32,000 nucleotides of DNA from Longivirga aurantiaca (lineage in GTDB: Bacteria > Actinomycetota > Actinomycetes > S36-B12 > CAIYMF01). Location of the stretch: the NCBI RefSeq assembly GCF_042660085.1, contig NZ_JBHSTI010000008.1, positions 1,929,876-1,961,875 on the forward strand, given 5' to 3'. The position numbers and the translations under genes were made by a program. Below the pieces are notes generated by a model, which did not search any database, was not told where the DNA came from, and worked only from the letters and a program-made list of their open reading frames with translations. Shown one piece after another: positions 1 to 32,000 of the stretch; positions within the stretch are counted from its first letter, which is position 1; the number at the start of each line of letters is the position of its first letter.

Positions 1-888
1 GCCGAGAGCGCGGACATCCTCACCGGGCCGGACCAGGCCGTGATCCTCCCCGACCTCGCCGCGGGCTGCTCGATGGCGGACATGGCCGCGATCGGGCAGG
101 TCGAGGACGCGTGGGACGTGCTCGCCGACGCCGGCATCACCGACGTGACGATCCCGATCACTTACATGAACTCCACCGCCGCGATCAAGGCGTTCACCGG
201 TCGCAACCGCGGTGCCGTGTGCACGTCGTCCAACGCGCAGCGTGCGCTCGAGTGGGCCTTCGAGCAGGGCGAGAAGGTCTTCTTCCTGCCCGATCAGCAC
301 CTCGGCCGCAACACCGCGGTGCTCGAGCTCGGGCTCTCGCTCGACGACTGCGTGCTCTACGACCCGCACAAGCCGCAGGGCGGCCTCACCGCCGACGAGC
401 TGCGCGCCGCGAAGGTGATCCTCTGGAAGGGCCACTGCTCGGTGCACGGCCGCTTCGCCCTCGAGTCCGTCGTCGACGTCCGCGAGCGCATCCCCGGCGT
501 CAACGTGCTCGTGCACCCCGAGTGCAAGCACGAGGTGGTCACCGCCGCCGACTACGTGGGCTCGACCGAGTTCATCATCAAGACCCTCGACGCCGCCCCC
601 GCGGGCAGCGCCTGGGCGATCGGCACCGAGCTCAACCTCGTGAAGCGCCTCGCCCTCGCGCACCCCGACAAGCAGGTGGTCTTCCTCGACAAGACCGTCT
701 GCTTCTGCGCGACGATGAACCGCATCGACCTGCCGCACCTGGTGTGGGCGCTCGAGAACCTCGTCGAGGGCAACGTCGTCAACCGGATCGAGGTCGATCC
801 GGACGTGGCGCACTGGGCCAAGGTCGCGCTCGACCGCATGCTCGCGCTGCCCGGCGTCGGCGCAACCCCCGCTCACGCCCAGGACTGA
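1..888 (+). CDS. nadA: quinolinate synthase NadA, C-terminal part (5' end lies outside the window)
   Basis: Frame 1 is open from base 1 (AESADILTGPDQAVILPDLAAGCSMADM...) and runs into listed ORF 40..888. Motifs PDLAAGCSMADM, VCTSSNA, FLPDQHLGRNT and WKGHCSVHGRF are typical of NadA. G/C3 bias is high. Confidence 0.9.
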   Translation, partial: AESADILTGPDQAVILPDLAAGCSMADMAAIGQVEDAWDVLADAGITDVTIPITYMNSTAAIKAFTGRNRGAVCTSSNAQRALEWAFEQGEKVFFLPDQHLGRNTAVLELGLSLDDCVLYDPHKPQGGLTADELRAAKVILWKGHCSVHGRFALESVVDVRERIPGVNVLVHPECKHEVVTAADYVGSTEFIIKTLDAAPAGSAWAIGTELNLVKRLALAHPDKQVVFLDKTVCFCATMNRIDLPHLVWALENLVEGNVVNRIEVDPDVAHWAKVALDRMLALPGVGATPAHAQD

Positions 889-917
889 CCCGCAGCTCTC
901 ACGTCATGATTGCCGCC

Positions 918-970
918 TTTGTTCGGCTCTATTGGATGAAGGTCGCCTTCATCCAATAGAGCCGAACAAA
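918..970. repeat. perfect 25-bp inverted repeat with a 3-nt spacer (tttgttcggctctattggatgaagg tcg ccttcatccaatagagccgaacaaa); AT-rich palindromic element
   Basis: Checked base by base: 918-942 is the exact reverse complement of 946-970. I counted 24 G/C in 53 nt, far below the surrounding sequence. It lies between convergent nadA and the PspAB-like gene. The right arm plus flank (950-991) recurs at 30202-30241. Confidence 0.9.
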
Positions 971-994
971 TCCGGCCTTCATCAAGACGCGCTG

Positions 995-1591
995 CTAGAG
1001 GCCGGGGGCGCCCCAGACGGCGAACCAGCGGCCGGTGTCGCGCTCCATGCGCAGGTCGTCCGCCAGCAGGTCGCGCAGCTGGATCTCGAGCAGGTTGTCG
1101 CGCTGCTGCACGGGCGCGCCCTCGATCGTCCGGCCGGTGCCCACCATCGGCGCGAACGGGTAGAACGTGCCCTGCTTGAAGAGGTACACGAGCCCGAGCG
1201 TGCGGGCGCCGTCGGTGAACGTGACCAGCGAGCACAGCAGCGTCGAGCCGAAGCCGGAGTCCTGCAGCGTCGTGTTGACCGCGTGCAGGTCGGTCACGAG
1301 CGACGACACGTCCGGCGGGTCGGTGCGTACGACGAGCCACGTGTAGCCGTACGAGTCGACGTCCACCTCCACCTTCGGCCCGCCGCCGGCGTCGAGCAGC
1401 TGCTGCACCTCGGCCTGGATGTCGGCGAAGGCGCGCCCCTCGGGCGCGCGGAACGCGACGGCTCCGGACCCGACGGCGTGGAACCCCAACGAGGCCTCGA
1501 GCGTGACGGCCGCCGACGGCAGCCCGAAGAGGTTGTCGAGGTCGGGCTTGGCCGGCTTGCTGCGCCCGAGGATCGAGTCGAACAGTCCCAT
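995..1591 (-). CDS. PspA-associated protein, PspAB-like (conserved actinobacterial protein)
   Basis: Listed ORF 995..1624, trimmed to the internal ATG at 1591 (MGLFDSILGRSKPAKPDLDNLFGLPSAA...), which is preceded by GGGGGAGAG. The N-terminal motif and the C-terminal RWFAVWGAPGL match my memory of proteins named PspAB in actinobacterial annotations. It sits in a pspA neighbourhood. Confidence 0.65.
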   Translation of the reverse strand: MGLFDSILGRSKPAKPDLDNLFGLPSAAVTLEASLGFHAVGSGAVAFRAPEGRAFADIQAEVQQLLDAGGGPKVEVDVDSYGYTWLVVRTDPPDVSSLVTDLHAVNTTLQDSGFGSTLLCSLVTFTDGARTLGLVYLFKQGTFYPFAPMVGTGRTIEGAPVQQRDNLLEIQLRDLLADDLRMERDTGRWFAVWGAPGL

Positions 1592-1688
1592 GCCCCCACT
1601 CTCCCCCATCCGTCGGCGCGGCACAGTTCGGCGTGCGCCGGGACGCGCACGGCTCGGGTCCGTCCCCGGCGGCGGCGCCGGCGTCGGT

Positions 1689-1694
1689 GATACT
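1689..1694 (+). promoter_or_regulatory. candidate -10 hexamer (GATACT) placed for a leaderless transcript starting at GTG 1701
   Basis: The hexamer has A at position 2 and T at position 6 and lies exactly 6 nt upstream of the start codon. No Shine-Dalgarno sequence lies between them. Confidence 0.35.
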
Positions 1695-1700
1695 TCCTAC

Positions 1701-2312
1701 GTGAAGCGCATCCTTCCCGTGACCGTGGCGATGTCCGTCCTGCTGCTCACCGCCTGCGCATCGGGATCGGCCGACCTCGGCACCTCCGCGACGCCGGCCG
1801 CGTCGTCGTCGCAGGAGTCGGGGGCACCGAGCACGGCACCGGCCGCGGGCACCGTGGTCACCGGCGAGCGCACGTACTCCGGGCTGGCGCAGGACCACGT
1901 CGACGGCACGGTCGACTACCCGCAGTCCCCGCCGGTCGGCGGGGCGCACAGCCCGGTGTGGGCCGCCTGCGACGGACGGGTCTACGACGCGGCGATCCCG
2001 AACGAGAAGGCGGTGCACTCGCTCGAGCACGGCGCGGTCTGGGTCACCTGGGCGCCGACGCTCGCACCCGCGGACGCGGAGACGCTGCACGCGCTGATCG
2101 AGGGCGTGGACTACCGCCTCGGCTCGCCCTACCCGGGCCTCACGGCCACGATCACCGTCACGGCGTGGGGCCACCAGATGGACGCCGACAGCGTCGACGA
2201 CCCGCGGATCGCGACCTTCCTGGAGGCGTACACCAACGGCCCCCAGACCCCCGAGCCCGGCGCGACCTGCGCCGACCCCACCGGCGCCAGCCCGGACGTG
2301 CACTCGGGCTGA
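1701..2312 (+). CDS. DUF3105-domain lipoprotein
   Basis: In-frame GTG within listed ORF 1419..2312 gives VKRILPVTVAMSVLLLTAC, a signal peptide with lipobox LLTAC. The core YPQSPPVGGAHSPVW...AVHSLEHGAVWVTW matches the DUF3105 pattern. Confidence 0.8.
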   Translation: MKRILPVTVAMSVLLLTACASGSADLGTSATPAASSSQESGAPSTAPAAGTVVTGERTYSGLAQDHVDGTVDYPQSPPVGGAHSPVWAACDGRVYDAAIPNEKAVHSLEHGAVWVTWAPTLAPADAETLHALIEGVDYRLGSPYPGLTATITVTAWGHQMDADSVDDPRIATFLEAYTNGPQTPEPGATCADPTGASPDVHSG

Positions 2313-2316
2313 GAGG

Positions 2317-3225
2317 TCAGCGCTGGCCGAGCTGGGCGGCGACCTTGGCGAGCTCCTCGAGGCGCTTCTCCAGGGGCGGGTGCGTCATGAAGAGCGACGA
2401 CAGCGACGCCTTGCTGGTGACGGCCGGGGCGAAGGCGAACGCCGACACCGCCTCCATCGACCGCAGGTCGCGGTCGGGGATCGAGGCGATGTCGCCGGAG
2501 ATCTTGGTCAACGCCGACGCCAGCGCGCTCGGACGCCCGGTGAGCAGCGCGCCCGTGCGGTCGGCCGACAGCTCGCGGTAGCGCGAGAGCGCACGCGTGA
2601 GCAGGAACGACACGACGTACACGACGATCGACACCACGAACACGGCCAGCGCCATGAGCGCGGCGTTCTGGTCGCGGTTGTTGCGGCCCATGCCGCTCCA
2701 CATGACCATGCGCGTGAGCAGGCCGGCGACGATGCCCGCGAACGACGCGACCGTCATCACCGTGACGTCGCGGTGGGCGATGTGCGAGAGCTCGTGCGAC
2801 AGCACGCCCTCGAGCTCGTCGGCCTCGAGGCGGCGCACGATGCCCGTGGTGACGCAGACGACCGAGCGGCTCGGTGTGCGGCCGGTGGCGAACGCGTTCG
2901 GCACGTCGGTGTCGGCGATCGCGATGCGCGGCTTGGGCATGTCGGCCATCGCGCAGAGGCGGTCGACCATCGCGTGCAGCTGCGGAGCCTGCTCCGGCGT
3001 GACGACTTTGGCGCGCATGGCTGCCAGCGCCATGGTGTCCGAGAAGTACCACTGCCCGAACAGCATGACCCCGGAGACCACCAGCACGAAGAGAGCGCTG
3101 AAGCCGAGCGCGATGAGGGCGGCGGCGAGCACGACGTAGAGCAGGCCCAGCCCGAACACCGTCCCGACCATCCGTCGGGTCAGTCCCTTGTCGCTGGCGT
3201 ACCGCGTGGCGGCCACAGCCGTCAT
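2317..3225 (-). CDS. htpX: M48-family zinc metalloprotease HtpX
   Basis: Listed ORF 2317..3225. It has the HELSHIAHRD (HExxH) motif, four predicted transmembrane (TM) segments, PNAFATGR, and an HtpX-like C-terminus THPPLEKRL. GAAGGAGG lies directly upstream of the ATG. Confidence 0.9.
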   Translation of the reverse strand: MTAVAATRYASDKGLTRRMVGTVFGLGLLYVVLAAALIALGFSALFVLVVSGVMLFGQWYFSDTMALAAMRAKVVTPEQAPQLHAMVDRLCAMADMPKPRIAIADTDVPNAFATGRTPSRSVVCVTTGIVRRLEADELEGVLSHELSHIAHRDVTVMTVASFAGIVAGLLTRMVMWSGMGRNNRDQNAALMALAVFVVSIVVYVVSFLLTRALSRYRELSADRTGALLTGRPSALASALTKISGDIASIPDRDLRSMEAVSAFAFAPAVTSKASLSSLFMTHPPLEKRLEELAKVAAQLGQR

Positions 3226-3264
3226 CCTCCTTCGTCGTCGTACCGGGTAGGTCCCTGCAGGTGG

Positions 3265-3291
3265 AACGCGAACGGGCCGGGGATACGTTCC
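3265..3291 (-). promoter_or_regulatory. candidate ECF (SigE-type) promoter upstream of htpX: GGAAC-N18-CGTT on the minus strand
   Basis: The minus strand reads GGAAC (3291->3287), 18 nt, then CGTT (3268->3265), about 40 nt upstream of the htpX start. It overlaps the hairpin at 3274-3298, so the match could be fortuitous. Confidence 0.25.
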
Positions 3292-3298
3292 CCGGCCC
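3274..3298 (-). terminator. 10-bp GC-rich hairpin between pspAA and htpX (gggccgggga acgta tccccggccc), followed on the minus strand by gTTcgcgTTcc
   Basis: The stem is exactly complementary by inspection. Its position, 30 nt after the pspAA stop, suggests a partial terminator or attenuator. There is no clean U-tract. Confidence 0.4.
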
Positions 3299-3327
3299 GC
3301 GCGACGTACATCGAACTCACGGCCGGA

Positions 3328-3603
3328 TCAGTCCGGCACGAGGCCTTCCTCGGTGAGCATGCTGCGGATGTCGTCCTCGCTCGCGTCGGCGAACGGCAGG
3401 ATCACGTCGGACTCGCGGGCCTCGTGGTCCGGCGGCCGTACGCCGTTCGTGCGGACGAAGTCGAGCAGCGCGTCGAGCGCCGGCGTGACGTCGGGCTCGG
3501 GCGACCTGAGCGCCGACTCGAGCTCGGCGTCGAGGCGGTTGAGCTCGGCAAGAGCGGACTCGGGCATCTCGTACTGGCCCTCGCCCAGGATGCGGATGAG
3601 CAC
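3328..3603 (-). CDS. PspA-associated protein PspAA
   Basis: Listed ORF 3328..3603 (GTG start, GAGAGGGG upstream). The sequence (M)LIRILGEGQYEMPESALAELNRLDAELE...ILPFADASEDDIRSMLTEEGLVPD matches the small acidic protein found immediately downstream of actinobacterial pspA. Confidence 0.75.
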   Translation of the reverse strand: MLIRILGEGQYEMPESALAELNRLDAELESALRSPEPDVTPALDALLDFVRTNGVRPPDHEARESDVILPFADASEDDIRSMLTEEGLVPD

Positions 3604-3637
3604 GTGCCTACCCCTCTCGGGACGTGACGACGATGGA

Positions 3638-4384
3638 TCAGGCCTGCGGCTTGTCGGCCGACTCGATGGCGGGAGCAGGGGCGGCGCCGCTGATCTCGCC
3701 CTTCATCGCGGCGAGCTGAGCCTCGACGTCGTTGCCGCTCGCCATGCGCTCGAGCTCGAGCGTGATGGAGTCCTTGCTGGTACCGGTCGGGTCGTCGAGC
3801 GCGCCGGAGGCAAGGAGCTCGTCGATGGCCTGGCCGCGCGCCTGCATCTGCGCGGTCTTGTCCTCGGCGCGCTGGATCGCGAGGCCGACGTCGCCGAGCT
3901 CCTCGCTGATGCCCGAGAAGGCCTCGTTGATCTTGGTCTGCGCCTCGGCGGCGGAGTACGTCGCCTTGATCGTCTCCTTCTTCGTGCGGAAGGACTCGAC
4001 CTTGGCCTGCAGGCGCTGGCTGGCCTGGATCAGCTTCTCCTCCTGGTCCTGCAGCCCGACGAGCTGGGTCTGCAGGTCCGCGATCTGGGTGGTCAGCCCG
4101 GAGCGGCGCATGAGGGCCTCGCGGGCGAGGTCCTCCCGGCCGCCGGCGAGGGCGGCCTTGGCCTGGCCCTCGAGCTTGGTGCTCTGCTGCTCGAGCTGGG
4201 TGATCTGCAGCTCGAGGCGCTTGCGGCTGGTCGCCACGTCGGCCACGCCACGGCGCACCTTCTGGAGCAGCTCGAGCTGCTTCTCGTAGGAGTAGTCCAG
4301 CGTCTCGCGCGGGTCCTCGGCCTTGTCCAGGGCCTTGTTCGCCTTGGACTTGAAGATCAGGGTGAAGCGCTGCCAGAGGCCCAT
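3638..4384 (-). CDS. pspA: PspA/IM30 family phage-shock protein A
   Basis: Listed ORF 3638..4384. It has the N-terminal amphipathic helix MGLWQRFTLIFKSKANKALDKAEDPRETLDYSYEKQLE followed by a long coiled coil. The RBS GGAAGGGA lies upstream. Confidence 0.9.
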   Translation of the reverse strand: MGLWQRFTLIFKSKANKALDKAEDPRETLDYSYEKQLELLQKVRRGVADVATSRKRLELQITQLEQQSTKLEGQAKAALAGGREDLAREALMRRSGLTTQIADLQTQLVGLQDQEEKLIQASQRLQAKVESFRTKKETIKATYSAAEAQTKINEAFSGISEELGDVGLAIQRAEDKTAQMQARGQAIDELLASGALDDPTGTSKDSITLELERMASGNDVEAQLAAMKGEISGAAPAPAIESADKPQA

Positions 4385-4433
4385 CGTGGGCGTCCCTTCC
4401 TCGAAACGACGACGTACGCGTCCTGCCGGTGGC

Positions 4434-4459
4434 GACGTGCGACGCCCCGGGGGGTTCCC
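4434..4459 (-). promoter_or_regulatory. candidate ECF (SigE-type) promoter upstream of pspA: GGGAAC-N16-CGTC on the minus strand
   Basis: The minus strand reads GGGAAC (4459->4454), 16 nt, then CGTC (4437->4434), roughly 45-50 nt upstream of the pspA ATG. The -10 element is CGTC rather than the consensus CGTT. Confidence 0.3.
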
Positions 4460-4638
4460 AACCTATCGGCCCGTGCGCGGCCTGTCCCCCGGTCGCGCCC
4501 CGGGCGCCCGCCCGGATGCGCTGAGTAGCGGCCCGGGGGATCTGAGTAGTCGCTACCCATCCCCCGGGGCGCCGATCTCCCGAGACTCGTCCACGAGCGG
4601 CCCCACCGGGGGCCACGCCAGGACCAAGGAGAACCCCG

Positions 4639-5475
4639 ATGACCAGCACCCTGCGCCGCGTGAGCGCCGCCCTGGTGACCAGCGCCGCCCTCGTGGCGGG
4701 CACCCTCGGCCTCGCCGCCCCCGCCGAGGCCGCCAGCCTCTGCGCCACCGACTGCATCTCGTACGCGCCGGTCTCGGCCGACACCAGGACCGTCCGGGCC
4801 AGCGTCGTCACCACCGGCTACGTGAACGTGACCGCCGAGGTGTGGGCGGCGGACAAGTCGGCCCGCGTCTCGTACATGGTCGACGGCCAGACCGAGACCT
4901 GGACGAGCTCCTGGACCTTCACCAGCACGGGCGGCCTGAAGCAGAACACGACCTACGCCGTGAAGCTCGTCGCCAAGGACATGCTCGGCAAGACCTGGAC
5001 CGAGTGGCGCTCGGTGCGCGTCAAGCAGCGCACCGCCACCTGGCACATCACGAAGATCAACCTCGCCGACGACAGCGACTACGCCGGGGCGGGCGAGTTC
5101 AAGGCCGGCTGGAAGGCAGGCACGACGGTCAAGTCGCCGCTCTGGAGCGGCTGGCAGTCCAAGTCCTCGGGCGGCTCCTGGACGCTCTCGTCCAGCAACG
5201 CGGCAGCCACGATCGTGCGCGTCGGCGAGACCTCGAGCCCGAAGGTCTTCCTCGAGCTCCTCGACGACGACACCGACATCGGCGACTTCGGCTGCGGCAC
5301 CGGCTTCGCGCCGAGCTGGGACTGGGGCACGAACAGCTGCGCCGACTGGGCCACCGCCGGGGCCTACGTGAACCTCCCCGAGACCTCCGCGACCACGAGC
5401 TTCACCCTGTACGTCGCCAAGACGGCGCCGGTGAAGTTCACCGTCCAGGGGTACGTCGTCACCACGGTGTCCTGA
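4639..5475 (+). CDS. secreted protein of unknown function (Sec signal peptide, four Cys, beta-rich)
   Basis: Listed ORF 4639..5475 with a strong RBS (AAGGAG, 7 nt upstream). Signal peptide is MTSTLRRVSAALVTSAALVAGTLGLAAPAEA/AS. G/C3 bias is high. I recognise no family. Confidence 0.8.
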   Translation: MTSTLRRVSAALVTSAALVAGTLGLAAPAEAASLCATDCISYAPVSADTRTVRASVVTTGYVNVTAEVWAADKSARVSYMVDGQTETWTSSWTFTSTGGLKQNTTYAVKLVAKDMLGKTWTEWRSVRVKQRTATWHITKINLADDSDYAGAGEFKAGWKAGTTVKSPLWSGWQSKSSGGSWTLSSSNAAATIVRVGETSSPKVFLELLDDDTDIGDFGCGTGFAPSWDWGTNSCADWATAGAYVNLPETSATTSFTLYVAKTAPVKFTVQGYVVTTVS

Positions 5476-5489
5476 CGCCCGCGCACCCC

Positions 5490-5523
5490 GGCAGGCCCTC
5501 GCTCCCCGGAGCGGGGGCCTGCC
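5490..5523 (+). terminator. hairpin terminator after the secreted-protein gene
   Basis: ggcaggccctcgctcc cc ggagcgggggcctgcc forms about 15 bp including one G-U pair, 15 nt after the stop codon. It is followed by cgTTcgT. Confidence 0.5.
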
Positions 5524-5550
5524 CGTTCGTGCCGCCCGGGGCGGGCCGCT

Positions 5551-5556
5551 TAGAGT
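5551..5556 (+). promoter_or_regulatory. candidate -10 hexamer TAGAGT placed for a leaderless transcript starting at GTG 5563
   Basis: It matches TANNNT and lies 6 nt upstream of the start codon, with no Shine-Dalgarno sequence. Confidence 0.45.
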
Positions 5557-5562
5557 GACCGC

Positions 5563-6171
5563 GTGTTCCGCCGCAAGAGCTCCGACACCGAGGTGCCGGC
5601 GCCCGCCTCCGAGACCTCGTCCGCCGCCCAGGGCAAGGGCGCGCCCACGCCTACCCGCAAGGAGGCCGAGGCCGCCCGCAAGGCGCGGCTCAACGGCACC
5701 ACGGGCAACGCCAAGGCCGACAAGAAGGCGGCCCGCGAGGCCGACCGTCAGGCCCGCTACGAGGCCCGCCTGGCCCTGCAGGCCGGCGACGAGCGCAGGC
5801 TCCCCGCCCGCGACGCCGGACCGGTGAAGTCCTATGTCCGCGACTTCGTCGACGGCCGCATCAGCGCCGGCGAGCTCTTCATCCCGGTGGCCCTCGTGGT
5901 CCTGGTGGCCGGCTTCATCCGCATCCAATGGGTGCAGGTCGTGCTGCTGTGGGCGTGGTCGGCGATGCTCCTCGGCGTCATCCTCGACTCGTTCTACCTC
6001 TGGTTCCGCCTGCGCAAGAACCTCCCGGAGCGCTTCCCCGACGAGTCGCGCCGCGGCGCACTGTCGTACGGCATCCTGCGCAGCCTGCAGATCCGCAAGC
6101 TCCGCCTGCCCCCGCCCAAGGTGCGCTACAACGGCCAGCCCGTGGTGCCCAAGGTCAAGAAGCAGAAGTAG
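5563..6171 (+). CDS. DUF3043-domain membrane protein
   Basis: Listed ORF 5563..6171. It has a Lys/Arg/Ala-rich N-terminus (GKGAPTPTRKEAEAARKARL) followed by two TM helices, the architecture typical of actinobacterial DUF3043. Confidence 0.8.
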   Translation: MFRRKSSDTEVPAPASETSSAAQGKGAPTPTRKEAEAARKARLNGTTGNAKADKKAAREADRQARYEARLALQAGDERRLPARDAGPVKSYVRDFVDGRISAGELFIPVALVVLVAGFIRIQWVQVVLLWAWSAMLLGVILDSFYLWFRLRKNLPERFPDESRRGALSYGILRSLQIRKLRLPPPKVRYNGQPVVPKVKKQK

Positions 6172-6200
6172 GCGAGATCGCGGCGGTCCGCTGCCGCGCA

Positions 6201-6206
6201 TAGGGT
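6201..6206 (+). promoter_or_regulatory. candidate -10 hexamer TAGGGT placed for a leaderless transcript starting at ATG 6213
   Basis: It matches TANNNT and lies 6 nt upstream of the ATG. Confidence 0.4.
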
Positions 6207-6212
6207 CGGGGG

Positions 6213-7211
6213 ATGCAGCACCGACGTCTTGGCCGCAGCGGCCTCAAGGTCAGCGAGATCTCCTACGGCAACTGGATCACCCACGGGTCCCAGGTCGAGG
6301 AGGACGCCGCCCTCGCCTGCGTGAACGCCGCGCTCGAGGTCGGCATCACCACCTTCGACACCGCCGACGTGTACGCCGGCACCAAGGCCGAGTCGGTGCT
6401 CGGCAAGGCCCTGGCCGGCCAGCGCCGCGAGGGCCTCGAGATCTTCACGAAGGTCTACTGGCCGACCGGCCCCGGCGTGAACGACCGCGGGCTGTCGCGC
6501 AAGCACATCCTCGAGAGCATCAACGGCTCGCTGCGCCGCCTCGGCACCGACTACGTCGACCTCTACCAGGCGCACAGGTACGACCACGAGACGCCGCTCG
6601 AGGAGACCATGCGCGCGTTCGAGGACGTCGTCCGGTCCGGCAAGGCGCTGTACGTCGGCGTCTCGGAGTGGGACGCCGAGCAGATCCGTCGCGCGGTCGA
6701 GATCGCCGACCAGATGGGCTTCGACAGGCTCGTGTCGAACCAGCCGCAGTACTCCATGCTGTGGCGCGTCATCGAGGCCGAGGTCGTGCCGACGAGCCAG
6801 GAGCTCGGGCTCGGGCAGGTCGTCTGGAGCCCCATCGCGCAGGGCGTGCTCACGGGCAAGTACCTCCCCGGTCAGCCCGCCCCCGAGGGCTCGCGCGCCA
6901 CCGACCCGACGAGCGGACACTTCACCGAGCGCCTGCGCACCGACGAGATCCTCACCCGGGTGCAGAAGCTGAAGCCGCTCGCCGAGCAGGCCGGCCTGTC
7001 GATGGCCCAGCTCGCGGTCGCGTGGGTCCTGCAGAACGACAACGTGTCCTCGGCCATCATCGGCGCGAGCCGCCCCGAGCAGGTCGTCGAGAACGTCAGG
7101 GCCGCGGGCGTCGTGCTCGAGCCCGAGCTGCTCGACGCGATCGACATCGTGCTCGGCGACGTCGTCCAGACCGACCCGCGCCTCACCGTCTCCCCCAACC
7201 CCCGGGCGTGA
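6213..7211 (+). CDS. aldo/keto reductase (Kv-beta-like subfamily)
   Basis: Listed ORF 6213..7211. Motifs: RRLGRSGLKVSEISYGNW, TFDTADVYAGTKAESVLG, LYQAHRYD, SNQPQYSML. Confidence 0.9.
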   Translation: MQHRRLGRSGLKVSEISYGNWITHGSQVEEDAALACVNAALEVGITTFDTADVYAGTKAESVLGKALAGQRREGLEIFTKVYWPTGPGVNDRGLSRKHILESINGSLRRLGTDYVDLYQAHRYDHETPLEETMRAFEDVVRSGKALYVGVSEWDAEQIRRAVEIADQMGFDRLVSNQPQYSMLWRVIEAEVVPTSQELGLGQVVWSPIAQGVLTGKYLPGQPAPEGSRATDPTSGHFTERLRTDEILTRVQKLKPLAEQAGLSMAQLAVAWVLQNDNVSSAIIGASRPEQVVENVRAAGVVLEPELLDAIDIVLGDVVQTDPRLTVSPNPRA

Positions 7212-7216
7212 CGGAC

Positions 7217-7438
7217 ATGGGCGACACCGACTGGACCTGGCGCTACGAGAGCGCCGCGGGCGACCTCGTCTCCCTCACCCCGGCCGACACCGTCGACGGC
7301 TTCCCCAGCCAGGCCGACGCCGAGACCTGGATCGGCGAGGAATGGGCGCGCCTGCTCGAGGCGGGCGTGGACGCCGTCACCCTGCTCGAGGGCGACCGCG
7401 TCGTCTACGGCCCGATGAGCCTGCACCCCGCCACCTGA
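7217..7438 (+). CDS. small conserved hypothetical protein (73 aa)
   Basis: This is the in-frame tail of spurious ORF 5834..7438, with ATG at 7217 (or GTG at 7208, overlapping the reductase stop). Sequence is MGDTDWTWRYESAAGD...FPSQADAETWIGEEWARLLEAGVDAVTLLEGDRVVYGPMSL. G/C3 bias is very high. Confidence 0.6.
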   Translation: MGDTDWTWRYESAAGDLVSLTPADTVDGFPSQADAETWIGEEWARLLEAGVDAVTLLEGDRVVYGPMSLHPAT

Positions 7439-7486
7439 CCCCGTCACACGTGATGGGAAGGATTCCGGCGATCGTGGATGCCGGGG

Positions 7487-8872
7487 TCAGGCTGCGGCGG
7501 CGACCAGGGTGCCGCTGTACATGCCCATGACGCAGGCGAAGTCGTAGCGCTCGCCCGCCGCGAGCGGCGGCAGCGTCACGACGTTCGGCCCCGTCCTCAG
7601 GTTCGTCCGCCACTCCCAGCTCACACCGCGCATGTACGCCGCGCAGCTGAGGTCGGACACCGAGGTGATCTCCCACCGGATCGGCACGCCCGGCGCGACG
7701 ACCGTGGTCGCCGGGACGTAGCCGCGCGTGGTCTGCTCCATCGTCACGGTCTGCGTGCCGGCCCCGACGACGACGTTCGGGGTGATCGCCGTCGGCACGT
7801 CCGACCGACCCTGGGTCCAGCCGAGCAGGCCCGCGGCCCCCTGGGCGTTGACCAGCGCGAAGGCGACGAGGAGCGCCCCCGTGATCGCGAGGACCTGCTG
7901 ACGGACCTTCGCCGAGCCGAGGCGCGGGAGCCCGGCGACGGCGAGGAGCCCCGGTGCGGTGCCGATCGCGAACACCGCCATCGTCACGCCCGCGGTGAGC
8001 GCGGATCCCGTGGTCATCGCGTAGAGCTGGATGGCCTGGGTGAAGCCGCACGGGAGGAAGAACGTGAGGGCCCCGAGCACCGCGGTGCGCGTGTCGGAGT
8101 AGGGCAGACCCGACCGCTCCTCGATGCCCAGCCGACGGCCGAGGGACGGCGGAAGCGACGGCGACCAGGCGGCGAGCCGCGGCGAGATCCGCAGCAGCCG
8201 GAGCCCGAGCACGGCCATCACGAGCGCCACCGCGAGGGTGAGCACCGCCTGCGCCTTCTCGGGCAGGCCGAGCTGCGCGCCGATCGCGCCGAGGGCGGCG
8301 CCGAGCACCGCGAAGCCGACGATCCGGCCGCCCTGGAAGACCAGGTGCGGGCGGAGGCTGCCGCGCGTCGGCCGGCCGTCCTCGTAGGTGACCGACGCCG
8401 CGTGCGACGCCGACACCGCGAGCACGAGGCCCCCGACGAGCGCCATGCAGGTCGAGACGCCGGCGGCGAGGCCCACCAGCAGCACGACCAGGAGGCTCCC
8501 GGACGACGTGGACGTGGACTCCGCCACGAGGTCGGGCACGCCGAAGAAGGCCAGGAGGACCGCCCCGACGGCGACGAGGGCGACGGCGACGACCGCCTCG
8601 CGCCAGACGGTGACGTCGTCGCTGATCCACGGCTCGCGGCCGACGCGGTAGCCGGCCTTCTCCACCGCGGCCGACACGCGCGCATCGAGGTCCGGCGCTG
8701 CGGCGCCGTCCGCCACGGTCAGCACGGCGGTCCCGCGACGCACCGACACCTCGGCGTCCAGCACCCCCGGGACGCGGCGCAGGGCCTTGGTCACCCGGGT
8801 CTCGCAGGCGCGGCAGGTCATGCCGGCGACCGGCACGCGCACCTCGTGCGCGCTCGTCGTCGAGCCGGCCAT
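7487..8872 (-). CDS. fusion membrane protein: N-terminal HMA metal-binding domain, DsbD_2 (TauE/SafE-like) transmembrane domain, C-terminal cupredoxin-like domain
   Basis: Listed ORF 7487..8872 with RBS AGGAGG upstream. It carries the HMA motif GMTCRACETRV, the membrane-core motifs GVSTCMALVGG and FFLPCGFTQAIQLY, and a C-terminal beta domain ending YDFACVMGMYSGTLV. Confidence 0.85.
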   Translation of the reverse strand: MAGSTTSAHEVRVPVAGMTCRACETRVTKALRRVPGVLDAEVSVRRGTAVLTVADGAAAPDLDARVSAAVEKAGYRVGREPWISDDVTVWREAVVAVALVAVGAVLLAFFGVPDLVAESTSTSSGSLLVVLLVGLAAGVSTCMALVGGLVLAVSASHAASVTYEDGRPTRGSLRPHLVFQGGRIVGFAVLGAALGAIGAQLGLPEKAQAVLTLAVALVMAVLGLRLLRISPRLAAWSPSLPPSLGRRLGIEERSGLPYSDTRTAVLGALTFFLPCGFTQAIQLYAMTTGSALTAGVTMAVFAIGTAPGLLAVAGLPRLGSAKVRQQVLAITGALLVAFALVNAQGAAGLLGWTQGRSDVPTAITPNVVVGAGTQTVTMEQTTRGYVPATTVVAPGVPIRWEITSVSDLSCAAYMRGVSWEWRTNLRTGPNVVTLPPLAAGERYDFACVMGMYSGTLVAAAA

Positions 8873-8996
8873 GCCACCTCCTGCGCCTCGGACCCGGGCC
8901 CATCATGAGCCCCGGAACCGCGCGGCGCGAGGCAACCGCGCCCCGCCGGGCGTGGACCTTTGACGGCGGGCACCGCCGCGTGGTCGAGTACACCCG

Positions 8997-9140
8997 CCCC
9001 CTACGGTGGGGGTCACAACTGAACACCCGCGCCTGACGTCCAGGGGAAGCCGGTCCGAATCCGGCGCTGAACCCGCAACCGTAGGTGGTCGACCCGTTGA
9101 GGACGGGAGCGGCCGCGAGCCGGAGCACCTGGCGGGCGCG
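8997..9140 (+). promoter_or_regulatory. cobalamin (B12) riboswitch aptamer
   Basis: The conserved core GGGGAAGCCGGTCCGAATCCGGCGCTGAACCCGCAACCGTAGG lies at 9043-9085 and a B12-box-like GAGCCGGAGCACCTGGC at 9117-9133. CTACGGT (9001-9007) pairs with ACCGTAG (9079-9085). It sits upstream of corrinoid transport and nucleotide-loop genes. Confidence 0.85.
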
Positions 9141-9206
9141 AGATCGGCTCACATCCGTCGAGGTCTACGGAACGAGCCCGGACCGTCCCCCTGGTCCGAC
9201 CTCTCG

Positions 9207-9250
9207 CCCCTCGCGCCCGGTCCTCACGGACCACGGCTCGAGGGGTTTTT
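9207..9250 (+). terminator. riboswitch expression platform: intrinsic terminator (cccctcg ... cgagggg + TTTTT)
   Basis: The outer stem pairs 9207-9213 with 9239-9245 and encloses an inner ggtcc/ggacc stem. A T5 run, rare in this sequence, follows at 9246-9250. It lies between the aptamer and the first start codon at 9311. Confidence 0.6.
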
Positions 9251-9310
9251 CGTCGTACGGGGAGCAGTCCGGACCACTTGGTTCGTGCCCGCTCCACCGA
9301 AAGGACCCCC

Positions 9311-10696
9311 GTGGTCACGCTCTCCCCCGGACGCGCTCCGGCCGTACGTCGCTCGCTCGCCGGCCTGCTGGCCGCCGCCACGGTCATCGCCTCCGCCGCG
9401 CTCGGCGCCGCGCCGGCCTCGGCCGCCGAACCGGTCCAGGTGGGGCTGTTCGGCACGCAGGACCCGACCTACGACGGCGTCTTCCGCCAGTCGCTCTCGC
9501 TGCTCGCCTTCGTGTCAGCAGGCGAGGAGCCCCCGGCCGAGGCGGTCGCCTGGCTGCTCGACCAGCAGTGCGCCGACGGCGGCTTCCAGGCCTACCGCTC
9601 GGACACCTCGGCGCCGTGCACCGAGTCCGACCCGGTGAACTACGTCGGCGAGGACTCCAACTCCACCGCGCTGGCCTCGGCAGCGCTCACCGTGCTCGGT
9701 GAGCTCGACGCGGCGGACGCGGCCCTCGGCTGGCTCGAGTCCGCCCAGAACGCCGACGGCGGCTTCCCTTACTTCCTCGGCGGCACCTCCGACGTGAACT
9801 CCACCGCGATCGCGCTGCTCGCGACCAACGCCGTCGGCCTGTCGCCCAGCCAGGTCACCAACGGCTCGGCGTCGGCCGCCGACTACCTCACCTCCCTGCA
9901 GGTCGGCTGCCCCGGCGCGGCCACCGACGAGGACGGCGGGTTCGCGTACGCCGACTTCTCGGCCGGCACCGCGAACGACTCCGCCACTGTGCAGGCGGCG
10001 CTCGCGATCACGGGCGCTGCGCTGCCGTTCGTGGCCGACCCGCCGTCGCTCGACATCCCGCGCGCCGACTGCCCGGCACCCGCCGCGGCCCCGGCCGCCA
10101 CCACCGAGGCACCGGCCGCTGCGGCCGCTGCGGTCGACCTGACGCCGGCCGAGCTCGCGGGCGGCTACATCGCGCGCACGCTCACGGCGTACGACAACGC
10201 GATCCCCGAGCTCGACTTCGGCACCGGCCTGCGCAAGCCCGGCACGGTGTCGGCCGGGGACACGGCCTGGGCCGTGCTCGCGCTCTCGGCCATCGGCGTC
10301 GGCGGCGACCAGCGCGACGCCGCCCTCGACGTGCTGCTCGGCCAGGTCGGCGGCGGGTCCGCCCGCAAGGCCGCGGCCGCCTCGGTCTCGGACGAGGCAC
10401 CGGGCCTGCTCGCCCTCGCGGCGCTGGCCGTGGTGTCCGCCGACGGCAGCCAGGCCACCGTCGAGGGCCTGGTGGCCCGGGTCGGCGCGACGATGCGCAC
10501 CGCACCGGCGTCGTCCAGCCCGACGCCGTCGCCGACCGGCAGCACCGAGCCGACCCCGTCACCCACCGACGCCGGTGGCCTCGCCCCCTCGGGTGCCTCG
10601 CCGCTCACGCCGGGCCTCGCCGGGTCGGGTGCTCTGCTGGTCCTGCTCGGTGCCGCAGCGCTGCTGGTGTCACGCCGCCAGGGGTCGCACGCATGA
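9311..10696 (+). CDS. secreted prenyltransferase/squalene-oxidase-repeat (alpha/alpha-toroid) protein with a C-terminal membrane or cell-wall anchor
   Basis: Listed ORF 9278..10696, trimmed to GTG 9311 (RBS GAAAGGA 7 nt upstream). Signal peptide ends ...ASAALGAAPASA/AE. Repeated QxxDGGF-type motifs are present (QQCADGGFQ, AQNADGGFPYF, TDEDGGFAY). The C-terminus reads LAPSG, then a hydrophobic stretch, then SRRQ. Confidence 0.85.
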   Translation: MVTLSPGRAPAVRRSLAGLLAAATVIASAALGAAPASAAEPVQVGLFGTQDPTYDGVFRQSLSLLAFVSAGEEPPAEAVAWLLDQQCADGGFQAYRSDTSAPCTESDPVNYVGEDSNSTALASAALTVLGELDAADAALGWLESAQNADGGFPYFLGGTSDVNSTAIALLATNAVGLSPSQVTNGSASAADYLTSLQVGCPGAATDEDGGFAYADFSAGTANDSATVQAALAITGAALPFVADPPSLDIPRADCPAPAAAPAATTEAPAAAAAAVDLTPAELAGGYIARTLTAYDNAIPELDFGTGLRKPGTVSAGDTAWAVLALSAIGVGGDQRDAALDVLLGQVGGGSARKAAAASVSDEAPGLLALAALAVVSADGSQATVEGLVARVGATMRTAPASSSPTPSPTGSTEPTPSPTDAGGLAPSGASPLTPGLAGSGALLVLLGAAALLVSRRQGSHA

Positions 10697-11643
10697 CCGC
10701 CGCACGCCGGGGCACGGCGACCGCCCGCGCGGTCGCCGTCCTCGGCGTGCTCGGATCCACCCTGCTCGCCCTGCTCGTGGCCGCTGCCGTGACGGCACCG
10801 GCCGCCGAGGCGGCGTCGTACCGGTACTGGACCTACTGGTGGGGCCAGCCCGGAGCGACGTCGTGGACCTTCGCCCAGCTCGGTCCGGCCAGCGACCGGC
10901 CGAAGGACGGCGCCGTGATCGGGTGGCGCTTCGCCGTCACCACCGAGAGCGGCGGCAAGAAGTCGCCCCGCGCCGCGCTGCCGTTCGCATCGCTGTGCCC
11001 GCAGCTCACCTCGGCGCCCGACGGCCAGAAGCGCGTGGCGGTGGTGGTCGACTACGGCTCGACGTCGGACGCGCCCCCCGGCGAGCAACCGCCCGGCGGA
11101 GGAACCGTGCGCGTCGAGTGCGTGACCGCGGCGTCGAACGCCAACGCGGTCACCGTGCTGACGACGGCCGGGGTGTCGCTGCGCGTCGGCGGCAACGGGC
11201 TGGTCTGCGGCATCGACGGCTACCCGCGCACCGAGTGCGCGGCGGTCGTCGCCGACCCGACGCCGACCCCCACGCGCACGAGCGCCAAGCCCACGCCGAA
11301 GCCGACCACCGCGCGTCCGACGAGCTCGTCTGCCGAGCCGGCGACCACGGCCGAGGTGCCGGCGGCTCCTGCAGGTGGCACCCCGACCACGCCCGCGGGC
11401 GAGACGACGACCCCGGGCGCGTCGGCGTCGAGCGCTTCGGCGTCGAGCACGAGCGCCGCCCCCACCGCGCAGGAGACGGCCGACGGATCGGAGGCACCGC
11501 TGCCGGCGAGCTCCGGTGCTCCGGTGGCGTCCGGCACCGAGGCCCCCGCGGGCGGCAGCCCGCTCGGACCGATCGCGGGTGCAGCCCTGGTCGCGGTCGT
11601 CGGCGCCGGCGCCTGGTGGACCGCGCGCGGGAGGCGGTCGTGA
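10693..11643 (+). CDS. secreted SCO2322-like protein with a DUF4430-like N-terminal domain, Pro/Thr/Ala-rich linker and C-terminal TM anchor
   Basis: Listed ORF 10693..11643, with an ATGA overlap on the upstream stop. Signal peptide ends ...VTAPAAEA/AS. The motif YRYWTYWWGQPGATSWTFAQLGPASDRPKDGAVIGWRF resembles the DUF4430 (transcobalamin beta-domain-like) signature. The tail is IAGAALVAVVGAGAWWTARGRRS. Confidence 0.8.
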   Translation: MTAARRGTATARAVAVLGVLGSTLLALLVAAAVTAPAAEAASYRYWTYWWGQPGATSWTFAQLGPASDRPKDGAVIGWRFAVTTESGGKKSPRAALPFASLCPQLTSAPDGQKRVAVVVDYGSTSDAPPGEQPPGGGTVRVECVTAASNANAVTVLTTAGVSLRVGGNGLVCGIDGYPRTECAAVVADPTPTPTRTSAKPTPKPTTARPTSSSAEPATTAEVPAAPAGGTPTTPAGETTTPGASASSASASSTSAAPTAQETADGSEAPLPASSGAPVASGTEAPAGGSPLGPIAGAALVAVVGAGAWWTARGRRS

Positions 11644-12797
11644 CGCGTCCCGCCCACCGCCTCGGCGGCAGCGCCCTGCCGCGCTGGACCCATCCGGTCG
11701 CCTGGTGGGTCTGGGCGCTCGGCCTCGCGACCGCCGTCAGCCGCACGACCAACCCGCTCCTGCTCGCGCTCGTCGTCGCCGTCGCCGGCTGGGTGGTGGC
11801 GCGGCGGCGTCCGGACGCTCCCTGGGCACGGTCGTACGCCGTGTTCCTGCGCCTCGGCCTGCTCGTGATCGCGATCCGCGTCGCGTTCACCGTGGTGCTC
11901 GGCTCGGGCTCCGGCACCACGGTGCTGGTGACGCTGCCCGAGATCCCGCTGCCCGACTGGTTCGCCGGCGTCAGCCTCGGCGGCCCCGTCACCCTCGAGG
12001 AGCTGCTGGCCGCCGTGTACCAGGGGATGGTGCTGGCCGCGCTGCTCGCGTGCGTCGGGGCGGCGAACTCGCTCGCCTCTCCCGCGCGCCTGCTCGCCTC
12101 GGTGCCGGCCGCGCTCTACGAGGTGGGCGTCGCCGTCGTCGTCGCGATGACGTTCGCACCGCAGCTCGTGCAGGACGTCGGCCGCGTCCGCACGGCGCGC
12201 CGGCTGCGCGGCCGACCCGACCGAGGTGTGCGTGCGCTCGCCGGCTCGGTGATGCCGGTGCTCGAGGGCGCGCTCGAGCGCGCGGTCGACCTGGCCGCAG
12301 CCATGGACTCGCGCGGCTACGGCCGCACCGGGACGCAGTCGCCGGCGCTGCGCCGCACGTCGGGCGCGCTGCTGCTCCTCGGCCTGGTCGGCATGTGCCT
12401 CGGCGTCTACGCGCTGCTCGACACGGGCGCAGCCGGCACCCTCGGCCTTCCGCTGCTGGTGCTCGGCGTCGCGGCGGGGACGGTCGGCGTGCTGCTCGCC
12501 GGACGCCGCAGCATCCGCACCCGCTACCGGCCCGACCCGTGGGCGCTGCCCGAGTGGATCGTGGCCGCCACCGGCGTGATCGTCGCTGCCGTCCTCGTCG
12601 CCGTCTCGATCACCGACCCGATGGTGCTCGTCGGGCCGGTCTCGCCGCCCGCGTGGCCCGCCCTCCCCCTCGTGCCGGTCGCCGCGATCCTCCTGGCCGC
12701 GCTCCCGGGCCTCGTCACACCGCCGCCGCCCGGCATGATGGCGATCGCGTCGTTGCCGGTCCGCACGGACCGCCAGGCGGAGGGGGTGGCCGCGTGA
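11640..12797 (+). CDS. ecfT: ECF transporter transmembrane (T) component, CbiQ/EcfT family
   Basis: In-frame GTG at 11640 (GTGA overlap) within listed ORF 10575..12797. It is a polytopic membrane protein with the coupling-helix motifs TARRLRGR and AMDSRGYG. Confidence 0.9.
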   Translation: MTRPAHRLGGSALPRWTHPVAWWVWALGLATAVSRTTNPLLLALVVAVAGWVVARRRPDAPWARSYAVFLRLGLLVIAIRVAFTVVLGSGSGTTVLVTLPEIPLPDWFAGVSLGGPVTLEELLAAVYQGMVLAALLACVGAANSLASPARLLASVPAALYEVGVAVVVAMTFAPQLVQDVGRVRTARRLRGRPDRGVRALAGSVMPVLEGALERAVDLAAAMDSRGYGRTGTQSPALRRTSGALLLLGLVGMCLGVYALLDTGAAGTLGLPLLVLGVAAGTVGVLLAGRRSIRTRYRPDPWALPEWIVAATGVIVAAVLVAVSITDPMVLVGPVSPPAWPALPLVPVAAILLAALPGLVTPPPPGMMAIASLPVRTDRQAEGVAA

Positions 12798-14425
12798 TCC
12801 GCTTCGAGGACGTCACCGTCACCTACGACGGCGCCTCCGCTCCGGTGCTGAGCAACGTCGACCTGCACATCCCCGAGGGGGAGCTGGTCCTGGTCGTCGG
12901 CCGCACCGGCACCGGGAAGTCGACGCTGCTGCGCTGCGTCAACGGGCTCGTGCCGCACTTCACCGGCGGCACCCTGCGCGGACGCGTCACCGTCGCCGGA
13001 CGCGACACGCGCACCCACCCGCCTCGGGAGCTCGCCGACGTCGTCGGCGTCGTACCGCAGGACCCGCTCTCGGGGTTCGTCACGGACATCGTCGAGGACG
13101 AGCTCGCCTACGGCATGGAGTCGATCGGCCTCGCACCCGACGTCATGCGCCGTCGCGTCGAGGAGACCCTCGACCTGCTGGGCCTCAACGACCTGCGCAA
13201 CCGGGCGCTGCGCTCGCTGTCCGGCGGCCAGCGCCAGCGCGTGGCCATCGGCGCGGTGCTCACCATGCACCCGCGCGTGCTGGTGCTCGACGAGCCGACG
13301 TCCGCGCTCGATCCCGGTGCGGCCGAAGAGGTGCTGGCTGCGCTGCAGCGGCTCGTGCACGACCTCGGCGTCACCGTGCTGCTGGCCGAGCACCGGCTCG
13401 AGCGCGTGGTGCAGTACGCCGACCGCGTCGTCGTCGTGCCCGGCGCGGGCGAGCCGCTCGTGGTCGGGACGCCGGCCGAGGTCATGGCGACCGCACCCGT
13501 GGCACCGCCGGTGGTCGAGCTCGGCCGCCTCGCGGGCTGGTCTCCGCTGCCGCTCTCGGTGCGCGACGCCCGCCGCGCCGCCGGACCGCTCCGCGAGCGC
13601 CTCGAGCCGCTCGTCGCCGAGGCGGCCCTGCGCTCGCGGCAGTCGCTGCACGTCGTGTCCGGCGACCCGGCGGTGTCGGCTCGCGACGTCGTCGTACGCC
13701 ACGGTGCGATCGCCGCGCTGCGCGGCGTCACCGTCGCCGCCGACCGTGGCGAGATCGTGGCGGTGATGGGGCGCAACGGCGCGGGCAAGTCGACGCTGCT
13801 CTCGACGTTCGTCGGCCTGCACACCCCCACCAGCGGCAGCGCGACCGTCGGCGGATCGGTCGCCTCCACGCTGCGCGGGCGCGACCTCGTGAGCCGCGTC
13901 GGGCTCGTGCCGCAGGAGCCCACCGACGTGCTGGTCGCCGACCGTGTGGCCGACGAGTGCACGTCGGCCGACCGCGACGCCGGTGCGGCGCCCGGGACCG
14001 CGCGCGCCCTGCTCGACCGGCTCGCGCCCGGCGTGCACGACGACACGCACCCCCGCGACCTGAGCGAGGGCCAGCGCCTCGCGCTGGCGCTCGCGGTCGT
14101 GCTCGCGGCGCAGCCCCCGGTGCTGCTGCTCGACGAGCCCACCCGCGGCCTCGACTACCCGGCCAAGCAGAGGCTCGTCGCCACGCTGCGCGAGCTCGCC
14201 GCGGCCGGGCACTGCGTGATCCTCGCGACGCACGACGTCGAGCTCGCCGCCGAGGTGGCCACGCGCGTCGTCGTCCTCGCCGAGGGCGAGGTGGTCGCAG
14301 ACGGCCCCGCCACCGAGGTCGTGGTCGGGTCGCCCATGTTCGCGCCGCAGGTGAGCAAGGTGCTGTCGCCGCAGCCGTGGCTCACCGTCGCCGAGGTCGC
14401 AGCCGCCCTCGTGGTGGCGTCGTGA
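12794..14425 (+). CDS. ECF transporter ATPase, fused tandem A/A' ABC domains
   Basis: In-frame GTG at 12794 (GTGA overlap) within listed ORF 11375..14425. It has two full ABC sets: GRTGTGKST / LSGGQRQR / LVLDEPTS and GRNGAGKST / LSEGQRLA / LLLDEPTR. Confidence 0.9.
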   Translation: MIRFEDVTVTYDGASAPVLSNVDLHIPEGELVLVVGRTGTGKSTLLRCVNGLVPHFTGGTLRGRVTVAGRDTRTHPPRELADVVGVVPQDPLSGFVTDIVEDELAYGMESIGLAPDVMRRRVEETLDLLGLNDLRNRALRSLSGGQRQRVAIGAVLTMHPRVLVLDEPTSALDPGAAEEVLAALQRLVHDLGVTVLLAEHRLERVVQYADRVVVVPGAGEPLVVGTPAEVMATAPVAPPVVELGRLAGWSPLPLSVRDARRAAGPLRERLEPLVAEAALRSRQSLHVVSGDPAVSARDVVVRHGAIAALRGVTVAADRGEIVAVMGRNGAGKSTLLSTFVGLHTPTSGSATVGGSVASTLRGRDLVSRVGLVPQEPTDVLVADRVADECTSADRDAGAAPGTARALLDRLAPGVHDDTHPRDLSEGQRLALALAVVLAAQPPVLLLDEPTRGLDYPAKQRLVATLRELAAAGHCVILATHDVELAAEVATRVVVLAEGEVVADGPATEVVVGSPMFAPQVSKVLSPQPWLTVAEVAAALVVAS

Positions 14426-15282
14426 CGGCCACCGCGCTCCCGCCCCGCGACGACGTCCGCGTGGTCCATGTCGGCAGACCGGCTGCCGTCCGCATCGGCC
14501 GCCGCTCGCTCGCCGCGATGGTCCTGGCCAGCGCGGTCGGCATCGTCGCCTTCGCCTGGCCGCTGATGGCACCCGCCGGCTCGTCGATCGTGGCGCATGC
14601 CGCCGACGCCCCCTGGCTCTTCGCCGCGATGCTTCCGCTCGTGCTCGCGGTCGTCCTCGCCGAGGTCGCCGACGGCGGCCTGGACGCCAAGGGCATCGCG
14701 CTGCTCGGGGTGCTGTCGGCCGCCGCTGCCGCGCTCCGGCCGTTCGGCAGCGGGCACGCCGGCTTCGAGCCGATGTGGATCGTGCTGGTGCTCGGCGGCC
14801 GCGCGCTCGGCCCCGGCTTCGGCTTCTGCCTCGGCGCCGTGGGGATGTTCGCCTCCGCGATGGTGACGGGCGGCGTCGGGCCATGGCTGCCGTTCCAGAT
14901 GGTCGGCGCGGCCTGGGTGGGACTCGGCGCGGGCCTGCTGCCGCGGGCCGGCGGACGGCGCGAGCTCGGGCTGCTCGCGGCGTACGCCTTCGTCGCCGCG
15001 ATCGCCTACGGCTTCCTGCTCAACCTGTGGTTCTGGCCGTTCATCACCGCCGACCAGGGGTTCCCGGCCGGGCTGTCGTACGTGCCGGGCGGCACGTTCA
15101 CCGAGAACCTGCAGCACTGGATGCTGTTCAACCTCACCACGTCGCTCGGCTTCGACATCCCGCGCGCGGTGCTGACCGTGGTGCTCGTGCTGGTGGCCGG
15201 TCGGCCGGTGCTGACCGCCCTGCGGCGGGCGTCGAGGCGCGCGGCGTTCGAGGTGCCGGTGCGGTTCGAGGACGTGCGCTGA
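14422..15282 (+). CDS. ECF transporter substrate-specific (S) component, predicted corrinoid-specific
   Basis: In-frame GTG at 14422 (GTGA overlap) within listed ORF 13957..15282. It is a small Gly/Ala-rich integral membrane protein with about six TM helices. Its position after the T and A components, under a B12 riboswitch, supports the call. Confidence 0.75.
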
Positions 15283-16691
15283 TGCGGGCGCTGGTCCTCG
15301 GCACCGGATCGGCGGACGGCTGGCCGAACCCGTTCTGCGAGTGCGCCTCCTGCACCTGGGCGCGCACGAGCGGATCGGTGCGCACGACCACCTCGGTGCT
15401 CGTCGACGACGTGCTCCTGCTCGACTTCGGCCCGGACACCCCTCGCCAGGCCTCGCGCGCCGGACGCAGCCTCGCCGGCCTCGCCGCCGTCCTCGTGACC
15501 CACGCGCACCACGACCACCTCGACCCGGCCGCACTGCTCGCCCGGTCGTGGGCGGGGCCTGCGTCGTCGCTCCGCGTGGTGGGCCCGCCGTCGGTCGTCG
15601 ACGCGTGCGAGCACTGGATCGGCCCGCACGACACCGTGGCGCTCACCGCCGTCGCGCCGGGCGACGTCCTCGACCTCGACGGCTACGCGGTCCGCGTGCT
15701 CGCTGCGGCGCACGACGTCGGCGCCGACGCCCTCACCCGCGACGCCGTCCTCTACGACGTGACCGCGCCCGACGGGTCGCGGCTGCTCTACGCGACCGAC
15801 ACCGGGCCCCTGCCCGACGCGACCGTCGCGGCGCTGGCCGGCTCGGCGCTCGACCTGCTGCTGGTCGAGCAGACCTTCGGCACCTACCTCGACCACGGCA
15901 CCGGCCACCTCGACCTCGCGACGCTTCCCGGCGAGCTGCGCCGGCTGCGCGAGGTGGGCGCCCTCACCGACGCGACCGACGTCGTGGCCGTGCACCTCAG
16001 CCACCACAACCCGCCGGGGCCCGAGCTCGCGCGGGTGCTCGCGCCGTGGGGCGTGCGGACCGTCGACGACCTGACCGAGATCGAGGTGGGTGCGGTGCCG
16101 GACGCAGCGACGGCGATGCTCCCGCGGCGCACCCTGCTGCTCGGGGGTGCCCGCTCGGGCAAGTCGCACGAGGCCGAGCGGATGTTCGCCGCGACGGCCG
16201 ACGTCGAGTACGTCGCCACCGGCGGATCGCGCGACGGCGACGACGAGTGGGCCGCGCGCGTGGCGCTGCACCGGGAGCGCCGCCCGGCGTCGTGGACGAC
16301 CACGGAGACGCTCGACGTCGCGAAGCTCCTGCTCTCCCCGGGCCCGCCCGTGCTGCTGGACTGCCTCTCGCTCTGGCTCGCGGGCGTCCTCGACGCCTCG
16401 GGCGTCTGGGCGTCCGAGCCGGGCACGGCCGGGCGCGCGGCCGCGCTGGCCGAGGTGGAGCGCGAGGTCGCGGCGCTGGTCGACGCGGTCCGACGTACGA
16501 CGCGCACGCTCGTGCTCGTGTCGAACGAGGTCGGCAGCGGCGTCGTGCCCGAGCACGAGTCGGGCCGCCTCTACCGCGACGCGCTCGGACGCCTCAACGC
16601 CCGCGTCGCCTCGGAGTGCGACGCTGTGTCCCTCGTCGTCGCAGGGACCGTCCTGCCCCTCAAGCCCGGAAGCAGCGCAGCAGCACCGTGA
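15282..16691 (+). CDS. cobU: fusion protein: N-terminal PhnP/PqqB-like MBL-fold hydrolase and C-terminal adenosylcobinamide kinase/adenosylcobinamide-phosphate guanylyltransferase (CobU/CobP)
   Basis: ATG at 15282 overlaps the upstream TGA (TGATG), inside listed ORF 14775..16691. The N-terminal half has [23 protein letters not shown] and THAHHDHLD. The C-terminal half has the P-loop [15 protein letters not shown] and CobU-like [11 protein letters not shown] and [12 protein letters not shown]. Confidence 0.85.
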
Positions 16692-17770
16692 CCGTCGACC
16701 TCGACGCCCTCGTCGCACGCATCGACCTGCCCGACGACGACGCACGCGCCGCCGCGGCCGAGCGGCAGTCGCGGCTGACCAAGCCGACGGGCGCGCTCGG
16801 GCGGCTCGAGGAGCTCTCGCTCTGGCTCTGCGCGGCGCAGGGCGTGTGCCCGCCTCGACCGCTCGAGCGCGTGCGCGTCATCGTGCTCGCGGGCGACCAC
16901 GGGATCGCGCGCACCGCGGGCACCAGCGCCTACCCGCCCGAGGTCACCGCCCAGATGGTGCTCAACTTCCTCGCCGGCGGCGCGGCCGTGAACGTGCTCG
17001 CGCGGCAGAACGGCGCCACCGTCCGAGTCGTCGACGTCGCGGTCGACGTCGACTGGACCGAGCTCGGCGCATCGGTGCCGGACGACGTCGTGCGCGACAA
17101 GGTGCGCAGGGGCAGCGGCTCGATCGACCGCGAGGACGCGATGACGCGCGAGGAGGCCGAGGCGGCCTTCGCGCTCGGCGTGCGCATCGCCGACGACGAG
17201 GTCGATGCGGGCGCGGATCTCCTCATCCCCGGCGACATGGGCATCGGCAACACCACTCCGGCGGCGGTGATCACCGGGCTCTACACGAACCAGGACGCGG
17301 CGTCGGTCGTCGGTCGCGGCACCGGCATCGACGACGCGACGTGGATGCGCAAGACCGCGGCGGTGCGCGACGCCATGCGCCGCGGGCGGGCGGTGAAGGG
17401 CGACCCGATGGCGCTGCTGACCACCGTCGGGGGCGCCGACATCGCAGCCATGACGGGGCTGCTGCTGGGCGCGGCGGCACGGCGTACGCCGGTGCTGCTC
17501 GACGGCGTGGTGTCGTGCGCGGCGGCCCTCGTGGCGCAGCGGGTCTCGTTCCGCGCGCGCGAGTGGTGGCTCGCCGGGCACCGGTCGACCGAGCCGTCGG
17601 CGGCCGCGGCGCTCGACCGGCTGCGGCTCGAGCCGATCGTCGACTACGGCCTGCGCCTCGGCGAGGGAACCGGCGCGTTGGTGGCGCTGCCCGTCCTCGT
17701 CGCGGCGGGCGCGACCCTGCGCGAGATGGCGACCTTCGACGAGGCCGGCGTCTCGGACCGGGAGGCCTGA
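16688..17770 (+). CDS. cobT: nicotinate-nucleotide--dimethylbenzimidazole phosphoribosyltransferase
   Basis: In-frame GTG at 16688 (GTGA overlap) within listed ORF 15341..17770. Motifs: [50 protein letters not shown]. Confidence 0.92.
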
Positions 17771-18579
17771 TGCCCGACTCCGTGCGCCTCGCCCTCGGCA
17801 CCTTCACGATCCTGCGCGTCCCGCCGCCGCGGGTGGTCGACCGGCGCACCGCCCGCGACGCGATGCTGCTCGCACCGCTCGTCGGCGCGCTGCTGGCGCT
17901 GGTCGGCGCGGTGGTGATCCTCGCCGTACGGCTCTCGCCGCTCGGCCACCGCACGCACATCGTGGTCACGCTGGTCGCGGCGACGCTGGCGATCATCACG
18001 CTCGCGGTCCTCACCCGCGGCCTGCACCTCGACGGTCTCGCCGACACCGCCGACGGCCTGGGGGTGAAGGGCGACGACGACGGCGCCCGCGAGCGGCGAC
18101 TCGCCGTGATGCGCCAGCCCGACATCGGGGCGTTCGGCGCGATCACCCTGGTGCTGGTGCTCGTCGTGCAGATCCTGGCGCTCACCGCGTGCGACCTCGC
18201 GGGCCGCGGGACCGTGAGCCTCGTGCTCGCTTGCGTGGTCGCCCGGCTCGCGATCGTGTGGGCGTGCACGCCGCTCGCCCGCTCGGCCCGGCCCGACGGG
18301 CTCGGCGCGGCGGTGGCGGGCTCCGTGCCGTACGCCGCCGCGGCGCTGCTCACGGCCGCCGTCCTGGCCGTCGCCGTCCTGCTCGGCCTCGGCGACGACG
18401 ACGGCGGTCGCCGGCTCGCCGCCGCCCTCGTGATCGGCACTGCGGTCGGCCTGCTCGCCGGCTACCTCGTCGTCCGCCGGGCCCAGGCCCGCTTCGGCGG
18501 CATCACCGGCGACGTCCTCGGCGCCACCGCCGAGCTCACCTTCACCGCCGTGCTCCTCTCGCTCGCCCTCCTCCCCTGA
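17770..18579 (+). CDS. cobS: adenosylcobinamide-GDP ribazoletransferase (cobalamin synthase)
   Basis: ATG at 17770 overlaps the cobT TGA, inside listed ORF 16090..18579. It is a polytopic membrane protein with the LHLDGLADTADGL motif and GGITGDVLGA near the C-terminus. Confidence 0.9.
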   Translation: MPDSVRLALGTFTILRVPPPRVVDRRTARDAMLLAPLVGALLALVGAVVILAVRLSPLGHRTHIVVTLVAATLAIITLAVLTRGLHLDGLADTADGLGVKGDDDGARERRLAVMRQPDIGAFGAITLVLVLVVQILALTACDLAGRGTVSLVLACVVARLAIVWACTPLARSARPDGLGAAVAGSVPYAAAALLTAAVLAVAVLLGLGDDDGGRRLAAALVIGTAVGLLAGYLVVRRAQARFGGITGDVLGATAELTFTAVLLSLALLP

Positions 18580-18722
18580 CCGCGCCCCTCGCCGCCGACT
18601 CCTGGGGTGCGCTGTCCGCATCGTGAGAAGCAACCCCCTGCTGTGGTCGGGATCACGCCGGTCGACGGGTCGTCGTGGCGGAGGTCACGCCAGGTGAGGC
18701 AAGGGCACCCTTACCTTCTTGC

Positions 18723-18728
18723 CAGAAT
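18723..18728 (+). promoter_or_regulatory. candidate -10 hexamer CAGAAT placed for a leaderless transcript starting at ATG 18735
   Basis: It has A at position 2 and T at position 6 and lies 6 nt upstream of the ATG. There is no Shine-Dalgarno sequence. Confidence 0.35.
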
Positions 18729-18734
18729 GTCCCC

Positions 18735-19007
18735 ATGACTGCGACCACCGACGACCTGCGCGAGTTCGAGCTCGAGTTCGGCGCCGAGCAGCCTGCTGCT
18801 CCGGCCGCCCCCGCCGTCCCGGCGTACCTGTCCTCCGCTGCCCGCCGTCGGGCCGCCGACGCCGAGACCGGCGACGGCTTCTTCCGCGGCATGTACGCCC
18901 TGATCGTGGCCGGCATGGTGGTCTCGATGGCCACCTTCGCGTTCGTGGCCTACGACAACTCGGTCGCGCAGACCGGCGGCCAGACCTCGGTCAGCGCCAC
19001 GCCGTAG
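18735..19007 (+). CDS. small hypothetical membrane protein (90 aa, one TM helix)
   Basis: Internal ATG of listed ORF 18675..19007. Almost every codon ends in G/C. A TM segment GMYALIVAGMVVSMATFAFVAY is present. I recognise no family. Confidence 0.55.
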   Translation: MTATTDDLREFELEFGAEQPAAPAAPAVPAYLSSAARRRAADAETGDGFFRGMYALIVAGMVVSMATFAFVAYDNSVAQTGGQTSVSATP

Positions 19008-19045
19008 TCGGCCTGACCCCCCACGACCGAGCGTCGCGCACGCAT

Positions 19046-19082
19046 CGACAGGCGCCTCCCCGCCAGGGGACGGCGCCTGTCG
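19046..19082. terminator. bidirectional hairpin between the small membrane protein gene and gcvT
   Basis: cgacaggcgcc tcccc gcca gggga c ggcgcctgtcg forms 16 bp with one bulge. It lies between convergent stop codons at 19007 and 19111. There is no U-tract. Confidence 0.55.
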
Positions 19083-19110
19083 CGCATCCCGGGCCGTGCC
19101 GGGTGCTCGG

Positions 19111-20232
19111 TCAGCGGGTGGAGCGGTCGACGAACGGCGGCGTGGCGACGGCGAACCGCGACGCCCGGCCGCGGACGTCGACCAGCACCTCGTCGCCGTC
19201 GGCGAGACCGGCCGAGGTGTCGAGCAGGGCGAGCGCGATGCCCACCTTCAGGGTCGGGGAGAACGTGCCCGACGTGATCTCGCCGAGCGGCGCGCCGTCG
19301 ACGGTCGAGACGGCCATGTGCGGGCGCGGGATGCCGCGCTCGAGCGACACCAGCCCGACGGAGCGACGGGCGGGACCCGCCTCCTTCTCGGCCACGAGCG
19401 CGTCGCGGCCGTGGAACGCCGGCTTCTTCCAGCCCACCGCCCAGCCAGCACGGGCCTGCACGGGGCTGATCGCGAGCGACAGGTCCTGGCCGTGCAGCGG
19501 GTAGCCCATCTCGGTGCGCAGGGTGTCGCGCGCGCCGAGGCCGCACGCGCGGATGTCGTCGCCGGCCCCCGCCGCGAGGATCGCGTCCCAGACGGCGCCC
19601 GCGGCCGCCCACGGCACGACGAGCTCGTAGCCGTGCTCGCCGGTGTAGCCGGTGCGGCACACGAGGAGGTCGGTGCCGTCGAGCGTGGCCGGCAGGAACG
19701 CCATGTACTCGAGGTCGGACGGCAGGCCGAGCGCGTCGAGGAGCGCAGCCGAGCGCGGCCCCTGGACGGCGAGCACGCCGTGCTCGTGGTGCAGGTTGGT
19801 CACCGTGACGCCCTCGGGCGCCGCGGCGGCGAGGATCCGCACGACCTCGGCGGTGTTGGAGGCGTTCGGGATGAGGAAGACGTCGTCCGGGCCGTGCAGG
19901 TAGGCGATGAGGTCGTCGACGACGCCGCCAGCCTCGTCGCACAGCAGGGTGTACTGCGCCTTGCCGGGCCCGATCCGGTCGAGGCTGTTGGTCAGCACCG
20001 AGTCGAGGAACGCCGCCGCGCCGGGCCCGGTCACCGAGGCCTTGCCCAGGTGCGAGACGTCGAAGACGCCGACCCGCTCGCGCACCGCGGTGTGCTCGGC
20101 GACGACCCCGCCGCCGGCGTACTCGAGAGGCATCGACCACCCGCCGAAGTCGCCCAGCTTCGCGCCCAGCGCGAGGTGGCGGTCGTGCAGCGGGGACAGC
20201 AGCGGCGTGGAGGCGTCGGTCACGCCCCGCAC
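19111..20232 (-). CDS. gcvT: glycine cleavage system aminomethyltransferase GcvT
   Basis: Listed ORF 19111..20232. Motifs: [48 protein letters not shown]. The start could instead be the GTG at 20223. Confidence 0.92.
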
Positions 20233-20351
20233 CGTATCGGCCGCGGGCCGTGTCCGCCTCAGGCAGCACGGGGCACGGCCGTCCCGGGCGACGGGTCAAC
20301 CCGCCCGTCTCCCGGTAGGTTCAGGGCAGACCTCGACCACGGGAGCGCACT

Positions 20352-21866
20352 GTGACCACCCTTGCCCTGAACTCCGCCGACATCGCGACCATCGCGGGCG
20401 ACGTCCTCGTCGTCGCGACCGTGCCCGCTGGCGGCCGCAAGAAGGGCGCCGTCCTCGCCGGCCCCGCCGCCGGCCTGAAGGCCGCCCCCAAGCGCAAGCT
20501 CGAGGAGGCCCTCGCGGCCCTCGGCGCCACGGGCAAGGCGGGCGACGTCGTCCGCGTGCCCGGCGCCGGGATCTCCGCCGCCCCCGTCGTCGTCGCGGTC
20601 GGCCTCGGCGCCGGGCCGTGGAACGACGAGGCGCTGCGCCGCGCCGCCGGCAACGCCGTCCGCTCGGTCGCCGGCAGCAAGCGCGCGGTGCTCGCGCTGC
20701 CCGTCGAGACCGCCGCCGGCCTCGACGCCGTCGCCCAGGGCGCCCTCCTCGGCGCCTACTCGTTCGACTCCTTCCGCGTCGACTCCAAGGCCGCGCAGAA
20801 GGCCCCGGTCACCCGCATCACGCTCGCCGTCGCCGACGCCAAGGACGCGTCCACCGTCGCGGCCGTCGCCCGGGCCAAGGCCATCGCCGGCGCGGTGATC
20901 CTCGCCCGCGACCTCGTCAACACCCCGGCCGGCGACCTTCCCCCGGCGGCCCTCGTCGCCGCTGCGGCCGATGCGGTCGACGGCCTCTCGGTCGAGGTCG
21001 AGGTGCTCGACGAGAAGGCCCTCGCCGCAGGCGGGTACGGCGGCATCCTCGGCGTCGGCAAGGGCTCGGCCAACCCGCCGCGGCTCGCCCGGCTCGCCTA
21101 CCGCCCCGAGGGCGCGACCGCGCACCTCGCGCTCGTCGGCAAGGGCATCACATTCGACACCGGCGGCATCTCGATCAAGCCCTCGCTCAACATGCACGAG
21201 ATGAAGGGCGACATGGGCGGCGCCGCCGCCACCGCGGCCGCCGTCGTCGCGATCGCGAAGCTCGGCCTGCCCGTCAACGTCACCGGCTACCTCTGCGTGG
21301 CCGAGAACATGCCGAGCGGCAAGGCCCAGCGCCCCGGCGACGTCATCCGCGCCTATGGCGGCAAGACCGTCGAGGTCATGGACACCGACGCCGAGGGCCG
21401 CCTCGTGCTCATGGACGGCCTCGTCCGCGCGCAGGAGGACAAGCCCGACGTCATCGTCGACATCGCCACGCTCACCGGCGCGGCCGTCGTCGCCCTCGGC
21501 TCGCGCACCTTCGGGATCATGTCCAACGACGACGACCTCCGCGAGGCCGTGCACGACGCCTCGAAGCGGGCCGGCGAGGCCGCCTGGCCGATGCCGTTCC
21601 CGGAGGAGCTGCGCGCCAACCTCGACAGCTCGGTCGCCGACATCATGAACATCCCGCTGGTGGGCCGCCCCCACGGCGGCATGATGACGGGCGGCATCTT
21701 CCTGGCCGAGTTCATCAAGGACGGGCAGCGCTGGGCGCACCTCGACATCGCGGGCCCGTCGTACAACGCAGGCGGCCCGCACGGCTACACCCCGAAGGGC
21801 GGCACGGGCGCTGCCGTCCGCACCCTGGTGCAGCTCGCCGAGGACATCGCAGATGGTGCCGTCTGA
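20352..21866 (+). CDS. pepA: leucyl aminopeptidase (M17 family)
   Basis: Listed ORF 20352..21866. Motifs: VGKGITFDTGGISIKP, MKGDMGGAA, DTDAEGRLVLMD, ATLTGA. GGGAGCG lies upstream of the GTG. Confidence 0.92.
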   Translation: MTTLALNSADIATIAGDVLVVATVPAGGRKKGAVLAGPAAGLKAAPKRKLEEALAALGATGKAGDVVRVPGAGISAAPVVVAVGLGAGPWNDEALRRAAGNAVRSVAGSKRAVLALPVETAAGLDAVAQGALLGAYSFDSFRVDSKAAQKAPVTRITLAVADAKDASTVAAVARAKAIAGAVILARDLVNTPAGDLPPAALVAAAADAVDGLSVEVEVLDEKALAAGGYGGILGVGKGSANPPRLARLAYRPEGATAHLALVGKGITFDTGGISIKPSLNMHEMKGDMGGAAATAAAVVAIAKLGLPVNVTGYLCVAENMPSGKAQRPGDVIRAYGGKTVEVMDTDAEGRLVLMDGLVRAQEDKPDVIVDIATLTGAAVVALGSRTFGIMSNDDDLREAVHDASKRAGEAAWPMPFPEELRANLDSSVADIMNIPLVGRPHGGMMTGGIFLAEFIKDGQRWAHLDIAGPSYNAGGPHGYTPKGGTGAAVRTLVQLAEDIADGAV

Positions 21867-21945
21867 CGACGACAACGCAGTCGACGGCGCCGTCTGACGG
21901 CCCGGTCATCCGCACGACCGTTCGACCGTTCGACCGCAGGGCATC

Positions 21946-21989
21946 GGAGCCCCGTCCCGGCAGCAGCCGGGGCGGGGCTCCTCCTTTCC
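21946..21989 (+). terminator. hairpin terminator after pepA
   Basis: ggagccccgtcccgg cagcag ccggggcggggctcc forms 15 bp including one G-U pair. It is followed by tccTTTcc. Confidence 0.6.
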
Positions 21990-22000
21990 AGGGAGGACCC

Positions 22001-22603
22001 ATGACGACGCAGCGGTTCCTCGTGCTGCACGGGCTCACCAACCGCCGCCCGGAGGGCCACTGGGAGCGCCGGCTCGCGGCCGCCCTGCGCCTGGCCGGGC
22101 ACGTGGTGGTCTACCCCCAGCTGCCCGACACCGACTCCCCCGACCTCACGACCTGGCTCGACCTCCTCGACGCCGAGCTCGCCATCCTCGACGAGGCGGG
22201 CGACGGCCCGCTGACCGTCGTCGGGCACTCGCTCGGCGCGGTCGCCTGGCTGCACGCCGTGGCGCGCGGCCTCGCCGTCCGTCCGGCCCGGGTGCTGCTC
22301 GTGGCACCCGCCGGCCACTCGGCCCTTGCCGACGCCGCGCCCGCCTTCGCGCTGCGCCCTGCGGACGGCAGCCCGACCGCCGAGCAGGTGGCGGCGTCCG
22401 CGGGCAGCACCCTTCTGGTGTGGAGCGGCGACGACGCGTGGTGCGACGAGGGGGTCGACGTCGTCTTCGGCGAGCCCCTCGGCATCCCGGTGGTGCTCGT
22501 GCCGGGCGGCGGCCACCTCGCCCTCGGCGACGGGTACGGCGAGTGGCCGGACGTGATCGCGTGGGCCGAGAGCGGCGCGGCCGCCTGGCCTACCCGCGGG
22601 TAG
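22001..22603 (+). CDS. alpha/beta serine hydrolase, RBBP9/YdeN family
   Basis: ATG at 22001 (RBS GGGAGG) inside spurious ORF 19907..22603. It has FLVLHGL, the nucleophile elbow VVGHSLGA, and a C-terminal GGGHL, in about 200 aa. Confidence 0.8.
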   Translation: MTTQRFLVLHGLTNRRPEGHWERRLAAALRLAGHVVVYPQLPDTDSPDLTTWLDLLDAELAILDEAGDGPLTVVGHSLGAVAWLHAVARGLAVRPARVLLVAPAGHSALADAAPAFALRPADGSPTAEQVAASAGSTLLVWSGDDAWCDEGVDVVFGEPLGIPVVLVPGGGHLALGDGYGEWPDVIAWAESGAAAWPTRG

Positions 22604-22733
22604 CCGAGAGGTTCGCCGAGGGCGCATCACCCGCGGTCACGTGCGGCCACGGCAGGTGGAAGGATGGGCCGACGCCCGTCACCTCGGGCCTCTGACCGCT
22701 GCACCTGATCACACGCACCTATGAGGAGCGCCC

Positions 22734-24113
22734 GTGTCCGGGACCTCGTTCGACCTCGTCATCCTCGGCGGCGGCAGCGGCGGCTACGCCGCTGCGCTGC
22801 GCGGCGCCCAGCTCGGCCTCTCGGTGGCTCTCATCGAGAAGGACAAGCTCGGCGGCACCTGCCTGCACTGGGGCTGCATCCCGACCAAGGCGCTGCTGCA
22901 CGCGGCCGAGGTCGCCGACTCGGCCAAGGAGTCCGAGGCGTACGGCGTCAAGGCCACCTTCGAGGGCATCGACATCGAGAAGGTCTACGGCTACCGCGAC
23001 GGCGTGATCGCCCGCCTCTACAAGGGGCTGCAGGGGCTGGTGAAGAGCCGCGACATCATCCTCGTCGAGGGCACCGGCACGCTGACCTCGCCGACCACGG
23101 TCGACGTCGCCGGCACCACCTACACCGCGACCAGGGCCGTCATCCTCGCCACGGGGTCCTACGCCCGTTCGCTGCCCGGCCTCGAGATCGGCGGCCGCGT
23201 GATCACGTCGTTCGAGGCGCTCAGCCTCGACTACGTGCCGCAGTCCGCGATCGTGCTCGGCGGCGGCGTGATCGGCGTCGAGTTCGCGAGCGTCTGGAAG
23301 TCCTTCGGCGCCGACGTCACCATCGTCGAGGCGCTCCCCCGCCTCGTGCCGAACGAGGACGAGGCCTGCTCCAAGGCCCTCGACCGTGCGTTCCGCAAGC
23401 GGGGCATCAAGGCCAAGACCGGGGTGCGCTTCTCCGGCGTCACCCAGGACGAGTCGAGCGTCACCGTCACCCTCGAGAGCGGCGAGAGCCTCACGGCCGA
23501 CGTCCTGCTCGTCGCGGTCGGCCGCGGCCCGCAGACCGCCAACTGCGGCTACGAGGCCGTCGGCGTCGCGATGGACCGCGGCTTCGTGCTGACCAACGAG
23601 CGCCTGCAGACCAACGTCCCGGGCGTGTACGCCGTCGGCGACATCGTCCCCGGCCTGCAGCTCGCGCACCGCGGCTTCCAGCAGGGCATCTTCGTGGCCG
23701 AGGAGATCGCCGGGCTCAGCCCCCGCGTCATCGACGAGGCCGGGATCCCGCGCGTGACCTACTGCGAGCCCGAGGTCGCCTCGGTCGGCCTCACCCAGGC
23801 CCAGGCCACGGAGAAGTTCGGCGAGGGCAACGTCGAGGCCTACGAGTACAACCTCGGCGGCAACGGCAAGAGCCAGATCCTCGGCACCACCGGCTTCATC
23901 AAGCTCGTCCGCGAGAAGGACGGCCCCGTGGTCGGCGTGCACATGGTCGGCGCCCGCGTCGGCGAGCTCGTCGGCGAGGGCCAGCTCGTCGTCAACTGGG
24001 AGGCCTACCCCGAGGACGTCGCCGCCCTCGTGCACGCGCACCCCACCCAGAACGAGGCGTTCGGCGAGGCCTTCCTCGCGCTCGCCGGCAAGCCGTTGCA
24101 CGCGCACTCCTGA
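22734..24113 (+). CDS. lpdA: dihydrolipoyl dehydrogenase (E3)
   Basis: Listed ORF 22734..24113 (GTG start, RBS GAGGAG). It has the FAD motif DLVILGGGSGGY, the redox-active GGTCLHWGCIPTK, and a C-terminal HAHPTQNE. Confidence 0.93.
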   Translation: MSGTSFDLVILGGGSGGYAAALRGAQLGLSVALIEKDKLGGTCLHWGCIPTKALLHAAEVADSAKESEAYGVKATFEGIDIEKVYGYRDGVIARLYKGLQGLVKSRDIILVEGTGTLTSPTTVDVAGTTYTATRAVILATGSYARSLPGLEIGGRVITSFEALSLDYVPQSAIVLGGGVIGVEFASVWKSFGADVTIVEALPRLVPNEDEACSKALDRAFRKRGIKAKTGVRFSGVTQDESSVTVTLESGESLTADVLLVAVGRGPQTANCGYEAVGVAMDRGFVLTNERLQTNVPGVYAVGDIVPGLQLAHRGFQQGIFVAEEIAGLSPRVIDEAGIPRVTYCEPEVASVGLTQAQATEKFGEGNVEAYEYNLGGNGKSQILGTTGFIKLVREKDGPVVGVHMVGARVGELVGEGQLVVNWEAYPEDVAALVHAHPTQNEAFGEAFLALAGKPLHAHS

Positions 24114-24193
24114 CACACCCCCCGTCGCGCGCCAGGATCTGACGCGCGGCAGTGCTGCCCGAACGTCCCCGCACCGAAGGAGTCACGCAGGCC

Positions 24194-25933
24194 ATGTCGG
24201 TCTCCGTCACGTTGCCCCAGCTCGGCGAGAGCGTCACCGAGGGCACGGTCACCCGCTGGCTCAAGCAGGTCGGTGACACCGTCCAGGCCGACGAGCCGCT
24301 GGTGGAGGTGTCGACCGACAAGGTCGACACCGAGATCCCGGCACCGGCCTCGGGCGTCCTGCTCGCGATCACGGCGGGCGAGGACGAGGTCGTCGCCGTC
24401 GGCGGCGAGCTCGGAGTCATCGGTGCTGCCGACGAGGCCGGCGCTGCTGCCCCCGTCGAGGCGCCCGCTGCCCCGGCACCTGTCGTCGAGGCGCCCGCCG
24501 CACCCGTGGCCGAGCCCGTCGCCGCGCCGGTCGCCGAGGCGCCCGCTGCTCCGGCCGCTGCCCCCGCTGCCGCGCCGTCGGGCGCCGGCACCCCCGTCGT
24601 GCTGCCCGCCCTCGGCGAGAGCGTCACCGAGGGCACCGTCACCCGCTGGCTCAAGGCCGTCGGCGACTCCGTCGCGGTCGACGAGCCGCTGGTCGAGGTC
24701 TCGACCGACAAGGTCGACACCGAGATCCCGTCGCCGGTCGCGGGCACGCTGCTCGAGATCACCGTCGGCGAGGACGCCGTCGTGCAGGTCGGCGGCACGC
24801 TCGGGGTCGTCGGCGTCGCCGGCGCGGCTCCGGCCGCCGCCCCGGCACCGGCCGCGCCCGCCCCCGTCGCTGCCCCGGCACCCTCCGCAGCCGTCGAGGC
24901 CCCCTCGACCCCGGCACCGGCCGCGCCCGTCGCAGCACCCGCTGCTCCCCCGGCACCCGCACCTGCAGCCGCTCCGCCTGTCGCGGCTGCGCCCGCTGCC
25001 GCGGCCGACACCTACGTGACGCCGCTCGTGCGCAAGCTCGCCTCCGACAACGGAGTCGACCTCGCGTCGGTCACCGGCACCGGCGTCGGCGGCCGCATCC
25101 GCAAGCAGGACGTCCTCGCCGCTGCAGAGGCCGCCAAGGCCGCCGCCGCGACCCCCGCGCCTGCCGCCGCCCCCGCTACGGCCGCTGCTCCCGTCGTCGC
25201 GGCGTCCCCGCTGCGCGGGCGCACCGAGCCGATGACCCGCCTGCGCAAGGTCATCGCCGAGCGCATGGTCGAGTCGCTGCACGTCTCGGCGCAGCTCACC
25301 TCCGTGGTCGAGGTCGACGTCACCCGCATCGCGCAGCTGCGCGGCAAGGTGAAGAAGCAGTTCGAGGCCACCGAGGGCGTCAAGCTCTCGTTCCTGCCGT
25401 TCTTCGCCAAGGCCGCCGTCGAGGCGCTCAAGCAGTACCCCCAGGTCAACGCGTCGATCGACCAGGCCGCCGGCACCGTCACCTACCACGACGGCGAGCA
25501 CCTGGGTATCGCGGTCGACACCGAGCGCGGCCTGCTCGTGCCGGTGATCCGCGACGCGGGCGACCTCAACATCGCGGGCATCTCGCGCAAGATCTCCGAC
25601 CTCGCCGAGCGCACCCGCACCAACAAGGTGAGCCCGGACGAGCTCTCGGGCGGCACGTTCACGCTGACCAACACCGGCAGCCGCGGCGCGCTGTTCGACA
25701 CGCCGATCATCAACCAGCCGCAGGTCGCGATCCTCGGCACGGGCGCGGTCGTCAAGCGCCCGGTCGTCGTGACCGACGAGACCGGCAGCGACTCGATCGC
25801 CGTCCGCTCGATGGTCTACCTGGCGCTGACCTACGACCACCGGATCGTGGACGGCGCCGACGCCGCCCGCTTCCTCGTGGCCATGAAGCAGCGCCTCGAG
25901 GACGCCAACTTCGAGGCCGAGCTCGGCCTGTAG
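24194..25933 (+). CDS. sucB: dihydrolipoamide acyl(succinyl)transferase E2 with two lipoyl domains
   Basis: ATG at 24194 (RBS GAAGGAG) inside listed ORF 24152..25933. It has two lipoyl domains ([11 protein letters not shown] twice), Ala/Pro linkers, the E3-binding PLVRKLA...[13 protein letters not shown], and the catalytic DHRIVDGA. Confidence 0.93.
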
Positions 25934-25947
25934 CCCCCCAGCGCGTA

Positions 25948-25981
25948 CGACGGCCCACGCCCCCTGGGGCGTGGGCCGTCG
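25948..25981 (+). terminator. hairpin terminator after sucB
   Basis: cgacggcccacgcc ccctgg ggcgtgggccgtcg is a perfect 14-bp stem, 15 nt after the stop codon. Confidence 0.6.
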
Positions 25982-26030
25982 CACGTGCGCGGGGTGGTTG
26001 GGATCGACCTCCGATGGGTACCTCGTGCCC

Positions 26031-26591
26031 ATGACTGAACTCATGGCACGCGTGCACGTCGTCGTCGACGCCAGCCCCGAGCAGGTCTGGGAAGGGCTCA
26101 CCTCCCCCGAGCTGACCCGCCTCTGGATGGGTGGCGCCGAGGTTGCGAGCGACTGGACGCCCGGCTCCACCGTCACGTGGTCGGGCCTCGTGGCCGGCCA
26201 GCCGTTCGAGGACTCGGGCACCGTGCTCGAGGTCGACCGCCCGACGCGGCTGCGCACGACGCACCGCAGCGGCGGGCTCGCTCTCGCCGACGCCCCCCTC
26301 GACCCCCACGTCGTGACGTACGAGGTGATGGCCGAGCAGGGCGGCACCGTCGTCACCGTCACCCAGGAGGGCCTGGGCCAGACCCCCGACAGCGTCGCGG
26401 AGTACGAGCAGACCTGGGCGCTGCTGCTCGGCCGCCTCAAGGGCGTGCTGCAGGAGCGCGGCGAGGCCGCCTCCCGATGTGGCGGCGGGGCCCCCGGACC
26501 GACAGACTCGCGGCATGAAGGTCGTGGTCTCGGGCTCGTCCGGTCTGATCGGTTCCTCGCTCGTCGCCTCGCTGCAGGCGGACGGCCATGA
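26031..26591 (+). CDS. SRPBCC (AHSA1/START-like) domain protein
   Basis: Internal ATG of listed ORF 25971..26591; ATG 26043 is an alternative. It has VVDASPEQVWEGLTSPELTRLWMG...GTVLEVDRPTRL...TVVTVTQEG. The last ~25 codons overlap the next gene and look non-conserved. Confidence 0.7.
   Translation: MTELMARVHVVVDASPEQVWEGLTSPELTRLWMGGAEVASDWTPGSTVTWSGLVAGQPFEDSGTVLEVDRPTRLRTTHRSGGLALADAPLDPHVVTYEVMAEQGGTVVTVTQEGLGQTPDSVAEYEQTWALLLGRLKGVLQERGEAASRCGGGAPGPTDSRHEGRGLGLVRSDRFLARRLAAGGRP
26503..26508 (+). promoter_or_regulatory. candidate -10 hexamer CAGACT placed for a leaderless transcript starting at ATG 26515
   Basis: It has A at position 2 and T at position 6 and lies 6 nt upstream of the ATG. 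It sits inside the 3' tail of the SRPBCC ORF. Confidence 0.3.
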
Positions 26592-27420
26592 CGTGGTGAC
26601 GCTGGTCCGGCGTACGCCGACCGCGGCGGGACAGGTGCAGTGGGACCCGTCCCTCGGCGCCTCGGGCGTGACGGCCGAGCTGCGCGCGGCCATCGACGGC
26701 GCGGGCGCCGTGGTCAACCTCGCGGGCGCCGGTGTGGCCGAGAAGCGCTGGGACGAGGCGTGGAAGCACCAGATCCTCGACTCCCGGGTGGCCGCCACGA
26801 CATGCCTCGCGACCGCCATCACCGATGTGGCGAGCAAGCCGCCGGTCTTCGTCTCGGGCAGTGCGAGCGGCTACTACGGCGACACCGGCCCCGTGGCCGC
26901 CGACGAGAGCGCGCACGCGGGCCGCACGTTCCTCGCGCACGTGTGCCAGTCGTGGGAGCTCGCGGCCGAGCCGGCCCGCGAGGTGGGGGTGCGCGTGGTG
27001 CACCCGCGCACCGGCACCGTCGCCGACCCGGACGGCGGTGCGTTCGGCCGCTGGCTGCCGGTCTTCAAGCTCGGCGGCGGCGGACCGCTCGGCAACGGCA
27101 AGCAGTGGTGGTCGCTCATCTCGCTCACCGACGAGGTGCGCGGCATCCGGCACGCCATCGACACCGACTCCCTCGTGGGTCCGGCCAACTTCGCAGCGCC
27201 CGAGCAGGTCACGAACGGCGACCTCGCCAAGGCTCTCGGGCGGGCGCTGTCGCGCCCGTCGCTGGTGCCGGCACCGCTGTTCGGTCTGCGGATCGTCCTC
27301 GGCGAGTTCGCCGACGAGCTCGTCATCAGCCAGCGGATGGCCCCGAACGCGCTGACCGCGAGCGGCTTCGAGTTCTCGCACCCCACGATCGCCTCGATCG
27401 TCGAGGACATGCTCGGCTGA
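26515..27420 (+). CDS. TIGR01777-family (SDR39U1-like) NAD-dependent epimerase/oxidoreductase with DUF1731 C-terminus
   Basis: Internal ATG of listed ORF 26479..27420. It starts with the Rossmann motif MKVVVSGSSGLIGSSL, has a G(S/T)GYYG-like GSASGYYG, and RTGTV and GNGKQWWSLISL. Confidence 0.85.
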   Translation: MKVVVSGSSGLIGSSLVASLQADGHDVVTLVRRTPTAAGQVQWDPSLGASGVTAELRAAIDGAGAVVNLAGAGVAEKRWDEAWKHQILDSRVAATTCLATAITDVASKPPVFVSGSASGYYGDTGPVAADESAHAGRTFLAHVCQSWELAAEPAREVGVRVVHPRTGTVADPDGGAFGRWLPVFKLGGGGPLGNGKQWWSLISLTDEVRGIRHAIDTDSLVGPANFAAPEQVTNGDLAKALGRALSRPSLVPAPLFGLRIVLGEFADELVISQRMAPNALTASGFEFSHPTIASIVEDMLG

Positions 27421-27421
27421 T

Positions 27422-28774
27422 TCAGCCCGCACGGTCCTCGCGGCCGCGCACCTCGGCGATCCGCCAGCCGTCGCCGTCGAGGGCCGGCATCGGCGTGAGC
27501 GTCACCGTCCACCAGGCCGCGGTGCGCTCGGGCACGTGGGTCGTCGTACCGCCCTGCACCACGTCGTAGGCCGTACGCCGGTCGCGCACCGCCAGCACGA
27601 CGCGGTCGGCGTCGGCGCGCAGCAGCCTCGCCTCCTCCAGCACCACCTCGCCGCCCGAGAGCCTGGCGCCCGACCCCGCGAGCCGCGCCAGGAGCGCGGC
27701 GTCGCGCGCCCAGGCAGCACCCGCCGGGTCGACCCAGCGCGCGAGAGCGTCACGGTCGCCGGAGGCGAGCGCCTGCCGACGGCCGGAGTCGAGGGCTGCG
27801 AGCACCGCGGCCCAGTCGGTGGCCACGGGCTCCGCGGGGGGCGGAGCCACCGGTGTGGCGGATACCTCGGGCACCACGGCCGGCGCAGGTACGGCCCCGG
27901 GGGTCGGCTCAGAGGCCACCGCGCCGACCGCCGTCACGGCCCGGACCGCGCCGAGCCCGACCAGCAGCACGAACGCCACCGAGGCCACCGTGCGGACCGA
28001 GAGCCTCGCCGGCGGCTTGTCCTGAGCCCGGCGTCGCGACCCGGGCGGCGGCTGCTCGGCCGGTGGAGCGGCGGCCCGGGCCGAGCGCGGTCGGGGTGCC
28101 GCCCCAGTGGGTCGCGGTGCGGCCGGTGCGGGAGGGGCGGCCGGAGCCGACGGCTGCTGCCACAGCGCGTCGAGCAGGCTCTCCGGGCGGCCGCAGGAGC
28201 GCAGCAGGTCGAGCAGCTGGTCAGCGTCGGGCCGCAGCACGGGATCGGGGTCGGCGGCGCGCAGGGCGGCGAGGACGAGCGGTCCAGGAGCTCCCCCGCG
28301 GCCGAGCAGGAGGCGCACGAGGTCGCCGACCGCGGCGACGTCGGACTCCGGCGTCGGCCCGTCGAGCCTTCCGGGCACGGCGCGCCAGGCGAGGCCGGAC
28401 CCCGCGAGCAGCACCGACCCATTAGGGGCCACGAGCACCTGCTGCGCGCTCACCCCGCCGTGCGCGAGGCCCGCGGCATGCAGCGCCACGAGCGCCTCCG
28501 CCACCGCGGTCGCGGCCGCGAGCACGTGCCCGGCGCGCAGCGGGCCTCCCCGGCGTACGGCGTCGAGCGAGACCGCGCCGTCGGGCACGCGGTGGACGAG
28601 CACGACGCCGTCGGGGGACGACGACCAGCGCACGAGCGGCGCGAGCGTAGGGGCCCGTACCTCGCTCAGCCGGCCGAGGTCGCGCGCGAGCAAGGGGACG
28701 GCGTCGGGGTCGGCGGCGCCGGGGGCGGTGCGCTCGACGGTCGGCAGGGGCTCGGGCTCGGTGCGGCGCGTCAT
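27422..28774 (-). CDS. single-pass membrane protein: truncated catalytically dead kinase-like domain, Pro/Ala linker, TM helix, extracytoplasmic NTF2/SnoaL-like domain
   Basis: Listed ORF 27422..28921, trimmed to ATG 28774 because the upstream 49 codons are Arg/Cys/Pro-rich. Kinase C-lobe remnants are LHAAGLAHGGVSAQQVLV (HRD replaced by HGG) and LLAGSGLA (DFG replaced by GSG). I see no Gly-rich loop or VAIK lysine. The TM segment is VASVAFVLLVGLGAV. Confidence 0.65.
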   Translation of the reverse strand: MTRRTEPEPLPTVERTAPGAADPDAVPLLARDLGRLSEVRAPTLAPLVRWSSSPDGVVLVHRVPDGAVSLDAVRRGGPLRAGHVLAAATAVAEALVALHAAGLAHGGVSAQQVLVAPNGSVLLAGSGLAWRAVPGRLDGPTPESDVAAVGDLVRLLLGRGGAPGPLVLAALRAADPDPVLRPDADQLLDLLRSCGRPESLLDALWQQPSAPAAPPAPAAPRPTGAAPRPRSARAAAPPAEQPPPGSRRRAQDKPPARLSVRTVASVAFVLLVGLGAVRAVTAVGAVASEPTPGAVPAPAVVPEVSATPVAPPPAEPVATDWAAVLAALDSGRRQALASGDRDALARWVDPAGAAWARDAALLARLAGSGARLSGGEVVLEEARLLRADADRVVLAVRDRRTAYDVVQGGTTTHVPERTAAWWTVTLTPMPALDGDGWRIAEVRGREDRAG

Positions 28775-28902
28775 GCGGCCACGGTGCCCGCCCGGCGCCG
28801 CACCCCGCTCGCGTCGTCCACAGGCCCGGGCCGGGGGAAAGGGACGCGCCCGTCTCGATGCGCATCTGCGGGGGTGGACGTGCGTGCCCCTGCACGAACC
28901 GG

Positions 28903-28908
28903 GACGAT
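28903..28908 (+). promoter_or_regulatory. candidate -10 hexamer GACGAT placed for a leaderless transcript starting at GTG 28915
   Basis: It has A at position 2 and T at position 6 and lies 6 nt upstream of the GTG. It is the weakest of the set. Confidence 0.25.
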
Positions 28909-28914
28909 CGACGG

Positions 28915-30147
28915 GTGACACCGCTGCGCGAGCCCGAGATCGACGTCGTCGTCGTTGGGGCCGGCCTCGCGGGGCTGGCTGCCGCGCGGCACCTGGCGGC
29001 GCACGGCCGCACGTGCGTGGTGCTCGAGGCGTCGGACGGCGTCGGCGGGCGCATGCGCAGCGACGTCGTCGACGGCGTGACGGTCGACCGCGGCTTCCAG
29101 CTGCTCAACCCGGCGTACCCCGAGGCGGAGCGGGTGCTCGACCTCGACGCGCTGGCGCTGCGGCCGTTCACCGCCGGCGTGCTGCTCGCCGGCGCCGACG
29201 GGCAGCGTCCGGTCGTGGCCGATCCGCGGCGTACGCCGTCCGCGCTCGCCTCCACGGTGCGCTCGACCCCGGGCTCGCGGCTGCAGCAGCTGCGCTTCGC
29301 GGCGTACGCCGCCGGCGTCGGCTACCTGCCGGCGTCGCGCATCAAGGACGGGGTCGACACCACCATCGGGGAGACGCTGCGGCCGTTCGGCGAGATCACC
29401 GAGCGCGTGCTGGCGCCGTTCCTGTCGGGCGTGCTGTTCGACGACTCGCGCACCACGTCGCGGCGGTTCGTCGAGCTGGTGCTGCGGTCGTTCGTGCGCG
29501 GAACGCCGTCGGTGCCGTCGGCCGGCATGGGGGCGATCCCGGTGCAGCTCGCGCAGGGGGTCGACGTACGGCTCTCCACGCCTGTGCGCTCGGTGACAGC
29601 GACGTCGGTCACGCTGGAGGACGGCTCGGTGATCGCTGCGCGTGCCGTGGTGGTGGCGACCGATGCGGGCGCCGCGGGGGCGCTGCTGCCGGGGCTCGAG
29701 GTGCCGCGGATGAACGCCGGCACCACGTGGTGGCACCTGACCGACGTGCCGGATTCTGCTCTCACCCAAGGGATTCCCGTGCTCGTGGTCGATCCCGACC
29801 GCCGCGGTCCCGTGGTCAACACGGTCGCGGTCTCCTCGGCGGCTCCGGCGTACTCGCGCGACGGCCGCGCGCTCGTGGCCAGCACCGCGCTGGGGCTCGA
29901 GGTCGATGAGGCCGACGTACGCCGGCATCTCGGGCTGCTGCACGGCGTGGAAGTCAGCCGTTGGGACACCGTGGCCGTGCACCGGATCGCGGCGTGCGTG
30001 CCGGCCATGCCGCCCGGCACGCCGCTCACGCGCGAGCCGACGTACGACGGGGTCTACGTCGCCGGCGACCACCGCGACACCGCCTCGATCCAGGGCGCCC
30101 TCGTCTCCGGCCGCCGCATCGCCACCGCCCTCCTCCGTTCTGGATGA
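28915..30147 (+). CDS. NAD(P)/FAD-dependent oxidoreductase (amine-oxidase / phytoene-desaturase-like fold)
   Basis: Listed ORF 28858..30147, trimmed to GTG 28915. This puts the dinucleotide motif DVVVVGAGLAGLAAA...LEASDGVGGR at the usual distance from the N-terminus. A C-terminal VAGDH...SIQGALVSG is present. Confidence 0.8.
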   Translation: MTPLREPEIDVVVVGAGLAGLAAARHLAAHGRTCVVLEASDGVGGRMRSDVVDGVTVDRGFQLLNPAYPEAERVLDLDALALRPFTAGVLLAGADGQRPVVADPRRTPSALASTVRSTPGSRLQQLRFAAYAAGVGYLPASRIKDGVDTTIGETLRPFGEITERVLAPFLSGVLFDDSRTTSRRFVELVLRSFVRGTPSVPSAGMGAIPVQLAQGVDVRLSTPVRSVTATSVTLEDGSVIAARAVVVATDAGAAGALLPGLEVPRMNAGTTWWHLTDVPDSALTQGIPVLVVDPDRRGPVVNTVAVSSAAPAYSRDGRALVASTALGLEVDEADVRRHLGLLHGVEVSRWDTVAVHRIAACVPAMPPGTPLTREPTYDGVYVAGDHRDTASIQGALVSGRRIATALLRSG

Positions 30148-30201
30148 AGTCCCCTCCTGACCTCGTCGGCTGCGCCTCCTCGGCAAGCGGGGGCCCACGC
30201 A

Positions 30202-30241
30202 CATCCACGAGAGCCGAACAGACCCGGCCTTCATCGACGCG
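30202..30241. repeat. second, decayed copy of the palindromic element seen at 918-991
   Basis: catccaCGagagccgaacaGaCccggccttcatc--gacgcg aligns with 950-991, with 36 identical positions over 42 alignment columns by hand. A remnant of the left arm (gttc....tggatgaag) lies at 30137-30149 and contains the oxidoreductase stop codon. Confidence 0.75.
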
Positions 30242-30291
30242 GTGCGGTGAGGCGGGCGGGCATCGCGAGCGCGCGTCGGCGGCCGCTCGCG

Positions 30292-30297
30292 TAGGTT
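30292..30297 (+). promoter_or_regulatory. candidate -10 hexamer TAGGTT placed for a leaderless transcript starting at ATG 30305
   Basis: It matches TANNNT and lies 7 nt upstream of the ATG. There is no Shine-Dalgarno sequence. Confidence 0.4.
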
Positions 30298-30304
30298 CGG
30301 CGGC

Positions 30305-31045
30305 ATGACGACGCGACGCATCCTGGCCACCAGCGGCGGCTTCATGCTGGCCGAGAGCGGGCGCGAGAACGCGCGCCGCCCCGGCGGCACCTTCCTCGAG
30401 GCGCTGCGGCTGTCGGGCAAGGACCGGCCGCGCGTGCTGTTCGTGCACACGGCGTCCGGCGACGACAAGAACTACCTCGCCCTGTCGTACCAGGCCACGC
30501 GCGACCTCTCGGTGGACGCCGACCACCTCGTGCTCTTCCCCTACCCCAACCAGACGCCGGAGGAGGCGTTCGGCCAGGCCGACGTCGTCTGGGTCGGCGG
30601 CGGATCGGTCGCGAACCTCCTCGCGCTCTGGCGCGTGCACGGCGTCGACGAGGCCGCGCGCGACGCGTGGGAGCGCGGCGTCGTCCTCGGCGGCGTGAGC
30701 GCCGGCTCGATCTGCTGGCACGTCGGCGGTACGACGGACTCCTACGGACCCGATCTGCGCATCGTCACCGGCGGCCTCTGCCTGATCCCGTACGGCAACG
30801 GCGTCCACTACGACAGCGAGGCGCAGCGCCGTCCGATGCTGCAGTCGCTCGTGCGCAGCGGCGAGCTGCCGCTGTCGTACTGCACCGACGACCGCGTCGG
30901 GATCCTGTACGAGGGCACCGAGCCGGTCCGCGTGATCACCGACTACGACGTCGACCCCGAGACCGGGCCTGCGGCGTACCGCGTCGAGCGCACCGCCGAC
31001 GGCGGCGTTGTCGAGACCAGGTTCGCCCCCGGCCCCATCGCCTGA
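30305..31045 (+). CDS. S51-family peptidase (dipeptidase E / cyanophycinase-like, class I glutamine-amidotransferase-like fold)
   Basis: Listed ORF 30305..31045. Motifs: ILATSGGF, VWVGGGSVANLL, nucleophile motif GGVSAGSICW, PYGNGVHYDSE. Confidence 0.85.
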   Translation: MTTRRILATSGGFMLAESGRENARRPGGTFLEALRLSGKDRPRVLFVHTASGDDKNYLALSYQATRDLSVDADHLVLFPYPNQTPEEAFGQADVVWVGGGSVANLLALWRVHGVDEAARDAWERGVVLGGVSAGSICWHVGGTTDSYGPDLRIVTGGLCLIPYGNGVHYDSEAQRRPMLQSLVRSGELPLSYCTDDRVGILYEGTEPVRVITDYDVDPETGPAAYRVERTADGGVVETRFAPGPIA

Positions 31046-31062
31046 CCCGCCTCGAGCATCAC

Positions 31063-31111
31063 CCGTCAAGGACAGGAACCGCCCTTCACGGGCGTGCTCT
31101 GTCCTTGACGG
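31063..31111 (+). terminator. 13-bp perfect inverted repeat (ccgtcaaggacag N23 ctgtccttgacgg) with a nested cgccc/gggcg stem; probable terminator of the S51 peptidase gene
   Basis: The arms 31063-31075 and 31099-31111 are exact reverse complements. The repeat lies 18 nt after the stop codon. It has no U-tract, so an operator or RNA-element role for the downstream reductase is not excluded. Confidence 0.45.
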
Positions 31112-31164
31112 AAGAACTCGGGCCGGCGGCGGCACGATCATGGCGGCTGTGGTGAGGTGGGCTT

Positions 31165-32000
31165 ATGAAGACCACCACGATCCCCCTGCTGACCGCCAAG
31201 CCCGTGCCGGTGATCGGCGTCGGTGCGATGCCGCTGTCGAACGCCCGCCCCGACGGCACGACGATGCCGCTCGAGGACGCCATCGCGGTCCTGCACCACG
31301 CGTTCGACGCCGGGCTGCGCCTCGTCGACACCGCCGACATCTACGCGCCCAGCGCGTCCGAGGTCGGGCACAACGAGCGCATCGTCGGTGAGGCCGTCCG
31401 CACCTGGTCGGGCGGCCGCGACCTCATCGTCGTCGTCACCAAGATCGGGATCACGCGTACGCCGGGCCCGCCCGAGAGCGAGTGGGGGCGCGACGGCTCG
31501 CGCGACTACCTGCTGCGAGCAGCCGAGGCCAGCGTGACCGCGCTCGGCTTCGAGCCCGACGTGATCATCAACCACCGCGTCAACCGCGCGCAGCAGCCGT
31601 ACGCCGAGACCGTGCGCGGCATGCTCGCCGTCCGCGACGCCGGCTTCGCACCGGCGATCGGCATCGGCAACATCAACCTCGCCGAGGCCCAGACTGCGTG
31701 GGAGGTCACGCAGGGCACGGTCGGCGCCGTCGAGAACGAGCGCAGCCCCCGCTACCGCGGCGACACCGACGTGTTCGAGTGGGCGATCGCGAACAACGTC
31801 GCGTTCTTCCCGTGGTCGCCGTTCGGCGGAGGCGACGACGCCAAGAACCTGCCGACGGCGTACCCCGAGTTCGCCGCCGTCGCGGCCGAGCTCACGGAAT
31901 CGACCGGCACCGAGGTGACCGCGCACGAGGTGGCGCTCGCGTGGCTCATCGCGCAGGGCCCGACCGTCGTGCCGATCCCGGGGTTCACCCGGTTCGCCAC
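31165..32000 (+). CDS. aldo/keto reductase, N-terminal 278 codons (3' end lies outside the window); absent from the supplied ORF track
   Basis: I translated frame 1 by hand from ATG 31165 (RBS GAGGTGG) to base 32000 and found no stop codon. The sequence reads MKTTTIPLLTAKPVPVIGVGAMPLS...LVDTADIYAPSASEVGHNERIVGEA...FFPWSPFGGG...ALAWLIAQGPTVVPIPG. G/C3 bias is high. Confidence 0.85.
   Translation, partial: MKTTTIPLLTAKPVPVIGVGAMPLSNARPDGTTMPLEDAIAVLHHAFDAGLRLVDTADIYAPSASEVGHNERIVGEAVRTWSGGRDLIVVVTKIGITRTPGPPESEWGRDGSRDYLLRAAEASVTALGFEPDVIINHRVNRAQQPYAETVRGMLAVRDAGFAPAIGIGNINLAEAQTAWEVTQGTVGAVENERSPRYRGDTDVFEWAIANNVAFFPWSPFGGGDDAKNLPTAYPEFAAVAAELTESTGTEVTAHEVALAWLIAQGPTVVPIPGFTRFA

Follow-up and report, generated by a model that had tools for sequence, protein, structure and literature searches.

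Two secreted proteins of Longivirga aurantiaca as probable accessory components of a riboswitch-controlled, ECF-type corrinoid importer

The window analyzed here (a stretch of 32,000 nucleotides from Longivirga aurantiaca) contains a cobalamin riboswitch followed by an operon of eight translationally coupled genes, encoding a toroid protein, an SCO2322-family protein, EcfT, EcfAA', an ECF S component, a metallo-beta-lactamase-fold (MBL)–CobU fusion, CobT, and CobS. Open reading frames were confirmed at 9311-10696 (gene 1) and 10693-11643 (gene 2), and these are the first two genes after the riboswitch at 9017-9150, as the original prediction had placed them. Gene 1 opens with a GTG start codon with AAAGGA just 5' of it, the ATG start of gene 2 overlaps the gene-1 stop codon as ATGA, and gene 2 is joined to the EcfT gene by a GTGA start/stop overlap. 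The features of the locus are the following.

9017..9150, + strand: cobalamin riboswitch aptamer RF00174 (31.0 bits, E = 5.8e-6, full model spanned)
9207..9250, + strand: GC-rich hairpin followed by UUUUU, a probable terminator of the riboswitch expression platform (RNA fold of 9130-9320, z = -3.4)
9311..10696, + strand: gene 1, predicted secreted alpha/alpha-toroid protein (RefSeq name 'prenyltransferase/squalene oxidase repeat-containing protein')
9311..9427, + strand: signal peptide of gene 1, read directly from the sequence (…AAPASA, followed by AEP)
9428..10042, + strand: toroid N-segment with DPTYDGVFRQS, QQCADGGF, and AQNADGGF (conserved columns of alignment A2)
10043..10138, + strand: Pro/Ala-rich variable linker within the toroid (model without secondary structure at residues 195-239)
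10139..10495, + strand: toroid C-segment, which is N-terminal in 'type B' relatives (BLASTP against P0209, HMM segment order)
10580..10693, + strand: probable sortase-type sorting signal of gene 1, consisting of LAPSG, a hydrophobic stretch, and RRQGSHA (NCBIfam strep_LAETG)
10693..11643, + strand: gene 2, SCO2322-family protein (NCBIfam NF040672, Pfam PF28005; 150.1 bits, cut-off 85)
10816..11262, + strand: SCO2322 globular domain (AF2 model, pLDDT 90.9) with four conserved Cys
11263..11568, + strand: Pro/Thr/Ala/Ser-rich tether of ~100 residues (direct sequence reading)
11569..11640, + strand: C-terminal transmembrane helix and basic tail of gene 2, without a sortase motif (homologue comparison)
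11640..12797, + strand: ECF T component, CbiQ family (Pfam CbiQ, 32.5 bits)
12794..14425, + strand: fused ECF ATPases A-A' (two ABC_tran domains, E = 2.3e-54)
14422..15282, + strand: ECF S component (Pfam ECF_trnsprt, 38.5 bits, cut-off 30.7)
15282..16691, + strand: metallo-beta-lactamase-fold and CobU fusion (CobU E = 3.8e-49; Lactamase_B_2 E = 6.5e-16)
16688..17770, + strand: CobT (DBI_PRT, E = 6.3e-129)
17770..18579, + strand: CobS (E = 3.1e-43)

The riboswitch was missed by a default scan because its score lies 0.5 bit under the Rfam gathering score of 31.5 bits for RF00174. Homologous elements pass this gathering score in six of nine related loci (32.4-36.7 bits) and their aligned core is conserved; a custom model made from such related-locus elements (R1) gives the window element 114.6 bits. 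Run over related loci, R1 places the element ahead of the operon in 69 of 80 loci from genomes and 42 of 47 from metagenomes. If loci with too little upstream sequence are set aside, the counts become 65 of 68 (genomes) and 42 of 42 (metagenomes), all five metagenome misses being truncated upstream. The hairpin at 9207..9250 received no call in a consensus terminator scan. Further downstream, the CbiQ match, the two ABC_tran domains, and the ECF_trnsprt match lie in successive genes that overlap, which identifies the transporter as a dedicated (group I) ECF transporter, the S component of which has no detectable similarity to CbrT or any solved S component in sequence searches.

Gene 1 is a clear homologue of the NCBIfam equivalog SCO2321_fam (NF053823), with which it shares the conserved pairing with SCO2322; its score (196.8 bits, E = 5.4e-58) is below the cut-off of 300 and does not qualify it as the equivalog itself. 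The repeated QxxDGGF motifs of alpha/alpha-toroid type that had first drawn attention to it are indeed there, two of them being exact (QCADGGF at residue 86 and QNADGGF at residue 146). Pfam matches lie just above the cut-offs (SQHop_cyclase_C 28.2 vs 26.1, Prenyltrans 27.1 vs 26.5), and a PDB profile search matched squalene-hopene cyclase (E = 1.6e-21). The AF2 model (pLDDT 94.4) yielded Foldseek matches at probability 1.0 to drimenyl-diphosphate synthase, squalene-hopene cyclase, prenyltransferase beta subunits, and the complement TED domain. Model confidence dips in the internal linker (10-residue block means of 75-86 at residues 211-240), which is far longer in the homologue P0105; the N-segment before it served as the torN HMM. 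Judged by sequence and model, we are confident that gene 1 encodes an alpha/alpha toroid of the prenyltransferase/terpene-cyclase type, and a non-catalytic one.

That this toroid is an active extracytoplasmic terpenoid cyclase or prenyltransferase modifying an envelope lipid is barely credible, despite the profile and Foldseek matches to squalene-hopene cyclase and drimenyl-diphosphate synthase. The D.DD pattern of the class II terpene cyclase motif (DxDD) was sought across the whole protein and is absent, the Pfam scores barely reach their thresholds and cover repeat motifs only, and the protein would be sortase-anchored outside the membrane, far from isoprenoid diphosphate substrates, in a context that is strictly B12 riboswitch and ECF. 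The doubt already voiced about an enzymatic prenyltransferase role was well placed. Relatedness of the toroid to transcobalamin did not emerge either: transcobalamin is not among the 50 best Foldseek matches, an hhalign alignment to 90 mammalian transcobalamins is not significant (P = 0.14), and Cobalamin_bind (PF01122), considered as a possible family, is not among the Pfam matches.

Gene 2 belongs to the SCO2322 family (NF040672, E = 5.2e-44 over residues 38-186), and PF28005 is annotated on all 89 of its homologues. Like gene 1, it has an N-terminal signal peptide (by sequence reading), which agrees with the predicted extracytoplasmic location of both proteins. Their anchors differ. A hydrophobic C-terminal anchor had been proposed for each, and this holds for gene 2, whereas gene 1 instead carries a probable sortase-type sorting signal. 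The latter scores 29.6 against strep_LAETG (cut-off 30), LAPSG having Ser in place of Thr, and 72 of 83 toroid homologues have an L[PA]xTG-like motif at this position, compared with an LxxTG-like motif in only 2 of 88 homologues of gene 2; no sortase gene lies within the window. Conserved cysteines in both proteins suggest disulfides. The SCO2322 domain displays many invariant aromatic and charged surface-type residues, and neither sequence nor Foldseek searches found significant similarity to any known ligand-binding domain. At E <= 0.001, Foldseek found nothing in the PDB for the model of this domain.

The original prediction had also noted a resemblance to DUF4430, regarded as the bacterial counterpart of transcobalamin-beta, in the motif YRYWTYWWG…KDGAVIGWRF of gene 2. 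This motif-level impression found no backing in Pfam. The DUF4430 model (PF14478, gathering score 23.8 bits) does not match native gene 2 even at E <= 10, nor the 89 native homologues among the 25 of 33 families listed, nor SCO2322 consensus sequences in native or permuted order, nor 33 natural type B domains, nor type C domains. One of 42 artificially permuted SCO2322 sequences matches it (E = 0.046), and human transcobalamin-beta, as a positive control, does so at 29 bits (E = 1.4e-6); gene 2 was consequently rejected as a DUF4430 member. By structure, too, the SCO2322 domain lacks a significant counterpart in the PDB: 3u7z, a crystal structure of DUF4430, appears only at E = 8 (rmsd 2.9 A, 68 columns, 22% identity), being the only Foldseek match with more than 30 aligned columns and an rmsd below 8 A. 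Mammalian transcobalamin itself has no significant sequence match to either protein of the pair and no Foldseek match, for the toroid among the 50 best. What is left is a marginal likeness of SCO2322 to transcobalamin-beta, which in sequence alignments and model appears after circular permutation only. The order of secondary-structure elements in the model then fits, and hhalign gives a colinear alignment over 81-82 columns that was equalled by 4/100 and 1/100 column shuffles (z about 2.3-3.2 against column shuffles).

Such permutation is not just a device of ours, as the SCO2322 domain occurs naturally in two circularly permuted forms. In the 'type B' form, strands and helix follow the order of transcobalamin-beta/DUF4430; the hairpin YRYWTYWWG…DGAVIGWRF of the window protein corresponds to the last two strands of type B, and its remainder to b1-b2-alpha-b3-b4. 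An artificially permuted SCO2322 profile aligns with the natural type B protein of locus L085 at E = 1.2e-19 over 102 colinear columns (hhalign), and alignments A5 and A6 support the correspondence. The toroid is permuted as well. Residues 281-415 of the window toroid match residues 46-171 of homologue P0209 by BLASTP, and residues 19-254 match 128-374. Both proteins are permuted in exactly the same loci (70 vs 22 loci, no mixed cases). The two permuted forms of SCO2322 and the matching permutation of the toroid are new here. As the joint permutation splits only two clades, it may represent one coincidence of events on one branch. The paired permutations also provide two natural topologies per protein, which are useful for structure determination and for testing mutual contact.

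The operon occurs across Actinobacteria. The SCO2322 family reaches at least 473 GTDB species and forms 2272 clusters at 50% identity (E <= 0.001). The order riboswitch, (toroid), SCO2322, T, AA', S is kept in 60 of the 62 genome loci whose downstream sequence is long enough, and CobU/CobT/CobS follow directly in most non-Streptomycetaceae loci. There are exceptions: the pair has no ECF module beside it in L033 and L087, and SCO2322 is found on its own in L066 and L074. No natural fusion of toroid and SCO2322 was found, the candidates P0170 and P0371 being frameshift artefacts. At least 24 loci have no toroid gene; there, the riboswitch directly precedes the SCO2322 gene and the ECF module is kept. 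The pair is not equally frequent outside B12 contexts, its link to the riboswitch and a dedicated ECF transporter extending across hundreds of species, and since this link is so tight, co-occurrence leaves the proposed B12 role of the pair unrefuted. An experimentally assigned function for the gene pair is not on record, as had been supposed. For B12-auxotrophic acI actinobacteria, a riboswitch-preceded ECF module has been proposed as the B12 importer (PMC5301498).

We propose, with a probability of roughly 0.6, that both gene products act outside the cytoplasm as accessory components of a dedicated corrinoid importer of the ECF type, under a cobalamin riboswitch acting as an off-switch, the surface pair most likely being helpers that catch B12-like molecules outside the cell. 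Low B12 would permit transcription of the entire operon. The toroid protein would be exported and fixed to the cell wall by sortase, and the SCO2322 protein would be exported and stay tethered to the membrane via its long flexible linker and single C-terminal helix. Neither would be enzymatic. Instead, they may bind cobalamin or incomplete corrinoids (e.g., cobinamide) extracellularly and hand them to the S component, with uptake powered by EcfT and EcfAA'. In this organism, CobU, CobT, and CobS from the same transcript would then add the lower ligand. SCO2322 would be the constant partner of the transporter, with the toroid as an outer receptor that is optional; in loci with both, the two may jointly clamp the ligand in the manner of transcobalamin. 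The analysis shows the operon structure, its regulation, the localization signals, the folds, the absence of catalytic motifs, and the co-occurrence, from which ligand binding, hand-off, and any complex of the two proteins are inferred. Of the split transcobalamin-like pair as originally conceived, the extracytoplasmic location, the toroid, and the connection with B12 and the ECF transporter stand, the DUF4430 match falls away, and an obligatory clamp is unlikely.

The strict form of that idea, in which toroid and SCO2322 make up an obligatory heterodimeric clamp (in essence, transcobalamin in two chains), is doubtful, even if several observations speak for it: a toroid is combined with a small beta-rich domain, both proteins were permuted together in the same lineages without any mixed combination, the alignment to transcobalamin-beta is colinear (but weak), and the L. 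sakei model discussed below offers a precedent. The loci lacking a toroid gene retain riboswitch, SCO2322, and ECF module and so mark the toroid as dispensable, making an obligatory two-halves clamp unlikely. Moreover, the predicted anchors are in different layers (wall for the toroid, membrane for SCO2322), neither protein belongs to DUF4430 or Cobalamin_bind, and the co-permutation may be the single coincidence mentioned above. The same toroid-free loci, which include streamlined low-GC lineages, agree with a view of SCO2322 as an integral auxiliary ECF subunit (as CbiN is for CbiM) rather than a ligand-capture protein, its transmembrane helix docking on S or T, its ectodomain gating or stabilizing S, and the toroid being an unrelated or loosely coupled wall protein. 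SCO2322 is indeed the invariant partner, its gene always lying directly 5' of the T gene with translational coupling between the two, it is anchored in the membrane and not in the wall, and it lacks significant similarity to known ligand-binding domains. We nonetheless consider this unlikely: a flexible tether of ~100 residues is better suited to a domain that reaches out or shuttles than to a fixed subunit, and the invariant aromatic and charged surface-type residues, the weak resemblance to transcobalamin-beta, and the co-occurrence with a toroid, as in transcobalamin-like systems, also speak against it.

It is more improbable still that the transporter imports cobalt, another metal, or a tetrapyrrole such as heme, with the surface proteins serving that substrate. 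B12 riboswitches control cobalt transporters too, the T component matches a 'CbiQ cobalt transport' family, and heme import was reported for the comparable system of L. sakei (bioRxiv 10.1101/864751). However, the S component is of the PF12822 type and not CbiM, the operon runs on into the cobinamide-salvage genes CobU/CobT/CobS, and B12-controlled cobalt import would be purposeless in acI lineages that lack B12 biosynthesis. Heme, for its part, would leave the cobalamin riboswitch in about 100 loci unexplained.

The idea that an ECF transporter is accompanied by a split, transcobalamin-like protein pair is not unprecedented, as it was already proposed for Lactobacillus (Latilactobacillus) sakei. 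There, Lsa1836-1840 comprise a transcobalamin-alpha-like and a transcobalamin-beta-like protein beside ECF S/AA'/T; the two were modelled as a heterodimer (Verplaetse et al., bioRxiv 10.1101/864751), and this accessory heterodimer was proposed to hand a tetrapyrrole, claimed to be heme, to the S component (bioRxiv 10.1101/864751). Matched by gene composition, five parts are shared, namely S, fused AA', T, and two secreted proteins including a prenyltransferase-like toroid. The gene order is reversed relative to the operon here, and the cobalamin riboswitch and CobU/CobT/CobS point to corrinoids instead of heme. The beta protein of the Lsa1839/Lsa1840 type is transcobalamin-beta-like by HHpred (E = 1e-24), whereas SCO2322 has no DUF4430 match and is circularly permuted. 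Anchoring of the kind predicted here, by a sortase signal and a tethered transmembrane helix, is not described for L. sakei. A plasmid collection searched for the L. sakei system gave no match. Bacterial surface proteins in which a transcobalamin-like SLBB beta-grasp is fused to an alpha/alpha toroid were also predicted to be cooperative B12 binders (Burroughs et al. 2007, PMC1796856). These, too, are secreted or Gram-positive-anchored and combine a toroid with a small domain, but they occur mainly in low-GC Gram-positives and belong to a detectable transcobalamin C-terminal clade, whereas the proteins here are actinobacterial, encoded by separate genes, and not detectable as that clade. Mammalian transcobalamin, intrinsic factor, and haptocorrin share the alpha/alpha toroid and small beta-rich domain, and the hairpin RPKDGAVIGWRF resembles the mammalian transcobalamin-type RPKDGETIELRL; they are single chains, however, whereas here there are two genes, on which the Cobalamin_bind and DUF4430 HMMs are silent.

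Other comparisons are functional. ECF-CbrT of Lactobacillus delbrueckii is an ECF-type ABC importer of cobalamin and cobinamide that uses a shared ECF module without known extracytoplasmic accessory proteins, whereas the operon here encodes a dedicated module with a surface pair and a dissimilar S component. In the B12-binding surface lipoproteins BtuG/BtuH of Bacteroides and the sortase-anchored heme relay Isd of Firmicutes, exposed binders collect a scarce tetrapyrrole for a membrane transporter, much as proposed here, and in Isd, as predicted for the pair here, one component is wall-anchored and one membrane-proximal; their folds are unrelated, however, and their transporters are TonB-dependent or type II ABC. 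CbiN of the CbiMNQO cobalt ECF transporters has two transmembrane helices, a short loop, and a metal ion as substrate. Like SCO2322, it is a small additional protein anchored in the membrane; its gene lies between the S-type and T genes, and the transporter needs it for function, but it has no large ectodomain.

Read jointly, and tentatively, SCO2321/SCO2322 could represent the first case of an ECF transporter with extracytoplasmic substrate capture: a two-chain, circularly permuted transcobalamin relative whose wall toroid and membrane-tethered beta domain would pass corrinoids along across the actinobacterial envelope, whose joint permutation would stem from a shared interface or a fused ancestor, and which might be the main B12/cobinamide route of Streptomyces and acI freshwater actinobacteria. 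ECF transporters are textbook importers that work without extracytoplasmic binding proteins. SCO2322 accompanies a B12-regulated ECF module nearly without exception, in a range that extends from Streptomyces to the B12-auxotrophic bacteria that are most abundant in fresh water. Should it bind corrinoids, this would show how high-GC Gram-positives gather B12 across a thick wall, open a way to study corrinoid cross-feeding in soils and lakes, and possibly reveal a bacterial relative of transcobalamin with its halves encoded as separate genes.

The pair formed by the toroid protein and the SCO2322-family protein heads a corrinoid uptake-plus-salvage operon. The best protein matches of the window come from the actinobacterium Longivirga aurantiaca, at 100% identity. 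As the original prediction had described, the two genes come first after a riboswitch, which lies at 9017-9150 (+) and matches the Rfam cobalamin model over its full length (31.0 bits, E = 5.8e-6). With a score 0.5 bit short of gathering, it escaped the default scan. The RNA fold (z = -3.4) places a strong GC-rich hairpin at about 9207-9250, between aptamer and start codon, with UUUUU behind it. This looks like the riboswitch terminator; it is visible in the fold only, and searching the leader for consensus terminators and promoters gave no match. Downstream of the riboswitch follow eight genes on the plus strand, with successive overlaps of ATGA, GTGA or TGATG.

Genes of the riboswitch-preceded operon (window positions)
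9311-10696, +, toroid protein
10693-11643, +, SCO2322-family protein
11640-12797, +, CbiQ-type ECF T component
12794-14425, +, fused double ABC ATPase
14422-15282, +, ECF S component
15282-16691, +, fusion of a metallo-beta-lactamase-fold domain and CobU
16688-17770, +, CobT
17770-18579, +, CobS

Compared with solved structures, the S component has no similarity to CbrT. In the fusion protein the metallo-beta-lactamase-fold domain is N-terminal, and this arrangement is kept in many related operons, including that of the distantly related locus L085.

Several flanking genes are kept as well. The upstream region (995-7211), with PspA/PspAB, a peptidase M48, DUF3043 and an aldo/keto reductase, and the downstream region (19111-21866), with GcvT and a leucyl aminopeptidase, are both found around the operon in distant relatives (L082, L085, L086 and L088), which points to vertical inheritance of the operon. 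The upstream region also holds a 278-aa ORF (4639-5475, +) that has no match in Pfam and whose GC3 of 0.99 is strongly of the coding type. At 7487-8872 (-), a divergent gene, also near the pair in locus L087, encodes a membrane protein combining HMA, DsbD_2 (CcdA-like) and cupredoxin-like parts; it may be relevant to disulfides of Cys-rich exported proteins or may be mere synteny.

Relatives are widespread, with a pattern scan finding them in at least 473 GTDB species and an exhaustive HMM search returning 2272 clusters at 50% identity (E <= 0.001), 975 of which reach E <= 1e-10. Among 80 genome loci, the T, AA' and S genes lie downstream of SCO2322 in 60 of the 62 with enough downstream sequence, and 65 of the 68 with enough upstream sequence have a riboswitch; Rfam places it above gathering in 6/9 loci. 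The metagenome loci behave likewise (42/47), all five misses having incomplete upstream sequence, and CobU/CobT/CobS or CobT follow in most loci outside the Streptomycetaceae. These co-occurrence counts answer the question of whether the pair is equally frequent outside B12 contexts: it is not. Exceptions are two loci with riboswitch, toroid and SCO2322 genes and no adjacent ECF module (L033, L087), and two with a lone SCO2322 gene and no riboswitch (L066, Streptomyces coryli; L074, Streptomyces boninensis). In the latter two, no riboswitch, toroid or ECF genes occur within 8 kb of the gene at about position 8000, and these genes may be paralogues with another role. The toroid gene is absent from at least 24 loci having at least 1.8 kb of upstream sequence, many of them from low-GC freshwater lineages; in all toroid-less loci scanned except the two orphans, SCO2322 follows the riboswitch at a distance of about 200 nt. 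The transporter's constant companion is the SCO2322 protein, and the toroid is optional.

The toroid protein has a Sec signal peptide and contains the QxxDGGF motif twice in exact form, and its predicted alpha/alpha-toroid type is borne out by several approaches. It narrowly clears the Pfam thresholds for SQHop_cyclase_C and Prenyltrans, and a PDB profile search with 111 homologues finds squalene-hopene cyclase (E = 1.6e-21). Its AlphaFold model (pLDDT 94.4, pTM 0.92) is matched by Foldseek, at probability 1.0, to drimenyl-diphosphate synthase, squalene-hopene cyclase, prenyltransferase beta subunits and complement TED domains. A variable Pro/Ala linker splits the toroid into a large N-segment and a smaller C-segment that closes the ring. 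Against the NCBIfam "SCO2321 family membrane protein" model the protein scores 196.8 bits, under the equivalog cut-off of 300. It ends in LAPSG, a hydrophobic stretch and a basic tail, scoring 29.6 with the LAETG sortase-signal model (cut-off 30), and an L[PA]xTG-like motif is found at the C-terminus of 72 of 83 homologues.

The second protein belongs to the SCO2322 family (NCBIfam SCO2322_fam, 150 bits with a cut-off of 85), and Pfam assigns its homologues to PF28005 "SCO2322". Its parts, in N- to C-terminal order, are a signal peptide, a domain of about 150 residues, a Pro/Thr/Ala tether of about 100 residues, one helix and a basic tail. A sortase motif is lacking here and occurs in 2 of 88 homologues. 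Hydrophobic C-terminal anchors had been predicted for both proteins: the second indeed has one, whereas the first appears to bear a sortase-type signal and not a plain anchor. The domain contains many invariant aromatic residues and four conserved cysteines, of which two never vary and the other two occur in at least 90% of sequences; its confident structure model (pLDDT 90.9) has the order hairpin, strand, strand, helix, strand, strand.

The proposed resemblance of this domain to DUF4430 fails at the level of HMMs. The Pfam model was run on the native sequence, 89 homologues, 42 artificially permuted sequences, 8 consensus constructs, and 33 type B and 6 type C domains (natural variants described below). 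It does not match the native sequence at any threshold, nor the consensus constructs or the type B and type C domains, and the matches listed include none for the 89 homologues; one of the 42 permutants is hit (E = 0.046). As a positive control, human transcobalamin-beta matches at 29 bits. PDB profile searches with native, permuted and natural type B alignments likewise gave no match to transcobalamin or to the DUF4430 crystal structure 3u7z, and on sequence grounds the native domain matches no solved structure. Matches to PsaF were rejected as spurious, resting on a short SGLLCxxDGxP motif; the type B profile weakly matches the N-terminal domain of this photosystem I protein via SGLLCGADGLPH (best E = 0.007), which we take as chance. 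Foldseek found no significant PDB match for the domain model. The model superposes on 3u7z over 68 columns (2.9 A, 22% identity), but at E = 8; among the matches listed 3u7z alone aligns closely, nearly all others exceeding 8 A (8hgi_D, 30 columns at 7.1 A, is the exception).

The order of secondary structure in the model suggests a circularly permuted domain, with an N-terminal hairpin (YRYWTYWWG…DGAVIGWRF) equivalent to the final two strands of transcobalamin-beta (EFWQLL…DGETIELRL). A natural counterpart exists. The distant toroid homologue P0209 leads to locus L085, where an uncalled ORF between the toroid and CbiQ genes has exactly the permuted order and aligns colinearly with a profile built from the artificially permuted family sequences (102 columns, 38% identity, E = 1.2e-19). 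The source annotation misses this gene and calls a 136-aa opposite-strand ORF instead. The toroid of L085 is permuted too, residues 281-415 of the window's toroid matching P0209 46-171 and 19-254 matching 128-374. A metagenome scan yielded about 45 such type B domains as well as a third subgroup of greater divergence, type C, which hhalign aligns to type B at E = 1e-11.

Loci with variant beta domains
L085:4932-7285 and L090-L126, type B, counterpart of window 9311-11643
L145:1374-3549, also L134, L136, L138, L146, L152 and L153, type C

Type C domains have the pattern RAVVIVDTGSG…RYWAYFR…DGDVEGWRFGTG, and the toroid encoded ahead of them is more canonically prenyltransferase-like and carries an LANTG signal. 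In L145 and L152, the two type C loci scanned, a riboswitch precedes the toroid and a T-component gene is found upstream in the opposite orientation.

Across all loci fetched, the SCO2322-order domain goes with an N-then-C toroid in 70 (type A), a C-then-N toroid accompanies the type B domain in 22, and there are no mixed combinations. Because the pattern may reflect two clades only, this joint permutation counts as a single correlated event and not as 92 separate ones. Two apparent toroid-SCO2322 fusions, P0170 (664 aa) and P0371 (730 aa), were rejected as frameshift artefacts because their middle is an Arg-rich out-of-frame translation and the second protein's own signal peptide is retained; they are unfit as Rosetta-stone evidence.

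With the merged superfamily, hhalign gives a colinear alignment to mammalian transcobalamin-beta over 81-82 columns (residues 17-98 of 101; second strand to last). The score of 15.4-17.4, compared with 10.5 ± 2.1 for column-shuffled controls, was reached by 4/100 and 1/100 shuffles, so that the profile-profile likeness is marginal. The transcobalamin sequence was checked against PDB entry 5no0; the homologue search returned mammalian TCN2 only (at least 70% identity), making this DUF4430-type profile shallow. Toroid and transcobalamin compared by hhalign gave P = 0.14, and a tblastn search of plasmids with the toroid, aimed at a Firmicute locus that combines toroid and DUF4430, found no match.

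The best-supported reading is that the pair is the corrinoid-capture apparatus of a dedicated ECF importer. Its regulation, localisation signals, folds and co-occurrence are documented here; binding, hand-off and any heterodimer are inferred. A strict two-halves clamp is weakened because toroid-less loci exist and the two proteins are anchored differently. The main rival gives the SCO2322 protein a CbiN-like structural role, a reading that its constant place beside the transporter would suit. Cobalt as substrate, which a CbiQ-type T component would fit, is unlikely for a module whose S component is of the PF12822 type, not CbiM, and whose operon runs on into CobU/CobT/CobS genes. Heme, also unlikely since it would leave the cobalamin riboswitch of about 100 loci unexplained, is the substrate claimed for the closest published system, the Lactobacillus sakei lsa1836-1840 operon (bioRxiv 10.1101/864751). 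An enzymatic toroid would suit its structural neighbours among cyclases and prenyltransferases; the DxDD motif is absent, and we share the earlier judgement that this role is unlikely. As a capture apparatus, the putatively sortase-anchored toroid would be located in the wall and the tethered SCO2322 domain at the membrane; together they would supply the S component with cobalamin or cobinamide, and incomplete corrinoids would be finished by CobU/CobT/CobS.

Literature on SCO2321/SCO2322 yielded nothing that addresses function, in line with the prediction that the pair lacks an experimentally assigned one. Related systems have been proposed: in L. sakei, HHpred assigned two secreted proteins to the transcobalamin beta and alpha domains, a heterodimer model was made of them, and delivery to an ECF S component was proposed (bioRxiv 10.1101/864751). 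Burroughs et al. 2007 described bacterial surface proteins with a transcobalamin-like beta-grasp and an alpha/alpha toroid as predicted B12 binders (PMC1796856), and Kang et al. regarded riboswitch-preceded ECF modules as likely B12 importers of acI actinobacteria, leaving the extra genes unmentioned (PMC5301498). Owing to these precedents, the SCO2321/SCO2322 pair is a widespread, divergent new version of an already proposed kind of system. Newly observed here are that both partners occur in circularly permuted forms and that the toroid is dispensable.

Follow-up and report, generated by a model that had tools for sequence, protein, structure and literature searches.

The window, by which we mean the whole 32-kb stretch of DNA analysed here, holds eight genes on the forward strand between 9311 and 18579, each overlapping its neighbour by 1–4 nt (Table 1). 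These genes encode, in order, two surface proteins, an ECF importer, a metallo-beta-lactamase (MBL) domain fused to CobU (gene 6, hereafter MBL-CobU), CobT, and CobS, and the overlaps point to a translationally coupled operon. A cobalamin riboswitch lies upstream; it scores below the gathering threshold and was detected in a local search. The same element precedes the orthologous first gene at loci L003 (34.7 bits), L006 (33.8 bits), and L004 (31.2 bits), and is thus conserved at all three other ECF-type loci examined. The riboswitch, the T, A/A', and S components, and MBL-CobU fall within one predicted transcription unit.

Gene 1 scored 197 bits against the NCBIfam family SCO2321_fam (cut-off 300) and 29.6 bits against strep_LAETG (cut-off 30). 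Its translation has a predicted signal peptide, a C-terminal transmembrane segment, and an LAETG-type C-terminal anchor, making the product a candidate extracellular substrate-capture protein. The translation of gene 2, which overlaps gene 1 by 4 nt, likewise has a predicted signal peptide, followed by a Pro/Thr/Ser-rich linker and a C-terminal transmembrane anchor. The stop codon of gene 5 overlaps the start codon of MBL-CobU (TGATG, one shared base), which in turn overlaps CobT through GTGA. B12 riboswitches control cobalt ECF systems too, and the importer could carry cobalt instead of corrinoids; yet its S component, gene 5, is not CbiM.

Table 1. Features of the operon and of the MBL-CobU gene, with window coordinates.
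Feature	Coordinates	Strand	Basis
Cobalamin riboswitch aptamer RF00174, 5' of operon	9017..9150	+	31.0 bits vs gathering 31.5, E 4.7e-6, local search, model 1-189 complete
Gene 1, SCO2321-family secreted alpha/alpha-toroid protein	9311..10696	+	SQHop_cyclase + Prenyltrans (Pfam)
Gene 2, SCO2322-family surface protein	10693..11643	+	SCO2322_fam 150 bits vs cut-off 85 (NCBIfam)
Gene 3, ECF transporter T component (CbiQ-like)	11640..12797	+	Pfam CbiQ E 1.8e-7; 4-nt overlap each side
Gene 4, fused double ECF ATPase (A/A')	12794..14425	+	two ABC_tran; ECF_ATPase_1 308 bits, ECF_ATPase_2 300 bits
Gene 5, ECF substrate-specific S component	14422..15282	+	ECF_trnsprt PF12822 E 1.5e-9
Gene 6, MBL-CobU fusion, 469 aa	15282..16691	+	Pfam, NCBIfam, homologues, AlphaFold2, Foldseek
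MBL-fold domain, residues 1-268, predicted PhnP-like binuclear metallo-hydrolase	15282..16085	+	Lactamase_B_2, PDB 3g1p, Foldseek, invariant residues
Cys cluster C19-x-C21-x-x-C24, presumed structural Zn site, H241 completing it	15336..15353	+	invariant 78/78 loci, truncated Streptomycetaceae included
HxHxDH metal motif (H74 A H76 H D78 H79)	15501..15518	+	invariant in 26/26 non-Streptomycetaceae loci; D78 + H79 deleted in 51 Streptomycetaceae loci
Inter-domain linker, residues 269-282	16086..16127	+	lowest internal pLDDT block (68); unconserved
CobU domain, residues 283-460, predicted adenosylcobinamide kinase / AdoCbi-P guanylyltransferase	16128..16661	+	Pfam 166.9 bits, Foldseek
CobU P-loop	16143-16166	+	G288-S295 invariant
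CobU conserved His330	16269-16271	+	invariant
Gene 7, CobT (NaMN:DMB phosphoribosyltransferase)	16688..17770	+	DBI_PRT 430 bits; TIGR03160 412 vs cut-off 319
Gene 8, CobS (adenosylcobinamide-GDP ribazoletransferase)	17770..18579	+	Pfam CobS 148.6 bits; TGATG overlap with CobT

A preliminary description of this DNA had proposed that a single 469-codon ORF joins an MBL domain to a complete CobU. Pfam bore this out, matching Lactamase_B_2 at residues 46–216 (E 6e-16) and CobU at residues 284–459 (E 4e-49, profile positions 1–167 of 168) within an ORF of 1410 nt, 469 codons plus TGA. The strings quoted there were all found: the 22-letter Cys-cluster string at residues 7–28, HAHHDH at 74–79, and GARSGKS at 289–295. 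The two-domain form recurs, with >120 clusters (90% identity) having the identical architecture at 90–100% of the MBL-CobU length. Given these clusters, a GC3 of 0.96 in the reading frame, and a confident AlphaFold2 model (pLDDT 92.4, pTM 0.89), a chance ORF is ruled out and MBL-CobU is confirmed as a genuine gene. The description had also reported an operon devoid of cobC, and this absence extends to the whole window, where no CobC-, CbiZ-, or CbiR-type gene was found and no scanned ORF matched His_Phos_1, CbiZ, or AP_endonuc_2.

The C-terminal 180 residues of MBL-CobU are a canonical CobU with its P-loop and histidine kept. They match the Pfam family CobU (PF02283) over its full length at 166.9 bits (cut-off 27) and NCBIfam PRK05800 (NF004469) at 156.7 bits, slightly under the cut-off of 161. 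Foldseek matched them to Salmonella CobU (1cbu and 1c9k) with target-normalised TM-scores of 0.80–0.87 and 32–38% identity. The P-loop (G288-G289-x-R291-x-G293-K294-S295) and H330 show no variation among 52 homologues, and every fused locus has K294 and H330; the counterpart of H330 in Salmonella CobU is His46, the guanylylated histidine. Canonical CobU/CobP proteins stand alone at ~180 aa, whereas most sampled actinomycetes add a 270-aa MBL domain or a truncated N-terminal domain of ~210 aa.

Within the MBL half, H74, H76, D78, H79, H144, D173, H209, H238, and H241 are invariant across 52 fusion homologues (53–81% identity). The PhnP-type catalytic set (H74, H76, D78, H79, H144, D173, and H238) plus H209 is likewise invariant at 26 of 26 loci outside Streptomycetaceae. 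H209 aligns with His200 of PhnP, the general acid of that enzyme, in which the other residues of the aligned set are binuclear metal ligands (HxHxDH, His, bridging Asp, His). The alignment also places C19, C21, and C24 on PhnP C21, C23, and C26, which bind Zn, with H241 preserving the HxxH spacing.

PhnP (3g1p), the E. coli 5-phospho-alpha-D-ribosyl 1,2-cyclic phosphate phosphodiesterase, was the best PDB sequence match to the MBL domain (E 4e-9, residues 5–217), and PqqB, PhnP, and Fpd were the top Foldseek matches, with E-values of 1e-15 to 1e-17. The PhnP/PqqB-like assignment of the preliminary description therefore holds for kinship, with Fpd joining the nearest relatives, and fails for equivalog membership (42/272 and 15/245 bits). 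PhnP and the MBL domain (Foldseek E 2.6e-16, target-normalised TM-score 0.75–0.78) have in common the CxCxxC cluster, HxHxDH, the later His/Asp/His ligands, and the equivalent of His200 (H209). However, they are only about 24–26% identical, and the MBL domain is fused to CobU in a B12 operon rather than lying in a C-P lyase (phn) context. Membership of the PhnP equivalog TIGR03307 was rejected at 42.2 bits (E 5.7e-11) against a cut-off of 272.25; stand-alone MBL relatives scored 28–65 bits, and phn genes were absent from both the window and 83 related loci. PqqB (4z7r, 6e13) gave the top Foldseek match (E 9.6e-17) and belongs to the same Cys-cluster MBL subgroup, but its PDB sequence E-value is 0.46, leaving fold similarity as the sole link. 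PqqB has been reported as an iron hydroxylase, whereas the MBL domain of MBL-CobU retains the full binuclear hydrolase ligand set. Membership of the PqqB equivalog TIGR02108 was likewise rejected (15.1 bits against 245), and no pqq genes occur in the window.

The best target-normalised TM-score, 0.79–0.80 (rmsd 3.2–3.5), was obtained with Fpd, the FAD-photoproduct diphosphatase of Koribacter versatilis (6b9v). Close kinship of this type was rejected despite the good fold match (0.80), as the sequence match is confined to residues 4–80 (E 1.5e-6) and there is no flavin-gene linkage; Fpd is a stand-alone, flavin-linked, diphosphate-cleaving enzyme, whereas MBL-CobU sits with corrinoid genes, and no flavin genes were found near it. 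Beaudoin and colleagues are said to have found in 2018 that Fpd clusters with FAD synthesis and transport genes; if so, Fpd may serve by analogy as a conceptual precedent for an MBL protein tied to a nucleotide-containing cofactor. The characterised relatives of the MBL domain we take to be diesterases or diphosphatases. To go by its title, one report describes Fpd as a PhnP-family diphosphatase (Beaudoin et al., 2018, cited in PMC7599082). We found no curated family and no publication describing the MBL domain of this fusion, and public records give such proteins no name other than 'bifunctional CobU' or 'MBL fold metallo-hydrolase'.

MBL-CobU fusions are widespread among Actinomycetes. A genome-collection scan confirmed at least 593 MBL-CobU relatives among the 600 stretches listed, and a fused CobU accompanies almost every close relative of the MBL domain. 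In 51 Streptomycetaceae species, D78, H79, H144, D173, and H209 have been lost together with about 60 residues, and C19, C21, C24, H238, and H241 are retained. Mean pairwise identity within the truncated domain is 76.9%, on a par with the 78.8% of CobU, and so the domain has a non-catalytic role that is under selection. The association of an ECF importer with an intact MBL domain, and of no importer with a dead one, amounts essentially to one event, that in Streptomycetaceae. Kribbella and others have lost the MBL domain entirely; Kribbella has the same ECF-CobU-CobS operon with no replacement gene at the locus. Two further loci (L012 and L026) encode MBL-CobU-CobS without CobT.

Additional fusions and splits connect the MBL domain to other genes. 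At L003 (P0070, on a 3.37-Mb contig), the S component, MBL, and CobU form one in-frame ORF, and three further clusters contain fragments of this S-component-MBL-CobU type. In Dietzia, a stand-alone MBL orthologue overlaps the stop codon of an ABC importer ATPase. These S-component fusions and the Dietzia coupling physically link the domain to uptake. The binding protein of the Dietzia importer is closest to heme and B12 binders, its cargo may be heme, and no riboswitch was detected at this importer. The full catalytic set is kept in stand-alone copies from Dietzia, Blastococcus, Propionicicella, and Aeromicrobium, which nest within the fused clade and are therefore secondary splits. The Blastococcus copy (L041) occupies the ancestral site, from which CobU, CobT, and CobS are gone, a hint that its role may extend beyond loop assembly; those of Propionicicella and Aeromicrobium lie in unrelated neighbourhoods. 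A sister clade of stand-alone MBL proteins (33–39% identity) showed no B12 context. Of the 16 loci on longer contigs whose MBL domain is both fused and intact, 10 have no adjacent importer, including those of Prescottella equi, Mycolicibacter, and Frankia, and no B12 genes were found in the scanned neighbourhoods of P. equi, Mycolicibacter, and Propionicicella.

Our best explanation, to which we assign a probability of little more than one in three, is that the MBL domain is an undescribed, actinomycete-specific PhnP-like branch recruited to B12 nucleotide-loop assembly. As part of the same reading, we propose that it is a catalytically competent, two-metal phosphodiesterase that would cut open the nucleotide loop of corrinoids after import and hand the product to CobU, paralleling CbiR in function but on a different fold. 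Under this proposal, the riboswitch would permit expression of the eight-gene operon when B12 is scarce, and corrinoids would enter by way of the ECF importer and the two surface proteins. The MBL domain would then cut the loop phosphodiester of complete cobamides carrying an unsuitable lower ligand, yielding cobinamide-phosphate (a CbiR-type cut) or cobinamide. The fused CobU would guanylylate this product, phosphorylating it first if required, and CobT and CobS would rebuild the loop with the preferred base. We infer which substrate the MBL domain acts on and which bond it cleaves, and likewise take the importer's cargo to be corrinoids, not cobalt. Riboswitch control, the ECF importer, the S-component fusions, the Dietzia orthologue, and the decay in Streptomycetaceae all favour a cobamide phosphodiesterase, the first option of the preliminary description, as circumstantial evidence. 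Because the MBL domain is dispensable, as its loss in Kribbella and gutting in Streptomycetaceae indicate, a remodelling enzyme fits better than an obligatory step, and its reaction fits better as accessory than as core.

CbiR of Akkermansia muciniphila, once an unknown ORF in a cobU/T/S locus, converts cobamides to Cbi-P and alpha-ribazole, from which CobU, CobT, and CobS rebuild the cofactor (PMC7733943). The likeness would be one of functional analogy only, that of a hydrolase among cobU/cobT/cobS salvage genes. CbiR belongs to the AP endonuclease 2 superfamily, with a predicted TIM barrel (PMC7733943), whereas MBL-CobU has an MBL fold without an AP_endonuc_2 match. Moreover, CbiR has not been reported fused to CobU, and its activity has been proven experimentally, whereas that of MBL-CobU is a prediction. 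A parallel salvage or remodelling role to that of CbiZ, the adenosylcobinamide amidohydrolase, is conceivable, though CbiZ has no sequence or fold relation to the MBL domain.

It is unlikely that the MBL domain instead catalyses the last step, as a non-homologous replacement for the CobC phosphatase acting on adenosylcobalamin-5'-phosphate or alpha-ribazole-5'-phosphate, the second option of the preliminary description. CobC itself, a histidine phosphatase, has no sequence or fold relation to MBL-CobU, which lacks a His_Phos_1 match. The CobC-type step is indeed the sole step of loop assembly without a gene in the operon or window, and the fusion joins the domain to a loop-assembly enzyme across many actinomycetes, including at loci without an adjacent importer. 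Some of the lineages bearing it are, we believe, de novo B12 producers, and the substrate of PhnP also bears a 5-phosphate on an alpha-configured ribose. The characterised close relatives PhnP and Fpd, however, cleave phosphodiesters or diphosphates rather than monoesters. Streptomycetaceae (51 species) have lost the catalytic site, and Kribbella and others the whole domain, with nothing at the locus to replace it, which disfavours an obligatory phosphatase step; CobC is nonetheless dispensable in Salmonella. Fusion to the S component, too, is easier to reconcile with a reaction immediately following uptake than with the final one. Rather unlikely, too, is an Fpd-like nucleotide-diphosphatase acting on a diphosphate-linked loop intermediate or by-product, for example splitting the alpha-DMB-adenine dinucleotide (alpha-DAD) made by CobT from NAD+ into alpha-ribazole-phosphate and AMP, or clearing off-pathway or damaged cobinamide-GDP. 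Fpd gave the highest target-normalised TM-score (0.80), and the product of CobU is GDP-linked, such that the fusion places a hydrolase beside a diphosphate compound. Maggio-Hall and Escalante-Semerena are said to have postulated an alpha-DAD pyrophosphatase in 2003; to our knowledge, it has never been identified. Fpd also shows, going by the report title cited in PMC7599082, that PhnP-family enzymes can be diphosphatases. But there would be no point in hydrolysing the very product that CobU makes, the similarity to Fpd is restricted to the first 80 residues, and the alpha-DAD idea predicts fusion or linkage to CobT rather than CobU, whereas L012 and L026 have the fusion without CobT.

Two further readings are each quite improbable. 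According to one, the MBL domain serves chiefly to dock CobU or to give it structural support, its fold kept together by the Cys3-His zinc site, with any hydrolysis incidental; the domain might organise an oligomer or a membrane-associated loop-assembly complex. The Streptomycetaceae domain, gutted of catalytic residues and yet as conserved as CobU, speaks for this, and with a pTM of 0.89 the model suggests that the two domains pack against each other in a fixed way. A scaffold alone, however, needs none of the catalytic residues that are all invariant across orders outside Streptomycetaceae and that the four CobU-less stand-alone copies keep in full. The other reading holds that the domain is unrelated to B12, being for instance a general cyclic-nucleotide, ribosyl-cyclic-phosphate, or RNA-end phosphodiesterase fused ancestrally at a conserved chromosomal site. 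Intact copies at the Blastococcus site and in the unrelated Propionicicella and Aeromicrobium neighbourhoods, the sister clade, and the JGI annotation of relatives as 'phosphoribosyl 1,2-cyclic phosphate phosphodiesterase' all speak for it. Against it, many families have retained the fusion, the stand-alone copies are secondary, extra fusions with a B12-regulated importer component recur, the PhnP equivalog score lies far under its threshold, and the phn operon is absent.

Which B12-like forms a bacterium can use, and whether it can interconvert them, shapes how nutrients are exchanged in soils, in waters, and among host-associated communities. The cobamide-remodelling enzymes named in PMC7733943 are CbiZ, CbiR, and Vibrio cholerae CobS only. 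Slightly more tentative than a cobamide phosphodiesterase as such is the broader proposal that the MBL domain is a third, structurally unrelated class of remodelling enzyme after CbiZ and CbiR, within an import-strip-rebuild line chained together by fusion and operon, the Streptomycetaceae form being a zinc-stabilised scaffold left after activity was lost. If the domain does cleave cobamides, genome-based predictions of B12 salvage and remodelling would change for a whole phylum, the PhnP-like fold would present a clear case of convergent recruitment, and the uncharacterised SCO2321-SCO2325-type ECF cassette would be a corrinoid uptake system. A missing phosphatase or diphosphatase would still fill an open pathway step. 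The dead yet conserved Streptomycetaceae version offers a natural experiment on catalytic versus structural roles. A very large proportion of the sampled actinomycetes have the MBL domain attached to CobU, and its carriers include Prescottella equi and Mycolicibacter, which are relatives of pathogens, as well as Frankia and metagenome-assembled genomes labelled Nanopelagicales.

A single ORF of 469 codons plus TGA encodes MBL-CobU, and the ATG has a single base in common with the preceding gene's stop codon. The G+C content of the window is ~75%, and frame-specific GC3 analysis picked out a single coding frame across the ORF (GC3 0.96). Pfam searches assigned residues 46-216 to Lactamase_B_2 (E 6e-16) and residues 284-459 to a full-length CobU domain (E 4e-49), bearing out the preliminary description of one ORF that joins a metallo-beta-lactamase-fold (MBL) domain to a complete CobU; the three sequence strings quoted there were all found in the translation. 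An AlphaFold2 model built with 52 homologues as input was confident throughout (pLDDT 92.4, pTM 0.89), the linker at residues 269-282 being its sole weak internal block. The GC3 value, this model and the occurrence of the full-length protein in >120 clusters together ruled out a chance high-GC ORF. The C-terminal part of the model superposes on Salmonella CobU (1cbu and 1c9k; target-normalised TM-score 0.80-0.87), and the protein belongs to the CobU family. Structures that superpose on the N-terminal part are PqqB, PhnP, RNase Z and Fpd (6b9v), a diphosphatase of the PhnP family. At least formally, MBL-CobU resembles a PhnP-family hydrolase joined to a canonical CobU.

The best solved sequence relative of the MBL domain is E. 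coli PhnP (E 4e-9, residues 5-217). In this alignment C19, C21 and C24 match PhnP C21, C23 and C26, the HxHxDH motifs coincide, and H209 aligns with PhnP His200. The domain had been called PhnP/PqqB-like, and the fold, the rank of PhnP as best sequence relative and the shared CxCxxC and HxHxDH motifs sustain that call. However, the domain is not an orthologue of either protein, scoring 42 bits against the curated NCBIfam model for PhnP (cut-off 272) and 15 bits against that for PqqB (cut-off 245). No phn or pqq genes were found near MBL-CobU. By the membership tests run, the domain lies outside the PhnP, PqqB, Fpd, CbiR, CbiZ and CobC families. Searching 1.84 billion cluster representatives exhaustively with HMMER returned 89 proteins below E 1e-30, which form two clades. 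Most members of clade (a), which carries the motif [19 protein letters not shown], are CobU fusions; clade (b), from Chloroflexi and Firmicutes, comprises stand-alone proteins 270-280 aa long with 33-39% identity. Both clades stay below every curated NCBIfam family threshold, and NCBIfam release 20 holds no model for the fusion. The four clade (b) genomic contexts looked at contain no B12 genes and have no common feature.

In an alignment of 52 fusion proteins (53-81% identity), the MBL residues C19, C21, C24, H74, H76, D78, H79, H144, D173, H209, D211, H238 and H241 are invariant, as are the CobU P-loop and H330. Because of this invariance, every ligand expected of a two-metal MBL hydrolase is, to judge from the alignment, under strict selection; the predicted PhnP-type two-metal hydrolase site is both present and strictly conserved.

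The fusion is common, not rare. The preliminary description had proposed surveying its frequency, and this survey found full-length coverage in >120 clusters (90% identity); scanning a single genome for each GTDB species gave at least 600 matching stretches and at least 593 confirmed relatives, from which the best 80 loci were analysed. With the MBL domain alone as query, nearly all close relatives are still joined to CobU, and public databases name these proteins only 'bifunctional adenosylcobinamide kinase/guanylyltransferase' or 'MBL fold metallo-hydrolase'. A tblastn synteny map revealed a conserved backbone of PspA, DUF3043, in some cases an aldo-keto reductase (AKR), an optional ECF cassette (two surface proteins and the T, A/A' and S components of an ECF importer), MBL-CobU, CobT, CobS, GcvT, PepA, Lpd and SucB. 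Every catalytic residue is kept in all 26 loci outside Streptomycetaceae among the best loci scored, and loci with an intact MBL include MAGs labelled Nanopelagicales, Nocardioidaceae, Cumulibacter, Acidothermaceae, Frankia, Prescottella equi and Mycolicibacter. At two loci, L012 and L026, CobS directly follows MBL-CobU and CobT has no match.

In Longivirga aurantiaca, MBL-CobU is the sixth of eight co-directional genes, every junction of which overlaps by 1 or 4 nt.

Features of the MBL-CobU operon and its leader (window coordinates)
Feature	Coordinates	Strand	Remarks
Cobalamin riboswitch, full-length	9017-9150	+	Rfam 31.0 bits vs gathering score 31.5, E 4.7e-6, focused scan
SCO2321-family secreted alpha/alpha-toroid protein, LAETG-type sortase anchor	9311-10696	+	
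SCO2322-family surface protein, Pro/Thr-rich stalk and TM anchor	10693-11643	+	
CbiQ-like ECF T component	11640-12797	+	
Double ECF ATPase	12794-14425	+	
ECF S component, generic PF12822 type, not CbiM	14422-15282	+	
MBL-CobU	15282-16691	+	
CobT	16688-17770	+	
CobS	17770-18579	+	

The riboswitch lies just under the gathering score, and a default Rfam scan of the window was blank. All three other ECF-type loci tested likewise have a cobalamin riboswitch ahead of the orthologous first gene (L003, 34.7 bits; L006, 33.8; L004, 31.2). Because a riboswitch heads the operon here and in these orthologous loci, expression of uptake and loop assembly is very probably repressed by B12. Loci that lack the ECF cassette showed no riboswitch: at both thresholds none was detected in Streptomyces L049, P. 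equi L007, Mycolicibacter L013, Dietzia L071, Aeromicrobium L078 or Blastococcus L041, and at the gathering threshold none in Propionicicella L074. A consensus scan for promoters and terminators over the operon was blank, such a scan being uninformative at 75% GC. As the preliminary description had noted, the operon lacks cobC; a CobC-type domain occurs in no ORF of the 32-kb window, and neither does a CbiZ- or CbiR-type domain.

The two SCO2321/SCO2322-family surface proteins may be extracellular corrinoid-capture proteins, since the SCO2321-family toroid fold presumably recalls the alpha-domain of transcobalamin. A single-sequence AlphaFold2 model of the toroid protein reached a pLDDT of only 37, too low for a fold search, and PDB sequence searches with this protein and with the S component gave no meaningful match. 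The S-component gene lies directly upstream of MBL-CobU in 6 of the 16 fused-intact loci whose contigs extend far enough for a judgement, in three of four on short contigs and in none of 51 truncated loci; Streptomycetaceae being one clade, this contrast between importer and truncation is essentially a single evolutionary event and not 51 independent observations. Protein P0070 (locus L003, 10001-12292; 763 aa), from a metagenomic contig of 3.37 Mb, combines S component, MBL and CobU in one in-frame ORF. The S-MBL junction recurs in N-terminally truncated proteins of three other 50% clusters (P0228, P0255 and P0233), which are fragments and possibly sequencing artefacts.

The MBL domain has been reduced or lost in several lineages. 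In all 51 Streptomycetaceae loci (L023-L079; for example L049, 9989-11191) it spans ~210 aa, with ~60 residues gone, and lacks D78, H79, H144, D173 and H209 while retaining the Cys cluster, H74, H76, H238 and H241. Its mean pairwise identity is 76.9%, against 78.8% for the attached CobU; the corresponding values for intact forms are 52.1% and 54.6%. Since the truncated domain is as conserved as CobU, it looks like a selected, presumably zinc-stabilised, non-catalytic structural module. In the Streptomyces locus, the genes that precede the fusion or separate CobT from CobS encode a methyltransferase, an HtrA-like protease and a lysyl-PG synthase, none of them B12-related. In a Kitasatospora sp. 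(L083, 9638-10555) the CobU ORF carries a 124-residue N-terminal extension that we take to be a putative MBL remnant, and Streptacidiphilus and Kribbella have a plain CobU at the corresponding position. The Kribbella locus (L082, 5610-11478) comprises the ECF cassette with its S component and, downstream, a plain CobU of 181 aa and CobS, without MBL or CobT; no replacement CbiZ, CbiR or CobC was found in it. The catalytic site, or the whole MBL domain, is dispensable in some lineages that retain CobU.

Four intact MBL copies stand alone, in Dietzia, Blastococcus, Propionicicella and Aeromicrobium. They nest within the fused clade in a neighbour-joining tree, which identifies them, by that topology, as secondary fissions. 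The copy in Candidatus Dietzia intestinipullorum (9998-10825, within L071 6611-10825) overlaps the stop codon of the ATPase gene of a binding-protein-dependent, Peripla_BP_2-type ABC importer, whose lipoprotein receptor most resembles heme binders and a B12-binding protein (5ysc, E 4e-20; E. coli BtuF, E 3e-7). The Blastococcus sp. copy (L041, 9989-10825) occupies the ancestral site between DUF3043 and the aldo-keto reductase, and CobU, CobT and CobS are missing from the locus; such a copy is hard to reconcile with a function confined to loop assembly. In Aeromicrobium sp. Root495 (L078, 9377-14521) a 161-aa P-loop kinase-like protein (AAA_33/SKI), not detectably CobU, precedes the intact MBL, and two exporter-type ABC proteins (ABC_membrane + ABC_tran) follow it. 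Two further candidates, P0121 and P0125, come from frameshifted long-read assemblies with CobU fragments directly downstream and were not counted as fissions.

What might the MBL domain do? In Longivirga aurantiaca it is covalently linked to CobU and predicted to be co-translated with a B12-repressed importer, CobT and CobS. PhnP is a cyclic phosphodiesterase whose substrate is an alpha-configured ribosyl phosphate, and PhnP and Fpd both cleave a phosphoryl group bearing a leaving group, not a monoester. A phosphodiester of just this kind, on the ribose's alpha face, is part of the cobamide nucleotide loop. CbiR offers a precedent, cutting the cobamide loop to yield Cbi-P, which can be rebuilt by CobU, CobT and CobS (PMC7733943). 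Because of this match in chemistry and this precedent, we tentatively favour, at a probability of a little over one in three, the earlier suggestion that the domain is a loop phosphodiesterase acting between import and CobU on a substrate that we infer. A corrinoid would first be imported, the MBL domain would cleave the nucleotide loop of the imported cobamide, CobU would re-activate the product, and CobT and CobS would rebuild the loop. Judged by Kribbella and Streptomycetaceae, the MBL step is accessory, which suits remodelling better than an obligatory step. Weak points are that many intact fusions have no adjoining importer and some no B12 neighbours at all, that the Blastococcus site lacks the loop-assembly genes, and that the substrate of the ECF importer, corrinoid or cobalt, is unproven.

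A CobC-type phosphatase would supply the only loop-assembly step without a gene here, but the reaction is chemically unusual for a PhnP-like group, and we consider this assignment unlikely. We give slightly less credence to an Fpd-like diphosphatase acting on alpha-DAD or cobinamide-GDP; a reference title quoted in PMC7599082 describes Fpd as a nucleotide-sugar diphosphatase. That the domain is mainly a scaffold would agree with the non-catalytic module of Streptomycetaceae; elsewhere, however, the catalytic residues are invariant and intact stand-alone copies exist, and we judge this improbable. A function unrelated to B12 seems to us just as improbable.

Reading its function from context, we regard MBL-CobU as the recruitment of a PhnP-like MBL subfamily into B12 loop assembly and salvage. 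The full-text literature searched holds no description of the fusion or of the SCO2321-25 cassette, most subscription journals being outside its coverage and an earlier report possible; the fusion goes unmentioned in the CbiR paper (PMC7733943), a 2021 B12 review and a survey of the MBL superfamily. Widespread and unannotated, MBL-CobU could add a third class of remodelling enzyme or fill the phosphatase gap.

Elsewhere in the window, ORFs at 4546-5475 (+) and 27422-28786 (-) have coding-like GC3 (0.95 and 0.91) and no Pfam match; in the latter the codon-position contrast is weaker, and it may be non-coding. CobS is followed by a small ORF (18735-19007, +) whose product of ~90 aa has a hydrophobic C-terminal segment and matches no Pfam or NCBIfam family, and loci L002 and L003 carry ORFs of 84-137 aa, likewise without family match, at the same position. 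Upstream of the operon, 995-4462 and 5554-7211 encode PspAB, an M48 peptidase, PspAA and PspA, then DUF3043 and an aldo-keto reductase. The PspA-DUF3043-aldo-keto reductase neighbourhood is syntenic in nearly all of the best 80 related loci and marks the ancestral cobU-cobT-cobS position next to gcvT-pepA-lpd-sucB.
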